From: an uncultured Clostridia bacterium
GTDB lineage: Bacteria > Bacillota > Clostridia > TANB77 > CAG-465
Length of the DNA: 64,000 bases
Direction of reading: 5' to 3'
NCBI GenBank assembly: GCA_944388545.1
Contig: CALXJE010000022.1
Coordinates: 3,146 to 67,145 of the forward strand
Below the pieces are notes generated by a model. It was not told the origin of the DNA. It did no database searches and worked only from the letters and a program-made list of their open reading frames with translations. A program made the position numbers and the translations under genes. Each line of letters opens with the position of its first letter. Positions within the stretch are counted from its first letter, which is position 1. Of this stretch, positions 1 through 64,000 are shown in pieces.

Positions 1-574
1 CCATTTCTCTAAGTCTTTGAGCAAGTGTTTCTGCATTAAACACTGTGGTTTCAAATATTTCTGCATCAGGTTTAAATATTACTTTTGTTCCTCTTTTTTT
101 ACCTTCCGAAACTTTATGAAGCTTTTCTACTACTTTTCCTCTTTTAAAACTTATTTGATAATTACCATCTCCATTACAAACTTCTACTGTAACATGTTCA
201 GATAATGCGTTAACAACAGATGCACCTACACCATGAAGTCCTCCAGATACTTTGTATCCCTCTCCTCCAAATTTTCCTCCAGCATGAAGTATTGTATAAA
301 CAACTTCAACAGCAGGTATACCCATTTTAGGATGTATCCCAAGTGGAATTCCTCTACCATTATCTTTTACCATTATACTATTATCTTCTAATATCTCTAC
401 ATTTATTTCATTACAAAATCCAGCTAATGCTTCATCTACTGCATTATCTACTATTTCATATACTAAATGATGAAGACCTCTTTCAGATGTACTCCCTATA
501 TACATACCTGGTCTTTTCCTTACTGCTTCTAGCCCTTCTAATACCTGAATTTGGTTTTCATTATAATCTGCCAT
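1..574 (-). CDS. gyrB: DNA gyrase subunit B, N-terminal part (3' end lies beyond the window start)
   Basis: Reverse translation from ATG at 574 reads [31 protein letters not shown]..., later [10 protein letters not shown] (GHKL ATPase). GAGGT RBS lies 6 nt upstream. Canonical dnaA-dnaN-recF-gyrB synteny. Absent from the ORF track because no stop falls in the window. Confidence 0.9.
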
Positions 575-619
575 CATTTTACCTCTTTTCTAAAATTTTA
601 TATTATTTTTTAAATTTTA

Positions 620-1714
620 TCACTTATTTTTTATTTTTTCAACTCTACCATCTAAAATTTTATAGAAAGAAATATTATTTAAATGTTTCAAACTTTCTAT
701 TTCTGTAGTAGTTATTATAGTTTGATAATTTTCTATATATTTTAATAAATAGTCTATTCTATTATTATCAAGTTCTGATAAAACATCATCTAATAATAAT
801 ATAGGTGTGTCTTCTTTTTCATCTTTTAATATTTCTAATTCTGTTAATTTAAGTGTAAGAAGTGCTGTTCTATTTTGTCCTTGTGAACCGTAAACTTTAA
901 CATCTATATTATTTATTTTAACTTCAATGTCATCTCTTTGTATTCCTTTATTAGATGTTTTCTTTAATATATCTAAATATCTATTTTTTTTTAATAAATT
1001 ATATATTTCTTTTATATCTAAATCTAAAAACTCTGAAATGTATTTTATATTAATCTCTTCTAAGTTATCTGTTAAGTCTTTTTGAATCCTTTTTGCATAT
1101 ATATTTATTTTATCAATTATTGATTTTCTTTCTTTAACTATATAACTAATATATTCCGCTATTTTTTCATCTAATATATCTAAATAGTCATTATCTAATC
1201 CTTTATCTTCATTTTTTAACATGTTGTTTTTTATATTTAATATCTTATTATACTCTTGAAGTTTTAATAAATATGATTTTGATAACTGACTAAGTAACAT
1301 ATCTATAAATTTTCTTCTATTTTTAGGCGATCCTTTTATAATGTCTAAACTTTCTGGAGAAAAAATAACAACATTATACTTCCCTATAAAATCAGAAACC
1401 CTTTTTATATCAATATTATCTTCTTTTATTTTTTTTTTAGAATCTTTATCTATATATATTTGTATCTTTATTTTTCTGCCTATTTTATCCACATAATCCA
1501 CAAAAATATTTGAATAATTTTCTTTAAAGTTAATAACTTCACTTTCTTTTCCTGTTCTATATGATTTTGTAATTGCTGACATATATACTGCTTCTAATAT
1601 ATTAGTTTTTCCTGCTGCATTATTTCCAAAAAAAACATTAACACCTTTATCTATTTCAAGTTCAAGATCTTTATAATTTCTAAAATTAACTAATTTTAAA
1701 TTAGTAACATACAT
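620..1714 (-). CDS. recF: DNA replication and repair protein RecF
   Basis: 364-aa ORF with Walker A GNNAAGKTN and Walker B-like LLLDDVLSELD. Lies between dnaN and gyrB, with a GAGGA RBS. Confidence 0.95.
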   Translation of the reverse strand: MYVTNLKLVNFRNYKDLELEIDKGVNVFFGNNAAGKTNILEAVYMSAITKSYRTGKESEVINFKENYSNIFVDYVDKIGRKIKIQIYIDKDSKKKIKEDNIDIKRVSDFIGKYNVVIFSPESLDIIKGSPKNRRKFIDMLLSQLSKSYLLKLQEYNKILNIKNNMLKNEDKGLDNDYLDILDEKIAEYISYIVKERKSIIDKINIYAKRIQKDLTDNLEEINIKYISEFLDLDIKEIYNLLKKNRYLDILKKTSNKGIQRDDIEVKINNIDVKVYGSQGQNRTALLTLKLTELEILKDEKEDTPILLLDDVLSELDNNRIDYLLKYIENYQTIITTTEIESLKHLNNISFYKILDGRVEKIKNK

Positions 1715-1730
1715 TATTTTATCCTCTATC

Positions 1731-2849
1731 TTAATCTTGTCTTAATTTAACTGGTAATACCATATATATATAATCATTACCGTGTATTGGTTTTATTATC
1801 ATTGGAGACACACTAGTAGTGTAATTCATTATAATTTCTTCATTTTCAATTACTTTTAATGCTTCAATTAAATATCTTGGATTAAATCCAATTTCTAAAC
1901 TTTTTCCTTCAACTACACCTACTACGTCTTCTTTTGCATCTCCTGCTAAACTTGTACAAGAAATTTCTATACCTTCCATAGATACGTTAATTTTTATAGG
2001 AGCTTTCTTTTCTTTTTCAGAAACTTCTCTAGAAAATAGTGAAACTCTATCAAGTGATTCTAATAGACTTTTTGTATTTATTTTTACTTTTGTTTCAAAT
2101 TCATTAGGAATAACAGAATTATAATTCAAAAATTCTCCTTCTATTATTCTACTTACAACTATACATTCTCCCATTTCAAATAATGCTTGATTCTTATTAA
2201 CTCCTATTTTTACATCTGACTCTGAATCATCATTAAGAATTTTTATAAGTTCTGCTAATGTTTTAGCAGGTATTATAGCTTTAAAATTATTATTACTTTT
2301 TTCTAATAAATATTGTTTTAAAGCTAATCTAAAACCATCTATAGCTACAACTTTTAAAACATTGTCTTCAACTGTTACTAGTGCTCCTGTATATATAGGT
2401 CTATTTTCATCTTGACTTGTTGCAAATATTGTTTTCTTTATCATATCCTTAAATATAGATTGATTAACAGTTATAGAATTATCTATATTAAACACAGGTA
2501 ATTTTGGATATTCTTCAGGATTCATAGTTGATAATTTGAATATTCCACTTGCTGATTTTATTATAAAAGTATTATTTTCTACTTCAAATGATATTTCATC
2601 AACTTCTAATTTTCTAATTATCTCATTAAGCATTTTATTGTCTACAACTGTTTTTCCTTCTTCACTAACAGATGCTTTTATAATATATTCACTACCTATT
2701 TCTAGGTCATTAGTTGTAAATTTAACATTATTTCCAATTGTTTCAATTAGAATTCCTTCTAATATTGGCATTGTTGTTTTTGAAGATGCAGTTTTTGTTA
2801 CACTGCTTAAACAATTTAATAAATCATTTTTACTACATTTAAATTTCAT
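1731..2849 (-). CDS. dnaN: DNA polymerase III beta sliding clamp
   Basis: 372-aa ORF of beta-clamp length with RBS GGGGAGGA, directly downstream of dnaA/oriC. Confidence 0.95.
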   Translation of the reverse strand: MKFKCSKNDLLNCLSSVTKTASSKTTMPILEGILIETIGNNVKFTTNDLEIGSEYIIKASVSEEGKTVVDNKMLNEIIRKLEVDEISFEVENNTFIIKSASGIFKLSTMNPEEYPKLPVFNIDNSITVNQSIFKDMIKKTIFATSQDENRPIYTGALVTVEDNVLKVVAIDGFRLALKQYLLEKSNNNFKAIIPAKTLAELIKILNDDSESDVKIGVNKNQALFEMGECIVVSRIIEGEFLNYNSVIPNEFETKVKINTKSLLESLDRVSLFSREVSEKEKKAPIKINVSMEGIEISCTSLAGDAKEDVVGVVEGKSLEIGFNPRYLIEALKVIENEEIIMNYTTSVSPMIIKPIHGNDYIYMVLPVKLRQD

Positions 2850-3160
2850 TTTAATCCTCCCCTAAAAACAATCATCTGATTGCTATTATATATATTTATT
2901 ATTTAGTAGTAGTAGTAGTAGAACCTGTTGATTATGTGGATAACTACTTCTAACTACCAAAATATAAAACAAAACTACTGTTGATAAACCTGTGGATAAC
3001 ATGTAAAAACTATCCACAGAACACTTGTTTTTGGTGGATAACTTTATAAAAATAATTTATCCACAATATTATCAACAACTTATCCACTGGATTATGTGGA
3101 TAAAAAAGAACATCGTAACGAACATTAATTATATTTGTAATATTTTTGAAATATTGGCAT
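2850..3160. other. oriC: Chromosomal replication origin (oriC, dnaA-dnaN intergenic part)
   Basis: Perfect DnaA boxes (TTATCCACA/TGTGGATAA) at 2935, 2991, 3057 and 3095. One-mismatch boxes at 2979, 3010, 3033, 3069 and 3080. A TAG trinucleotide array and an AT-rich stretch lie next to the dnaN start. Confidence 0.9.
2904..2921. repeat. (TAG)6 trinucleotide array, candidate DnaA-trio element
   Basis: Six uninterrupted TAG units, 13 nt from the perfect DnaA box at 2935 and flanked on the other side by an AT-only sequence. Confidence 0.7.
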
Positions 3161-4576
3161 CTAAATACTGACAGATAGGGATTTTTTGATATCGTCTATT
3201 AATGATCTGGTTTCTTCATTATGTTCATACTCCTCAGAAATTTTAGAATAAGCATGAAGAACTGTTGAATGATCTCTTCCACCAAAATCTTTACCTATAT
3301 TAGGAAATGTCATATTTATTAATTCTCTGCATAAATACATTGCGATTTGTCTAGGATAAGCTACATTATTAGATCTTTTTTCGCTTAGTATATCATTTAC
3401 CTTTATATTAAAAAATTTACATACAACTTGTATTATTAATGTACTTGTTAATACTTTAGTATTTTTTACTAATATGGATTCTATTGTATTATCAATTATA
3501 GCATCTGTTAATTCTTTGTTTGTAAAAGATGTATATGCTATTAATTTATTAAATACTCCCTCAAGTTCACGAATATTGGATGTTACTTTAGTAGCTATTT
3601 TTATAAGAACATCGTCGTTTATTACATAACGTTCTTTTTCAGCTTTTTTTCTAAGAATTGCTAGTCTAGTTTCATAATCAGGAGCCTGTATATCAACTGC
3701 AAGACCCATTTCAAAGCGAGTTTTTAATCTATCTTCTAATAAATTAATTTCTTTTGGTGGTTTTTCACTTGTTAATACTATTTGTTTTCCACCTTCAAAT
3801 AATGTATTAAAAGTGTGGAAAAATTCTTCTTGACACTTTTCTTTACCTGCTAAGAATTGAATATCGTCAATTAATAATAGATCAATATTTCTATATTTAT
3901 TTCTGAAAGATTCACTGTTATTATTCATTATTGCAGAAACAAGCTCATTAGCAAAGTTTTCGCCTGTTGTGTATATAACATTAAAGCCTGGATATGATTC
4001 AACTATATTGTGACCTATTGATTGCATAAGATGAGTTTTGCCAAGCCCTACTCCACCATATATAAATAATGGATTATATTTTGAACCTGGACTTTCAGAA
4101 ACGGCTACTGCAGAAGCATGAGCAAATCTGTTATTACTTCCGACTATATAATTCTCAAAAGTATATTTAGGATTAAGTCCGATTGCATGTGAAATTGAAG
4201 AATTATTTGAAGTTATATTATTAACAACTTTGTTTTCATTTGTATTTTCAATATTAATAGGATTTAAATTATTAGAGTTTTCTTTTTCATTTGTATGTTC
4301 GATATTATTTTCATCTTCTGTGGATCCCTCTTTTGATTCAAAAGTTATTATATAATTCTTTTTAGTCAAAAAAGTTAAGGTATTCTGAATTAAATCTAAA
4401 TATTTTTTAGAAAGAACTTCTATATGATAATTAGAAGGTGCTAAAAAACATATTGTATTTTCATCAGAAAGCCTAGGAATCATTACTTCTACGTATGTTT
4501 TATATCCAACTGGGGATATTTCTTCTTGCAAAATTTCAAGTGCTTGTTCCCAAGTTTTCATAAAATTTTCTCCCAT
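3161..4576 (-). CDS. dnaA: Chromosomal replication initiator protein DnaA
   Basis: 471 aa with AAA+ Walker A GGVGLGKTHL, Walker B LLLIDDIQF and a C-terminal DNA-binding region (GGRDHSTVLHA). AGGAGG RBS lies 6-7 nt before the ATG at 4576. Confidence 0.95.
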   Translation of the reverse strand: MGENFMKTWEQALEILQEEISPVGYKTYVEVMIPRLSDENTICFLAPSNYHIEVLSKKYLDLIQNTLTFLTKKNYIITFESKEGSTEDENNIEHTNEKENSNNLNPINIENTNENKVVNNITSNNSSISHAIGLNPKYTFENYIVGSNNRFAHASAVAVSESPGSKYNPLFIYGGVGLGKTHLMQSIGHNIVESYPGFNVIYTTGENFANELVSAIMNNNSESFRNKYRNIDLLLIDDIQFLAGKEKCQEEFFHTFNTLFEGGKQIVLTSEKPPKEINLLEDRLKTRFEMGLAVDIQAPDYETRLAILRKKAEKERYVINDDVLIKIATKVTSNIRELEGVFNKLIAYTSFTNKELTDAIIDNTIESILVKNTKVLTSTLIIQVVCKFFNIKVNDILSEKRSNNVAYPRQIAMYLCRELINMTFPNIGKDFGGRDHSTVLHAYSKISEEYEHNEETRSLIDDIKKSLSVSI

Positions 4577-4598
4577 TTTTAACCTCCTTTTTTAAAAG

Positions 4599-4630
4599 TT
4601 ATCCACAAAGTTATCCACAGGTGTTGATAA
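4599..4630. promoter_or_regulatory. DnaA-box cluster upstream of dnaA (autoregulation / second oriC part)
   Basis: Perfect TTATCCACA at 4599-4607 and 4611-4619, plus one-mismatch TGTTGATAA at 4622-4630, about 25 nt upstream of the dnaA start. Confidence 0.8.
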
Positions 4631-4789
4631 CTTTTATAGAAAAATAATCAGTATCAAAATAATATGTTACATAAAGTTGTTAATTTATTTTTTTACAAAA
4701 AACAAGACATATTTTTGCTATAATATATCAAATAATTACAGAAAATACAAGTATTTAAAAAAAATCTTTCCTATACATAATATAAAAAG

Positions 4790-4816
4790 TACCCCAAGCC
4801 AAATTAGCTCGGGGTA
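4790..4816 (-). terminator. Intrinsic terminator of the 4822-5190 gene
   Basis: Hairpin TACCCC..GC / GC..GGGGTA, followed on the minus strand by a T run (plus-strand AAAAA at 4784-4788). Confidence 0.6.
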
Positions 4817-4821
4817 AAAAA

Positions 4822-5190
4822 TTAAGAAATAGAATTTTTAGGTTTTAATTTTATATATCCATTACATTTTTTCTTAAGATACGAACGATTAGTTGTATCT
4901 TCTAATTTTGAAATAGATTTTTTAGACTTTTCTTTCCACTTTGGATATTTTTTAGTAAATTTATTATTCTTATAGGTCATTGACCTACGTGATTTTTTCT
5001 TTCTACTTGGAATGTGTTTTAAAGTGGAATTTTCTATATCTAGTTTATCAATAAGTTGCTCTTCCTCCTCTACTCTTTTTATTAATATTTTTAATGGTAA
5101 ATTAAAAACATCATCATAATTTGTTTTTGGAAAATAATTTAAATATAATTCTTGAATTTCTTTTAAAGTCATGTTTTCTATATTGTACAT
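4822..5190 (-). CDS. Hypothetical lysine-rich basic protein encoded between dnaA and rpmH
   Basis: 122-aa ORF with a strong RBS AGGAGGG 7 nt before the ATG and its own terminator. I recognise no family. Confidence 0.6.
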   Translation of the reverse strand: MYNIENMTLKEIQELYLNYFPKTNYDDVFNLPLKILIKRVEEEEQLIDKLDIENSTLKHIPSRKKKSRRSMTYKNNKFTKKYPKWKEKSKKSISKLEDTTNRSYLKKKCNGYIKLKPKNSIS

Positions 5191-5332
5191 ACTTGAGCCC
5201 TCCTAAAACATTAGTTTTTAGATAATAATAATATATCGTAGAACATAATTATATCATTTATAGTATATTATGTCAACATTTATTATATACATTAAATTAT
5301 ATACTGGATTTGATATTTTTTATTAAAATGAT

Positions 5333-5361
5333 TTGACAAATAAAAAAATATATAGTATAAT
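5333..5361 (+). promoter_or_regulatory. SigA-type promoter of the rpmH operon
   Basis: TTGACA (5333-5338), 17-nt spacer, TATAAT (5356-5361), about 45 nt upstream of rpmH. Confidence 0.6.
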
Positions 5362-5405
5362 CCTAAAAGGAAAAAATCACATTAATAACTTTGGAGGTGT
5401 AAGAC

Positions 5406-5540
5406 ATGAAAATGACATTTCAACCAAAAAATAAACAAGCAAAAAGAGAACATGGTTTTAGAAAAAGAATGAGTACTTCTGCAGGTAGAAAAATATTAAG
5501 AAATAGAAGAGCAAAGGGTAGAGCAGAATTAACTCACTAA
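5406..5540 (+). CDS. rpmH: 50S ribosomal protein L34
   Basis: 44-aa [47 protein letters not shown] with a GGAGG RBS. Too short for the ORF track. Confidence 0.92.
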
Positions 5541-5631
5541 TAAATAACTAATTATTTTTTTATAAAGGTATTTAATACCTTTATTTTTTTTATATATTAT
5601 GTTAAAATAAATACTAGAAAAGGAGAGTAAT

Positions 5632-5994
5632 ATGGTATTTACAAATTCTTTAAAAGGAAGATATGTATTTAAAAATGTATTAAGAAAAGGAAAATATTCA
5701 CACGAAGATAATATAACTGTATATTTTTTAAAAAATAATAAGAATGTAGATAAAAATTTTTTAGGTATTTGCGTTAGTAAAAAACATGGAAATAGTGTAG
5801 TAAGAAATAGATTAAAAAGATGGGCAAGAGAAGCATATAAAGAGATAGAGAAGAAAATAAAACCAGGTTTTAATATTATTATTTTATTTAAAAAAAATAT
5901 AAATATTGATGGTGTAAATTTCCATGTTATTAAAAAAGAACTATTAAATTGCATTAGAGATCAAGAGATTTCTTTAAATGAAGAGAATAATTAA
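5632..5994 (+). CDS. rnpA: Ribonuclease P protein component
   Basis: 120 aa with the basic RNR-type motif ([17 protein letters not shown]), an AGGAG RBS, directly after rpmH. Confidence 0.9.
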
Positions 5995-6217
5995 TAAAAT
6001 TGCATTGTTACCTAAAAAAGCTATTATTTATATAATCAAATTTTATCAAAAGTATATATCTTCTAAGTTTGGAAGAAACTGTAGATATTATCCATCATGT
6101 TCCAATTATGCTATTAAAGCTATTGACAAATATGGTATAATTAAAGGCAGTATAATGGCTATTTTTAGAATATTAAGATGTAATCCGTTTTCTAAACGGT
6201 GGAATAGACGAAGTTAA
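5978..6217 (+). CDS. yidD: Membrane protein insertion efficiency factor YidD (3' end apparently frameshifted)
   Basis: 79 aa with [10 protein letters not shown] and RILRCNPF motifs. The expected terminal GG.D.V motif (NGGIDEVK*) appears only in the +1 frame after about 6197. Confidence 0.8.
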
Positions 6218-6237
6218 ATAATTTAAGGAGAATTTAA

Positions 6238-7074
6238 ATGATAGAGGCAATAGCAAATTTATTTGGAGCAATAATAAGATTAATATATAATTTAGTAGGT
6301 GAAAACTATGGACTTTCTATTGTTATTTTTGCTGTTTTGACAAAGATTATTTTATTTCCGCTTAATTTAAAACAAGCAAAATCAATGGAAGAAATAAAAA
6401 AGATATCTCCAATGGAACAAGAGATAAGAAAGAAATATAAAGGAAATAATGAAAAAATAGGTACGGAACTTCAAAAATTATATAGTGAACATAAAATAAA
6501 CCCTATGGCAGGATGTTTACCAGCATTAATTCAAATACCTATAGTTATAGCTATGTTTTATATAGTAAAGCAACCACTTACATATATTAAACAAGTTCCT
6601 AATGATCAAATAGTAGAATATGTACAAGAAATAGTAGGAGAAGATAAAGAAGTAAGTAAGGCAGATATTAGAGATAACGAGATTAGAATAGCTAATGATA
6701 AAGAAATAATAAATATGGATTTTATTGGAATTAACTTTGGTGATATACCTGCAAATTCAGTTAATAAAAATATACCAAAAGAGGAAAAACCTAGTTACTA
6801 TACTTTGATAGTGCCAGTTCTAAGTTTAGCATTATCAATACTTCAAACAAAAATAACTATGAAAACTAGTAATTTAACTGATGAGCAAAAAGAACAACAA
6901 AAAACAATGAATTTATTATTACCATTTTTATCAGCGTATATATCATATATAATGCCACTTGCATTAGGAATTTACTGGCTTGTAGGAAGTATATGTCAAG
7001 TAGGTTCGCAATTATTAATAACAAAATTAGTAAAAGATAAAAAGATTATGCTTAACGAAAGGAGCGTAAATTAA
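6238..7074 (+). CDS. yidC: YidC/Oxa1 family membrane protein insertase
   Basis: 278 aa, polytopic, with a conserved MAGCLPALIQIPI segment. rnpA-yidD-yidC-jag synteny. Confidence 0.9.
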   Translation: MIEAIANLFGAIIRLIYNLVGENYGLSIVIFAVLTKIILFPLNLKQAKSMEEIKKISPMEQEIRKKYKGNNEKIGTELQKLYSEHKINPMAGCLPALIQIPIVIAMFYIVKQPLTYIKQVPNDQIVEYVQEIVGEDKEVSKADIRDNEIRIANDKEIINMDFIGINFGDIPANSVNKNIPKEEKPSYYTLIVPVLSLALSILQTKITMKTSNLTDEQKEQQKTMNLLLPFLSAYISYIMPLALGIYWLVGSICQVGSQLLITKLVKDKKIMLNERSVN

Positions 7075-7721
7075 TGAAAAAAATTACAGAACAAATGGGT
7101 AAAACAGTTGAAGAAGCAATTAGAAAAGGCTTAGAAGAATTAAAAGTTCCAAGAGATTATGTAAAGATAGAAGTTTTGGAAGAACCAACAAAAGGAATGT
7201 TAGGAGTGCTTTCTAGTAAACTTGCTAAAGTTAGATTAACTGTAGATAAAAAATTAGATGATGCTACAGTTTCTGCTACAATTCAAAAAGTAGATGCTAT
7301 AGTAAGTAAAATTTTTGAAATAATGAAAGATGATTCTAAATACGAAGTAAGCAATAATAACGGAAAGGTTGAAGTTATTATAGATAGTGGTGATAGTGCT
7401 CATTTAATAGGATATAAAGGGAGAACTATAGAAGCTCTGCAATCAACTATAAACTCAATATTACAAAAAGATACAGAAGAAAATGCAAAAGTATTTATTG
7501 AAGTAAATAATTATAAAAAGAAAAAGGAAGAAATACTAAAAAGACTTGCTAATAAAATGGCAGATAATGTTGTTAAATTTAAAAAAATAATAAAATTAGA
7601 ACCTATGTCTGCATATGAAAGAATGATTATACATACAGAACTTTCTAATAGAAATGATGTAATAACTGAAAGTATTGGTATAGAGCCAAGAAGAAGAGTT
7701 ATAATAAAGTTAAAAAGATAA
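7074..7721 (+). CDS. khpB: RNA-binding protein Jag/KhpB (Jag_N-KH-R3H)
   Basis: 215 aa with a KH-like GYKGRTIEALQ and a C-terminal R3H-like PMSAYERMIIH. The start overlaps the yidC stop (TAATG). Confidence 0.85.
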   Translation: MKKITEQMGKTVEEAIRKGLEELKVPRDYVKIEVLEEPTKGMLGVLSSKLAKVRLTVDKKLDDATVSATIQKVDAIVSKIFEIMKDDSKYEVSNNNGKVEVIIDSGDSAHLIGYKGRTIEALQSTINSILQKDTEENAKVFIEVNNYKKKKEEILKRLANKMADNVVKFKKIIKLEPMSAYERMIIHTELSNRNDVITESIGIEPRRRVIIKLKR

Positions 7722-7776
7722 TTGTTAAAAGAAGATCAGACTTTGTCTGACTTTTTTGTGAGGAGAAAATAAAATT

Positions 7777-9144
7777 ATGTTAACAGATACAATTGCAGCT
7801 ATTAGTACCGGTGGAAATAATACAGGTATAAATATTATAAGAATAAGCGGGGAAAATAGTAAGAAAATAATAGATGAAATATTTACAGCTTCAGATAAGC
7901 TTGATCATCAAAAGATAATATATGGAAAAATATTAGATGATGATAAAGTGTTAGATGAAGTATTAGTCTCATATTTTATTAAACCAAATTCTTTTACTGG
8001 TGAGAATGTATGTGAAATAAATTGTCATGGAGGTAGAAGAGTTACTTTAAATATATTAGAACTTGTTATAAAAAAAGGAGCAAGATTAGCAGGTCCTGGA
8101 GAGTTTTCAAAAAGAGCCTTTTTAAACGGTAAAATGGATTTGTCTAAAGCAGAAAGTATTATTGATATAATAAATGCAAAAACTAAGCTTCAAACAAAAA
8201 TAGCGACAGAACAACTTGAGGGAGGTTTATATAATATTGTCAAAACAGAAAGAGAAAAACTAATTGAGCTTCTTGCACAAATTGAAGTAAGTATAGATTA
8301 TCCTGAATATGATTATAAAGAATTAGAGAACAATGAAATAATTAATAAACTTAAAGATATATCTATAAATCTTAAGAAATATATAAATTCATATGATGAT
8401 GGTAAATATATAAAAGATGGAATAAATGTAGCTATTTTAGGTGGAACTAACGCGGGAAAATCATCTCTTTTAAATATTTTATCCAATAGCGATAAAGCAA
8501 TTGTGACTGATATAGAAGGAACAACAAGAGATATAGTAGAAGAAACAGTTATTATAGATGATATTGTTCTTAATATATTTGATACTGCAGGTATAAGAGA
8601 TACTGAAGACGTAGTAGAAAAAATAGGAATTAAAAAAAGTTTTGCAATAATAGATAAAGTAGATTTAATAATAATAGTAATAGATTTATTAAAAGGATTA
8701 ACAGAAAAAGATAAAGAGTTAATAAATAAGATAATGGAAAAGAATAAAAAGTATATAATTTGTTTAAATAAGATTGATGTTTCACATGAAAAAGTTGGTA
8801 AAGTAAAGAAACAACTACAAAGCTTTAAAAACGTCATAGAGACATCTTTTTTTACTAAGGAAGGTATAGATACTCTTAAAAATAAAATTGCTTATATGTT
8901 TAATTTAGAGCAAATCAGCAATGATGATAGTATTATAATAGTAAATCAAAGACATAAAGAATTATTAGATAAGAGTTATACTAGTTTAAATAAAGCCATT
9001 AATGAAATTGAAAAAAATATAGGAGTGGATATAGCAGAAATAGATATTAAAAATTCTGCTAAGTATTTAGGTGAAATAATAGGAGAAGAAGTTACAAGTG
9101 ATGTAATAAATAAAATATTTGAAAAATTTTGTTTAGGAAAGTAG
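7777..9144 (+). CDS. mnmE: tRNA modification GTPase MnmE
   Basis: 455 aa with G-domain motifs [12 protein letters not shown] and DTAGIR and a C-terminal FCLGK motif. Confidence 0.95.
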
Positions 9145-9152
9145 GAAAAGTA

Positions 9153-11063
9153 ATGGAGTATAAAGCAGGAAAATATGATATTGTAGTTATAGGAGGAGGA
9201 CATGCTGGTATAGAAGCAGCTCTTGCATCAGCAAGATTAGGTAAAAAAACAGCTATGTTTATAATTAATATGGACACATTAGCCAATATGCCTTGTAATC
9301 CAAGTATTGGCGGTACTTCTAAAGGACACTTAGTTAGAGAAATAGACGCTCTTGGGGGACAAATGGGAAAAGCTGCAGATGCTTGTTATATTCAATCTAA
9401 GATGTTAAACAGTTCAAAAGGACCAGCAGTTCATTCATTAAGAGCTCAAATTGATAGAAAAAAATATCATATGTATATGAAAAACACATTAGAAAATGAA
9501 GAAAATCTAGATATATATCAAGCAGAAGTAACTGATATTATTTATGATGGCAAAATAAAAGGGATAAAAACAAGAACAGGTGCTATATATGAAAGTAAGG
9601 CGGTAATAGTGACAACAGGAACTTATTTAAAAGGGAAGGTCATAATTGGTGAAGTATCTTTTGAAAGTGGACCAGATGGAGTGTTTCCTGCTAATGAATT
9701 ATCACACAGTTTACAAAGAATGGGTATAGAACTTAGGAGATTTAAAACAGGTACTCCTGCAAGGATGAATAGTAAAGATTTAGATTTTAGCAAAATGGAG
9801 GTTCAATACGGAGATGATAATGTAAAAACATTTTCTTTCGATAATGAAGAAAATAAAGAAATTCTAAATAAAAAGCAGATTAAGTGTTATTTGACATATA
9901 CTAATTTAGATACCCATAAAGTTATAAAAGAAAACATACATAGATCTCCTTTATATAGTGGGGAAATAAAGGGAATAGGACCTCGTTATTGTCCTTCAAT
10001 AGAAGACAAAGTAATGAGGTTTAAGGATAAAGAACGTCATCAAATATTTATAGAACCTATGGGAGAAAATACAAATGAATCATATATACAAGGAATGTCA
10101 TCATCTCTGCCAGAAGAAGTTCAAATAAAAATGTATAGAACAATCCCAGGATTAGAAAATTCTAAGATGATGCGCCCTGCATACGCTATAGAATATGATT
10201 GTATAGATCCAACGAATTTAAATCTTTCTTTAGAGTATAAAGGACTAGAAGGACTATTTTTCGCAGGTCAAGTTAATGGTAGTTCTGGATATGAAGAAGC
10301 TGCGGCACAAGGGATTATAGCTGGAATAAATGCAACTAGGAAACTAGATAAAAAAGAACCATTAATATTAGATAGGTCTGAAGCATACATAGGCGTATTA
10401 ATAGATGATTTAGTAACAAAAGGAACAAATGAACCATATAGAATGATGACATCAAGATCAGAGTATAGATTATTGCTTAGACAAGATAATGCGGATTTAA
10501 GATTAACTGAAAAAGGATATAATGTCGGCCTTGTATCAAAAGAGAAATATAATAAATTTTTAAATAAAAGAGAAATGATTTATAGCGAAATTGAGAGAAT
10601 AAAAAATAAAAAAATATCACCTAATGAAATTAACAATAATATTCTTGAAAAGCTTGGTAGTAGTAAGCTAGAAGTAGGGGTAAAATTATCTGAACTATTA
10701 AAGAGAACAGAATTAAACTATGCAAATACTAAAGAATTAGATAAAGATAGACCTGACCTGCCAGAAAGTGTTCAAGAACAAGTTGAAATTCAAATTAAGT
10801 ATGAGGGATATATTAAAATACAGTTAGAACAAATAAAGGGTTTTAAAAAATTAGAAAATAGGAAACTTAATTCAGATATAGATTATGAAAAATTAAAAGG
10901 ATTATCATTAGAAGCAAGACAAAAACTAAATAAGCAAAAACCATCTTCAATAGGACAAGCTTCTAGAATATCAGGGGTTTCACCAGCTGACATATCAGTT
11001 CTTTTAATATATATTAATCAAATAAATAAAAAAGGAGACGAGTTTTCACATGAAAATGACTAA
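9153..11063 (+). CDS. mnmG: tRNA uridine 5-carboxymethylaminomethyl modification enzyme MnmG
   Basis: FAD motif [12 protein letters not shown]. The ATG at 9153 follows an AGGAAAAG RBS, so the ORF-track start at 9129 is probably too early. Confidence 0.95.
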
Positions 11064-11784
11064 AGAAGAATTTAAGCTTATGCTTATAAATGAAGCTAAA
11101 AAATATGATATAGAAATAAGTAATAAACAAGCGGAAAAATATTATTTATACAAAGAACTTCTATTAGAATGGAATGATAAAATAAACCTTACATCTATAA
11201 CAGATGATGAGGGGATAATAATAAAACATTTTATAGATTGTTTGTTATGTATAAATTATATAAAAGAAAATGACAAAATAATAGATGTAGGTACTGGCGC
11301 AGGTTTTCCTGGAATAGTTGTAGCTATTTATTTTGAAGGAAAAGTAAAAATGACATTATTAGATTCACTTAATAAAAGAATAATGTTTTTAGATGAAGTA
11401 ATTAATAAATTAAATATAAAAAACATAGAAACTGTTCATGGTAGAGCAGAAGATATGGCTCACAATGTAAAGTATAGACAACAGTATGATATAGCGGTGG
11501 CTAGGGCAGTAGCACCATTAAATATATTACTAGAGTATATTTCTGGATATGTAAAAAAAGGTGGTAATTGTATATGTATGAAGGCCTCATCTGTAGAAAA
11601 AGAGATAAATAATGCCGAAAAAACAATAGACATTCTTAAATTAGACCTTATTACTAATGAAAGAAAAAATATAAAATACAAAGATGAAGAAATTACTAGA
11701 ACAATTTTATCTTTTAAAAAGTTAGAAAGTATTAGTGATAAATATCCAAGAAATTATTCTAAGATAAAGAAGAATCCGTTGTAA
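11050..11784 (+). CDS. rsmG: 16S rRNA (guanine527-N7)-methyltransferase RsmG
   Basis: 244 aa with SAM motif [10 protein letters not shown], following mnmG. Confidence 0.9.
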
Positions 11785-11867
11785 TTTGATTTAAAAGCTG
11801 TTATATGATATAATATTAACATATCAAAAATAAGCTCTTTTATTAATATAATTGGGAGGAAATATAA

Positions 11868-12140
11868 ATGAAGAAACTTAATTGTAAACATGGACTTAAT
11901 AGGTATCAAGAATTAGAAGCAAGAAAACTTCGGAAAATACTTGTAGAGGAGGATAAAGAAAAGGAATATATCATCAAGGAAAAATTAGAAGCATTATATG
12001 TTCAATTTAAACAGAATCAATGTAGTAATTTCTTTAGATTTATTAAAGATACAGATGTTTCTCTTTTCTCAGCTTTAGAAAGGATAGGAGGAATATCAAA
12101 ACTCTACTATTATTTAGAAAAATACAGTATTGGACAATAA
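11868..12140 (+). CDS. Hypothetical 90-aa protein
   Basis: ORF with a GGGAGG RBS and its own downstream terminator. No recognisable motif. Confidence 0.5.
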   Translation: MKKLNCKHGLNRYQELEARKLRKILVEEDKEKEYIIKEKLEALYVQFKQNQCSNFFRFIKDTDVSLFSALERIGGISKLYYYLEKYSIGQ

Positions 12141-12148
12141 ACTTAAAA

Positions 12149-12186
12149 AAGAGAGAGAAATATATTATTTTCTCTTTCTTTTTTGT
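12149..12186 (+). terminator. Intrinsic terminator
   Basis: AAGAGAGAGAAA ... TTTCTCTTTCTT hairpin followed by TTTTT. Confidence 0.75.
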
Positions 12187-12229
12187 CTATTTTGTAATAT
12201 AATAATCAAAAGAGGTGAAAAAAGAAAAA

Positions 12230-13000
12230 ATGCCTAAAATAATATCAATAGCAAATCAAAAAGGTGGTGTAGGAAAAACAACTACATCAATAAATTTAAG
12301 TGCCTGCGTAGCAGAAAAAGGAAAGAAAGTTTTATTAATAGACATTGATCCACAAGGTAATGCCACAAGTGGTCTTAGTATTAATAGTCATAATGAAAAA
12401 TCAGTATATAATGTGCTAATAGATGACATAAAAATAGAAGATGCTATAAAACCGACTATGGTAAAAAATTTACATATTTGTACTTCTAATATAGATTTAG
12501 CAGGTGCAGAAATAGAATTAGTTTCACTAGTTTCACGTGAGAATAGGTTAAAAAATGCATTAGATAGAATGGAAACAAAATATGATTATGTATTTATAGA
12601 TTGTCCACCATCGCTTGGACTCATAACATTAAATGCTTTTACAGCATCAGATAGCATTATTGTACCTATACAGTGTGAGTATTATGCGTTAGAAGGATTA
12701 GGACAATTAGTAAATTCTATAAAGTTGGTTAAAAAACACTTAAATCCGGATCTTGAAATAGAAGGAGTACTTCTTACTATGTATGATTCTAGAACTAAAT
12801 TATCATCTCAAGTTGCAGAAGAAGTATCAAAATATTTTGGGGAAAGAGTATTTAATACAGTTATACCAAGAAATATACGTTTAAGTGAAGCCCCAAGTCA
12901 TGGATTACCAATATCGATGTATGATCCTTTATCTAAAGGTGCAAGGACTTATAAAAAACTTGCAAAAGAATTAATAAATAATAATAAAGAAGAAAAGTAG
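12230..13000 (+). CDS. soj: Chromosome partitioning ATPase ParA/Soj
   Basis: Deviant Walker A NQKGGVGKTT and Walker B VFIDCPPS. The ATG at 12230 is preferred over the GTG at 12215, which overlaps the RBS. Confidence 0.9.
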   Translation: MPKIISIANQKGGVGKTTTSINLSACVAEKGKKVLLIDIDPQGNATSGLSINSHNEKSVYNVLIDDIKIEDAIKPTMVKNLHICTSNIDLAGAEIELVSLVSRENRLKNALDRMETKYDYVFIDCPPSLGLITLNAFTASDSIIVPIQCEYYALEGLGQLVNSIKLVKKHLNPDLEIEGVLLTMYDSRTKLSSQVAEEVSKYFGERVFNTVIPRNIRLSEAPSHGLPISMYDPLSKGARTYKKLAKELINNNKEEK

Positions 13001-13009
13001 GAGGTTAAT

Positions 13010-13888
13010 ATGACTAAAAACTCAAAAGGTCTAGGGAGAGGGCTAGATGCTCTTTTTGATGATATAGAAGATGTAAAAACTGTTACTAATAAAAGCAATA
13101 AACTAGGGGAAGTTGTTGAAATAAAGATATCAGATATAGAGCCAATGCTAAATCAACCAAGAAAGATATTTGATCAAAAGAAACTAGAGGAATTAGCTGA
13201 TTCTATCAAAGAAAACGGTGTAATTCAACCGATTTTGGTTGTAAAAAATGAGAATGGATATACAATAGTAGCAGGCGAAAGAAGATGGAGAGCATCTAAA
13301 CTTGCAGGACTAGAAAAAGTTCCTGTAATTATAAAAGACTATACCGACACTAAGAAAAAACAAGTAGCACTTATAGAAAATATACAAAGAGAAGACTTGA
13401 ATATTATAGAAGTTGCTCAAGCTTTAAAAGAACTTATGGATATAGAGGGATATAACGTTGCAGATGTATCTCGTGTGACAGGTAAAAGTTTGTCAGGTGT
13501 ATCTAATACTATGAGATTATTAAAACTTCCAAACGAAATACAAAAGAAAGTATTAGATGGAAAATTGGTAGAAGGACAGGCAAGAGCATTACTTGCAATT
13601 GATAATGAAGAAGAACAATTGAAACTTGCAGATAAAATAATCGAAAAGAAATTAACTGTTAGAGAAGTTGAGAAACTAATATATAACAATGATAAATATA
13701 AAGTAAAAAAGAAAAATGTTGCTCAAAAAATAGGAACTATATATAAATCAGTTGAAGAAAAGCTAACAGAATATTTTGGTCTTAAAGTTAAAATAGATGC
13801 AACAAAGACAAAGCCAAAAATAATAATAGAATATTATGATAATAACGGGTTAGAAAGAGTTTTAGAAAAACTAAATATAGAATTATAA
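13010..13888 (+). CDS. spo0J: Chromosome partitioning protein ParB/Spo0J
   Basis: 292 aa with ParB box IVAGERRWRAS and an HTH region. AGGAGG RBS. Confidence 0.9.
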   Translation: MTKNSKGLGRGLDALFDDIEDVKTVTNKSNKLGEVVEIKISDIEPMLNQPRKIFDQKKLEELADSIKENGVIQPILVVKNENGYTIVAGERRWRASKLAGLEKVPVIIKDYTDTKKKQVALIENIQREDLNIIEVAQALKELMDIEGYNVADVSRVTGKSLSGVSNTMRLLKLPNEIQKKVLDGKLVEGQARALLAIDNEEEQLKLADKIIEKKLTVREVEKLIYNNDKYKVKKKNVAQKIGTIYKSVEEKLTEYFGLKVKIDATKTKPKIIIEYYDNNGLERVLEKLNIEL

Positions 13889-13901
13889 TAGGAGTAAAAA
13901 T

Positions 13902-14411
13902 ATGAACCAAGAAACAATATTTTCACTAGAAATATTAAGTATATTAACTATTATTATAATGGTTAGTTTAATTATATGTATAGTTATGTTAATAATACAT
14001 ATAATAAAGTTAAAGAAATATGAGAATAAGTATAATGAAATTTGGTCTAAATTTGATAATGATAATTTAGAAAAGGATATTGAAAATTTACTTAATAATA
14101 TGGAAGAAACGAAAAGATATTGTGAAGAAACAAAAATAGAATGTTCATCTATAGAAGGAAAAATGCAAAAATGTGTTCAAAAAGTGGGATTAGTAAAATA
14201 TGACGCTTATGAGACAGGTAACAATGGACTTAGTTTTGCACTAGCTTTGTTAAATTATAAAGATGATGGAGTTCTAATAAATAGTGTTTATACTAGAGAA
14301 GGATCTAATATTTATGCAAGAGAGATAGTAAATGGGGAAGCTAAGAACAATTTATCAATAGAAGAAAATGAAGCTTTAAAAAAAGCGTTAAACAGTAAGA
14401 GCTTTATGTAG
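13902..14411 (+). CDS. DUF4446-type membrane-anchored protein commonly found after parB in Clostridia
   Basis: 169 aa with an N-terminal TM helix. Conserved position downstream of spo0J. The family call is from memory. Confidence 0.6.
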   Translation: MNQETIFSLEILSILTIIIMVSLIICIVMLIIHIIKLKKYENKYNEIWSKFDNDNLEKDIENLLNNMEETKRYCEETKIECSSIEGKMQKCVQKVGLVKYDAYETGNNGLSFALALLNYKDDGVLINSVYTREGSNIYAREIVNGEAKNNLSIEENEALKKALNSKSFM

Positions 14412-14446
14412 TATTTGCAATACCTAGAAAAAACTCTTTCTAGGTA

Positions 14447-14474
14447 TTGACAAAATTTATATTTATGCTATAAT
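14447..14474 (+). promoter_or_regulatory. Promoter of tRNA-Ser(UGA)
   Basis: TTGACA, 16-nt spacer, TGcTATAAT extended -10. Confidence 0.6.
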
Positions 14475-14491
14475 ATTTAATACTTACATAT

Positions 14492-14580
14492 GGAAGAGTG
14501 TCCGAGTGGTTTAAGGAGCCAGTCTTGAAAACTGGTGATGTCGAAAGGCACCGTGGGTTCGAATCCTACCTCTTCCGCCA
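14492..14580 (+). tRNA. tRNA-Ser (anticodon UGA)
   Basis: Acceptor GGAAGAG/CTCTTCC, long variable arm, anticodon loop CTTGAAA, T-loop GGTTCGAATCC, encoded CCA. Confidence 0.95.
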
Positions 14581-14723
14581 GTATAATAAGTATCCTTTAC
14601 GGGTACTATTTTTTTATCGTATATAAAGAATTTAAAAATAAGTACTTCTTTTTGGTTTTATAACTATAAATGTTGACTTATAATTAAATTAGTATATAAT
14701 ATATAGCATAGTTAATATATTAT

Positions 14724-14816
14724 GGAGAGTTACCCAAGAGGCCGAAGGGGACTGTTTGCTAAACAGTTAGTGTCCGCATAAGGGCAGCGAGGGTTCGAAT
14801 CCCTCACTCTCCGCCA
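14724..14816 (+). tRNA. tRNA-Ser (anticodon GCU)
   Basis: Acceptor GGAGAGT/ACTCTCC, anticodon loop TTGCTAA, long variable arm, T-loop GGTTCGAATCC, encoded CCA. Confidence 0.95.
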
Positions 14817-14822
14817 AATTTT

Positions 14823-14860
14823 AAAGACACTAGATAAGGTATATTTAGTGTCTTTTATTT
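14823..14860 (+). terminator. Intrinsic terminator after tRNA-Ser(GCU)
   Basis: AAAGACACTA ... TAGTGTCTTT hairpin plus a T run. Confidence 0.8.
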
Positions 14861-15062
14861 CATATAAAATTATAATTAGATTTTCGTATTTAAATTAGAT
14901 TACATATAATTAGTAAAAAAATATTTAAAATTAATAAAGTATTATTTAAAGCTGTTTGTAATAGTAAGATACTACTATATATTTAAATATATATCTTTTT
15001 AATAACTTGTATTTGAAAAATTGATATGATATATTATCGTTGTTATTTTAGGGGAGAAGAAA

Positions 15063-15542
15063 ATGATAGAGCATCCATTCGAGCCAATATATTCAAAAGA
15101 GAGCAATATTTTAATATTAGGAAGCTTTCCATCTGTAATATCAAGAAAACAAAATTTTTATTATGCTCACCCACAAAATAGATTTTGGAAGTTAATTGCT
15201 GCCATATATAATTCAGAAAAACCAACTACAATTGAGGAAAAAAAGAAACTTATTTTAGACAATAAACTTGCTATTTGGGATAGTATAAAAAGTTGTGATA
15301 TTATAGGATCGGCAGACAGTACAATACAGAATATAGAAGTAAATGATATTAATAGTCTAATCAATAAAACTAGCATTAATAAAGTTATATTTAATGGAAG
15401 AAAATCATTTGAAACATATATTAAATATAATAAAAAATTAGAAAATATAAAGTATATTGAACTTCCTTCTACTAGTCCTGCAAATGCTCAATATTCATTT
15501 GATAGACTATATAATATTTGGTCAAAAGAGTTATTAAAATAA
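15063..15542 (+). CDS. Uracil-DNA glycosylase superfamily protein (hypoxanthine/deoxyinosine DNA glycosylase-like)
   Basis: 159 aa with ILILGSFPS and YYAHPQNRFW motifs typical of this UDG family. Confidence 0.7.
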   Translation: MIEHPFEPIYSKESNILILGSFPSVISRKQNFYYAHPQNRFWKLIAAIYNSEKPTTIEEKKKLILDNKLAIWDSIKSCDIIGSADSTIQNIEVNDINSLINKTSINKVIFNGRKSFETYIKYNKKLENIKYIELPSTSPANAQYSFDRLYNIWSKELLK

Positions 15543-15556
15543 TATGGAGGTATATA

Positions 15557-16312
15557 ATGAAAGCATTGGTTACAGGAGCTTCTTCGGGAATTGGATACGA
15601 AATAGCAAAATATTTAAGTAAAAAAGGTTATGATATTATAGCTGTAGCCCGTAATGAAAAAAATTTAAATAAACTAAAAAATGAGTGTAATACAGAAGTA
15701 AAAGTATTTTTGGTAGATTTATCTGATACAAAACAAGTATTAGAATTATATGACAATATAAAAAGAGAAGATATAGAAGTTTTAGTTAATAATGCAGGAT
15801 TTGGAGCTTTTGGTAATTTTGAAAATATTGATATAAACACACAAATAAATATGATAGAACTAAACATAAAAGCACTACATTTATTAACGTATTTGTTTTT
15901 AAAAGATATGAAAGATAAAAATAAAGGATATATATTAAACATAGGTTCAATTGCAGGATTTTTACCAGGTCCTCTAATGACAGAATATTATGCAACTAAA
16001 TCTTATGTTTTAAGATTAACACAAGGAATTGATAAAGAACTGAAAAAATCAAAAAGTAATGTATCAATTAGTGTTTGTTGTCCTGGACCTGTTTATACTA
16101 ATTTTAATAGTGTTGCTAACGTAAAATTTAGTATTAGATCAAAGACTAGTGATGTAGTTGCAAAAAAAGCAGTAGATGGAATGTTTAGAAAAAAAGTAAT
16201 AATATGTCCAGGAATTAGTGAAAAAATAGTAAAGATAGCAAGAAAATTGTTTAGCGATAAATTACTTGCGGAAGTTTCTTTTTACGTTCAAAAGAAGAAA
16301 GATAAGAATTAA
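15557..16312 (+). CDS. SDR family oxidoreductase
   Basis: N-terminal TGASSGIG Rossmann motif, plus NNAG and Y..K catalytic motifs. The ATG at 15557 follows a GGAGG RBS. Confidence 0.85.
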   Translation: MKALVTGASSGIGYEIAKYLSKKGYDIIAVARNEKNLNKLKNECNTEVKVFLVDLSDTKQVLELYDNIKREDIEVLVNNAGFGAFGNFENIDINTQINMIELNIKALHLLTYLFLKDMKDKNKGYILNIGSIAGFLPGPLMTEYYATKSYVLRLTQGIDKELKKSKSNVSISVCCPGPVYTNFNSVANVKFSIRSKTSDVVAKKAVDGMFRKKVIICPGISEKIVKIARKLFSDKLLAEVSFYVQKKKDKN

Positions 16313-16546
16313 ATATAGATAGTAGATATAATAGATTTTATATCTATTTTTTTAAAATACGCATGTTTACATAAATATTGACAAGGCTTATTAAATATAG
16401 TATAATTATATCGGAAAAATATATTTATAAAAAATAAATTTATTTTTTAAGATAATAATTTAAGGAGGTGTTGTGCAAAAAAATAATAATGGGCCAACCA
16501 TTTTAATATAGATGTAATAATTTAAAATTATAAAGGAGGAACTAAA

Positions 16547-18616
16547 ATGAAACGGAAACTACTGGCTCTTTTGCTGATGCTGTCAATGGTTTTTTCTATA
16601 ACTATTCCTGCATTTGCAAATTATGATCCATCAGGAGGATATGATTATAATTACACAGGTGAAAACTATAGTAATTATAATTATAACAGTGGCTATTATG
16701 GAACTTACTACATGAGCGCATGGGCAAATGAACTGCAAGTAGCTTATGATCCTACTTGGTATGAGTCACCTCAACGGCAAGTAGTACGTGGAGAAGCTTT
16801 TTTACTTTTTTTAAGAGCTGTTCAAAGAGCGTTAGATAGGCAAGGTTATTCTAGGCTGTCAGGTGGATATAATCAGGTTCCATTTGAAGATTACAATTAT
16901 GTAAATCCATATGCACAGAGTGAAGTCAACGTTTTATGGTCTAATGGTATTCTTGTAGGCTTTGATGACAATACAATGCGTTTTTCGCAGCTTTTAACAA
17001 GAGCAGAAATGGCTGCAATTTATAGTAGATTTAATAGGATATTCTTTAATATGGGAATAGGATATTCTCAGTACAATTATGATGGTTACAACAACTATTA
17101 CAACAATAATTATAACAACTACTATAATAATTACGTTTTCAATGATATTATTGGTCATTGGGCACAACAGGACATCATAACAGCAGCATCTAACGGAGTT
17201 TTAATAGGTGTTGGAAATAATTACTTTGATACGGAAGGACCTCTTACAATAGAGCAGATTTGGAAAATACTTGATTGTTGTGTGGGATACCAGGGACTTA
17301 AAAGATCAGATGTTGCTTACGCAATGAGCCAAACATTTAAAGTGAAGTTTGGTAAGAATATTGATGAAGAATATGGCAGACCAAACGGCATAAAGATAAC
17401 CAGGCTAACAGCTTATCCAAGCACTTTGACTATGACAGAAGGTGAAATGCGTAATATTAAGGTAAGTATATATCCTTCTAACGCAGAGTATCAAAAGTTA
17501 AACTGGATGTCATCTAATACAAACTACGTAAGTATTGAAGAAAGTTGGAACTCTTCTTCAGGAACAGCATATATTACAATTCATGCTAGAAGGTCAACCA
17601 GCAGTTATATTACACTTACTGGTAGAGCGCTAGACGGTAGCGGAAAAACTGTAACTGTAAGAGTTAGAGTAAACAGTGAATATAATGATTATCCTTATGA
17701 CGATGGGTATATAACTTCTATTACACCATCTGAGAGTACGTTGTATCTGCAAATAGGAGAGAGTCGTCAAATAAATGCGAGAATAAGACCGTCTGACGCA
17801 TATGATAAAAATCTTAGATGGACATCTAGCAATTCAAATATTGCTTATACCTCTAATGTCTATACTTCAGGAAGTTATTCGTATGCTACTATAGTTGGTA
17901 ATGCAGTAGGAACGACGTATATTTACATTAGAGCTCAAGATGGTTCAGGAGAACAAGGGACGGTTAAAGTAATCGTTCAAGACGGAACATCAGGCGAAGG
18001 AGATGTAATAACATCAGCTTCCGCAAACCCATCTTCAGTTTCTCTTGGTGTAAATGAAACAAGGAATGTAAGCATAACAGTGTATCCGGTTTCTGCGACA
18101 GATAAAAACATCAATTGGGTTTCTGACAACAATAATGTTGCTAGAGTGGAACTTCTTTCAGATGGAAATATTCAAATAATAGGCGTAGGTGTAGGTGAAA
18201 CGAACATCAGAGGAATAGCAACCGCAACAGGTAATACTGTTTGTGTAATTCCAGTTACAGTTACTCAAGGTTCCATAGATCCTGGTCCAGGAGATACTAC
18301 TCCTCCAAAAGTGACATTAGAAGGAGCAACGAATGTAAGTATTGGAGAAACAATTACAATTACAGCTAGAGCATCTGACGAAACAGATTTAGCATCCTTT
18401 AATATAGGTGTAAACAGTATAATTGGTATGACAGGTTCTCTTAGTCCAACTAAGATTGAAAAAATATCTAATACTGAATACAGAATTACATTAATGGGTG
18501 TTGAAGTTGCTTCTCAATGTATTTGTATTGCTGCGGGAGCAGCAGTAGACTCGGCAGGAAACTCGTCTGCTGAAAGTAATGAAATTGTTATATTTATAAA
18601 CAGTGGCGAGGAATAA
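16547..18616 (+). CDS. Secreted cell-surface protein with SLH-like repeats, Asn/Tyr-rich linkers and three Big_2-type Ig-like repeats
   Basis: Signal peptide MKRKLLALLLMLSMVFSITIPAFA. SLH-like segments include FNDIIGHWAQQDIITAASNGVLIGVG. Three repeats fit the pattern ...L.L..GE.R.I...I.P..A..K.L.W.SSN..... AGGAGG RBS. Confidence 0.8.
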   Translation: MKRKLLALLLMLSMVFSITIPAFANYDPSGGYDYNYTGENYSNYNYNSGYYGTYYMSAWANELQVAYDPTWYESPQRQVVRGEAFLLFLRAVQRALDRQGYSRLSGGYNQVPFEDYNYVNPYAQSEVNVLWSNGILVGFDDNTMRFSQLLTRAEMAAIYSRFNRIFFNMGIGYSQYNYDGYNNYYNNNYNNYYNNYVFNDIIGHWAQQDIITAASNGVLIGVGNNYFDTEGPLTIEQIWKILDCCVGYQGLKRSDVAYAMSQTFKVKFGKNIDEEYGRPNGIKITRLTAYPSTLTMTEGEMRNIKVSIYPSNAEYQKLNWMSSNTNYVSIEESWNSSSGTAYITIHARRSTSSYITLTGRALDGSGKTVTVRVRVNSEYNDYPYDDGYITSITPSESTLYLQIGESRQINARIRPSDAYDKNLRWTSSNSNIAYTSNVYTSGSYSYATIVGNAVGTTYIYIRAQDGSGEQGTVKVIVQDGTSGEGDVITSASANPSSVSLGVNETRNVSITVYPVSATDKNINWVSDNNNVARVELLSDGNIQIIGVGVGETNIRGIATATGNTVCVIPVTVTQGSIDPGPGDTTPPKVTLEGATNVSIGETITITARASDETDLASFNIGVNSIIGMTGSLSPTKIEKISNTEYRITLMGVEVASQCICIAAGAAVDSAGNSSAESNEIVIFINSGEE

Positions 18617-18626
18617 ACTTATTTAA

Positions 18627-18655
18627 GACGACTAGTTAAAACTAGCCGTCTTTTT
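18627..18655 (+). terminator. Intrinsic terminator
   Basis: GACGACTAGTT / AACTAGCCGTC hairpin followed by TTTTT. Confidence 0.8.
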
Positions 18656-18719
18656 ATGCATTACATTAATTTAGCCATAAAAAAAATTTTTTTTCATATA
18701 ATTTTATGAGGTGTTTTTT

Positions 18720-19430
18720 GTGTCAGTATTTAATATATTTCTAATTACTTTTATATTAGGGGTAATAAGTAATGAAATAGGAGGAATAATAGGCTTTTTT
18801 GGAAAATCAAAAAAAGAAAGTGCTAGTAAAATTATATCTTTTACGGCAGGTATTACAACAGCAATAATTTGTTTTGAACTTCTTAAAGAAGCATTTGAAA
18901 TAAGTAATAAATATCTAGTTGTTTTATTTACAATCATTGGAATTTTATTTGTTAAAATTTTAGAGATAGTAATTAATAAAATAAAGAATAATGAAAAAAA
19001 TAACGAATCACTTGTAATAGTAAGTGCTATGTCAGGACATAATATTACAGAAGGTATAGCAATAGGTTCAGCATTCAAAATATCAAGTATCCTTGGAATG
19101 TCTTTACTTATGGCAATTATGCTACATAATATACCAGAAGGTATGATAATTGGAAACATGATAAGAAAAGAAGACAAGAGTAAAAAAAGTGTTCTTAATA
19201 GTTGTATAATAATTGGAATTTTTCTTGGTATTGGAGCAGTAATAGGAACAATTATAGGTAATCTTAGTAACCAATATATAATGCCATGTTTAGCAATTTC
19301 AGCGGGAGCAATGCTTTATATAGTTGCGTGTGAATTAATACCAGGAATGCATAGTAAAAATGGTAATAACAAAGAAGGAATAATTTATATAATAGGTTTT
19401 TTAATAGGTTGTCTTATGTGCAAGCTATAG
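18720..19430 (+). CDS. ZIP family metal transporter
   Basis: Polytopic, with HNITEGIAIG and HNIPEGMIIG motifs. The GTG at 18720 has GAGGTG 7 nt upstream, whereas the ORF-track start at 18711 overlaps the RBS. Confidence 0.8.
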   Translation: MSVFNIFLITFILGVISNEIGGIIGFFGKSKKESASKIISFTAGITTAIICFELLKEAFEISNKYLVVLFTIIGILFVKILEIVINKIKNNEKNNESLVIVSAMSGHNITEGIAIGSAFKISSILGMSLLMAIMLHNIPEGMIIGNMIRKEDKSKKSVLNSCIIIGIFLGIGAVIGTIIGNLSNQYIMPCLAISAGAMLYIVACELIPGMHSKNGNNKEGIIYIIGFLIGCLMCKL

Positions 19431-19489
19431 ATTGACTTTATCATTATTTTATGATACTATTAACAAGTATTAAAGGAGCATATTTTAAT

Positions 19490-19951
19490 ATGAAAATTTT
19501 ATTTGTATGTACTGGAAATATTTGTAGAAGTGCAATGGCACATCATTATATGCAAAAGAGGGTAAATGAGCTTAATTTAAGTGATAAATATATTATTCAA
19601 TCTGCGGGTATAAGTGCATATACAGGCGATAGAGCAACAGATTATGCAAAAGAAGTAATGAAAAAATATGATACGGATTTAACGGAGCATAGAGCTGTAT
19701 ATATAGAAGAATCGGATATTAAAGATGCAGATTTAATATTATGTATGACATTAGCACACAAAAGAAAAATATTAAATAGATATCCAAAACTAGAAGGTAA
19801 AACTTTTACATTAAAAGAATATGTCGGAGAAGATGAGTATCTAGATATAGATGATCCATGGGGATTTGGTAAAGATGTATATTCTTCTTGTGCAAAGGAA
19901 ATTGTCAATTATGTGGACAAACTAATAGAAAAAATAACGAGAGGTGAATAG
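19490..19951 (+). CDS. Low molecular weight protein phosphatase (Tyr/Arg)
   Basis: MKILFVCTGNICRS P-loop (CX5R) and a DDPWG Asp loop. AAGGAG RBS before the ATG at 19490. Confidence 0.85.
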   Translation: MKILFVCTGNICRSAMAHHYMQKRVNELNLSDKYIIQSAGISAYTGDRATDYAKEVMKKYDTDLTEHRAVYIEESDIKDADLILCMTLAHKRKILNRYPKLEGKTFTLKEYVGEDEYLDIDDPWGFGKDVYSSCAKEIVNYVDKLIEKITRGE

Positions 19952-20405
19952 TTTGATAATAATTGGTTCAGATCATGCAGGATATGATATGAAAGAAAAA
20001 ATAAAGGAAAAACTTAGAGAAGAAAACTATGAATATTTAGATGTATCTCCAGATTATATAGAAGGAGATGACTATACAGATATAGTAAATAATGTTTGTA
20101 GTAAAATGAGACAAGATGATAAAGCTATAATGATTTGTGGAACTGGGATAGGGAGTGCAATTGCGGCAAATAAATATAAAAAAATAAGGGCAGCTATATG
20201 TTACGATGAATATACAGCAAAATATACGAGGCTTCATAATGATGCCAATATGTTATGTTTAGGTGGTCGTACTTCTTTAGCAAATGATGATAACAAGTTA
20301 TATGATATAGTAAAAACTTTTTTAAATACAGAATTCTCCGGAGAGGAAAGACATGTCAGAAGACTTAACAAAATCAAGGAAATAGAAGAAAAAGAAGGTA
20401 AATAG
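19944..20405 (+). CDS. rpiB: Ribose 5-phosphate isomerase B
   Basis: IIGSDHAGY, CGTGIGSAIAANK and RHVRR motifs, 153 aa. Confidence 0.9.
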   Translation: MNSLIIIGSDHAGYDMKEKIKEKLREENYEYLDVSPDYIEGDDYTDIVNNVCSKMRQDDKAIMICGTGIGSAIAANKYKKIRAAICYDEYTAKYTRLHNDANMLCLGGRTSLANDDNKLYDIVKTFLNTEFSGEERHVRRLNKIKEIEEKEGK

Positions 20406-20406
20406 T

Positions 20407-21501
20407 ATGAATATATATGTTTATGGAATAATTTTAATTATATCTTTTTTTGTTTGTTATTTTACAGTACCTTTTGCAATTAAATTTGCAGTAAAAAAAG
20501 GTATAATTGATAATCCTAAAAAGGATGATAGAAGAGTACATAAAAAACCAATACCACGTGCAGGTGGTATTGCTATAATTTTTTCTATGGCAGTCACTTT
20601 ATTAGTTTATTATATTTTATCATTATTTTATGACAATTTAAAAGTAGATATGAGATTTGTAGGATTTTGTATAGGTGGAACTATTATAGCGATAATGGGA
20701 TTTTTAGATGATTTAAAAGATTTAAGACCAATAGAAAAGTTTTTATTTCAATTGGTCGCAGCGTCGGTAATATATTTATTTGGAATTAGCATAGTAGGTA
20801 TTAAGATACCATTCATATATAGCAATATAATTGATTTTGGAATATTTGCATATCCGATAACTGTTGTGTGGATACTAGCAATAACTAATGCAGTTAATTT
20901 AATTGATGGTTTAGATGGACTTGCTGCAGGAATATCAAGTATATCTGCAATATCACTACTTGTTATATTTTTACTTACAGGTGCACCACTTGAAGTTATA
21001 ATAATAACGATTGCTCTTGTAGGAGCTACTCTTGGATTTTTACCATATAATTTTAATCCAGCGAAAACATTTATGGGCGATGTAGGTTCTAACTTTTTAG
21101 GATTTACACTTGCAGTTATATCAATTATGGGTATGGCTAAAGGTTATACTATTTTAGCTATAGCTACACCTATAATAGTTTTAGGAATACCAGTATTTGA
21201 TATGGTATTTGCTATAATAAGAAGACTTTTGAGAGGGCAGAAAATAACCGCACCTGATAAAGAACATATACATCATAGACTATTAAATTTAGGCTTGTCA
21301 CAAAAACAAGCAGTACTTACGTTATATATAATAACATCTGTACTTGGAATTATAGCTGTAGCGCTTGTTGCTAATATGAAATGGCAATTTATTTTACTTA
21401 TAATAATATTAGCAAACATAGCAGGAATTTATGCTATTACCAAGTATAAAATTAAAAATAAAAAAGATGAGCCAAAATTTGAATTAAAAGAAAAAAATTA
21501 A
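20407..21501 (+). CDS. tagO: Undecaprenyl-phosphate GlcNAc-1-phosphate transferase (MraY/WecA/TagO family)
   Basis: 364 aa, about 10 TM helices, NAVNLIDGLDGLA motif. The tagO symbol is tentative. Confidence 0.8.
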   Translation: MNIYVYGIILIISFFVCYFTVPFAIKFAVKKGIIDNPKKDDRRVHKKPIPRAGGIAIIFSMAVTLLVYYILSLFYDNLKVDMRFVGFCIGGTIIAIMGFLDDLKDLRPIEKFLFQLVAASVIYLFGISIVGIKIPFIYSNIIDFGIFAYPITVVWILAITNAVNLIDGLDGLAAGISSISAISLLVIFLLTGAPLEVIIITIALVGATLGFLPYNFNPAKTFMGDVGSNFLGFTLAVISIMGMAKGYTILAIATPIIVLGIPVFDMVFAIIRRLLRGQKITAPDKEHIHHRLLNLGLSQKQAVLTLYIITSVLGIIAVALVANMKWQFILLIIILANIAGIYAITKYKIKNKKDEPKFELKEKN

Positions 21502-21528
21502 GTATAATATATTTAGGAGGAATTTTTA

Positions 21529-21978
21529 ATGGGGTTAAAAGAAGATTTATTAAAAGAATTAAAAGAAGCAATGCAAGCTAAGGATACTATTAAAAAGGAT
21601 ACAATTACAATGCTAAGAGCAGCAATTCTTCAAATTGAAAAAGATGGGCAAAAGGAACTATCAGAAGATGATATGTTTGCTATTGTTGCAAAAGAAGTAA
21701 AGAAAAGAAGAGAATCTTTAGAAGAATACAAAAAAGCAGGAAGACAGGATATAATTGATAATTTGAATAGAGAAATAGAAATATTAGAAGTATATATGCC
21801 AGAGCAACTAACTGAAGACAAAATAAGAGAGATAGTTTTAAATGCTATAGAAGAAGTTCAAGCTGCATCAATAAAAGATATGGGTAAGGTTATGCAAAAT
21901 GTTAGAGCTAAAACTCAAGGAAGAGCAGACGGAAAAGTTATTAGTGAAATCGTAAAGGAAGAATTAAATAATTTATAG
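21529..21978 (+). CDS. GatB/YqeY domain protein
   Basis: 149 aa. N-terminal LKEAMQAKD...TMLRAAILQ and overall length are typical of YqeY. Confidence 0.8.
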   Translation: MGLKEDLLKELKEAMQAKDTIKKDTITMLRAAILQIEKDGQKELSEDDMFAIVAKEVKKRRESLEEYKKAGRQDIIDNLNREIEILEVYMPEQLTEDKIREIVLNAIEEVQAASIKDMGKVMQNVRAKTQGRADGKVISEIVKEELNNL

Positions 21979-22034
21979 TGTTAATATTATGTTTAAAGCC
22001 AAGTTTTACTTGGCTTTTATAGGAGGTATAGAAT

Positions 22035-23267
22035 ATGAATAAAGATATTTTAGTAATAAATGATAATAAATTTAAAAGTATATTTATAACAGTTAATTAT
22101 ATTAGAAAATTAGATAGAAAAGAAGCAGGAAAAAACGCATTACTTGCATCAATTCTAAGAAAGGGAACAAAAAATCTAAAAACAGAAAAAGAATTAGAAC
22201 TAGAACTTGCCAAATTATATTCTTCAAGTATAGCAGTTAATGTAGAGAAAATTGGAGGAATATATAAAGTAGAGTTTGGAGTTGAATTTATAAATAAGAA
22301 GTATATTAACGAAGATGTGTCAGACAAAGTTATTAATATATTAAATGATATAATATATAATCCATATTTAGAAGAAGGAGTTTTTTCAAGAGAATATTTT
22401 ATTAGAGAAAAAGAGGCTTTGCTAGAGAAGATAAATCAAGAACAAAACGATAAAAGAAAATGGGCATTAAGAAGATTAGAAGAAGAAATGTATGATGAAA
22501 GTGATTACAAAGTAGCATCATTGGGTGATGCTGACGAAATAGCTAAAGAAACAGAAAAAACTATTTATGAATATTATAAAGAGTTTTTAAAAACTTCTGA
22601 AATAAAAATTGTAATAACAGGAAATCTTGATGGCTATGATGATCTAGAAGACAAACTAAGAATTAAGTTTTTAAATGGAGTAAGTAATAAAATAAATGCA
22701 TTAGAGATAAAAAATAGAGAAAAATTAAAAGAAATTAAAGATTATGAAACTTTAAATCAAAGTATACTGTGCTTTGGATTAAACGTTAAAAATACAGATG
22801 CAAATATGATACCTGCTGTAACAGTATATAATAGTATACTTGGAGGAACGCCAGCATCAAAATTATTCCAAAATGTTCGTGAAAAAGAAAGTTTAGCATA
22901 TTTTGCTAAATCTCAGTACAATAAATATATAAATGCTATATACATATATTCTGGTATTGATTTAAGTAAAAAAGAAAAAGCAACTACTGTTATAAAAAAC
23001 CAATTAGAAGATTTAAAAAATGGTAATATAACAGAAGAAGAACTAGATACAGCTAAGAAAAATATAGTATTAACATATAAAGCTTTATCTGATAGTAAAA
23101 TAATGTATAATAGGGCAGTACTTGCCAATAAATACTATAATGAGGATTTTGATATTAATAAATTTATTGAAGAAATAGAAAAGGTTACAATTGACGATAT
23201 TGTAAATATAGCAAAAGACATAGAAGTAAATACTATATATCTTTTAGGAGGTAAGATAGATGAGTAG
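22035..23267 (+). CDS. M16 family peptidase-like protein (non-catalytic partner, no HxxEH)
   Basis: 410 aa, paired and overlapping with the following M16 gene. Pitrilysin-like length, no zinc motif seen. Confidence 0.7.
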   Translation: MNKDILVINDNKFKSIFITVNYIRKLDRKEAGKNALLASILRKGTKNLKTEKELELELAKLYSSSIAVNVEKIGGIYKVEFGVEFINKKYINEDVSDKVINILNDIIYNPYLEEGVFSREYFIREKEALLEKINQEQNDKRKWALRRLEEEMYDESDYKVASLGDADEIAKETEKTIYEYYKEFLKTSEIKIVITGNLDGYDDLEDKLRIKFLNGVSNKINALEIKNREKLKEIKDYETLNQSILCFGLNVKNTDANMIPAVTVYNSILGGTPASKLFQNVREKESLAYFAKSQYNKYINAIYIYSGIDLSKKEKATTVIKNQLEDLKNGNITEEELDTAKKNIVLTYKALSDSKIMYNRAVLANKYYNEDFDINKFIEEIEKVTIDDIVNIAKDIEVNTIYLLGGKIDE

Positions 23268-24558
23268 ATTTGAAGTAGAGATTAACAATATAACTCAAGA
23301 TAAGGTATATAAAACTGTATTAAAAAGTGGTCTTAAATTATTTATATGTCCAAGAAAAGATTATACTAAAAAAATGGGAATGTTTGGTACAGTATTTGGA
23401 TCTATAGATAATGAATTAGTTGATATAGAAACAAAAGAAAGATATAAAGTTCCAGATGGAATTGCACACTTTTTAGAGCATAAATTGTTTGAGCAAGAAA
23501 ACGCAAACGCACTTGATGTATTTTCAAAAATGGGAGTAGATTCAAATGCATATACATCGTTTGATCAAACTGTATATTATTTTGAAACGGCCGATAGATA
23601 TGAAGAATGCTTAGATAAGTTAATAGATTTTGTTTCATCACCTTATTTTACTGATCAAAATGTTGAAAAAGAAAAAGGGATAATTGCTCAAGAGATAAAA
23701 ATGTATGAAGATGAGCCTAATTCGGTCGTTTATTATAATCTATTAAGAAGTATGTATAAAAACCATCCTATAAATATTGATATTGCAGGGACAGTTGAGA
23801 CAATTAATAAAATAGATAAAGACATATTATATAAATGCTATAACTCATATTATAATTTAAAAAATATGTTTCTAATTATCATTGGTGATGTTTCAGTTGA
23901 GGATATTGTTGATAAAACAGAAAAATTAATTCAAAAGTATTACACTAATAGAAAAGCCGATATAGTTGAAAGGAATATTATAGAAGAACCAGAAGAAATA
24001 AAACAAAACGAAATAACATCAAATCTTCCTATATCTATGCCGATAGAATGTATTGGATTTAAAATGAAACCTATTAGTGGAAAAGATAGTGTTAAAACAA
24101 TGATTATATCTGATATAATAAATGATGTTTGTTTTTCAACATCTTCAGAGTTTTATGAAGAATTGTATAATGATGGAATTTTAATTTCTGAACCAGAATT
24201 TTCTTTTGAAAGTGGTAGAAATTTTTCACATATAGTAATATCATCATTTGTTTTAGATACTTCAAAATTTGAAAGTAAAATTAAATCGTATATTAAAAAA
24301 CTTAAAGAACAAGGAATAAATGAAGAAAGATTTAAAATAATGCTTAAGAAAAGACAAGGAGAGGTAATATATAATTCTGAAAAATTAACATGGATATATA
24401 GAAGTATTATTGAATCTGTAATTCAAAATATTAACGTATATGATGAAGTGGAATTAGTGAATGATATAACAAAGGAAGATGTTGATAATTTTATAAAGAA
24501 TAATCTTGATTTTGATAAAATGTGTATATCTAGAGTATTACCAAAAGGTTCTCAATAA
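23260..24558 (+). CDS. M16 family zinc peptidase
   Basis: 432 aa with the inverted zinc motif HFLEHKLFE (HxxEH). Confidence 0.8.
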   Translation: MSRFEVEINNITQDKVYKTVLKSGLKLFICPRKDYTKKMGMFGTVFGSIDNELVDIETKERYKVPDGIAHFLEHKLFEQENANALDVFSKMGVDSNAYTSFDQTVYYFETADRYEECLDKLIDFVSSPYFTDQNVEKEKGIIAQEIKMYEDEPNSVVYYNLLRSMYKNHPINIDIAGTVETINKIDKDILYKCYNSYYNLKNMFLIIIGDVSVEDIVDKTEKLIQKYYTNRKADIVERNIIEEPEEIKQNEITSNLPISMPIECIGFKMKPISGKDSVKTMIISDIINDVCFSTSSEFYEELYNDGILISEPEFSFESGRNFSHIVISSFVLDTSKFESKIKSYIKKLKEQGINEERFKIMLKKRQGEVIYNSEKLTWIYRSIIESVIQNINVYDEVELVNDITKEDVDNFIKNNLDFDKMCISRVLPKGSQ

Positions 24559-24575
24559 AAGAGAACCTTTTTTTG
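24545..24575 (+). terminator. Intrinsic terminator of the M16 operon
   Basis: AAGGTTCTC / GAGAACCTT hairpin spanning the stop codon, followed by TTTTTT. Confidence 0.8.
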
Positions 24576-24618
24576 CGAATATTGTAGAAAATTGCGGTCG
24601 AAAATTACATAATATTAA

Positions 24619-24647
24619 TTGACATATTTGTAAATAAATGGTATAAA
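24619..24647 (+). promoter_or_regulatory. Promoter of the Spo0E-like gene
   Basis: TTGACA, 17-nt spacer, TGgTATAAA extended -10. Confidence 0.55.
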
Positions 24648-24670
24648 TAGTACATAAAGGAGATGATTTA

Positions 24671-24823
24671 ATGGTAACTTATGAAATAAACGTATTAAGA
24701 GAAAAACTGGAAAAACAAATACTAAGTAATGAACCTTATGAAGAAATTTATAGGACAAGTACTGAAATAGATAAGTTGCTAACAAAATATTATAAAAATA
24801 ACGAATTATCCGAAAGGATTTAA
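24671..24823 (+). CDS. Spo0E-like sporulation regulatory (aspartyl-phosphatase family) small protein
   Basis: 50-aa ORF MVTYEINVLREKLEKQILSNEPYEEIYRTSTEIDKLLTKYYKNNELSERI with an AAGGAG RBS. The helical pattern with S..ID.L...Y is typical of the Spo0E family. Below the ORF-track size cutoff. Confidence 0.55.
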   Translation: MVTYEINVLREKLEKQILSNEPYEEIYRTSTEIDKLLTKYYKNNELSERI

Positions 24824-25120
24824 ATTTACATTTAATAAAGATAGTCCTAGACAAATAATAAGCAAGATATCAGTAGAACTATCTGTTACTAAAAAGAAAA
24901 TTATCGCTAAGATAATAATGCTATCAACACCAATAGATAGTCCACCAATATCTAGCCTATTATTTTCTGGCTTTAAACTTAAAAAATCTATAGCTCGGTT
25001 TAATAAATTATTTTTTTTAGAGAAATCTTTTTTATCATTATTATATTCGTATGAATTATTAGTAGGAGCTTCAATTTCTATACTATTTTCAAGATTATTA
25101 AAGTTATTATACAAATCCAT
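24806..25120 (-). CDS. Hypothetical protein with C-terminal hydrophobic segment
   Basis: Last ORF of a three-gene minus-strand unit. The probable start MDLYNNFNN at 25120 overlaps the stop of the previous gene. Confidence 0.4.
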   Translation of the reverse strand: MDLYNNFNNLENSIEIEAPTNNSYEYNNDKKDFSKKNNLLNRAIDFLSLKPENNRLDIGGLSIGVDSIIILAIIFFLVTDSSTDILLIICLGLSLLNVNLNPFG

Positions 25121-25649
25121 TAAAATCACTATCCTCATTATTAAAAGAATCAAGAACATTTAAAATTCCCAGTACAAAAATATAAGTATCAACATTTTTT
25201 TGTCTATTATTTCTTAAAAACGGTTTAAGAGATAATAATAGGTTTTTTCTAGGGTCTTCTTTATTCATGCTTGAAATGATTTTTCCAAAACGCATCATAG
25301 TGTTTAAATCTAAATTCATAAAAGGATTCGAGGCAGACTGATTTTGAGACGTATTTTGACTATTAGAATTGAGCTTATTAAACATTTCAAATAATTTAGA
25401 AGCATCAAAACTATTATTGTTTTGTGAAACTTGATTGGTATTAATGTTTTGAGTTGAGAAATTAACATTCTGATTGTTATATGTACTATTTGATGCGGTG
25501 TTAGTATTAACTTGATTAGAACTGTTTAGTTTCTCTTGAATGTTTGATATTATATCAAGTAAAGGATTTGAATTGTCATTATCTGCCTTTATCTCCTTTG
25601 GTAATTCATTATTATTCATGCTATTTATATTTACACTTTCATTTTCCAT
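25107..25649 (-). CDS. Hypothetical Asn/Gln/Ser-rich protein
   Basis: 180 aa with a long N/Q/S low-complexity centre and a conserved-looking C-terminus (LLLSLKPFLRNNRQKNVDTYIFVLGIL). Confidence 0.55.
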   Translation of the reverse strand: MENESVNINSMNNNELPKEIKADNDNSNPLLDIISNIQEKLNSSNQVNTNTASNSTYNNQNVNFSTQNINTNQVSQNNNSFDASKLFEMFNKLNSNSQNTSQNQSASNPFMNLDLNTMMRFGKIISSMNKEDPRKNLLLSLKPFLRNNRQKNVDTYIFVLGILNVLDSFNNEDSDFNGFV

Positions 25650-25651
25650 AG

Positions 25652-25804
25652 CTATTTTCCTTGATTATTATTGTTGTTTATTCCAAGCATATTTGTTAAA
25701 TTATTTAAGTCTTCCTTAGACATATTTTTTACCATATTTGATACTTGTTCAAGCTTATCTTTATCAACTCCTGAAAGTAATTCTAGTAATTTTGAATTTA
25801 ACAT
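25652..25804 (-). CDS. Hypothetical 50-aa protein
   Basis: MLNSKLLELLSGVDKDKLEQVSNMVKNMSKEDLNNLTNMLGINNNNNQGK with an AAGGAG RBS 13 nt upstream. Its stop lies 2 nt before the next ORF's start. Confidence 0.45.
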   Translation of the reverse strand: MLNSKLLELLSGVDKDKLEQVSNMVKNMSKEDLNNLTNMLGINNNNNQGK

Positions 25805-26006
25805 GTTATTCACTATTAATCAACTCCTTTAATAATATCTATATGATATTTATATAACAATTATATGCTATAAGATATTTTTATGTTCCTATTAATAAAG
25901 AAGAGGTGATAATATTTTATTAAAAACAAGTAAAGCTAAAGACGTAACTAAATTTTATAATATAATAGACGTAAAAAATGGGGATATTATAACTAATAAT
26001 GGAATT

Positions 26007-26450
26007 ATGAATATTTATAATATTAGTCCTTGTAATACTTTAGGTGATGATGAAGAATTAAAATGCAATATATTTAATTCGTATTTAGCTACAATTAAAT
26101 TAATTAATTTTAATTATCAAGTCTTAATAAATACAGATAAAATAAATTTTGAAAAGAATTTTGACATATTAAATAAAAATACGTATTTATCAACTAATAA
26201 TGTTCAAAGAAATATGATAGAAGAATATAAAGAATATTTGATTAAATTATCAAAAGAAAGACAAATATATGAAAAGACCTTTTATATAATAGTAGAAAAG
26301 TTAAATCTAAATGAGAAAAAGCAATTTGAAGAAGCTTTTAATTCAATGAAAAATTTAGGAGTAAGTATAAGTAAAATTGAAAATTCAGACGAAGTATTTA
26401 AAATATTATACAATACTATTAATAAATTTGACGAAGAGGTTAGTAAATGA
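26007..26450 (+). CDS. VirB4-like (Tn916 ORF16/TcpF/PrgJ-type) ATPase, N-terminal fragment
   Basis: The frame is open from 25899. The N-terminal pattern ..DVKNGDIITNNG.MNIYNISP.N resembles Gram-positive VirB4 N-termini and begins upstream of the first ATG. Confidence 0.6.
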   Translation: MNIYNISPCNTLGDDEELKCNIFNSYLATIKLINFNYQVLINTDKINFEKNFDILNKNTYLSTNNVQRNMIEEYKEYLIKLSKERQIYEKTFYIIVEKLNLNEKKQFEEAFNSMKNLGVSISKIENSDEVFKILYNTINKFDEEVSK

Positions 26451-27469
26451 ATATAGAAAGTATTTATCCTACTAATATTATAATAAAGCATGATTATATT
26501 AAGATAAATAATAAATATATTTCTACTATTATAATTGAAGAATTACCAAAAGAGATTTCAATGCTTGAGATGAATAATATAATTCCTAAAGATATTCCTA
26601 ATAATATGACAATATACATTAATAAATTAGATTTAAATACACAGATAAAAAATCTTTCTAAAATAATACTGGAGACAGATTCAGAAATAAAGTCTATAAA
26701 TAAACATCAGCAAGATATTGATATATTAAAGAGAATAAATAACGAAGCTACTATATTAAGAAAAAAGATACAAATTGAAAATGAGGAATTATATAAAGTA
26801 AATATATATATTTGTGTAAATGATATATATTTAGATAATTTAAAACTAAAAGTTAATAAAATGATTTCAACATTATATACAAAGGGGATTGTTGCTAAAA
26901 TAGCTAATTTTAGGCATGATCAAATATATTTAAATACACTGCCTATTAATAATTATAATGATGCGATAATAAAGCAAACAGGACTTAATGTTGTTACTTC
27001 ACAACTATCATATATGATCCCATATATAAATAACAATATATATAACTTAAAAGGAGTACTTTATGGTTTTATAAACAATTCATTTTGTCTATACGATATA
27101 TTCTCAGAAAATAATATGAATTATAATATGTGTATATTAGGGAGTAGTGGAGCCGGCAAATCTTATTTTATAAAGACAATTCTTTTGAGAAATTTTTGTA
27201 TGAATATAAGACAAATTATATTTGATATTGAGGAAGAATATTTAAATATAGCAGAATATACAAATGCTATCATATTTAAAGAAAGTAATTTTAATATGTT
27301 ATATATTCCAGAAATTTTTGTAAAATCAAATAAGGAAGATTTCTTAACTAAGAAAATAGAAATGATTTTTTCTTTGTTAAATAATATTACAAATTATAAG
27401 TTAAACGAATATAAAAATATTTTTGTTAATAACTTAAGAAAAATATATAGTGAAAAGCGGAATAACTGA
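26447..27469 (+). CDS. VirB4-like ATPase, central fragment with Walker A
   Basis: Walker A ILGSSGAGKSYF followed by IIFDIEEEY (AAA_10/VirB4 pattern). ATGA overlap with the previous ORF. Confidence 0.75.
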   Translation: MNIESIYPTNIIIKHDYIKINNKYISTIIIEELPKEISMLEMNNIIPKDIPNNMTIYINKLDLNTQIKNLSKIILETDSEIKSINKHQQDIDILKRINNEATILRKKIQIENEELYKVNIYICVNDIYLDNLKLKVNKMISTLYTKGIVAKIANFRHDQIYLNTLPINNYNDAIIKQTGLNVVTSQLSYMIPYINNNIYNLKGVLYGFINNSFCLYDIFSENNMNYNMCILGSSGAGKSYFIKTILLRNFCMNIRQIIFDIEEEYLNIAEYTNAIIFKESNFNMLYIPEIFVKSNKEDFLTKKIEMIFSLLNNITNYKLNEYKNIFVNNLRKIYSEKRNN

Positions 27470-28166
27470 TAATATTAATTCAATATATGATTATTATACT
27501 AGCAAAAGATTAAATATAAATAAGGAATATAAAAAATATAGTGAATTTCCAAATATGAAAGATTTATTAGATAGTTTATTAAAAGAAAAAAGTATACCAT
27601 CTAGTATAACTAAAGAATTAAGAAAACAAACTATATTTAATAAAGTAAATATAGAGAATTTAAAAAAATTAGATGATAAATTTGATAGTATTATACTTTT
27701 TAATTTTAAAAATGCTAATGCAGATAGTTTTAAAATTTATTTAAACTATTTAGAGCAGTATTACGGAGAAAATATGTTAATATATGTAGACGAGATGTGG
27801 AAGTTCATAAACTTATCTTGTGAAAATAATATTGATAGTGAAATATCAAACTTATTTAAAACTATAAGAAAGAAAAGAGCAGGTATAGTAATTGCAACAC
27901 AGGATATACATGATATTTTAAAATATAAAGAAGGAATTTTTGGAAAAAGTATATTAAATAATTCATTTACTAAATTATTTTTTAAGATGCAATATATAGA
28001 TTTAAATACTCTTCAAGATGTAGGATTATGTTCAGAAGAAACGTTTAAAAATATAAGAAAATTGGGAATAGGAAGTGCATATATGAGTATAGGTGATAAT
28101 AAATTTAACATAGATATAAAAACTAGTGATTTTGAAAAAACAATTATAGGAGGTGAATCATTATGA
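27450..28166 (+). CDS. VirB4-like ATPase, C-terminal fragment with Walker B
   Basis: Walker B LIYVDEMWKF and RKKRAGIVIATQDIHD, with a terminal G.AYMSIGDNKFNIDIK..DFE pattern. Overlaps the previous ORF by 20 nt in the +1 frame. Confidence 0.75.
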   Translation: MKSGITDNINSIYDYYTSKRLNINKEYKKYSEFPNMKDLLDSLLKEKSIPSSITKELRKQTIFNKVNIENLKKLDDKFDSIILFNFKNANADSFKIYLNYLEQYYGENMLIYVDEMWKFINLSCENNIDSEISNLFKTIRKKRAGIVIATQDIHDILKYKEGIFGKSILNNSFTKLFFKMQYIDLNTLQDVGLCSEETFKNIRKLGIGSAYMSIGDNKFNIDIKTSDFEKTIIGGESL

Positions 28167-29392
28167 AAAAAATTTTAGTAGCAATAGATAATATGAAAAT
28201 ATATAAAGAGATAAATAAAATAGAAGAATATGATATATATAAACAGGATATTGTATATAAAGAAGGTGTTCTAGAATACATAGCTAAAAACAAGGTGGAT
28301 ATTATAATAACAAGAGATGATTTACAAGGTGATATGATAAAAGAAATATATATAAAACAAATAAAACTATTGGTTCCAGACGTTAAATTAATTTTATTTG
28401 TGAAGGAGATGAATAATAGCTATCTAGAATTCTTATATAATAATAATGTATTCAATATAATTCAAAATCATGATACATTTACAAAAGAGGATATAATGAA
28501 CTTAATAAAAGAAAAAAATATGGAAAATATAATATATGATAGTAAAAAATCAGAAAATAGAGTTATTAACAAAACAATAAATATAACTACTAAAAAAAGA
28601 ATAGCTGTGTTTGGAACAAATGGAGCAGGTAAATCATATATATCAAGCGTACTATCTAACATAATAAGTAATAAGTTAAACATGAAAACTCTTTTAATTG
28701 ATTTGGATGTTCAAAGCAGTGCAATAGATATATATAATAATTTAAATTGTAGTAATAATCTACTAATGGATATTGTTAAAGATGTGGATAATCAAACAAT
28801 AAATAACGATACTTTCCAAAATAATGTTTATAAAAAAGATAAGGTAGATTATATAACTAATAATACAAGTATATTTGAATATCAAAATAATTTATGTATA
28901 AAACATTATGATAAAATATTTGAGCTTGCAAGTCAAAAATATGATGTTATTATTTCTGACATAGCATCTAATATATTTTTAGATATTACATATCATAATA
29001 TTAAAAATGCAGATATTATTATGTTTGTTATTTCTCCTAATTATATTAGTATTAGACAAGCTATAAAATATTTAGATTTAATTATAAATGTTTGGAATAT
29101 TGATAAATCAAAGATATATTTAGTAGTTAACAAAATAACAGAAAACTCTTTATCTAATATGCAAATAGAGTCATTAATACCTGGATATAAAATAATTATG
29201 CAAGTTCAATATGATAATAATTTAGAAAACGTAATAAATGGAATAAGTAGTATAGATACAGATATAGTAAAAGAAGATAAAGAAATATATAGATTATTTG
29301 GAATAAAAAAAGACTGTCAATTAGAGAAAAATCAAGATATAAAGAAAAATAAATTTTTATATAATTTATTTAGAAAAGAGGAAGTAACATGA
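28163..29392 (+). CDS. TadZ/CpaE-like protein: receiver-like N-domain fused to a MinD/ParA-fold ATPase
   Basis: 409 aa. The N-terminal alternating beta/alpha pattern is KILVAID..DIIITRDD..KLILFV. It is followed by IAVFGTNGAGKS, LLIDLD and DVIISD. Confidence 0.65.
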   Translation: MKKILVAIDNMKIYKEINKIEEYDIYKQDIVYKEGVLEYIAKNKVDIIITRDDLQGDMIKEIYIKQIKLLVPDVKLILFVKEMNNSYLEFLYNNNVFNIIQNHDTFTKEDIMNLIKEKNMENIIYDSKKSENRVINKTINITTKKRIAVFGTNGAGKSYISSVLSNIISNKLNMKTLLIDLDVQSSAIDIYNNLNCSNNLLMDIVKDVDNQTINNDTFQNNVYKKDKVDYITNNTSIFEYQNNLCIKHYDKIFELASQKYDVIISDIASNIFLDITYHNIKNADIIMFVISPNYISIRQAIKYLDLIINVWNIDKSKIYLVVNKITENSLSNMQIESLIPGYKIIMQVQYDNNLENVINGISSIDTDIVKEDKEIYRLFGIKKDCQLEKNQDIKKNKFLYNLFRKEEVT

Positions 29393-30594
29393 TTATAGAT
29401 CCATATAATATTAGCATAAATAGTAACGATAACACTCAACTAGATGATAAAGATAAATTAATAGAAGAAAGCATAATGTTTCTTGTTAACAAGTATAATA
29501 ATTTATTAGAAAACAAAAAGTACGATGAAATAAAGAATATATTATTAAAAAAATTTATTTCAAATAATATCAAAATAAATAATCCGGAAATAAATAATAT
29601 AATAAAAGAGATATTAAATAAAATATTTGGGTATGGAATTCTTCAAGAATATATAGATGATGAAGTTACTACAGATATAAGGGCAGTATCATATAATAAT
29701 ATATATGTTAAGCAATTAGGGAAATGGATAAAAAGCGAGGTTAGATTTAAGAGTAAGAATGAATTCAATGAGTTTATTAGATATTCAGTTTTAAAAAATA
29801 GTGCTAGTATTAATTATGAACAACCAATTATTATAGTAAGTGATAGAATAAATCATTTAAGGATAGAAGCAGGGATAGATCCAGTTAATGTTAAAGAATC
29901 AAATATAGTAATACGTATACATAAAGATCATAATGCTAAAAGTTTAGAAATTCTTTTTGCAAAATATGATATGATAAATAAAGACACATATATATTTTTA
30001 GGAGAATCTATAAAAAAACTTAAAAATATTTTGATTGTAGGAAAAGGTGGTAGTGGAAAAACAACACTGCTAAGATCAATAATTGATAAACTTCCAAAAG
30101 AGATAGCAATTTCTACAAATGAAGAAACAGCTGAATTATATTTAGAAGATAGAAACATAATACAAAGAGAAATACTTATTAGAAAAACAGAAGAAAAGTC
30201 AATAGATTTAGAAAAGCTTGCAAGACATTCACTTGTCATGAGTAATGATGTTATAGTTATTGGAGAATTAAAAGGAAAAGAAGCGAGTACTTTTTTTGAT
30301 GCTATTTCTACTGGTCATGTAGGATATACTACCATTCATGCAGATTCTATTGAAAATAGTATTGATAGATTGATTGTATTAATAAAAAAAGATATAAAAG
30401 CACAGGGATATACAGATGCATTCTTAAGAAGATTTATTACTAGTTCATTAGATTATATAATATTTATGAAAGATTATAAAATAGAGGAAATAGCTTCACT
30501 AAAGTATAATGCAGATAAAAATCAAATAAATAAAGATACTATATATATGAATGAAAATATACTAAATAAGGAAGATAAAAATGCTATTACTTAA
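29389..30594 (+). CDS. CpaF/TadA/VirB11-family secretion ATPase
   Basis: 401 aa with Walker A IVGKGGSGKTTLL, Walker B/Glu VIVIGELKGKEA and His box TGHVGYTTIHADS. Confidence 0.85.
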   Translation: MIIDPYNISINSNDNTQLDDKDKLIEESIMFLVNKYNNLLENKKYDEIKNILLKKFISNNIKINNPEINNIIKEILNKIFGYGILQEYIDDEVTTDIRAVSYNNIYVKQLGKWIKSEVRFKSKNEFNEFIRYSVLKNSASINYEQPIIIVSDRINHLRIEAGIDPVNVKESNIVIRIHKDHNAKSLEILFAKYDMINKDTYIFLGESIKKLKNILIVGKGGSGKTTLLRSIIDKLPKEIAISTNEETAELYLEDRNIIQREILIRKTEEKSIDLEKLARHSLVMSNDVIVIGELKGKEASTFFDAISTGHVGYTTIHADSIENSIDRLIVLIKKDIKAQGYTDAFLRRFITSSLDYIIFMKDYKIEEIASLKYNADKNQINKDTIYMNENILNKEDKNAIT

Positions 30595-31471
30595 AATATT
30601 AATTATTATAAATATATTCGTGTTTGTTTTTAGTTTATGTATATATATAGTATCAAATATAAAATTTATTAAACTAAAGATGAAAGAAGATATAACGAAA
30701 TCTAAAATGGCAAATATAATAGATATAAAACTTAAATATTTAGAAACATACATATCTTCTTCTAAAGCAAAAAAATATTTAAATTCAATAATAGTTTTAG
30801 TTGTTTCATTATTACTTTCAATAATTACATATTTTTTTTCAATAATATTTATTAAAATATTTAGTACTTCCTTAATTTTATCTTTAATTTCATTTTCATT
30901 ACCTTATTTGATAATTACCATATTAGTTAATTCAAATACTCATAAAATAAAAACAATATTACCATCTTATATAGTAAATCTAAAAAACAATGTTGAGATA
31001 TCTAATAATATTATAAATGCAATAAATATAACAAAAGTAGAAGAACCGTTGAAATATAGCATTGATAGATTTAACCTTAAGGTAAGTAGAGGAATAAATG
31101 TACATCAATGTTTTGATGAATTAAAGAAGCGTATAAATATCGAAACATTTAGTAATTTAATAGATGCATTTAAAGTATGTTATGAAACAGGAGGAGATTA
31201 CATTAATGTTTTGAATAAGTATATTGATATTATATCTAAGGAAAACTTAGAAAAAGCAAAATTAAAAGAAAATAGTAGTACTACTATAATTACACTTGTA
31301 TTAATGATACTAATTAATATATTCTTATTATTTTCAGTGGTTTTAGGAAATGAAACATATAGTCAAACAATATTGGAAACAACAGCAGGTCATTTTATAC
31401 TTAATTTTGAAATAATAAGTTATTTAGTTGTACTATATTTTGTATATAAAGTATATAAAATGGAGGGATAA
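30581..31471 (+). CDS. TadB/TadC/GspF-like inner-membrane platform protein (single T2SSF-type domain)
   Basis: 296 aa with N-terminal TM helices, a cytoplasmic helical domain (LPSYIVNLKNNVEISNNI...GINVHQCFDEL...GGDYINVL) and C-terminal TM helices. Confidence 0.65.
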   Translation: MLLLKILIIINIFVFVFSLCIYIVSNIKFIKLKMKEDITKSKMANIIDIKLKYLETYISSSKAKKYLNSIIVLVVSLLLSIITYFFSIIFIKIFSTSLILSLISFSLPYLIITILVNSNTHKIKTILPSYIVNLKNNVEISNNIINAINITKVEEPLKYSIDRFNLKVSRGINVHQCFDELKKRINIETFSNLIDAFKVCYETGGDYINVLNKYIDIISKENLEKAKLKENSSTTIITLVLMILINIFLLFSVVLGNETYSQTILETTAGHFILNFEIISYLVVLYFVYKVYKMEG

Positions 31472-31473
31472 AG

Positions 31474-32214
31474 ATGCAAATGATTTTAGAAAATGATGAA
31501 ATATTTAATTCCATTAAGGGTTTAACAAAAGAATTAAATATAGAAAAAGATATAGATAGTATGAAAAGTCAATTTGGAAAAATAATTACAAACACCGTAG
31601 ATAAAGTAGCTACATATACTATAAAGGCAATGCCTTTGCCAGATTCGTTCAAAGATATATTATATGATGTAAAAGAAGCATTTAAGACAAAAGATTTTAA
31701 AGAAATAATAAAAACGGTAATTAATAGTTCGGTAAGAGAAGGATTAGAATTTCTAGGGCTTAATAACAATTCTATAAAAAACATAATGGGAATAAAAGAT
31801 ATAGCTTTAAAAGGTGGTTTAATTCAAGGAATTAAAGCTGGAATAGATATAATGTCAAAAAAACATTTAAATAATAATATAGTAGAAGATTATGTTTATG
31901 ATTTCTTTGATAAAATGAAAAGTGCTCCTTTTACTAAAGATTTCCTTGAAAAGGTTAATAAGAACACTAGAAAGTTACTAGACGCAAAGGAAGAATTCTT
32001 AGATAAATGTAATGATTTTAAAGAGGCGTATAAAGAGTTTGATATTGATAAAATAAATAATTTAGCAAATGAAGTAAAAAATAAGTTAAAAACAGTAAAA
32101 CAAGATAAAGAATGTATAAGAGAAAATAAACTAATACAAAATATAACTGAATTGGTAAACACCAGGCATGAAAAGTTAACAGATGCACAGTTGCAACTTT
32201 GTAATATAATGTAG
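31474..32214 (+). CDS. Hypothetical soluble alpha-helical protein
   Basis: 246 aa with no TM segment and a K/E-rich helical C-terminal half. Starts 2 nt after the platform gene. Confidence 0.6.
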   Translation: MQMILENDEIFNSIKGLTKELNIEKDIDSMKSQFGKIITNTVDKVATYTIKAMPLPDSFKDILYDVKEAFKTKDFKEIIKTVINSSVREGLEFLGLNNNSIKNIMGIKDIALKGGLIQGIKAGIDIMSKKHLNNNIVEDYVYDFFDKMKSAPFTKDFLEKVNKNTRKLLDAKEEFLDKCNDFKEAYKEFDIDKINNLANEVKNKLKTVKQDKECIRENKLIQNITELVNTRHEKLTDAQLQLCNIM

Positions 32215-32247
32215 TATAATGTAGATAATTTAATTAGGAGTATTGTT

Positions 32248-33453
32248 ATGGAGAGTAGGAAAAAGAGAAGACAAGTAAAAGACTATGATAATAATATTAG
32301 AAAAGCAAAAAGTAAAGGAAAAATTACCTGTTTAATACTTTTTATACTTATGATAGCTATCTATTATCAAGTGTATGGGTTATTTAAATATACAACCGGA
32401 AAGACAGTTACAGAAGGTCAAATAGCATTGTATAAATGGATGTCTAGTATAGTTCATTCTTCAAAAGTAGCAGAAAAAAGTTCTTTAAACATAGGTATAA
32501 TAGGAAATATAACAATAAATGATAAAATAACCAGAGCATATACTCAAGATGGAATAGCGCAACTAGGAAGTATAATTAAGAATGTTTCTTTCTCAGACTA
32601 TGATTATACTATAGCAAGTTTAAATACTCAAATTATAGAAGATAATGATATAAGTGTAGAATATAGTGCTCCTAAAAATTTTTTAAAAGAACTAAATGTT
32701 ATTGGGTTAAATTTATTAGTAACATCAACAAGAAATCTTAGTGAATTAAATAAATCTGATATAAAAGAAACACTAGATAGCATAAAAGAGAACAATATGG
32801 ATTATGTAGGAACAAGACTAGATAAAAAGGATAATACCTATTATATTTTAGAAAAAAACAATATAAAGGTTGCAATATTATCATATGTTGGAGAGGATTA
32901 TTGTGACGATGATAACATTTTTAGTGTATACAGTGAAGAACAACTAAAAAAAGATTTAAAAGATGTTAAAAGTAAAAATGTAGATTGTATAATTTTATTT
33001 ATTGATACACTTAGAAGTAACAAATCACAGGTTAATGTTGACAAAAAAGAATTATTACAAAACATATTAGATAAAGGTGTAGATGTTATAATATCAAATG
33101 ATAGTATAATTCAAGACAGTTATGAAAATATTACAGATATTAGTGGCAATGAAAAACATGGATATATTAAATATTCTTTAGGTGATTTTATAGGAGATCA
33201 AGAGCAAGAAGATAGTGATATATCAAAATGTTTAAAAGTATCTATAAATAAAGAGGCAAATGGTGAGAAAGCAGGAGTAGAAATAGATATCGTAGAAGAT
33301 AAAACGTTTGTTGCATTATCAAATGCTAGCAAAGATAAATATAAAGTAGTAGATTTAGATAAGGAACTTAGTAGGTATAAAAATAATAGTACATCTAGTA
33401 TAACGCAGGTAGAATATAACTATTTAACTAATATTAAAGAGAAATTAGAATAA
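32248..33453 (+). CDS. Membrane-anchored CapA/PgsA-like (metallophosphatase-fold) protein, possibly degenerate
   Basis: 401 aa with an N-terminal TM. CapA-like segments include MDYVGTRLDKKDNTYYILEKNNIKVAILSYVG and DCIILFID...KGVDVIISND. AGGAG RBS. Confidence 0.55.
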   Translation: MESRKKRRQVKDYDNNIRKAKSKGKITCLILFILMIAIYYQVYGLFKYTTGKTVTEGQIALYKWMSSIVHSSKVAEKSSLNIGIIGNITINDKITRAYTQDGIAQLGSIIKNVSFSDYDYTIASLNTQIIEDNDISVEYSAPKNFLKELNVIGLNLLVTSTRNLSELNKSDIKETLDSIKENNMDYVGTRLDKKDNTYYILEKNNIKVAILSYVGEDYCDDDNIFSVYSEEQLKKDLKDVKSKNVDCIILFIDTLRSNKSQVNVDKKELLQNILDKGVDVIISNDSIIQDSYENITDISGNEKHGYIKYSLGDFIGDQEQEDSDISKCLKVSINKEANGEKAGVEIDIVEDKTFVALSNASKDKYKVVDLDKELSRYKNNSTSSITQVEYNYLTNIKEKLE

Positions 33454-33460
33454 ATATGAC

Positions 33461-33490
33461 AAAAAGTCAGCAAAAAGCTGACTTTTTGTT
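33461..33490 (+). terminator. Intrinsic terminator ending the 25.9-33.5 kb operon
   Basis: AAAAAGTCAGC / GCTGACTTTTT perfect 11-bp hairpin followed by a T run. Confidence 0.85.
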
Positions 33491-33538
33491 GTAATTATCA
33501 AACACCTATTATATAATTGTAAAAAAGGAGAGATAAAA

Positions 33539-33880
33539 ATGAATTTTTATGATAAAGTACATGAGTTAGTAAGATGTTTTAAAAATACAGAGGAATATAA
33601 AAACTATATTGAACTAAAAAATGAAATAAAAAAAGATGAAAAGGATGCTAGCCTAGTAAAGGAATTTAAAGAAAAACAAACAAAAATACAAATGGATTAT
33701 ATTAATACTGGAAAAATGAACGAAGAAATGCAAAAAGAACTAGAAAACACATATTCCCTTCTTATTCAAAGTGAAAATATAAGAAAATTTTTAGAGGCGG
33801 AAATAAAATTAAATGTTTTACTTGCAGATATGCAAAAAATAATGGGAGAAGGCATAAAAGAAATAATAGAATTTGAATAA
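33539..33880 (+). CDS. YlbF/YmcA family regulatory protein
   Basis: 113 aa. N-terminal FYDKVHEL...EEYKNYIELKNEIKKD is typical of YlbF-family proteins. Confidence 0.7.
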   Translation: MNFYDKVHELVRCFKNTEEYKNYIELKNEIKKDEKDASLVKEFKEKQTKIQMDYINTGKMNEEMQKELENTYSLLIQSENIRKFLEAEIKLNVLLADMQKIMGEGIKEIIEFE

Positions 33881-33892
33881 AAGAGGAAACAG

Positions 33893-34471
33893 ATGAAAAA
33901 TATTTTAGAAAAACATTCTACTGAGATTTGCAAAGATATATTAAATATAATAGACAATAAAGAGGTAAAAATTGAAATAGAAGAAAAAAACAAATCTAGC
34001 TTATATGTTTTTTTGAATAATACAATATACATTTCTGATAAGTTTAATAAAAACAAAGATAATGAAAAAAATAAAAAAGCAAAATTACTTGTAATAGCTC
34101 ATGAGTGTGCTCATTCTATCCAATCAAAAACTATACAGATTTTAAATTTTATACTATCTAATATAGAATTAATAATGTTTTTTATTATAGTCGTTTGGAG
34201 AATTTTTGGAAAAGGACTAGAAATAATATCATATGGATATTTTGTAGTGGCACTAATTTCTATTTTTATAAGATTTTATTTAGAATTAAATGCAACTGTT
34301 AACTCTATAAAAATTGTTGCTAGATATTTACTAAGTAATAAAATTAATAGAAAAGAAGTAAAATCAATAGTTAGTTATTATAAAAAAGAACTTTTTAAAA
34401 CAACACCTCTTTTTGTATTATCGTTATATTTATTTAAATTTATTAGAATTGGTATAATTATTTTAATATAA
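33893..34471 (+). CDS. Putative membrane-associated zinc metallopeptidase-like protein (HExxH)
   Basis: 192 aa with an AHECAHSIQ motif followed by 3-4 hydrophobic helices. Confidence 0.5.
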   Translation: MKNILEKHSTEICKDILNIIDNKEVKIEIEEKNKSSLYVFLNNTIYISDKFNKNKDNEKNKKAKLLVIAHECAHSIQSKTIQILNFILSNIELIMFFIIVVWRIFGKGLEIISYGYFVVALISIFIRFYLELNATVNSIKIVARYLLSNKINRKEVKSIVSYYKKELFKTTPLFVLSLYLFKFIRIGIIILI

Positions 34472-34538
34472 ATAAATCACCTGCTGAATATTTGTATTAT
34501 ACAAGGAGTAATATCATATAAATATATCAGGTGATTTT

Positions 34539-35283
34539 ATGAAATTAAAGATAACAATAAAAAGAATATTTTTTATAGGAGTATTAATAGCAATTTCAGT
34601 AATTTCAGCCGAGATAACAAAAAATAATAGCTTATCAAGTAAAGCGGTGCAAGCTAACTCAACACCTATAACTAATAAGAAAGTGGTATTAGATGCTGGG
34701 CATCGGACTTCCTGACGAGGGTGCAGTAGGATTTACGGGTACAACAGAGCAAGCTATAAATTTAGAAATTGTATTAAAACTTCAAAAACTTATAGAGCAA
34801 AGTGGTGCAAAAGTTATTCTTACAAGAAGTGACGAAAATGGTATATACTCAGCAGATAGCAATAGTATCAGGAATAAAAAAATCAGTGATATAAAGAACA
34901 GAGAAAATATAGTTGATACTAGTGGTGCAGATATATTTATATCAATACATTTAAATAAGTATCAAGATAGTAAATATAGTGGATGGCAAACATTCTATCA
35001 ATCAAATAATGATAATAGTAAACTCTTAGCAAATAGTATACAGAGTGAAATAAATAAAAATATTAATGAAGATAATAACAGGGTACCTATGGCTATAAAA
35101 GGTGTATATATTATGGATCACATTGATATACCTGGTACAGTAGTAGAATGTGGCTTTATATCTAATCCGGAGGAAGAAAAATTATTAGGAGAAGAGAGCT
35201 ATCAAAACAAGCTTGCGTGGGGAATATATACAGGTCTGCAACAATATTTTTTAGAAACAGATAAAAACAAAATGGAGGAATAG
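34539..35283 (+). pseudogene. cwlD: Germination-specific N-acetylmuramoyl-L-alanine amidase CwlD, interrupted by a 1-nt frameshift
   Basis: The N-terminal signal/TM part MKLKITIKRIFFIGVLIA...KKVVLDAGH ends at TGA 34713-34715. The rest (GLPDEGAVGFTGTTEQAINLE...ISIHLN...) continues in the +1 frame (track ORF 34693-35283). Confidence 0.75.
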
Positions 35284-35741
35284 TGGAAGAGAAATTTATG
35301 AAAGAAGCTCTAAAAGAGGCTAAAAAGGCAAAAGATAAAAACGAAGTGCCTGTTGGAGCGGTAATAGTTTTAAATGGTAAAATAATAGCAAGGGGATATA
35401 ATAAAAGAGAAACAAAAAAAAATAGTTTGTGTCATGCCGAAATCATTGCAATAAATAAGGCTTGCAAAAAGCTAAATAATTTTAGGCTTGAAAACTGCGA
35501 ATTATATGTGACTCTTGAACCATGTACCATGTGCGCAGGAGCAATAATACAATCAAGAATAAAAAAAGTAATATATGGCGCAAAAGATGAAAAATATGGT
35601 ATGGCAGGAACGGTTGCGAATGTCTTTGAATTAAAAAGTAATCATAAAGTGGAAATAGAAAAAGGAATACTAGAATCACAATGCTCTAATATAATAAAGG
35701 ATTTTTTTAAAGTGTTAAGAGAAAGAAATAAAAATAAATAA
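35283..35741 (+). CDS. tadA: tRNA adenosine(34) deaminase TadA
   Basis: CHAEIIAI and PCTMCAGAI zinc-binding motifs. The start is either GTG 35283 or ATG 35298. Confidence 0.9.
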   Translation: MEEKFMKEALKEAKKAKDKNEVPVGAVIVLNGKIIARGYNKRETKKNSLCHAEIIAINKACKKLNNFRLENCELYVTLEPCTMCAGAIIQSRIKKVIYGAKDEKYGMAGTVANVFELKSNHKVEIEKGILESQCSNIIKDFFKVLRERNKNK

Positions 35742-35818
35742 CATAAAGAAAATAATTTGCATAGAATATAGTGTAAGAGAAGTCTTACACTATTATTTAC
35801 AAATAAGGAAGTGCTAAT

Positions 35819-36229
35819 ATGTGCAAAAATACGAATTGCGGATGCATAGCAGCAATAATAGGAGCGGTACTTGGTATAGTTGGAGGAATATTATTTTACC
35901 TAGGAGTTATAAGTGCTAATATAGCATCTATAATAATAGTGTTAGTAATAGCATTAATTATTTTTTTATTAATGATACTATTATTAGAACTAAGAAAACA
36001 AAAAAATATAGGTAAATGTTTATGTAATAATGCACTAGGAATAACAATTACAAGTGCTTTATCTATATTAATAAGTTTGCTTTTACTTTCAGTATCTTTA
36101 GTATCTGGAAATATTATTATAGCAATATTAATTGGACTAAAAATAGCATTTTTCTTAGCTATGCTAACTCTGTTAGTCTGCTGGATTATATGCATAATTA
36201 AAACTAATTGCAAGTGCATTCGTGATTAA
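35819..36229 (+). CDS. Hypothetical polytopic membrane protein with Cys-rich termini
   Basis: 136 aa with about 4 TM helices. The N-terminus is MCKNTNCGC and the C-terminus is CIIKTNCKCIRD. Confidence 0.55.
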   Translation: MCKNTNCGCIAAIIGAVLGIVGGILFYLGVISANIASIIIVLVIALIIFLLMILLLELRKQKNIGKCLCNNALGITITSALSILISLLLLSVSLVSGNIIIAILIGLKIAFFLAMLTLLVCWIICIIKTNCKCIRD

Positions 36230-36232
36230 AAA

Positions 36233-36271
36233 AACATCCCTTAAAATTTAATTTAAAGGGATGTTATTTTT
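36233..36271. terminator. Bidirectional hairpin terminator
   Basis: AACATCCCTTAAA / TTTAAAGGGATGTT hairpin flanked by A and T runs. Confidence 0.75.
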
Positions 36272-36310
36272 GTATCCGTCTATTCATTTTAGTTAGATCA
36301 GATCTGTTAA

Positions 36311-36387
36311 TGGTGTAGCTGACAGGACTTGAACCTGCAACCTCTTGGTTCGTAGCCAAGTACTCTATCCAGTTGAGCTACAGCTAC
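36311..36387 (-). tRNA. tRNA-Arg (anticodon ACG)
   Basis: The reverse complement gives GTAGCTGTAGCTCAACTGGATAGAG...CTTGGCTACGAACCAAG...GGTTCAAGTCC...CAGCTACACCA. Confidence 0.95.
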
Positions 36388-36635
36388 ATATCTTTGTATA
36401 ACAAATTTGTAAACTTAAAAATTGAAAACTTTTAAAGAATACAAAAATTGTCATGATTTAATTGAATTATATAAGATGTTTAAAGATTTGAAGTTTTGCT
36501 TTTGAGTGCAACTCTTTATTCAATTGGGTTATTCAAACTAACACAGATATTATACAATAAATTACTATAGTAATCAACAAAAGTAGTTAATAATATTGAT
36601 TTTTTTAACTTTTAATATATAATATATTTAAGTGT

Positions 36636-36711
36636 GCTTCCGTAGCTCAGGGGATAGAGCAGTAGTTTCCTAAACTATTGGTCGGACGTTCGAATCGTCT
36701 CGGGAGCACCA
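36636..36711 (+). tRNA. tRNA-Arg (anticodon CCU)
   Basis: Acceptor GCTTCCG/CGGGAGC, anticodon loop TTCCTAA, T-loop GTTCGAATC, encoded CCA. Confidence 0.9.
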
Positions 36712-36852
36712 ATTAAAATAAGAAAATACCATAAAAATAAGTTTTTTGTTTTGAGGTAATTTATCTGATAAATTATAAAAATGTTAATAATATGTAGTAA
36801 AAATTCTCGCCACTTTATTTAGTAGTGAGAATTCTTTTTATTGTTTCAAGTG

Positions 36853-37218
36853 TTAAATCATAAAAAGTTCGTCATTTCTTAAACCTATTATTATTTTTCT
36901 TACGTCTTCGCTATCATTCATACTAGCACTAACAATTTTTATAACATTTGAAATATTATCAATTTTCTGTGCGTAAAAACTATTATTATCAAAAGCATTA
37001 TAAGGCTTTAAATATGTAATAGTTCCATTTTCCACTAGAAATACAACTAATAAATCAAGAAAAGAATGTTCATAAATTCCAACGAATACATTGGATAATT
37101 TATTTTTTCTAATTTTTGATAATATAATTTTTTTTCTGGCTCTATTTTTCAGGTATATTAATTTTACATGTATTTCTATATAATTGTATGTTATCATAAA
37201 TAATTTTTTTATAAACAA
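36853..37218 (-). CDS. Hypothetical protein (start uncertain)
   Basis: 121-aa ORF (TTG at 37218, first ATG at 37197) with no clear RBS and a hairpin downstream. Divergent from the XRE regulator gene. Confidence 0.35.
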   Translation of the reverse strand: MFIKKLFMITYNYIEIHVKLIYLKNRARKKIILSKIRKNKLSNVFVGIYEHSFLDLLVVFLVENGTITYLKPYNAFDNNSFYAQKIDNISNVIKIVSASMNDSEDVRKIIIGLRNDELFMI

Positions 37219-37441
37219 AACAATATTAATCTATAAATATACTAAAAAAATAACAATTTTAATAATGGTAAAAATATCCATATTTTATTTGAATGTCGAT
37301 AAATGCCGAAAAACATGGTACTGTGTCGAAATAAAACTAATAGTTTCATAAAAACAACGTATCGTCATTTTATATTTGACACAAAATATAGTAGTATATA
37401 TATAAACACTTATAGGGTGATAGCTTCTTTGGAGGTAAAAT

Positions 37442-37765
37442 ATGGATTATATGAAATTAGGAGAGAAAATAAAAAAAGAGAGATTGCGTAATAGACTTAC
37501 TCAAGAAATGCTAGCTGAAATGGCGGAAATAACTAGTTCATATGTAGGTCAAATAGAACGAGGAGAAAGAAAAGTTACTTTGTCAAAACTAGTTAGAATA
37601 GCAAATGTATTGAATATTAGTGTAGATTATTTATTATCAGACACTATGGAAATGATAGAAGATAATTTAGAAATAGAGATAAAAAATGCGATGTGTAACA
37701 TGGAAGAAAAAGATAAATTAATGATAATAGATATTATAAAAATAATAAATGATTATAAGGATTAG
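37442..37765 (+). CDS. XRE family helix-turn-helix transcriptional regulator
   Basis: 107 aa. LGEKIKKERLRNRLTQEMLAEMAEITSSYVGQIERGERKVTLSKLVRIANVLNISVDYLL is a canonical HTH_3 domain. GGAGG RBS. Confidence 0.85.
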   Translation: MDYMKLGEKIKKERLRNRLTQEMLAEMAEITSSYVGQIERGERKVTLSKLVRIANVLNISVDYLLSDTMEMIEDNLEIEIKNAMCNMEEKDKLMIIDIIKIINDYKD

Positions 37766-37787
37766 TCAAAATGACTAATCTTTTTTT
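37760..37787 (+). terminator. Intrinsic terminator
   Basis: GATTAGTCA / TGACTAATC hairpin followed by TTTTTTT. Confidence 0.8.
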
Positions 37788-37846
37788 GTTACTTAGTATA
37801 TTTATATTTTAGTAAGCATAACATGTATAAGAAGTAGAGGGGTTAT

Positions 37847-38422
37847 ATGTCTAAAATTTGGTCTTTTATGATTATACTTTCAATTGTTGTTGCAATAATA
37901 TTAGGTAATATAAATAGTATTACGGACATAATTATGAATTCTAGCGTAAGTGCAACAGAAAATATACTTAAACTTATAGGGATGACATGCTTTTGGAGTG
38001 GTATATTTAATATTTTACAAAAAACAAAATTAATAGATAAATTATCAAAAGGTATAGAATCGTGCGTAAAAAGATTATTTAAAAAAGATGAAGTAAATGA
38101 TGAGGCAATGAAAAATATTAGTCTAAATATGACATGTGATATGTTAGGTGTGGGTAATGCAGCAACAGTGTATGGTCTTAAAGCAATTGAAGAACTAAAT
38201 AAAGAAAATAAAGAAAAAGATAAAGCAAATGATAGTATTATTATGTTTGTTATTTTAAATGCGGCCTCAATACAGCTTATACCTACGGGAATGATAACAT
38301 TAAGAGCAATGTATAATTCTAAAAATCCTGTAGAAATAGTACCTTATGTTTGGCTTATAACAGTAATAGCTTTAATTACTGGTATAGTAGCCTGTAAGAT
38401 ATTAAATAAAGTTATAAAGTAG
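37847..38422 (+). CDS. spmA: Spore maturation protein A (nucleoside-recognition/Gate domain)
   Basis: 191-aa polytopic protein paired with spmB. N-terminal IWSFMIILSI...FWSGIF pattern. Confidence 0.8.
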   Translation: MSKIWSFMIILSIVVAIILGNINSITDIIMNSSVSATENILKLIGMTCFWSGIFNILQKTKLIDKLSKGIESCVKRLFKKDEVNDEAMKNISLNMTCDMLGVGNAATVYGLKAIEELNKENKEKDKANDSIIMFVILNAASIQLIPTGMITLRAMYNSKNPVEIVPYVWLITVIALITGIVACKILNKVIK

Positions 38423-38431
38423 GAAAAAATT

Positions 38432-38956
38432 ATGATAGAGTATATTTCAATTATGGCTTTACCAATGATGATTTTTGTAATAGTAGTAACAGGTATTATT
38501 GAAAAAAAAGACGTATTAGCTCTGTTTACAGAAGGAGTAATAGATGGGTTAAAGGTGATATACAAAATATTTCCACACATATTAGCAATTATGGTAGCAG
38601 TGTCTTTATTTAAAGATACGGGAGCAATGGATATAGTTTTTAAACCTTTTAATGGTATACTGAGTAAGTTTAATATACCTAAGGAAATAGTAACACTTTC
38701 TATACTTAGACCTATTTCAGGAGGAGCTGCCAATTCTGTGGTTATGGACATATTTTCAGAATATGGTCCTGATTCTATACAAGGGAAAATAGCTTCCATT
38801 CTAATGGGAGGAACAGAGACAACTTTCTATGTAATAACAATATTGTTTGGAGCTGTAGGAATTAAAAAGATAAGAGGAACACTTGCTGCAGCTTTAATAG
38901 CAGATTTTGTAGCAATCGCATTATCTATATATATAGTGCTAAATGGGTATATTTAA
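38432..38956 (+). CDS. spmB: Spore maturation protein B
   Basis: 174-aa polytopic protein with LRPISGGAA and GGTETTFY motifs, adjacent to spmA. Confidence 0.8.
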   Translation: MIEYISIMALPMMIFVIVVTGIIEKKDVLALFTEGVIDGLKVIYKIFPHILAIMVAVSLFKDTGAMDIVFKPFNGILSKFNIPKEIVTLSILRPISGGAANSVVMDIFSEYGPDSIQGKIASILMGGTETTFYVITILFGAVGIKKIRGTLAAALIADFVAIALSIYIVLNGYI

Positions 38957-38971
38957 ATTTAATATAAAGTA

Positions 38972-39000
38972 TTGCAAATTAAAAAAATATACAGTATAAT
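38972..39000 (+). promoter_or_regulatory. SigA-type promoter of the comEB leader
   Basis: TTGCAA (38972-38977), 17-nt spacer, TATAAT (38995-39000). Confidence 0.55.
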
Positions 39001-39205
39001 AGCATTGTGTGATTAATGTTTTAATAAGTCGTTTTTAAGCAATTTAAATGTAAAAAAGTATAAAATATAAGCATTTTATAAATGTATTTGTGTTTTATTT
39101 TGCAGAACAGAAATGCTATAAAGAAAAAGCTTCGAAGATGATCCTATTAGATATAAAAAATATAGAATCACTAAAAAGCCAGAAATAATAAATAAAAAGT
39201 TATTT

Positions 39206-39235
39206 AATCACTCCACTAGGAGTGATTTTATTTAT
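39206..39235 (+). terminator. Intrinsic terminator inside the comEB leader
   Basis: AATCACTCC / GGAGTGATT hairpin with loop ACTA and a T-rich tail. It ends 16 nt before the comEB start. Confidence 0.7.
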
Positions 39236-39250
39236 ATATGAGGTGTTATT

Positions 39251-39721
39251 ATGAGAAGGGATAAAACAAATTATTATTTAGATATAGCAGAAGTTGTTGC
39301 TAAAAGATCAACATGCCTAAGAAGGCAATATGGTGCGGTTATAGTAAAAAACGATGAGGTTGTATCCTCAGGATATAACGGAGCTCCACGAGGTAGAAAA
39401 AACTGCATTGATTTGGGTAGATGTTTAAGACAAGAAAACAATATAAAATCAGGTGAAAGATATGAGCTTTGTAGAAGTGTACATGCGGAAGCAAACGCAT
39501 GTCTTTCAGCAGGTAGGAAAAACTGTATAGGATCTACAATATATTTAACAGGGCTAGAATTTGATAAATATGCTAAAGCAGAATGTTGCATAATGTGTAA
39601 ACGTATAATTATAAATGCTGGAATAGAAAAAGTTGTATATAGAATTGATAATGATAATTATCAAGAAGTAGATGTACAAGATTGGATAAAAAACGATGAA
39701 GGATTAGAACTTCTTAAATAA
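39251..39721 (+). CDS. comEB: dCMP deaminase (ComEB family)
   Basis: 156 aa with VHAEANA and CIMCKRIIINAGI zinc motifs. GAGGTG RBS. Confidence 0.88.
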   Translation: MRRDKTNYYLDIAEVVAKRSTCLRRQYGAVIVKNDEVVSSGYNGAPRGRKNCIDLGRCLRQENNIKSGERYELCRSVHAEANACLSAGRKNCIGSTIYLTGLEFDKYAKAECCIMCKRIIINAGIEKVVYRIDNDNYQEVDVQDWIKNDEGLELLK

Positions 39722-39856
39722 TATTGTAAAGCATAAAAGTGCAATAAAAAAGAGTACTTAACATAACAAAAAACATGCTATACATTTAAATATCATTGTT
39801 CATGTTAAAAGTATAAATATTATTAGATTAATAATATATAAATTTAATGCAAAGCA

Positions 39857-39885
39857 TTGACAAGCAAAAAAAGACGTGGTATAAT
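39857..39885 (+). promoter_or_regulatory. Strong promoter of the rpoBC operon
   Basis: TTGACA (39857-39862), 17-nt spacer, TGgTATAAT extended -10 (39877-39885). Confidence 0.7.
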
Positions 39886-39997
39886 AAAACAAATATTTTC
39901 GAGACTATCAAAGAAATATGTAAACTAAAATGTTGAAGGATGGTAGTATTGGTTGAAAAAAAGATTTGTAACGGGTAATAATTAAATATAAAAACTA

Positions 39998-40036
39998 AGT
40001 TGGTTTAACATAAAAAACCAATTTGGTTTTTTGTTG
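39998..40036 (+). promoter_or_regulatory. Leader hairpin / possible attenuator upstream of rpoB
   Basis: AAAACCAAATTTGGTTTT palindrome followed by TTGTTG. The alternative pairing AAGTTGGTTT / AAACCAATTT is mutually exclusive with it. Confidence 0.45.
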
Positions 40037-40083
40037 TCTTTTACAAATTTTTATGTAAATAGAAAAATATGGGGGGATTTATT

Positions 40084-43000
40084 GTGGTTCATGAAGTAAA
40101 AAATGGGAAAACAAGTAGAATGAGTTTTTCTAAAATTGAAGAAATTATTGATATGCCTGACTTAATTGAGGTTCAAAAATCATCATATAAATGGTTTTTA
40201 GAATCTGGATTAAAAGATGTTTTTTCAGACATATCTCCTATAATTGACTATTCTGGAAACCTTATGTTAGAATTTATTGATTATAGACTAGAAGATGAAA
40301 CTAAGTACACTATTGAAGAAGCAAAGGAAAGAAGTACTACTTATGCATCACGCCTGCAAGTTAAAGCAAGACTTATGAACAAAGAGACAGGAGAAATAAA
40401 AGAACAGGAAATATTTATGGGTGATTTCCCTCTAATGACTGAAAATGGCACATTTATAATAAACGGTGCAGAAAGAGTTGTAGTAAGTCAGCTTGTTAGA
40501 TCTCCAGGAGTATATTTTGATAAAACAAGAGATAAAACAGGTAAATTCTTGTATACGGCTACAGTTATGCCAAATAGGGGAACATGGCTTGAGTTTGAAA
40601 CTGACGCTCAAGATATGCAATGGGCAAGAGTAGATAGAACAAGAAAAGTCCCAATGACAACTTTAATTAGAGCTCTAGGATTTGAAAAAGATAGCGAGAT
40701 TTTAGAAATCTTTGAAGACGATATATTAGCAGAAACAATTGCAAAAGATTCGATAAAGACAACAGATGAAGCTTTACTTGAAATATATAAAAAATTAAGA
40801 CCAGGAGAACCTCTACATGTAGATGCAGCTAAATCTTTATTATTTGGACTACTTTTTGATGCAAGAAGATATGATTTATCAAGAGTAGGAAGATATAAAT
40901 ATAATAAAAAATTAAATATAGGAACTAGAGTAAAAGGAAAAGTAGCTGCAGAAAACGTAGTTAGCGAAGACGGAGAACTTTTAGTAAAAAAAGGTGAAGT
41001 AATATCAAATGAAGTAGCAGAGCAAATAAAAGATCTTGGAATAAATACTGTATATGTTGAAATAGAAGGTAAAAAAGTAAAAGTTATAGGAAATAATACA
41101 GTAGATATATCTAAATACTTGGGAATTGAAATAGATAAAAATGTTATAAAAGAAGAAGTATATATTCCAGCGCTAAAAGCTTTACTAGAGGAAATCGGAG
41201 ATGTAAAAGAAAAAGAATTAAAAGAAGCTATAGCGTCAAACAGAGAAAAATTAGTTATTAAACATATAACAATAGATGATATTATAGCATCAATAAATTA
41301 TTTTTTAAATTTTAATTATGGAATGGGTAAAATAGAAGACATTGACCATTTAGGAAATAGAAGAGTAAGATGTGTTGGAGAACTTTTACAAAATCAATTT
41401 AGAATTGGTTTAACAAGATTAGAAAGAGTTGTTCGTGAAAGAATGGCAACACAAGATTTGGATATTGCAACACCACAAGCCTTAATAAACATAAAGCCAG
41501 TAGTTGGAGCAATAAAAGAATTCTTTGGAAGCAGTCAGCTTTCTCAATTTATGGACCAAATAAACCCACTTGCAGAACTAACACATAAGAGAAGAATTTC
41601 TGCACTTGGACCAGGAGGACTTTCTAGAGAAAGAGCAGGAATGGAAGTTCGTGACGTTCACTATACTCACTATGGAAGACTTTGTCCTATAGAGTCTCCA
41701 GAAGGACCAAATATTGGACTTATAAGTTCACTTTCAACTTATGCAAAAATAAATAGATATGGATTTATAGAAGCTCCATATCGACCTGTTAATAAAGAAA
41801 CAGGAGAAGTATTAAATGAAATTATATATATGACAGCAGATACAGAAGATGGATATGTTGTTGCACAAGCAAATGAGGAACTTGATAATGAAAATAAATT
41901 TGTTAATAAAATAGTTAAAGCAAGATATCAAGATGAAACTATTGAAATAGAAAGAGAAAAAGTAGATTACATGGACGTTTCTCCAAAACAATTAGTTTCA
42001 GTAGCAACGGCAATGATACCTTTCTTAGAAAATGATGATGCTAACCGTGCTCTTATGGGTTCTAACATGCAACGTCAAGCAGTTCCATTAATTAGAGCAG
42101 AAAGTCCAATAGTTGGAACAGGAATAGAATATAAAGCAGCAATTGATTCGGGAATATGTATAATAGCAAATCAAGATGGTGTAGTTAAATATGTAAGTGC
42201 AGATAAAATTGTAATTGAAGGTAAAAATGGAGTAGAAGAGCATAGATTAACTAAGTATAAACGTTCAAATCAGGGAACATGTTTAAATCATAAACCAATT
42301 GTTCACAAGGGTGAAAAAGTTAAAAAAGGTGATGTTTTAGCAGACGGTTCATCAACAGATCATGGAGAAATGTCACTAGGGAAGAATATATTAATTGGAT
42401 TTATGACATGGGAAGGATACAACTATGAGGATGCTATATTAATATCAGAAGATTTAGTAAAAGATGATGTATTAACATCAATTCATATTGAAGATTATGA
42501 TTGTGAATCAAGAGATACTAAACTTGGTCCAGAAGAAATAACAAGAGAAATACCAAATGTTGGTGATGACGCATTAAAAGATTTAAATGAAAATGGTATT
42601 ATTCGTATAGGTGCTGAAGTAAGACCTGGAGATATATTAGTTGGTAAAGTAACTCCAAAAGGAGAAACTGAACTTACTGCAGAAGAAAAACTATTAAGAG
42701 CAATATTTGGTGAAAAGTCAAGAGAAGTTAGAGATACATCACTTAGGGTTCCACATGGTGAAGCAGGAACAGTAGTAGATGTTAAGATATTTACAAGAGA
42801 GACGTCTGATGAACTTGCACCAGGAGTGAATAAAGTAGTTAGAATATACATAGCTCAAAAGAGAAAAATATCAGTTGGAGATAAGATGGCAGGACGTCAT
42901 GGTAATAAGGGTGTTATATCTCGTATTTTACCAAGAGAAGATATGCCATATTTACCAGATGGTACACCACTTCAAATAGTATTAAATCCTCTTGGAGTAC

Positions 43001-43770
43001 CTTCTCGTATGAATATAGGGCAAGTATTAGAGGTGCATTTAGGATATGTAGCTAAAATGCTTGGCTGGAAGATAGCAACACCAGTATTTGATGGAGCTAA
43101 GGAAGAAGATATAGAAAAATTATTCGAAGAGCAGGGATTAAGTAAAACATGTAAGACTGTTGTTTACGACGGAAGAAGTGGAGAACCATTTGATATGCCG
43201 GTAACGGTAGGATATATGTACATGTTAAAGTTATATCATTTAGTAGATGACAAGATACATGCTCGTTCAATAGGTCCATACTCATTAGTAACTCAACAAC
43301 CTCTAGGAGGTAAAGCACAATTTGGTGGACAAAGATTTGGTGAGATGGAAGTTTGGGCGCTTGAAGCATACGGAGCAGCATATGCACTTCAAGAAATATT
43401 AACGGTAAAATCTGATGATGTGACAGGAAGATTAAAAACTTATGAAGCTATAGTTAAAGGTGAGGCAGTTCCTGAACCTGGTATACCAGAATCATTTAGA
43501 GTGCTTATTAAAGAATTACAAAGCTTGGGATTAGATATGAAACTGTATAATCAAAATGACCAGGTAGAAATAAAAGAAACTGTGGACACGCTTCATGAAG
43601 GTGAATATGATATTCCAACAGAAGATCCTGGAATTGAAGAAGACCCAAATGAGTTTATTATAGACGCTGATGAAGATGAAGAATCAGTTATAGATGATAT
43701 AAATGATATATCAGGAATTCAAATACAAGATATTGATGAATTAGATGATGTATTTATCGAAGAAGAATAG
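40084..43770 (+). CDS. rpoB: DNA-directed RNA polymerase subunit beta
   Basis: Full-length RpoB with the usual conserved blocks. The GTG at 40084 gives [15 protein letters not shown] (homologs start MVHPV...) and has a GGGGGGA RBS 6 nt upstream. The ATG at 40069 is the alternative. Confidence 0.95.
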
Positions 43771-43790
43771 GGATAAGGAGGTAAGAATTA

Positions 43791-46700
43791 ATGCAAAGTG
43801 AAGTAGAAAATTTTGATAGATTAAGTATTGGACTTGCATCACCTGACAAAATGAGAGAATGGTCTAAAGGTGAAGTAAAAAAACCAGAAACAATTAATTA
43901 TAGAACCCTTAAACCTGAAAGAGATGGACTTTTCTGTGAAAAAATATTTGGACCAACAAAAGATTGGGAATGTTATTGCGGAAAGTATAAAAAAGTTAGA
44001 TATAAAGGAATTATATGTGATAGATGTGGTGTAGAAGTAACTAAAAAAAGTGTTAGAAGAGAAAGAATGGGGCACGTAGAACTTGCAACTCCAGTTTCTC
44101 ACATCTGGTACTTTAAAGGAATTCCAAGTAGAATGAGTTTAATATTAGATATTTCTCCTAAAGCATTAGAAAGAGTTATATATTTTGCATCATATATTGT
44201 ATTGAATCCTAAAGATACAGGACTTACATATAAACAAGTTATAAATGAAAAGGAATATAGAGAAGCTATAGAAAAATATGGTTATGGATCTTTTGAAGTG
44301 GGAATGGGTGCGGAAGCTGTTAAAAAACTATTAGAACAAGTAGACCTAAATAAATTAGAAAAAGAAATAAGAGATAGTTTGGAGAAAGCTTCTGGACAAA
44401 AAAGACCAAAACTAATAAAAAGATTAGAAACAGTAGAAGCCTTTGCAAAATCAGGAAATAGGCCTGAATGGATGATACTTGACGTAATTCCAGTCATCCC
44501 TCCAGAATTAAGACCTATGGTTCAATTAGATGGAGGTAGATTTGCAACTTCTGATTTAAATGATCTATATAGAAGAGTTATAAATAGAAACAACAGATTA
44601 AAAAGACTATTAGAATTAGAAGCACCTGATATTATTATACGTAACGAAAAGAGAATGTTACAAGAATCAGTTGATGCGTTAATAGATAATGGAAGACGTG
44701 GTAGACCAGTAACAGGAGCAGGAAATAGACCTTTAAAATCCTTATCAGATATGCTTAAAGGAAAGCAAGGTAGATTTAGACAAAACTTACTAGGTAAGAG
44801 AGTAGATTATTCAGGACGTTCTGTTATTGTTGTAGGACCAGAACTTAAAATACATCAGTGTGGTCTTCCAAGAGAAATGGCATTAGAATTATTTAAACCA
44901 TTTGTAATGAAAGAACTTGTAAAAAGAGGAATGGCATTTAATATCAAAAATGCAAAGAGAATGGTAGAAAAAGCAGCTGTAGAAGTTTGGGATGTATTAG
45001 AGGAAGTAATTAAAGATAGACCTGTTCTATTAAACCGTGCGCCTACACTTCATAGATTGGGTATTCAAGCGTTTGAACCAGTTCTTGTAGAAGGAAGAGC
45101 AATAAAACTTCACCCATTAGTTTGTACAGCATTTAATGCGGATTTTGATGGTGACCAGATGGCAGTTCACGTTCCTTTATCACCAGAGGCTCAATCTGAA
45201 GCTAAGTTCTTAATGCTTGCATCAAATAATTTATTAAAATTACAAGATGGTAAGCCTGTTGCAGTACCTACACAAGACATGATACTTGGAAGTTATTATT
45301 TAACACTGGAAGTACCAGGTGAAAAAGGCGAAGGTATGATATTTACTAATATGGATGAAGCTATGATGGCATATGATGCAAGAGAAATTGGATTACATGC
45401 TAAGATGAAAATAAGGGTTTCAAAAGAAGTAAATGGGGAAACTGTTACAGGAATAATAGAAACTACTGTTGGTAAAATGATATTTAATGAAATAATACCA
45501 CAAGATTTAGGGTTTGTTGATAGAACGAAACCTGAAAATAATTTAGTTAGAGAAATAGAATTTCCTGTTAGAAAAAAAGAACTTGGTGTTATAATAGATA
45601 AGTGTATTGCAAAGCATGGAATAGCAAGAACAGCAGAAGTTTTAGATGATATTAAGGCATTAGGATTTAAATATTCAACAAGAGGAGCTGTTACAGTCTC
45701 TATATCAGATATTGAGGTTCCTGAAGAAAGAGAAGAAATTTTAAGAACCGCAGAAGAAAAAGTAGAAACAATTAGAAAGAATTTTAAACGTGGACTTATA
45801 TCAGATGAAGAAAGACATAATGAAATTATTAAAGTATGGTCTAAAGCAACTGATGATATACAATCAGCAATAATGAATAATAAAAATACATTAAACCCAG
45901 TATTCATGATGGCACATACAGGTGCAAGAGGAAATCCAACTCAAATAAGACAACTTGGAGGTATCCGTGGGCTTATGGCTAATACTTCAGGTGAAACTGT
46001 CGAAATTCCAATTCGTTCTAGTTTTAGAGATGGTCTTGATGTTTTAGAGTACTTTATTTCTACACATGGTGCTAGAAAGGGATTAACTGATACAGCATTA
46101 AGAACAGCTGACTCTGGTTACTTAACAAGAAGACTTGTTGATGTTAATCAAGATGTTATAGTTATGGAGGATGACTGTGGAACACATGAAGGAATAACAG
46201 TTGAAGCTATAATGGAAAGTGGAGAGCCTATTGAAAAGTTAGAAGAGAGACTAGAAGGAAGATATTTAGCAGAAGACGTAAAAGATGCAGAAGGAAATAT
46301 AATTGCTGAAAGAAATACATACATAACAGCAGATCTAGCTGATTCTATAGTTAAAGCCGGTAACACTAAAGTTAAAGTAAGATCAGTACTTACTTGTGAT
46401 CTTGGTAGAGGCGTATGTTCAAAATGTTATGGTAAAAACTTAGCAACAGGCGAACCTATAACAACAGGAGAGGCAGTTGGTATTATAGCTGCTCAATCAA
46501 TAGGTGAACCAGGAACTCAGCTTACAATGAGAACATTCCACTCTGGTGGTGTTGCAGGGGGAGATATTACTCAAGGTCTTCCAAGAGTTGAAGAATTGTT
46601 CGAAGCTAGAAAACCTAAGGGTGTTGCTATGATAACAGAAATAGCTGGAACTGTTAAATTAGGAGATAATGGAACTAATAAAACTGTAACAGTTATGTCT

Positions 46701-47345
46701 GATGATAAGCAAGCAGAAACATATGTAATACCATTTGGTATGAGATTATCAGTAAAAGAAGGAGATGTTTTAGAAGCTGGAGATAGAATTACGGAGGGAT
46801 CATTAAATCCTCATGATATAATTCGTATCAAAGGTGAAGAAGCAGTTCAAAACTATTTAACTGAGGAAGTTCAAAAAGTTTATAGAACACAAGGTGTTCA
46901 TATAAATGATAAGCATATTGAAATAGTTGCTAAGCAAATGCTTAGAAAAATAAAAGTAAAAGATGCAGGAGATACTGATTTGATAGTCGGTTCTGTAATA
47001 GATATAAATGAATTTAAGAAGGCAAATAGAAAACTAGAAGAAGGCAAAAAGAAAGCTGAAGGAACAAAAGAACTTCTAGGTATAACAAAAGTAGCTCTTC
47101 TTACAGAATCATTCTTGTCAGCAGCATCATTCCAAGAAACCGCAAGAGTTTTAACGGATTCAGCAATTAAAGGGAAAACTGATAAATTATTAGGACTAAA
47201 AGAAAACGTAATTATCGGTAGATTAATACCAGCAGGAACAGGTGTAATTGACTACAAAAACATGAAAATAAAAGAAGAAGGTAAGATGGAAAATTATATA
47301 ACTGATTCTGATATGATATTAAAATCTGATGTTATAATTGAATAA
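43791..47345 (+). CDS. rpoC: DNA-directed RNA polymerase subunit beta'
   Basis: 1184 aa with zinc motif [20 protein letters not shown] and catalytic [21 protein letters not shown]. Confidence 0.97.
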
Positions 47346-47360
47346 TATAAATGAAATAAA

Positions 47361-47395
47361 AAAGGTGTGACTAAGATTTACACCTTTTTATTTTA
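47361..47395 (+). terminator. Intrinsic terminator of rpoBC
   Basis: AAAGGTGT / ACACCTTT hairpin followed by TTATTTT. Confidence 0.8.
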
Positions 47396-47484
47396 ATCCT
47401 AAATTTTTATATATTTATTATATTTATAGTGTTGAAAAAATATATGATAATCCTGTATAATATGAATAACTTATGGAGGTAAAA

Positions 47485-48639
47485 ATGAAAAAAATATTAA
47501 CAATACTATTTATAGCAATTATAGTTATAGCAGGGATCTTTTTTTTCACTAGTTCACAAAATTTTATGGAAAATATAGTTAAAGATATAGATGTATCAGA
47601 AATAAAGTTAAGTGATATAGGATATAATAGTAACATGTATTATTATGAGAAATTAAGTGATAGTCAAAAAAAATGTTATAGAGCTATAGCAAAAGGTATT
47701 ATGGAATTAAAAGAAAATATAACTGTACAAGTAACAAAAGAAGAGAATTATGACATTATAAAAGATGATATAGATATAGCCCTTGCGGCTCTTTTAGCAG
47801 ATTACCCAGATGCTTTCTACATAGGAGACAAATATGAAATAGGCTCATTAAATATTATTAATACAAAAATATTAAATTTAAAATTAGATTATACTTCAAA
47901 AAATAAAGCTGAAATACAAAACATGGCAGCTAAGATGAATGATGAACTAGATAAAATTAGTAGTAGATTAGTAGATGCAAAAAGTAATTACGAAAAAGAA
48001 TTATTAATTCATGATATATTAGCTAAAGATATAGCTTATTATAATTATGAAGATGTAAACAATATACCATTTATTAAACATACAGCATATAGCGCTCTTG
48101 TAGATAAGTCAGCAGTTTGTGATGGAATGACTAAAGCATTTCAAATAGCATTAAACAAAAATGGTATCGAAAGCATATTTGTAACTGGTGAAACTGAAGG
48201 GGTGGCACATGCGTGGTGTAAAGTAAAAATAGACAATGATTATTATAATGTGGATTTGACGTCTGATAAAACATTAAATGCAGAAAATACAGATTTAATA
48301 GTTCATTCATATTTTAATGTAACTGATAAAGAAATATTAAATACACATAAGATTGATAAAAATGATCAGTTGCCAAGTTGTACAGCAACCAAATATAATT
48401 ATTATATATTTAACAATTATACAATAAGTACACTTGATAATTTTCAGTATAAATTAAATCAAATAGTTCAAAAACAGAAGGCAGAGCCATTATTAGAGGT
48501 CAATATAACGGGAATAAATAATGTTCCAGAAAAACTAGTAGAAGCATTATATAACATTAATTTTAATAGATTTAAAACTAATAATATAACTAGTATGCAA
48601 TATAATAAAATAAATAATAATTATATAGTAATAAAATAA
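47485..48639 (+). CDS. Transglutaminase-like cysteine protease domain protein, membrane-anchored
   Basis: N-terminal TM. Cys-His-Asp core reads AVCDGMTKAF ... AHAWCKVKIDNDYYNVDLT. The ATG at 47485 follows a GGAGG RBS. Confidence 0.75.
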   Translation: MKKILTILFIAIIVIAGIFFFTSSQNFMENIVKDIDVSEIKLSDIGYNSNMYYYEKLSDSQKKCYRAIAKGIMELKENITVQVTKEENYDIIKDDIDIALAALLADYPDAFYIGDKYEIGSLNIINTKILNLKLDYTSKNKAEIQNMAAKMNDELDKISSRLVDAKSNYEKELLIHDILAKDIAYYNYEDVNNIPFIKHTAYSALVDKSAVCDGMTKAFQIALNKNGIESIFVTGETEGVAHAWCKVKIDNDYYNVDLTSDKTLNAENTDLIVHSYFNVTDKEILNTHKIDKNDQLPSCTATKYNYYIFNNYTISTLDNFQYKLNQIVQKQKAEPLLEVNITGINNVPEKLVEALYNINFNRFKTNNITSMQYNKINNNYIVIK

Positions 48640-48684
48640 ATAAAAAATATTTAACATAGTATAGATATATAGGGGAGAATTAAT

Positions 48685-49242
48685 ATGAGATATTATCTAT
48701 ACAGAGATATTGAATTAATAAAGGAAATATATTCTCAATTTATTGATTTAAAAATAGACTTAGATGTTATAGAAAGAATAGATGCCAAGACTTGCTTTGA
48801 AGAGGAAGGAATGTTTGCTGAACCAGAAACAAGATTATCAAATAAGTGCGATGCTAAAGTTAGAATAGGTGCAAGAAATACAAATAGTTCAAATGTAACT
48901 ACTATAAGTGAATACGCAAATATATCTGATGTTAAAGATATATATAATAAAAGATTTTACCACAATTTAATTGAAAATTTAGTTAATAAAAAAATTAAAT
49001 GTCAAGGCGTTTATGTGGAAAGTGGAAAAATGAATTGTATGAGAAGTGAACAGGATGGAATAGATAAGTTTGTAGAGATAAATGGTACATATATTTGGTT
49101 TGAGCAAGATAAATTAAACAATGATGTGAATATTTTATCTACTATAACAGATAAGATACAGGTAATTGGATGTGTAATAAAGGAAGAGGATAATATTTCA
49201 CCTAAAGTTATTAAAGCAATTGCTATGTATATTGATTCTTAA
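48685..49242 (+). CDS. Hypothetical protein
   Basis: 185-aa ORF with a GGGGAG RBS. No family recognised. Confidence 0.55.
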   Translation: MRYYLYRDIELIKEIYSQFIDLKIDLDVIERIDAKTCFEEEGMFAEPETRLSNKCDAKVRIGARNTNSSNVTTISEYANISDVKDIYNKRFYHNLIENLVNKKIKCQGVYVESGKMNCMRSEQDGIDKFVEINGTYIWFEQDKLNNDVNILSTITDKIQVIGCVIKEEDNISPKVIKAIAMYIDS

Positions 49243-49257
49243 ATACGGAGTGATTAA

Positions 49258-49635
49258 ATGAATAATACCAGACTTTTTTATATTGTTTTTATGTGTATGA
49301 GGGTAGTATTATATATTTTAATAGTTTATATGATATATAGATTACTTACAGGTAGCACTAGATTTATATGTAATTGGAATGAAAAATATGGAATATTATG
49401 TCCAAGCTGCGGAGCTACAAGAGCCACCTTGTTAATTATAAAAGGGCAATTTTTAGAAGCATTAAAATATAACACACTTTATGTAGTTACATTATTTCCA
49501 CTTTCTATTTTTCTTATAGTTGATGATATTATAATTATGTTTGCAAGACTTTTTAAAATTACTAAAAAAAGAACTTTAATAGAAATTCTTTTGGAAGTAG
49601 ATGGTGAGGTTAAATATGGCAAAGAACATATATAA
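49258..49635 (+). CDS. DUF2752-type membrane protein
   Basis: 125 aa with a CPSCGATRA motif between TM helices. Confidence 0.65.
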   Translation: MNNTRLFYIVFMCMRVVLYILIVYMIYRLLTGSTRFICNWNEKYGILCPSCGATRATLLIIKGQFLEALKYNTLYVVTLFPLSIFLIVDDIIIMFARLFKITKKRTLIEILLEVDGEVKYGKEHI

Positions 49636-49816
49636 TGGTATATTTATAGCAATAGGGGTATTGATAACAATTGGAATAATATATAATTTATTAACTATAC
49701 GAAAAGAAAAATTAAATAATAATATGATAAAAAGGAATATAACTATAGCAAGGATTTTTATAATTATTTTAATAGTTTTATATACTATATATGGTATTTT
49801 AAGAAATTATATATAA
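49616..49816 (+). CDS. Small two-TM membrane protein
   Basis: The ATG at 49616 follows GGTGAGG. Two hydrophobic helices. Confidence 0.4.
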   Translation: MAKNIYNGIFIAIGVLITIGIIYNLLTIRKEKLNNNMIKRNITIARIFIIILIVLYTIYGILRNYI

Positions 49817-49854
49817 AAAAGGAGATATTAACCATCTCCTTTTTTATTGTATAA

Positions 49855-50232
49855 TTAATTTATACTGCCTAATTCATCTGCAGCAGCTGCAAGGCCAGCC
49901 ATTGCTCCTAACCCAAGAATAACTAATAGAATATATACAGCAATAGCTATAATTCCAAGAACAAGTCCTGTAGTTGCCATTCCTTTTCCACCCTTTTTCT
50001 TTCCAATAACTGAGAAAATTATTGCAAGAATAGCACAAGGGAATGTTATCCACCAAACACAGCAGAAAACTAATGATATAATACCAAGAACCATAGATGC
50101 TATACTAAATCCTTTACTTTCAGTATTAGAAGAGTTAGTATAAGTATTAGCATTATTAACTGTTGTATTTGTTTGTATTGTTTCTTTATTTTCTTCTGTT
50201 ATTGGGTTATTGTTTTGTACCTCATTATCCAT
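49855..50232 (-). CDS. DUF4190-type membrane protein
   Basis: 125 aa with a polar N-terminus, then SIASMVLGIISLVFCC....AILAIIFSVIGKKKGG....GLVLGIIAIAV, typical of DUF4190. Confidence 0.65.
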   Translation of the reverse strand: MDNEVQNNNPITEENKETIQTNTTVNNANTYTNSSNTESKGFSIASMVLGIISLVFCCVWWITFPCAILAIIFSVIGKKKGGKGMATTGLVLGIIAIAVYILLVILGLGAMAGLAAAADELGSIN

Positions 50233-50403
50233 TTTAAGACCTCCTTAACATATTTTACATAGCAAGAATAACACAAATAACCTGCTAAGTCAATAATATA
50301 TAGTAAAAATAAGATAAAAAAATATGTATTAGGTTTGAATTTTGTTGCAATCGAATTATGAATTCACGAAATTATCTTATGTAAAATGAACAGAAGTAAA
50401 TCG

Positions 50404-50432
50404 TTGACAAAAACTGCAATTTGTAATATAAT
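50404..50432 (+). promoter_or_regulatory. Promoter of typA
   Basis: TTGACA, 17-nt spacer, TATAAT. Confidence 0.6.
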
Positions 50433-50473
50433 AATTAAGTTAGTAAGTTGAAAATAAGGAAAGAGGAATTTAA

Positions 50474-52288
50474 ATGAAAAACATAAGAAATGTTGCAATT
50501 ATAGCACACGTAGATCATGGAAAAACTACACTTGTAGATAGTTTATTAAAGCAAAGCGGAATATTTAGAGATAATGAGCAAGTATCAGAAAGAGTTATGG
50601 ATTCAGGTGATATAGAAAGAGAAAGAGGAATAACTATATTATCTAAGAATACTGCTATAGAATATGAAGGGGTTAAAATTAATATCGTTGATACACCAGG
50701 ACATGCAGATTTCGGTGGAGAGGTAGAAAGAGTTTTAAAAATGGTAGAAGGTGTTTTGCTGGTGGTAGATGCATTTGATGGTCCTATGCCACAAACTAGA
50801 TTTGTATTAAACAAAGCATTAGCTCTTAACTTAGTACCTATTGTAGTAATTAATAAAGTAGACAGACCTGGTGCAAGACCAGAAGCCGTACTAGATGAAG
50901 TATTAGAGTTGTTTTTAGAGTTAGATGCAACAGAAGAACAATTAGATTTTAAAGTAATATATGCCTCTGGAAAAAATAAATTTGCAAGAGTATCTCTAGA
51001 CGATACAAATTCTGATATGAAACCATTATTTGATGCAATAATAGATACTGTGCCAGAACCTACTGGAAGTGCAGAAGAACCATTACAATTATTAGTATCT
51101 AATATAGATTATGATGATTATACAGGAAGAATAGGTATAGGGAAGATAGAGCGAGGTGTTATAAATAACGGACAGCAAGTTGCTCTATGTAAAAAAGATG
51201 GTACAGTTTCAAATATTAAGATAGGAAAGCTATATACTTTTTCAGGGCTTAAGAGAATAGAGACGGATTCTGCTAGTTGTGGAGATATAGTTGCTGTTAC
51301 TGGTGTCGAAGGAATAAATATTGGAGAGACAATAGCTGATATAGAAAATCCAGAAGCAGTTGATTTTATTGATATTGACGAGCCTACTGTTTCAATGACA
51401 TTTAGTGTAAATAACGGACCATTTGCAGGAAAAGAAGGAAAGTTTATTACATCTAGACATTTAAGAGATAGACTATTTAAAGAATTAGAAACAAATGTAT
51501 CTTTAAGAGTAGAAGAAACTGATAGTCCTGATAGTTTTAAAGTATATGGTAGAGGAGAATTACATTTATCTATTCTTATAGAGAACATGAGAAGAGAAGG
51601 CTATGAACTTATGGTTTCTAAACCTACAGTTGTATATAAAACTATAAATAATATAAAATGTGAACCGATAGAAATAGCAACAATAGACGTTCCAGAAGAA
51701 TATATTGGTAGCGTAATGGAAAAGATGGGAAACAGAAAAGCAGAAATGATAAATATGACACCTTCTCCATCGCAAATTGGATATACAAGATTAGAATTTA
51801 AAATTCCAGCTAGAGGATTAATAGGATATAGAAATGAATTTCTAACGGATACAAAAGGAACGGGTATAATAAATCATATATTTGGTGGATATGAACCAGA
51901 TAAAGGTGAAGTTGTAACAAGATCAAGAGGAGTTGTTATTGCTTTTGAAAAAGGTAAATCTACTACTTACGGATTATTTAACGCACAAGAAAGAGCAACT
52001 TTATTTATAGGACCAGGTGTAGAAGTTTATGTGGGAATGATTGTTGGAGAAAATTCTAGAAGTGAAGATATGACTGTAAATGTTTGTAAAGAAAAACATT
52101 TAACTAATACTAGAGCGTCAGGAAGTGATGATGCATTAAAATTAGTACCATATAAACAACTTTCTTTAGAGCAAGCAATAGAATTTATAGCAGATGATGA
52201 GTTAGTAGAAGTTACACCAGAAAGTATAAGATTAAGAAAGAAAATATTAGATCCGACTGAAAGATTAAGAGCTTCAAGAAAAGCTTAA
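50474..52288 (+). CDS. typA: Translational GTPase TypA/BipA
   Basis: 604 aa with AHVDHGKTT, DTPGHADF and NKVD G motifs and EF-G-like domains. Confidence 0.95.
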   Translation: MKNIRNVAIIAHVDHGKTTLVDSLLKQSGIFRDNEQVSERVMDSGDIERERGITILSKNTAIEYEGVKINIVDTPGHADFGGEVERVLKMVEGVLLVVDAFDGPMPQTRFVLNKALALNLVPIVVINKVDRPGARPEAVLDEVLELFLELDATEEQLDFKVIYASGKNKFARVSLDDTNSDMKPLFDAIIDTVPEPTGSAEEPLQLLVSNIDYDDYTGRIGIGKIERGVINNGQQVALCKKDGTVSNIKIGKLYTFSGLKRIETDSASCGDIVAVTGVEGINIGETIADIENPEAVDFIDIDEPTVSMTFSVNNGPFAGKEGKFITSRHLRDRLFKELETNVSLRVEETDSPDSFKVYGRGELHLSILIENMRREGYELMVSKPTVVYKTINNIKCEPIEIATIDVPEEYIGSVMEKMGNRKAEMINMTPSPSQIGYTRLEFKIPARGLIGYRNEFLTDTKGTGIINHIFGGYEPDKGEVVTRSRGVVIAFEKGKSTTYGLFNAQERATLFIGPGVEVYVGMIVGENSRSEDMTVNVCKEKHLTNTRASGSDDALKLVPYKQLSLEQAIEFIADDELVEVTPESIRLRKKILDPTERLRASRKA

Positions 52289-52351
52289 TATAAATAATAT
52301 AAAACTTCTTTACATATAGATATAGTATATTTGTAAAGGAGTTTTTTATAT

Positions 52352-52597
52352 ATGGAGTGGTTTAATTGTACAGATCCAGAACAAATGCTTATAATTGCAG
52401 CTATAATTGCTATTGGAATTTCTAAAAATTTATCAATTGATGAAATAAATGGGATAGGTAATTTTCTTCAGCTCGTAGGAGGAAACCTTATAACAATAGC
52501 AACTCAAAGAGCATTAAATCAAGAATATTGTAGTCCGGAAAATAACCATAGTAATAAAGATATTGCAAATTCAGGAAGTGAAGAAATACTTGATTAA
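52352..52597 (+). CDS. Hypothetical small protein
   Basis: 81-aa ORF with an AAGGAG RBS and a central hydrophobic segment LIIAAIIAIGISK. Confidence 0.45.
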   Translation: MEWFNCTDPEQMLIIAAIIAIGISKNLSIDEINGIGNFLQLVGGNLITIATQRALNQEYCSPENNHSNKDIANSGSEEILD

Positions 52598-52774
52598 ATT
52601 CACAATACGTTCACTTAAAAGAGACAATGCAACCATAAAAACCAAGTAAAATATATAAAGTAAGAGATGTATATCATAATTTTATTATGCATTTTGCACA
52701 TATTACCGTATTATAGGTAGACATAAGAACTAAAAAAGTATATAATAGTTTAAAGTAAAGGGAGAGGATATAGA

Positions 52775-53452
52775 ATGTCTGATGTAAAAATATTAGTAGT
52801 AGATGATGAAAGTAGAATAAGAAAGTTGCTTAAGGATTTTTTAGGACAAAAAGGATATACAGTATTAGAAGCAGAAGATGGAAAAAAAGCAATAGAAGTA
52901 TTCGAACAAGAAGGTAGCAAATTAGATTTAATACTTTTAGACGTTATGATGCCTAATATGGACGGTTGGAGTACATTAAGAACAATTAGATATACCTCTA
53001 ATATACCAGTAATAATGCTAACAGCAAGGGGGGAAGAACATGATGAATTATTTGGGTTTGAGCTGGGAGTGGACGAGTATATAGCAAAACCTTTTAGTCC
53101 AAAAATATTAGTTGCAAGAGTAGAGGCTTTATTAAAACGTACTAAAACAGATATTGCAAAATATATAGAGTATCAAGGAATAAAAATAGATACAGAAGCA
53201 AGAACTGTAACTATAGAAGAAAAAAATATAGATTTTACTCTTATGGAGTTTGAACTTTTAAAATATATGATATTAAATGAGGGAATAGCCTTATCAAGAG
53301 ATAAAATTATTAACGATGTTTGGAAATATGATTATTATGGTGAAACTAGAACGATAGACAGTCATATTAAAAAACTTAGAAAAAAATTAGGTAAAAAAGG
53401 TAATTTAATTCAAACTATAAGAGGAGTAGGTTATAAATTTGGAGCGAAATAA
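52775..53452 (+). CDS. OmpR-family response regulator
   Basis: Receiver domain (ILVVDDE..., LLDVMMP, KPF) plus a winged-helix C-terminus (RGVGYKF). Confidence 0.9.
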   Translation: MSDVKILVVDDESRIRKLLKDFLGQKGYTVLEAEDGKKAIEVFEQEGSKLDLILLDVMMPNMDGWSTLRTIRYTSNIPVIMLTARGEEHDELFGFELGVDEYIAKPFSPKILVARVEALLKRTKTDIAKYIEYQGIKIDTEARTVTIEEKNIDFTLMEFELLKYMILNEGIALSRDKIINDVWKYDYYGETRTIDSHIKKLRKKLGKKGNLIQTIRGVGYKFGAK

Positions 53453-53454
53453 GT

Positions 53455-55008
53455 ATGAAAAAATCAATTAGTAATAAGTTATTTGTAACAATATCAGGAA
53501 CAATAATATTTATAATAGTTTTATATTTATTACTTAATACTTTCATATTGGATGATTATTATATTGGAAATAAAAAAGAAGAACTTGTTAAAGATTATAA
53601 AACTATAAATAGATATTATAATAAGGCAACGGATATTAGTGATGAAAAATTACAAATGGAATTGGAAAAAATAGGTGAAAATAAAAATGTAAATATCACT
53701 ATAGTTGATAGTGAAGGGAATTTAATATATAATTCTGGAAAGCCAATGGAGTTTAATAAAGAAAATGATACAGAACAAAGATTTTCATATAGGTTATCAC
53801 TTTCTGACTTAAATTATGCAATTGGTCAATTAGAAGCATTTGTAAACTACACCTTTAAAGAGGAGTTAGAGAGAAATACTAAATATGTAATAGATCTATA
53901 TTCATCAGATAAGTTAAATTCTGACTTTATAATACTTAATGCAACTTTAGATAATGGAAATATATTAACGTTAAGATCATCTGTAGAAACAATTGAGGAA
54001 AGTGCAAAAATATCAAATGAATTTTTATTGATAATTGGTGTTATATCAATTTTATTAGGAGGAGCTATTGCATTTGTAGTTTCTCAAGAATTTACTAAAC
54101 CAATACAAGAGTTAAGTAATATTTCACAAAGAATGGCTAATTTGGACTTTAGTAAAAAATATGTGGGAGAAACAGAAGATGAGCTTGGCATATTAGGTAG
54201 TAATATAAATGTACTATCCGAAAAACTAGAAGCTACTATTAGAGACCTTCAAGAGGCAAATATAGAACTAGAAAAAGATATAGAAAAGAAATCAAAAGTT
54301 GATGAAATGAGAAAGCAGTTCTTATCAGATGTATCTCATGAACTTAAGACACCTATAGCTTTAATACAAGGCTATGCAGAAGGGTTAGTTGAAAATGTTG
54401 CAGAAGATAAAGAAAGTAGAGACTATTACTGTGAAGTAATACTGGACGAAGCTGAAAAAATGGATAAACTAGTACAACAATTGTTAACATTGTCTAAAAT
54501 TGAGTATGGTAGTCAAGAACCCGACATGAAAGAGTTTAATATAGTTAAATTAGTAAATAGTGTCATTAAGAAAACAAAGGTAATGGCACAGGGCAAAAAT
54601 ATAAATGTTATATTAAAGAATAATCCTGATACTATAGTTATTGGTGATGAATTCATGATAGATCAAGTATTAACAAATTATATGACTAATGCAATTAAAC
54701 ACGTAGATGAAAAAAATATAATTGAGGTTACTGTTGAAAATGTTGCAGAAGATAATAAAGTAAGAGTTACAGTATTTAATACAGGTATTCAAATTCCAGA
54801 AGATAAATTAAACAAATTATGGGATAGATTCTATAAACTAGATAAATCACGAAATAGAGAAGATGGAGGAACTGGAATAGGATTAGCACTAGTAAAAGCT
54901 ATTATTATTAAGCATAATAATAAATATGGTGTAGAAAACGTTGAAAATGGTATAAAATTTTATTTTGAACTTGATGTATCAAAAAATAATAAATTAATTA
55001 CTGAATAA
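53455..55008 (+). CDS. Sensor histidine kinase (2 TM, HAMP, HisKA, HATPase_c)
   Basis: H-box FLSDVSHELKTP, N-box NYMTNAIKH and G-box GGTGIGLALV. Adjacent to the response regulator. Confidence 0.9.
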   Translation: MKKSISNKLFVTISGTIIFIIVLYLLLNTFILDDYYIGNKKEELVKDYKTINRYYNKATDISDEKLQMELEKIGENKNVNITIVDSEGNLIYNSGKPMEFNKENDTEQRFSYRLSLSDLNYAIGQLEAFVNYTFKEELERNTKYVIDLYSSDKLNSDFIILNATLDNGNILTLRSSVETIEESAKISNEFLLIIGVISILLGGAIAFVVSQEFTKPIQELSNISQRMANLDFSKKYVGETEDELGILGSNINVLSEKLEATIRDLQEANIELEKDIEKKSKVDEMRKQFLSDVSHELKTPIALIQGYAEGLVENVAEDKESRDYYCEVILDEAEKMDKLVQQLLTLSKIEYGSQEPDMKEFNIVKLVNSVIKKTKVMAQGKNINVILKNNPDTIVIGDEFMIDQVLTNYMTNAIKHVDEKNIIEVTVENVAEDNKVRVTVFNTGIQIPEDKLNKLWDRFYKLDKSRNREDGGTGIGLALVKAIIIKHNNKYGVENVENGIKFYFELDVSKNNKLITE

Positions 55009-55293
55009 ACATATCTTGTTCATAAAAAATTCATAAAACTAGTATATAATTACAAACATAAGAAGGGAGGGCGATATAGATAGAAAAATATCATTTAACA
55101 AGACTTATATAAGGTACCTCAGATTTAAGATCTTGTTTTCAACTTAAAATATATCCCAATAGACACATAATAAATTAAAATATAATTAAGCATTTAGGTG
55201 TTTGCCTAAATGCTTGTTTTATTGTAAAATAAATGATATAATGTTCAGGAATAATTTGAAAATCCAAAATTAATATTAAGGAGGCTATTTAAA

Positions 55294-55905
55294 ATGAAGA
55301 TTATTGTGATCGGAGCAAATAATTCAGGGAAGGGAACCATAGTAAAACTGTTATCTAAAAAAATTGGATTTGAAGTTATCGGGTGTAGTAACGAATTAGA
55401 GAAAAACGGGTTAAATATCAAAACTGGAAGATTACTTCCAGACCATGATGTAAACAATGTAATGAAAAAACATTTGCTTGGGAAAGACAATTTCATTCTA
55501 GAGGGGTATCCTAGAACTCTTATTCAGAATCAATTTATGATAGAAAACTTATTTATTCCAGATATTATTATAGCCTTAAATATATCTGAAGAGGAAGTAT
55601 TAAGTAGAGCTGTGGGTAGAAGAGTTTGCACAAATTGTAAAGAAATATACAACTTAAACGGATTTAAAGTGCCTAAAATCGAAAATATTTGTGATAAATG
55701 TGGTTCAAAATTGGAACATCGAAAAGACGATACCAAAGAGGCAGTGAGCACAAGGTACTTTGAATATGTAGAAATGACGGAGCCGATAATTAATTATTAT
55801 AGAAGTGAAACCTTAAAAACTATAGTTTGGGATTTTGATGCAACAGAAAAATGTGAAGATATAGCAGAAGCTATATCAGATTATATAAAATACATAACAT
55901 CTTAG
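55294..55905 (+). CDS. Divergent adenylate kinase-like protein with zinc-lid motif
   Basis: 203 aa with P-loop GANNSGKGT (canonical is G.PGAGKGT), EGYPRT, lid CTNCKEIYNL...CDKCGSKLEHRKDD and a shortened NMP-binding region. AAGGAGG RBS. Confidence 0.7.
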   Translation: MKIIVIGANNSGKGTIVKLLSKKIGFEVIGCSNELEKNGLNIKTGRLLPDHDVNNVMKKHLLGKDNFILEGYPRTLIQNQFMIENLFIPDIIIALNISEEEVLSRAVGRRVCTNCKEIYNLNGFKVPKIENICDKCGSKLEHRKDDTKEAVSTRYFEYVEMTEPIINYYRSETLKTIVWDFDATEKCEDIAEAISDYIKYITS

Positions 55906-55912
55906 TATTAAT

Positions 55913-55950
55913 AAATAGGAGAGATAAAGTAAAATTTATCTCTCCTATTT
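55913..55950. terminator. Bidirectional terminator between the convergent adk-like and dut genes
   Basis: AAATAGGAGAGATAAA / TTTATCTCTCCTATTT 16-bp perfect hairpin. Confidence 0.85.
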
Positions 55951-56424
55951 ATCTGTACTGCCAAAACCACCTAAACGTGTTCCAGTTGAAATATCATTAT
56001 CTATAGTTAAGAACTTTTGGAATACTACTTGAGCAATACGTTCACCTTTTTTTACAATTATATCTTCATTTGAAAAATTGTACATACTTACCAATATTTC
56101 GCCATCGTTACTAGGATTTGAATAATAGTCACATTCAAATACACCTACACTGTTTGCGGTAACTAGCCCTCTTTTAGAAGGTCCACTAGATCTATTGAAT
56201 AAATACATTACTTCATCTGTCTCAAAAAAGGCCTTAATACCCGTTTTTATAAGAGTAGGTTTATTTAAAATTTCAGAATTATTATTTGCTAATTTAAATA
56301 ATGAGGGTATTAAAGTGTCCTCAGCAGCTTCTATATCATAACCTACAGAATGAGTTGTTTGTCTTTTTGGTAAATTGATATTTTTATCTTCATAACCCTT
56401 ACAAATTTCAAATCCTCTAGCCAT
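55945..56424 (-). CDS. dut: dUTP diphosphatase
   Basis: 159 aa with NRSSG, GVFECDYY, GERIAQ and RLGGFGSTDK motifs. Confidence 0.8.
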   Translation of the reverse strand: MARGFEICKGYEDKNINLPKRQTTHSVGYDIEAAEDTLIPSLFKLANNNSEILNKPTLIKTGIKAFFETDEVMYLFNRSSGPSKRGLVTANSVGVFECDYYSNPSNDGEILVSMYNFSNEDIIVKKGERIAQVVFQKFLTIDNDISTGTRLGGFGSTDK

Positions 56425-56439
56425 AAATTACCTCCATTA

Positions 56440-57327
56440 CTATTTTATATTTCTAAGTGCATTTATTCTGTTTTGAATGCTTGGGTGAGTAGAGAATAAA
56501 TTATCTTTATTTCTCTTTTGCTTAAATGGGTTTATGATATATAAATGCGCTGTTGATTTATTTGCAGTTTTTAAAACTGAAGGATCTTCAGATATTTTAA
56601 TTAATGCATTAATAAGACCATCAGGGTTTCTAGTTATTTCAACAGCCGATGAATCGGCTAAGTATTCTCTTTTTCTAGATATTGCAAGTTGCATTAATGT
56701 AGCAAATATAGGTGAAAGAATAAGGAACACTATTGATATAAGTGCAAGAATTGCATTTCCACCTTTATTATCGTTATTGCTTCTTGAACCTCCGAAAAAG
56801 AACCATCTAGAGAAAAAGTCTGATAATATAACAACAAGCCCTACAAATACAGAAACAATAGTAGAAAGTAGAATATCATAGTTTTTTATATGTGATAATT
56901 CGTGGGCTATGACGCCCTCAAGTTCATATTTATCTAGCTTTTCTATAATTCCAGTAGTCAAACATATTACAGCGTTTTCAGGATTTCTACCTGTCGCAAA
57001 AGCATTAGCAGCATTATCTGCAATTATATATAGTTTAGGCTTAGGCAATCCAGATGCTATACATAAATTTTCTAATATAGTATCAACAAGTAAGTCTTGC
57101 TCAGGAGTTGCTGGTCTTGCACCATTTAATGCCAAAACCATTTTATCACAATTATAATATGATATAAGAGCAGGAATTATAGAAAAAGTAAGAGCAAAAA
57201 CAATTGAGAAAATACCTAAATCAAAATACATACATATTGCATATACTCCTACCATTACTACTATTATAAAAATAGAAACTATAAAAAATGATGAAATTTT
57301 GTTTTTTCTTACTTCTTCTAAAATCAT
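56440..57327 (-). CDS. htpX: Zinc metalloprotease HtpX (M48)
   Basis: 295 aa with four TM helices and a HELSHIKNYD HExxH motif. Confidence 0.9.
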   Translation of the reverse strand: MILEEVRKNKISSFFIVSIFIIVVMVGVYAICMYFDLGIFSIVFALTFSIIPALISYYNCDKMVLALNGARPATPEQDLLVDTILENLCIASGLPKPKLYIIADNAANAFATGRNPENAVICLTTGIIEKLDKYELEGVIAHELSHIKNYDILLSTIVSVFVGLVVILSDFFSRWFFFGGSRSNNDNKGGNAILALISIVFLILSPIFATLMQLAISRKREYLADSSAVEITRNPDGLINALIKISEDPSVLKTANKSTAHLYIINPFKQKRNKDNLFSTHPSIQNRINALRNIK

Positions 57328-57343
57328 AAATTATTCTCCTAAA

Positions 57344-57895
57344 TTAAAATTGAACTTTAACAGGTTCTTTTTCTTCTTCAGAATTAACTTTGAAAAATTC
57401 TTCTTCCTTAAATCCAAACATTCCTGAAAGCAAATTATTAGGGAACACAGCAATAGATTCATTGTATTTTTGAACAGTGTCATTATAGAATTGTCTAGCG
57501 AAAGCTATTTTATCTTCTGTGCCGGTAAGTTCAATTTGTAATGAGTTAAAATTTTCGTTTGCTTTAAGATCTGGATAAGCTTCTGCTAAAGCAAATATTG
57601 ATTTAAGACAATTAGAAAGTTCATTACTTGCAATAGCGGCATCATTTACAGATCCTCCGCTAACATATTTATTTCTTGCTTCTATTACTTTTTCTAAAGT
57701 GCCTTCTTCATGTTTAGCATAACCTTTCACAGTTTCTACTAAGTTTGGGATTAAGTCAAATCTTCTTTTTAATTGAGTGTCTATTTGAGCCCATGCATTT
57801 TTAACACGTAGTCTTAAAGACACTAATTTGTTGTAAATTCCTATTACAAAAAGAATTAGAATAACAACGATAACTAAAATAATCCAACCAATCAT
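57344..57895 (-). CDS. lemA: LemA family protein
   Basis: 183 aa with an N-terminal TM and NAWAQIDTQLKRRFDLIPNLVE, typical of LemA. Upstream of htpX, as is common. Confidence 0.9.
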   Translation of the reverse strand: MIGWIILVIVVILILFVIGIYNKLVSLRLRVKNAWAQIDTQLKRRFDLIPNLVETVKGYAKHEEGTLEKVIEARNKYVSGGSVNDAAIASNELSNCLKSIFALAEAYPDLKANENFNSLQIELTGTEDKIAFARQFYNDTVQKYNESIAVFPNNLLSGMFGFKEEEFFKVNSEEEKEPVKVQF

Positions 57896-58168
57896 TTAAT
57901 AACCTCCTTAACTATTTAAAATATAATATATTTTACCATTAAATAGAGTGGATTACAATATATTTGTTACAATATACTGTAATATAAACTTAATAAATAA
58001 GAATATATATAATACATATATTATATAAATGTAATATAGAGTATTTATGCCTTAAAACAGGACAATACTATTGTAAAACATATTTATAAAATGTCGAACT
58101 GATTTGACAAAGAAAAAACAGTATAGTATAATAGTAGCATCACGATATAATCGTAAGGAGGAATATTT

Positions 58169-59251
58169 GTGAATGAAGATAAAATATACATGGTAAGAAA
58201 AATATTTGTAATGCTCACATGTATATTAGTATTTGTTACTTTAGGACTTGTTGTAATAAAATTTCAAACTAAAGATATAACAATTGATTATTATGGGAAA
58301 ATAGAAAATATTAAAACCATGTCAAACACAGTTGAAGGATTGCTTATGCAAAACAAAATTCATATAGATGAAAAGGCTATTGTTACTCCAGGAATGGATA
58401 ATAGACTTAAAGACGATATGGTAATAAGAATATATTCAGAAGATGAAGATGTGGCATATCTTGATAAAAATGCATATTATGAAATGGCAAGCGAAAATAT
58501 TGTAGAAAAAATAGTAGAAGAAATACAGTATATTGATTATGCAAAGCAGGAAAAAAGTAATGCATCTATGACAAGAGGTACTACTAAAGTAGTTCAACAA
58601 GGGCAACAAGGTGAGAAGGTATCAACTTATGTTGTAAAATACGAAAACGAAAAAGAAGTAGCAAGAAAATTAATTAATGAAGAGATTTCAAAAGAAGCTG
58701 TACCTCAAATAATTGATGTAGGAACAGCTATTCCAACTGTTTCTAGATCAAATACGTCAAGAGTTAATTCTAACGATTTAGTTGCAAAAGCAGGTTTTAA
58801 ACAATATAATATAAAATTAAGTAAAGAATTACAAATATATGCATATAATATGGCTTCAAAATATGGGGTGCAATATGAATTGTTTTTAGCTATGATGTAT
58901 GTAGAAAGCGGATTTCAGCCAAACAAAATAAGTTCAACTAACGATTATGGCCTATGTCAAATAAACAAAGGTAATCATGCGTATTTAACAAGGCAGTTAG
59001 GAGTTACTAATTTCTTAGATCCTTATCAAAATATTCAAGCAGGAGCCTTTTTCTTAGCAAGATATTTTAAATCATGGGGAAAATCAGTATCAGATAGATC
59101 AACATTAGAACTTCATGCATTGAATTCGTATAACAGAGGAGATGGAAGTTATAAAAAATATTTGGCAAATGGAAACACAGCAACATCTTGGTATTACGGC
59201 AAAAAGGTAGTAGCTGCTAGAAACAAACTATTATCAGCTGGACATTTTTAA
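58169..59251 (+). CDS. Membrane-anchored G5-domain protein with C-terminal lytic transglycosylase (SLT) domain (YabE/Rpf-like position)
   Basis: GTG start with an AGGAGG RBS, then a TM helix. G5-like segment TRGTTKVVQQGQQGEKVSTYVVKYENEKEV and SLT catalytic MMYVESGFQP...DYGLCQIN. Confidence 0.75.
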   Translation: MNEDKIYMVRKIFVMLTCILVFVTLGLVVIKFQTKDITIDYYGKIENIKTMSNTVEGLLMQNKIHIDEKAIVTPGMDNRLKDDMVIRIYSEDEDVAYLDKNAYYEMASENIVEKIVEEIQYIDYAKQEKSNASMTRGTTKVVQQGQQGEKVSTYVVKYENEKEVARKLINEEISKEAVPQIIDVGTAIPTVSRSNTSRVNSNDLVAKAGFKQYNIKLSKELQIYAYNMASKYGVQYELFLAMMYVESGFQPNKISSTNDYGLCQINKGNHAYLTRQLGVTNFLDPYQNIQAGAFFLARYFKSWGKSVSDRSTLELHALNSYNRGDGSYKKYLANGNTATSWYYGKKVVAARNKLLSAGHF

Positions 59252-59323
59252 TTTTAATAATTAGATATTTATGAGCATTGTGATTTAATCATAATGCTTT
59301 TAATATTATAAAGGAAGGTAAAG

Positions 59324-60175
59324 ATGAATTTAAAAGAAAAAACTAATAATATGTTAAACTTTTATGGTATTAGAGCTAAAAAGAAATTTGGTCAAAATTT
59401 TTTAGTAGATGAAAATATTATTGATAAAACTATTGAAATGTCTGATATACATTCAGATGATGTAATAATTGAAATAGGTCCAGGACTTGGAAACTTGACA
59501 GAAAAATTGTTAGACAAATCGGAATTAGTGATTGCGTTTGAGATTGATGAAGATATGATAAATATTTTAGAAGATAGATTTAAAAATAGAAATAATTTTA
59601 TCTTAATAAATAAGGATATTTTAAAAGTCAATATAAATGATATACTAAAACAAAATAACATTAGTTTAGATAGTGTAAAGTTAATTGCTAATTTGCCTTA
59701 CTACATAACAACGCCAATCATGTTCAAAATTTTTGAGGAGTCTTGCTATATAAAAAGTATGACTATAATGGTTCAAAAGGAAGTAGCAGATAGAATAATA
59801 TCAAAGCCTAAGAGCAAAGATTATGGAATGCTAACGATTAATACAGAATACTATGGAGAAGCTATTAAACTATTTGATGTGCCTAATACTTCATTTTTGC
59901 CATCCCCAAAGGTTACATCATCTATTATTAAAATATGTTTAGTAAAACGATATGATGCAAAAAACGAAGAAATATTTTTTAAACTTATAAAAGCTTCTTT
60001 TGCTCAAAGAAGAAAGAAACTAATTAATTCTATTGAAAATAGTAATGTTTTAAGTATTAAAAAAGAGGATTTAAAGAAAATACTAGATAAAAATAATATA
60101 CCAGATACAGCTAGAGCAGAGGAATTAACAATTAAGCAGTATATTAACATAGCTAATGAAATAGCTGGAATATAA
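59324..60175 (+). CDS. rsmA: 16S rRNA (adenine1518/1519-N6)-dimethyltransferase RsmA/KsgA
   Basis: KKFGQNFL, EIGPGLGNLT and NLPYYITTP motifs. Confidence 0.95.
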   Translation: MNLKEKTNNMLNFYGIRAKKKFGQNFLVDENIIDKTIEMSDIHSDDVIIEIGPGLGNLTEKLLDKSELVIAFEIDEDMINILEDRFKNRNNFILINKDILKVNINDILKQNNISLDSVKLIANLPYYITTPIMFKIFEESCYIKSMTIMVQKEVADRIISKPKSKDYGMLTINTEYYGEAIKLFDVPNTSFLPSPKVTSSIIKICLVKRYDAKNEEIFFKLIKASFAQRRKKLINSIENSNVLSIKKEDLKKILDKNNIPDTARAEELTIKQYINIANEIAGI

Positions 60176-60187
60176 TAATAAGAGGAG

Positions 60188-61249
60188 TTAGTCTCCTCTT
60201 ATTTCTGATATTGCAGCTAAATGTTCATCATATGTTTTACTAAATACATGTTTTCCGTCATTTCCTAAAACAAAGAATAAATAATCTGTTGTTGCTGGAT
60301 ATAAAGTAGCTTTTATTGATTCTAGTCCAGGTGATGCTATTGGATTTGGCGGTAATCCAGGATTTTTATATGTATTATATGGACTATCTATTTTAGTGTC
60401 TTCATTTGATAATACAGGCTTTCTTTCTTTTAAAATATATTGAACTGTTGCACAAGATTCTAGGTAAGGATATGTTTCGCTGTTTAGCCTATTATAAAAG
60501 ACAGATGCAACAATATCTCTTTCAGTATCATTTGCAGCTTCTCGTTCTACAATTGAAGCAAGTGTTATTATTTCATGAACTGACATGTTTAGTTCATTAC
60601 ATCTTGATTTCATATCTTCAGAAAAAATAGAATCAAACTTGTCTAACATCTGTTTTAATACGGTTTCTTCAGAAGCATCTTTTGAGAATGTATAAGTGGC
60701 AGGGAATAAATATCCTTCCAAATAAACTTCTGATTTATCTAGATCTTGTAAAAACCAATAATCAAAAGTAGAATTTAGTATTGTGTTTTTAAAGCCTTCT
60801 TCAGTTCCAATTCCATTTTTAACACATAATTCTATTATTTGTCTTAGTTCATATCCTTCAGGAACAGTTATTTTTACAGAGTTAGTAGGATCACCTACTT
60901 GTTGAAGGGCTTCGCTAATTTCTTCATATGACATATTAACATTTAGATAAAATACACCATATTTATATTTGTTACTATTACCTTCTCTAGTTGCAAATTC
61001 TATAAATTTATTAGGGTATTTTATTATTCCGTTTTCATTTAATATGTTTGCTATTTCAGATAAATACGCTCCTTCAGGAATTTCTATTTGTATTTCTTTA
61101 GCATTTTCAATTTTTTTTGTTTTGTAATGATCATTTTCTATATCTTTATTTTTAATTATTATAAATATAGTAATAAATGATATAATAATTATTAATGCTA
61201 TTGGAATTATTATATACATAGGTTTAATATCTTTATTAAATATTTTCAT
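60188..61249 (-). CDS. mltG: Endolytic murein transglycosylase MltG (YceG-like)
   Basis: N-terminal TM, ASIVEREA catalytic region and PYNTYKNPGLPPNPIASPG. The second ATG (61249) has AAGGAG 6 nt upstream. Confidence 0.9.
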   Translation of the reverse strand: MKIFNKDIKPMYIIIPIALIIIISFITIFIIIKNKDIENDHYKTKKIENAKEIQIEIPEGAYLSEIANILNENGIIKYPNKFIEFATREGNSNKYKYGVFYLNVNMSYEEISEALQQVGDPTNSVKITVPEGYELRQIIELCVKNGIGTEEGFKNTILNSTFDYWFLQDLDKSEVYLEGYLFPATYTFSKDASEETVLKQMLDKFDSIFSEDMKSRCNELNMSVHEIITLASIVEREAANDTERDIVASVFYNRLNSETYPYLESCATVQYILKERKPVLSNEDTKIDSPYNTYKNPGLPPNPIASPGLESIKATLYPATTDYLFFVLGNDGKHVFSKTYDEHLAAISEIRGD

Positions 61250-61442
61250 AAATTTCTCCTTCATTTTCTAATATAAATATTATCATATTAGAAAATAAAA
61301 AACAATAGAATAAAAAAAGGAATATTTAAAAACAATGATATACATAATAAATTAATCAAAATTAATCAAAAGTTTACAAAAAAGTTTAAAAAGACTTGAC
61401 ATATTAGTGTAAATATTGTAAACTATTATGGCGATATGTTAA

Positions 61443-61518
61443 GGGCTATTAGCTCAGTTGGCAGAGCACTTGACTTTTAATCAAGTTGTCCCGCGTTCGA
61501 ATCGCGGATAGCTCACCA
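61443..61518 (+). tRNA. tRNA-Lys (anticodon UUU)
   Basis: Acceptor GGGCTAT/ATAGCTC, anticodon loop CTTTTAA, T-loop GTTCGAATC, CCA. Confidence 0.95.
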
Positions 61519-61522
61519 TGAT

Positions 61523-61597
61523 GGCCCGTTGGTCAATCGGTTAAGACATCGCCCTTTCACGGCGGAGTGAGGAGTTCGACTCTCCTACGGGTCACCA
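61523..61597 (+). tRNA. tRNA-Glu (anticodon UUC)
   Basis: Acceptor GGCCCGT/ACGGGTC, anticodon loop CTTTCAC, T-loop GTTCGACTC, CCA. Confidence 0.93.
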
Positions 61598-61603
61598 TAT
61601 CGT

Positions 61604-61679
61604 GCTGGAGTAGCTCAGCTGGTAGAGCAGCTGACTTGTAATCAGCAGGTCGTCAGTTCAATTCTGACCTTCAGCTCCA
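61604..61679 (+). tRNA. tRNA-Thr (anticodon UGU)
   Basis: Acceptor GCTGGAG/CTTCAGC, anticodon loop CTTGTAA, T-loop GTTCAATTC, CCA. Confidence 0.95.
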
Positions 61680-61718
61680 TAAAATTAGAAGCTTGCGGAT
61701 ATGCAGGCTTCTTTTGTT
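61632..61718 (+). repeat. Direct repeat copy 1 (attL-like): 3' 48 nt of tRNA-Thr plus its terminator
   Basis: 87 nt, identical apart from one mismatch (61697 G vs 63334 A) to 63269-63355. Confidence 0.9.
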
Positions 61719-61849
61719 TACTTTTGTCGCAAGAAAATATTCAAGCAAAAACATTGCTTAAAATACGCAAAAAGCGACAACTGACTAGACTCTTTAACTA
61801 TAATATCTATAACACAATAATGCTTACTATTTTAAATGAGGAAATTGTA

Positions 61850-61963
61850 ATGGGTAGAGTTAGAATTATTAAAGAGATAGAAACAAATAAACTATCTGAT
61901 TCATTTCAAGAATTTTTAATCTTTAAACAAGCACAGGGAATAAGTGCCGAAACAATAAAGTAG
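61850..61963 (+). pseudogene. Tyrosine recombinase/integrase N-terminal fragment
   Basis: MGRVRIIKEIETNKLSDSFQEFLIFKQAQGISAETIK then TAG TAA. The F..FL.....G.S..TIK pattern matches the SAM-like N-domain of phage integrases. No catalytic domain follows. GAGGA RBS. Confidence 0.5.
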
Positions 61964-62209
61964 TAATACAAGTGCAATTTCAAAATGTTTTTTCTTTATG
62001 TGCTGATAATCTTGATATTAACAATATAAAGCAAAGACTATTTACGTTGTCACGTAAATAGTTGATACTTAAATTTTAAAATATATAGTATATGTGTAGG
62101 GGGAGGTATCTAATTATTTCTCTAGGGATACCTCCCGAAATTTTATTAATATATATGTTTTTTGCGTGACAATGCGATAATTTATAGATTAGTTATGTAT
62201 AGCCTAAAC

Positions 62210-62923
62210 TTATTTATTATATAAATCCTTTTCAGAATAACCATAATTAGCTAAAACAAATGAACCATCAGCATTTAATTTGATTGTAGCAATAAGTTTT
62301 GCTTCTAACATATCTTGTGTATATGTATCTTTTGTTATACTTTCGCTATTTTCAAATCTTGCAGTTTCTATCATATCAATATATACTCTTAAAGTCGATT
62401 TATCAGTATATTCAGCTTTTTTTATAAATAAAGCTTTAGTTGTTCCCCAAAGAGGTTCATCATAGGCTTGTTTTTCATAAGTTATGTTTTCTACACCAAA
62501 ATATTTCTTTATTACAGGTGTTAATTCGTCAGATTGTATATATCCAGTATATTCTCTTTGAGGATTGTCATTAACATAAAATAAAAGACCTGCACTAATA
62601 AGTTGAGAATTATTAAAATTATCAGTGTAATAATCAGATGGCGTTACAAATTTAATTTTTGCTTCCAACATAGCTATAATATCAGATATTTCATCATCTT
62701 CTAGACTTATATCTAATGGATATATTATATTAGAATTGTTTGGTGTATTAGTTGTTTCTTCTTGGACTGTAATATCATTTTTTTCATTTTCTTTAATTTC
62801 ATTTGAGTTAGTCTTATTATAAGCCATATAACTTAATCCATAAGCCAAGCATACACCTACAAATAATATAAAGAAGAATATCATTAAACCTAATACTAGA
62901 TTATATTTATTATCCTTTCCCAT
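62210..62923 (-). CDS. Hypothetical membrane-anchored protein (island cargo)
   Basis: 237 aa with an N-terminal TM helix (LVLGLMIFFFILFVGVCLAYGL) and a GAGGTG RBS. Confidence 0.6.
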   Translation of the reverse strand: MGKDNKYNLVLGLMIFFFILFVGVCLAYGLSYMAYNKTNSNEIKENEKNDITVQEETTNTPNNSNIIYPLDISLEDDEISDIIAMLEAKIKFVTPSDYYTDNFNNSQLISAGLLFYVNDNPQREYTGYIQSDELTPVIKKYFGVENITYEKQAYDEPLWGTTKALFIKKAEYTDKSTLRVYIDMIETARFENSESITKDTYTQDMLEAKLIATIKLNADGSFVLANYGYSEKDLYNK

Positions 62924-63268
62924 ATATTCACCTCTTTTCTTTTATATATTTATATAATACCATAGACAAATATTTTTGCAAACAAAATGTATGTATGTTT
63001 AGCAAAAACTAACTAATTATATATTACATACTATTTTACTAGTATTTATATTAAAGATATGTAGTGTAAAATATTACATATAAAAAAGTAATAAAATGCC
63101 TATATGTCAGCGTTTACATTTTGAAAAAATACTTGCTGAATATTGAATTATGATTTTTATCGTGCTATAATACTTCAAAATAGTAGCAGATGACTATAGA
63201 TATTAATTACATAAAGAGGCGAGTAGAAGTGCTAAAAATACGTATGTGTAGTGTGTGATTTTGTAAGT

Positions 63269-63355
63269 TGACTTGTAATCAGCAGGTCGTCAGTTCAATT
63301 CTGACCTTCAGCTCCATAAAATTAGAAGCTTGCAGATATGCAGGCTTCTTTTGTT
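63269..63355 (+). repeat. Direct repeat copy 2 (attR-like): partial tRNA-Thr 3' half plus terminator
   Basis: Matches 61632-61718 at 86 of 87 positions and lacks the tRNA 5' half. Confidence 0.9.
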
Positions 63356-63402
63356 AGGTAATAAAATTGAGTTTATGAATATTATCATAAACTCAAAATT
63401 TT

Positions 63403-64000
63403 TTATGAATTTGATTGTTGTTCTGTTTTATCTGCAATATCTATTTTAAATCCTGATTCAAGTGGAGCTACAACAGAATATACAATGTTTATATTAAAAG
63501 TTTCAAAACTACTTAAATCTACTCCTATTAATGAAGACGCATTTTTATATATAAATGATGTATTAATTACATTAACATCTTTGTTATATAAATAGTCTAC
63601 AACTAAGTTACTAAATTCTACATCTAATTTTTGTGCTGTATCCATGTTATACATACTCCATAAAGATGTTTTTTCGTCTTGCAATAATAAATATTTTGCA
63701 TTTGCACTATTTAATGTTACTAGTTCAGCGGGATAAGTAAATATTCTATCTACTATTACATCACCATTTAGATTATATATTTTATTTGCAGTTGTTCCTC
63801 TTTTTTGTATTACATATCCATCTTCACTATAATCGAATTCAAAGCCTTGTTCGGTTTCAATAGATGTACCATTATCTAATATTACATATTCTAGGTCACC
63901 TTTTGTGGCCATACAGGCTTTATTTGAATCTTGTATTTGTTCTATCTTATCAAATGTAGGTTCTACAATTTGTTTGTTATTTTCATCGACAATACCATAT
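63403..64000 (-). CDS. WG-repeat (KWG-like) protein, C-terminal part (5' end beyond the window)
   Basis: The frame stays open to the window edge. Upstream of the track Met it reads YGIVDENNKQIVEPTFDKIEQIQ, typical of WG-containing repeats. Confidence 0.55.
   Translation of the reverse strand, partial: YGIVDENNKQIVEPTFDKIEQIQDSNKACMATKGDLEYVILDNGTSIETEQGFEFDYSEDGYVIQKRGTTANKIYNLNGDVIVDRIFTYPAELVTLNSANAKYLLLQDEKTSLWSMYNMDTAQKLDVEFSNLVVDYLYNKDVNVINTSFIYKNASSLIGVDLSSFETFNINIVYSVVAPLESGFKIDIADKTEQQSNS

Follow-up and report, generated by a model that had tools for sequence, protein, structure and literature searches.

Which kind of machine is encoded by an operon in which a VirB4 ATPase of the conjugation type is combined with a TadZ-CpaF-TadB module? 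Such an operon is located in the 64,000-nucleotide stretch of DNA from an uncultured Clostridia bacterium that was analysed here (the window), and an earlier note on this DNA had left the choice between an undescribed hybrid translocation machine and a decaying relic. In the best reading, the operon encodes no conjugation system and no complete Tad pilus, and the family as a whole is not a decaying relic. It may instead encode a hybrid ATPase machine that spore-forming gut Clostridia have domesticated and probably switch on via putative Spo0A sites; we give this reading as a whole a probability of roughly 0.5. The operon comprises the following features:

25902–25916, plus strand: ribosome-binding site AGAGGTGA (25902–25909) and ATT start (25914–25916) of gene A, read directly from the sequence
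25914–26450, plus strand: gene A, N-terminal domain of VirB4 made on its own, about 178 aa (VirB4 model match)
26447–28166, plus strand: gene V, VirB4-type ATPase, here split into ORF B and ORF C
26447–27469, plus strand: ORF B, 5' part of V with Walker A
27450–28166, plus strand: ORF C, 3' part of V with Walker B
27450–27469, plus strand: frameshift site in V, context GAAAAGCGG, one extra base at about 27455–27459
28163–29392, plus strand: gene D, TadZ-like, N-terminal receiver-like domain and MinD/ParA-type ATPase (profiles, structure model)
29389–30594, plus strand: gene E, secretion ATPase of the CpaF/TadA/VirB11 clade (T2SSE match 1.2e-25)
30581–31471, plus strand: gene F, platform membrane protein of the TadB/TadC type with a single domain (T2SSF match)
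31474–32214, plus strand: gene G, family-specific soluble protein, predicted all-alpha, core partner of V (AF2 model, synteny)
32248–33453, plus strand: gene H, signal-anchored CapA-like protein, clade-specific accessory, co-transcribed (PGA_cap match 1.4e-21)
33461–33490, plus strand: intrinsic terminator at the operon end, hairpin GTCAGC-AAAAA-GCTGAC followed by TTTTTGTTGT

The operon consists of seven genes (A, V, D, E, F, G and H). The earlier note had counted eight coupled ORFs; its coordinates and overlaps stand, but B and C are one frameshifted gene. ATGA overlaps connect A and B (B start 26447, A end 26450), C and D (28163) and D and E (29389); E and F overlap by 14 nt (30581), F and G are spaced by 2 nt (31472) and G and H by 33 nt. 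The sole plus-strand terminator-like site in the operon is the one at its end, as had been claimed. All sequence motifs quoted in that note were found in the ORF translations, and the profile searches placed the ORFs in the families it had named (VirB4 for A, B and C, T2SSE/CpaF for E, T2SSF for F).

ORF A has no canonical start codon. Its frame is open from 25899 and the first ATG occurs only at 26007, while the homologous N-terminal residues KDVTKFYNIIDVKNGDIITNNG are encoded 5' of this ATG; a conserved ATT is present at 25914 downstream of the ribosome-binding site. Of 58 scorable loci, about 37 have ATT, ATA or ATC after a strong Shine-Dalgarno sequence; L002 and L008, the closest relatives, are among them. 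The product, in which no transmembrane segment was predicted, matches positions 98–282 of the VirB4 model NF045975. In relatives, A is a gene of its own (175–204 aa) with a precomputed match to Pfam PF26593 (TraC-like), and in L055 A and V are fused to one protein of 750 aa.

V is a single gene of 567–590 aa in all relatives. In the window, A, B and C are collinear on one VirB4 model of 894 positions (98–282, 299–636 and 747–893), so that of the three VirB4 ORFs claimed earlier the A/V split is natural and the B/C split is a frameshift, not a gene boundary. In a tblastn search with P0003 the match switched from frame 2 to frame 3 at this site, through which the relatives run uninterrupted (...Y-x-x-F-G-I-x-x-x-I-x-S-L-Y). 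The apparent 20-nt overlap at 27450 is thus due to a 1-nt insertion within V, near 27458, and the truncated product of 340 aa is recorded in the ENA, NCBI and Logan assemblies. V also appears to be broken in L018, a fragment of 274 aa (P0037) exists, and the nearby cwlD is frameshifted as well.

The placement of 26007–28166 in the VirB4/AAA_10 family was confirmed by matches to Pfam DUF87, AAA_10 and P-loop_TraG, to the VirB4 model and, with the family profile of V, to the structure 4AG5 (5e-44), the solved C-terminal domain of VirB4 from Thermoanaerobacter pseudethanolicus. Walker A, Walker B and the other catalytic columns are invariant in the family alignment. In comparison to the VirB4 proteins of Gram-positive T4SS (CD1110, Tn916 ORF16, PrgJ, TcpF), the N- and C-terminal domains are homologous and occur in the same order, and Walker A and B are conserved. 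A separate N-domain gene probably occurs in the T4SS of a Pontibacillus plasmid as well, where an unannotated ORF of 274 aa overlaps the VirB4 start. However, V shares at most 25% identical amino acids with any plasmid VirB4, the best of which lies within a classical T4SS cluster, and it scores far below the curated family cut-offs. Unlike these systems, the operon has neither VirB3/PrgI, VirB6 or VirB8 nor a hydrolase, a coupling protein or a relaxase in its neighbourhood, and its VirB4 is chromosomally fixed and paired with the TadZ-like D and the novel G. On this basis, the family is not plasmid-borne.

The second lineage is represented by D, E and F. D matches CbiA (3.2e-7) and, in profile comparisons, the MinD structure 4V03 (6e-19) and 3EA0 (1e-13). 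Its AF2 model (pLDDT 80) has TadZ of E. rectale (3FKQ) as top Foldseek match with both domains aligned; according to this model D is TadZ-like in structure, although Pfam TadZ_N gave no match. The assignment of 29389–30594 to the T2SSE/CpaF family held, since the T2SSE match of E is accompanied by matches to Caulobacter CpaF (8RKD, 1.4e-20), archaeal GspE (8e-20) and HP0525 (1e-18). All 13 orthologues retain Walker A, the GELKG motif and the His box, and E of L038 and L055 shares 44–45% identity and the GELKG signature with the window E. F exceeds the T2SSF cut-off of 25.2 with 30.0 bits, matches PilC at 0.002 and has at least four hydrophobic segments. The notion that two secretion lineages are combined here, with a VirB4 of the Gram-positive type and TadZ-TadA/CpaF-TadB in canonical Tad order, is therefore borne out, and no published description of such an operon was found in the literature.

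At least 543 candidate genome loci of the family were found, with uncultured MAGs as the only carriers, and the best 80 were all inspected. The operon occurs in at least 80 species of uncultured gut Clostridia, and probably in several hundred. Synteny with relatives is maintained at 33–63% identity, and gene order and position recur between genomes down to about 30%. In each of about 80 inspected genomes the position is fixed in one of two contexts, yfmF/yfmH-spo0E...ylbF-cwlD or recF-gyrB...gyrA; in the majority of relatives, A-V-D-G is located between gyrB and gyrA. A tRNA was not found at a distance of up to 2.8 kb and meaningful repeats were not detected at the flanks, in agreement with the earlier note. 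The operon is vertically inherited and not mobile, and its description as chromosomal and domesticated is upheld. The family is under strong purifying selection: dN/dS of close pairs is 0.02–0.08 for V, and values of 0.03–0.17 were obtained for G and 0.08–0.45 for D, those of E and F being measurable only on saturated pairs.

V was present in all 83 loci of the census, D in 73 and G, adjoining V, in 63, whereas E and F were found in only 13. In a rough, rooted and unbootstrapped neighbour-joining tree of V, the loci with E and F are basal in both clades. The E-F pair is thus ancestral and was lost at least twice. Since V, the TadZ-like D and G persisted, the conserved working core is VirB4 with G (and TadZ), and among the genes A-V-(D)-G, to which E-F is an ancestral but dispensable addition. 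The three ATPases do not form an obligate unit accordingly. No membrane protein was predicted among the core A-V-D-G, and translocation is for this reason a conjecture.

G itself had no match in Pfam, NCBIfam, PADLOC or PHROG. Its AF2 model (pLDDT 88) consists of ten helices and has no Foldseek match in PDB and BFVD, and homologues form about 330 clusters out of 1.84 billion representatives searched. G is thus confidently modelled as an all-helical protein, novel and without known relative.

Upstream of gene A, a forward TGTCGAA box was found in 44 of 78 loci, compared to 1.2 expected by chance (maximum of 6 loci in 2000 randomisations). Combined with TTGAC it occurs in 37 loci (0.27 expected), and this composite is also present 5' of a spo0E-like gene in nine. 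In most relatives, one or two boxes directly precede a near-consensus TTGACA-N17-TATAAT promoter. By extrapolation from Bacillus and Clostridium, TGTCGAA is a predicted Spo0A box; if so, the operon is presumably switched on or modulated at the entry into stationary phase or sporulation, although the sigma-A promoters might also be constitutive. The host is apparently a spore former, as suggested by a match to the CwlD equivalog (199–209 bits), a Spo0E-like gene and paired Gate-domain genes, which we take to be an SpmA/B-like arrangement. The window and its closest relatives, L002 and L008, have no TGTCGAA box 5' of A. Due to this and to the frameshifted V, the window copy is either mis-assembled by one base or recently inactivated or rewired. 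Neither the Spo0A-box promoter of the relatives nor the gyrB-gyrA placement of most members had been noticed in the earlier note.

The domesticated hybrid machine would be a cytoplasmic-membrane-associated ATPase assembly with parts from two secretion lineages. Spo0A would switch on or modulate the operon via the TGTCGAA boxes at stationary-phase or sporulation entry. Like TadZ, D might direct the hexameric ATPases to one particular place on the membrane, for example the pole or the septum, and V together with G might perform the conserved ATP-driven step, the assembly or translocation of a substrate encoded outside the operon. Where they are kept, E and F could form a Tad-like motor and a platform conduit across the membrane. 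The SpoIIIA-SpoIIQ channel is likewise a chromosomal, non-mobile machine of spore formers built from several secretion lineages, with a VirB11/GspE-type ATPase (SpoIIIAA), a GspF-like protein (SpoIIIAB), ring-forming components and sporulation-controlled, sigma-E dependent expression. The likeness is a functional analogy, in which the sporulation role of the operon is itself presumed; homology is limited to the ATPase superfamily (spore_III_AA match only 0.0058), and the operon differs in possessing VirB4.

A genuine pilus of the Tad type (type IVc), with pilin, pseudopilins and prepilin peptidase encoded elsewhere in the genome and VirB4 merely co-located, seems unlikely. A Tad/Flp pilus comprises TadZ-TadA(CpaF)-TadB-TadC, Flp pilin, TadE/F and TadV. 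The TadZ fold of D, the closeness of E to CpaF, the single T2SSF domain of F as in TadB/TadC and the tadZ-tadA-tadB order fit such a system. However, the platform is represented by a single gene, the GELKG motif of E contains Lys at a position where the family usually has Arg, and D has no TadZ_N sequence match. Pilin and prepilin peptidase are absent from the operons of all 13 E-F loci and from the rest of the 64-kb window, in which a search for pilin motifs gave no match. At none of the examined loci is the operon accompanied by pilin, prepilin peptidase, relaxase, coupling protein, VirB6/VirB8 or hydrolase, as the earlier note had stated for the window. Moreover, E-F could be lost in the course of evolution, while A-V-D-G is strongly selected and D stays with V where E is absent. 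A pilin-bearing Tad cluster is reported to be conserved in related uncultured gut Clostridia of the order TANB77 (Kim et al. 2024, PMC11680825), but this separate locus is built differently: it comprises CpaB, a pair of ParA-like genes, a TadA of 640 aa, a fused TadBC of 693 aa and seven pilin-like genes, and contains neither VirB4 nor G.

A competence-like apparatus for DNA uptake or transfer, formed by a domesticated VirB4 and a ComGA/ComGB-like motor and platform, is likewise an improbable explanation. VirB4 is located outside any conjugative element, E and F belong to the ComGA/ComGB superfamilies (NCBIfam ComGA match 1.4e-15), a competence-regulator gene of the YlbF/YmcA family follows directly 3' of the window operon, and the promoter of the relatives is of the stationary-phase type. 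ComB of Helicobacter pylori, a domesticated T4SS for DNA uptake, provides a precedent with ComB4. It shares with the operon a chromosomal VirB4 homologue kept for a non-conjugative task; however, ComB keeps homologues of VirB2-4 and VirB6-10, whereas here VirB4 alone is retained and joined to Tad parts. Pseudopilins, ComEA/ComEC, VirB6-10 and DNA-binding proteins were found at no locus, E-F and any membrane protein are missing in most family members, and the adjacency to ylbF is limited to one of the two chromosomal contexts.

Quite improbable is a function in chromosome organisation or segregation, with the ATPases acting on DNA close to the origin, for instance when a polar septum forms. It would agree with the ParA/MinD-like D, with the membership of VirB4 in the FtsK-HerA superfamily (HerA and FtsK models gave weak matches), with the putative Spo0A boxes and with about 50 loci located between gyrB and gyrA and adjoining recF and dnaA. 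However, the best structural match of D is TadZ and not Soj/ParA, a ParB-like or DNA-binding partner is absent, the operon of the window clade is distant from gyrB/gyrA, and the ancestral TadB-type platform favours an envelope function.

That the operon is merely what decay has left of an integrated conjugative element and a Tad locus, devoid of function, is very improbable, and for the family it is ruled out. The frameshifts in V and cwlD of the window, the broken V of L018, the fragment P0037 and the absent partner genes of both parent systems would fit decay; yet order and position recur across genomes, the ATPase motifs do not vary, dN/dS goes down to 0.02, and one carrier species occurs in 315 blocks of the collection with the operon intact in four metagenome assemblies. 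Conservation in at least 80 inspected genomes under strong purifying selection speaks against the relic proposed earlier; the frameshift in V is limited to the window copy. An anti-phage defence system based on a HerA/VirB4-like ATPase is hardly credible, as the weak PADLOC matches of V to mad8 (5.6e-13) and HerA models are opposed by other components without any defence-model match, by the lack of a nuclease or effector domain and by a fixed core-genome position with vertical inheritance, unlike that of defence islands.

G and H had been left uncharacterised in the earlier note. Besides the CapA-like domain, H possesses one transmembrane segment (residues 28–46). It is reduced to a membrane stub of 75–79 aa in L003 and L004 and also occurs in the human-gut species without E and F.

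An earlier note, made from the sequence alone, had described a tight run of overlapping plus-strand ORFs at 25899-33490. This run was found as described, together with all peptide motifs that had been quoted from it. Likewise, a hairpin with a T-run ends the ORFs at 33461-33490, and not a single plus-strand terminator-like site occurs within them. Two of the ORFs, B and C, which had been taken for separate genes, are one gene (V), and a single protein of 567-590 aa is encoded in every relative. The operon therefore consists of seven genes, namely A (VirB4 N-terminal domain), V (VirB4-type ATPase), D (TadZ-like), E (CpaF/VirB11-like ATPase), F (TadB-type platform protein), G (an orphan helical protein) and H (CapA-like).

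Features at the 5' end of the operon
25902-25909, plus strand: strong ribosome-binding site of gene A (AGAGGTGA), followed by ATT at 25914
26447-27469, plus strand: ORF B, 5' part of V
27450-28166, plus strand: ORF C, 3' part of V

A tblastn search with the protein of a relative showed that the frame switches at approximately 27455-27459 in V, where one extra base in the context GAAAAGCGG truncates the reading frame. This frameshift may be an assembly error. The window derives from a MAG contig (ENA ERZ24773294) with 7.6x coverage, and the truncated V product is recorded in the ENA, NCBI and Logan assemblies.

In the first ORF, no ATG, GTG or TTG start was found before position 26007, and the residues encoded upstream of it (…KDVTKFYNIIDVKNGDIITNNG…) share homology with the orthologues' N-termini. 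An ATT, ATA or ATC codon directly follows a strong Shine-Dalgarno sequence of gene A in about 37 of the 58 scorable loci, among them the window (25914-25916) and the related loci L002, L008, L011-L013, L034, L067, L071, L072, L077, L082, L084 and L091. The first ATG, GTG or TTG of A is absent or lies past the conserved N-terminal motif in at least 19 of the loci with such a codon. Due to this apparently non-canonical start, gene callers shorten or miss A (calls of 147 aa and 123 aa). The recurrent codon choice suggests a deliberately weak or regulated initiation of gene A. Searches of the operon and its leader against Rfam revealed no regulatory RNA or riboswitch; the terminator hairpin spuriously matched a miRNA model.

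As an ATPase, VirB4 is the hallmark of both conjugation and type IV secretion. A, B and C are collinear on the VirB4 model NF045975 (98-282, 299-636 and 747-893 of 894). V contains the C-terminal P-loop ATPase domain and its Walker A and B motifs; the N-terminal domain before it is made up of A together with the initial 200 residues of V (NF045975 98-636). Furthermore, V matches the Pfam families AAA_10, P-loop_TraG and DUF87, and its family profile matched the structure 4AG5, the C-terminal domain of VirB4 from Thermoanaerobacter pseudethanolicus, with 5.2e-44. The GSSGAGKS and DE motifs (Walker A and Walker B) are invariant across the V family, as are further catalytic columns. Orthologues of A match the TraC-like family PF26593; in almost every relative A is a gene of its own, and in L055 it forms one 750-aa protein with V. 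The curated NCBIfam cut-offs (VirB4_CagE, CD1110, Mbov_0397 and TraC; 325-643 bits) were not reached, the best score being 91.7 bits, and part of this deficit is due to the separate scoring of the fragments.

The VirB4 proteins of plasmids are at most 25% identical to V, and their genes lie in ordinary T4SS clusters with genes for PrgI, pilin-like and VirB6-size proteins and a hydrolase (DD-metalloendopeptidase); carriage of the operon by a plasmid or phage was rejected on these grounds. The operon shares homologous VirB4 parts with a T4SS, but neither the operon of the window nor any of 83 related loci was found to contain a relaxase, a type IV coupling protein, a VirB6-like channel protein, VirB3/PrgI or a cell-wall hydrolase. 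An integrase, an adjacent tRNA or flanking repeats were also not found. Instead of the variable insertion site of a mobile element, two fixed chromosomal contexts were observed, which agree with the tree of V.

Beside the VirB4 parts, the operon encodes Tad-like proteins. By sequence, D matched only CbiA/MinD/ParA, and no TadZ_N match was obtained at this level. When D was modelled with AF2 (pLDDT 80), the top Foldseek match over the receiver-like and ATPase domains was 3FKQ (E 5e-11), followed by 3EA0 and then MinD. 3FKQ is TadZ of Eubacterium rectale (PMC10499894). The modelled D fits the two-domain architecture of TadZ, with an atypical receiver and a MinD-like ATPase. E is a T2SSE-superfamily ATPase (1.2e-25) with its catalytic boxes kept in all orthologues. 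In the PDB its best match was Caulobacter CpaF (77 bits), with archaeal GspE (75), the VirB11 protein HP0525 (71) and FlaI (62) close behind, and the VirB11, FlaI, TrbB and TadA-like models of NCBIfam scored alike, every one below its cut-off. F possesses a single T2SSF domain above the Pfam threshold, at least four hydrophobic segments and a weak PilC match. F and H are the only operon proteins with membrane segments.

For G, no family was found in Pfam, NCBIfam, PADLOC or PHROGs. Its AlphaFold model has ten helices (pLDDT 88); Foldseek searches of PDB and BFVD with this model yielded nothing below E = 0.5, and the sequence profile of G matched only designed helical bundles in the PDB. A relation to a soluble GspF-like domain was discarded (hhalign of G vs F, probability 0.2%). 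H is a CapA-like (PGA_cap) protein with a signal anchor. In the window (32248-33453) it is a fusion of the CapA/PGA_cap domain to a conserved small signal-anchor peptide, which is K/R-rich and has a TM segment followed by QVYxLxKYTxGxxV…YKW. In L003 (15729-15968) and L004 (15790-16017) a stub of 75-79 aa alone is left as a separate gene.

A Tad pilus with remotely encoded pilins would make use of these Tad-type parts, but the comparison to Tad systems renders it improbable. Flp pilin, TadE/F pseudopilins and the prepilin peptidase TadV are missing at the window and the related loci, and instead of a TadB and TadC pair, F is the sole T2SSF-domain gene in every locus with E and F. The six-frame translations of the 64-kb window contain neither an Flp nor a type IV pilin motif, and the related loci share no conserved small hydrophobic ORF. 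The N-terminal small membrane protein of H was considered as a pilin and rejected, being devoid of the conserved Gly cleavage motif and Glu5 and also present in a lineage without E and F. Directly after G, L007 encodes a protein of 505 aa (13855-15369) whose N-terminus resembles type IV pilins (KG/ITLIALIITVIVMLILAG, weak N_methyl match); it was dismissed as the operon pilin because it is confined to one lineage. The published Tad pilus cluster of TANB77 is a different locus (PMC11680825).

A DNA-uptake machine, for which the same ATPases and platform protein would have to serve, is hardly probable either. The MinD/ParA match of D could be set beside a chromosome-segregation module, and the higher rank of TadZ in the structural search stands opposite; such a module is quite improbable.

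A scan with one genome per species revealed at least 543 related loci, and the best 80 of these belong nearly all to uncultured gut Clostridia (human, rabbit, sheep and other hosts). All carriers are MAGs. Relatives that are 33-63% identical carry this gene set at the same place, that is, with the yfmF/yfmH M16 peptidase genes and a spo0E-like gene upstream and ylbF, cwlD and tadA downstream. In the census of 83 non-redundant loci, absences are lower bounds because of contig ends.

Occurrence of the genes and of gyrase flanks in the census
V: 83 of 83 loci
D: 73 of 83 loci
G: 63 of 83 loci
A: most of the 83 loci
E and F: 13 of 83 loci
gyrB flanking (recF-gyrB-[A-V-D-G]-gyrA): 51 of 83 loci
gyrA flanking: 42 of 83 loci

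The context of the window was found in about 18 loci and the order recF-gyrB-[A-V-D-G]-gyrA-dnaC/dnaD in about 50. The gyrB-gyrA module, which is the arrangement of most carrier lineages (e.g. L021, L051 and L079), lies within the origin-proximal dnaA-dnaN-recF-gyrB-gyrA cluster, an unusual place for acquired genes. In a rough NJ tree of V, calculated without support values and rooted with plasmid VirB4s, the two contexts form two clades, and the loci bearing E and F are basal in both. Additionally, E of the most distant loci is 44-45% identical to E of the window, the same as E within its own clade, and the motif GELKG is common to both. From these relations we infer that the ancestral operon was probably A-V-D-E-F-G, and E and F were lost at least two times and D a few times more.

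For close species pairs, dN/dS was 0.02-0.08 for V, 0.03-0.17 for G and 0.08-0.45 for D; values of E and F came from saturated pairs only. One carrier without E and F (P0077) is a very prevalent human-gut species and was present in 315 blocks of the contig collection. Judged from these sequence data, the operon is a conserved chromosomal unit and neither a mobile element nor, as a family, a relic. The earlier note had offered a decaying relic as one of two readings. For the family, conservation and low dN/dS refute it; for the window's copy alone it is conceivable because of the V frameshift. As a whole, this reading is very unlikely. An anti-phage defence system is extremely unlikely, since in PADLOC V resembled mad8 and HerA only at the generic P-loop level, D and E gave only marginal generic P-loop matches, and A, F, G and H gave none. 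A phage origin was also rejected, as PHROGs gave only generic terminase, ParA and P-loop similarity.

The operon is most probably a functional, vertically inherited hybrid, neither conjugative nor a complete Tad pilus, to which we assign a probability of roughly 0.85. It is non-mobile and under selection, and consists of a domesticated split VirB4, a TadZ-like protein, the orphan protein G and, as an option, a CpaF-like and TadB-like pair. With these T4SS and Tad parts it lies outside both systems, and full-text literature searches did not retrieve a description of this gene combination.

Upstream of gene A, one or two TGTCGAA boxes approximately 10 bp apart, followed by TTGACA-N17-TATAAT, were found recurrently (TGTCGAAcgatttttcTTGACA promoters), typically arranged as (TGTCGAA-N3)-TGTCGAA-N9-TTGACA-N17-TATAAT (e.g. 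tgtcgaattTTGTCGAAcgatttttcTTGACA). In Bacillus and Clostridium, TGNCGAA serves as the Spo0A box. Forward TGTCGAA occurred in the 550-nt upstream region in 44 of 78 loci, compared to a mean of 1.2 for random regions of the same loci (maximum 6 in 2000 trials). The composite of TGTCGAA and TTGAC was present in 37 loci (0.27 expected), in both chromosomal contexts, and also upstream of the spo0E-like gene in nine loci and the prevalent human species. In the window, L002 and L008, the 100-nt intergenic region upstream of A contains no Spo0A box, and no convincing plus-strand promoter was identified in that of the window; the box-promoter architecture is present elsewhere in the window, e.g. at 58092. 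Spo0E-like genes, paired Gate-domain genes, which we take to be an SpmA/B-like arrangement, and a CwlD-equivalog match (199-209 bits) make the hosts look like spore formers. Control of the operon by Spo0A or in the sporulation phase has about even chances.

At 58092-58135, the promoter TGTCGAA-N4-TTGACA-N17-TATAAT lies upstream of a gene for a 360-aa YabE-like transglycosylase-type protein (58169-59251). Three 0A-like boxes (TGTCGAT, TGCCGAA and TGTCGAA) at 37295-37330 precede an XRE-type HTH gene (37442-37765). Both genes are candidate Spo0A targets. For the 50-aa Spo0E-like gene (24671-24823), relatives carry TGTCGAAACTTGCGAC…TTGACA upstream (L010-L013, L019, L020, L049 and L091), and in the window the boxes before it (24576-24647) are degenerate (TTGCGAA and GGTCGAA) and followed by TTGACA (24619-24624), N17 and TATAAA.

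Tentatively, the hybrid operon could encode a Spo0A-controlled envelope or cell-biological nanomachine, which would act at the onset of sporulation in spore-forming gut Clostridia and consist of a domesticated VirB4, a TadZ-type protein and G. The Tad motor and platform pair would be ancestral and optional, and the action might occur, for example, at the pole or the asymmetric septum. Transcription would depend on Spo0A, and D would position the ATPases, as TadZ does for TadA. Since D remains with V in loci that lack E, V is likely a client of D. V with G would carry out, at the expense of ATP, the conserved step on a substrate whose gene lies elsewhere, and E and F, where kept, would contribute a motor and platform in the membrane. 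The details of positioning and translocation in this mechanism are speculative, and a genuinely new sporulation-phase machine is possible rather than probable.

The SpoIIIA-SpoIIQ channel and Helicobacter ComB are chromosomal machines built from secretion-system parts. By analogy, they are the nearest conceptual precedents, and the origin of the operon would parallel that of the SpoIIIA-SpoIIQ channel if the sporulation nanomachine exists. In that case, hundreds of uncultured gut species, a very prevalent human species among them, would carry it in their core genome. A core-genome VirB4, often located between gyrB and gyrA, under strong purifying selection and without other T4SS parts would clearly exemplify how the motor of a mobile element can be domesticated; this applies to no fewer than 80 genomes inspected and to 543 candidate loci. 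The operon also shows that a Tad part, TadZ, can gain a non-Tad ATPase partner. The TadZ-like and G partners and the likely Spo0A promoter offer handles on localisation, interaction and timing. As the carriers are abundant uncultured gut Clostridia, a new stationary-phase or sporulation machine would bear on the transmission and persistence of commensals.

Some neighbouring genes are split. The cwlD gene, which encodes the spore-cortex amidase, has a frameshift at or beside the VVLDAGHG active-site motif in three species (window 34539-35283, near 34704; L004 at about 17775; L091, L093 and L094 at about 16495-16538) and is intact in L002 and L003. In one of the three, the prevalent human-gut species, the same split occurs in three independent metagenome assemblies. 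It could be due to recurrent pseudogenisation, perhaps with loss of sporulation, or to an error-prone or programmed site. Glycos_transf_4 is split into 75 and 304 aa in L002 (3320-4415) and whole in the window (364 aa, 20407-21501). The split genes are a sign of scattered frameshifts in these MAGs, real or artefactual.

The two M16 peptidases (22035-24558) match the YfmF and YfmH families, which are associated with EF-P 5-aminopentanol modification, above the NCBIfam cut-offs. On the minus strand at 24806-25813, three small divergent genes (53, 180 and about 104-117 aa) are kept beside the operon in the clade of the window, none of them with a family match. The 180-aa protein is Asn-rich with a C-terminal DPRxxLLxSLKPFLRxxRQKNxDTY motif, and the third has C-terminal TM segments. 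Upstream of these genes, a conserved GGAACAT-N14-GCATATAATT element (25859-25889, minus strand) resembles a sigma-K/sigma-E-type promoter (AC-N17-CATAnnnT).
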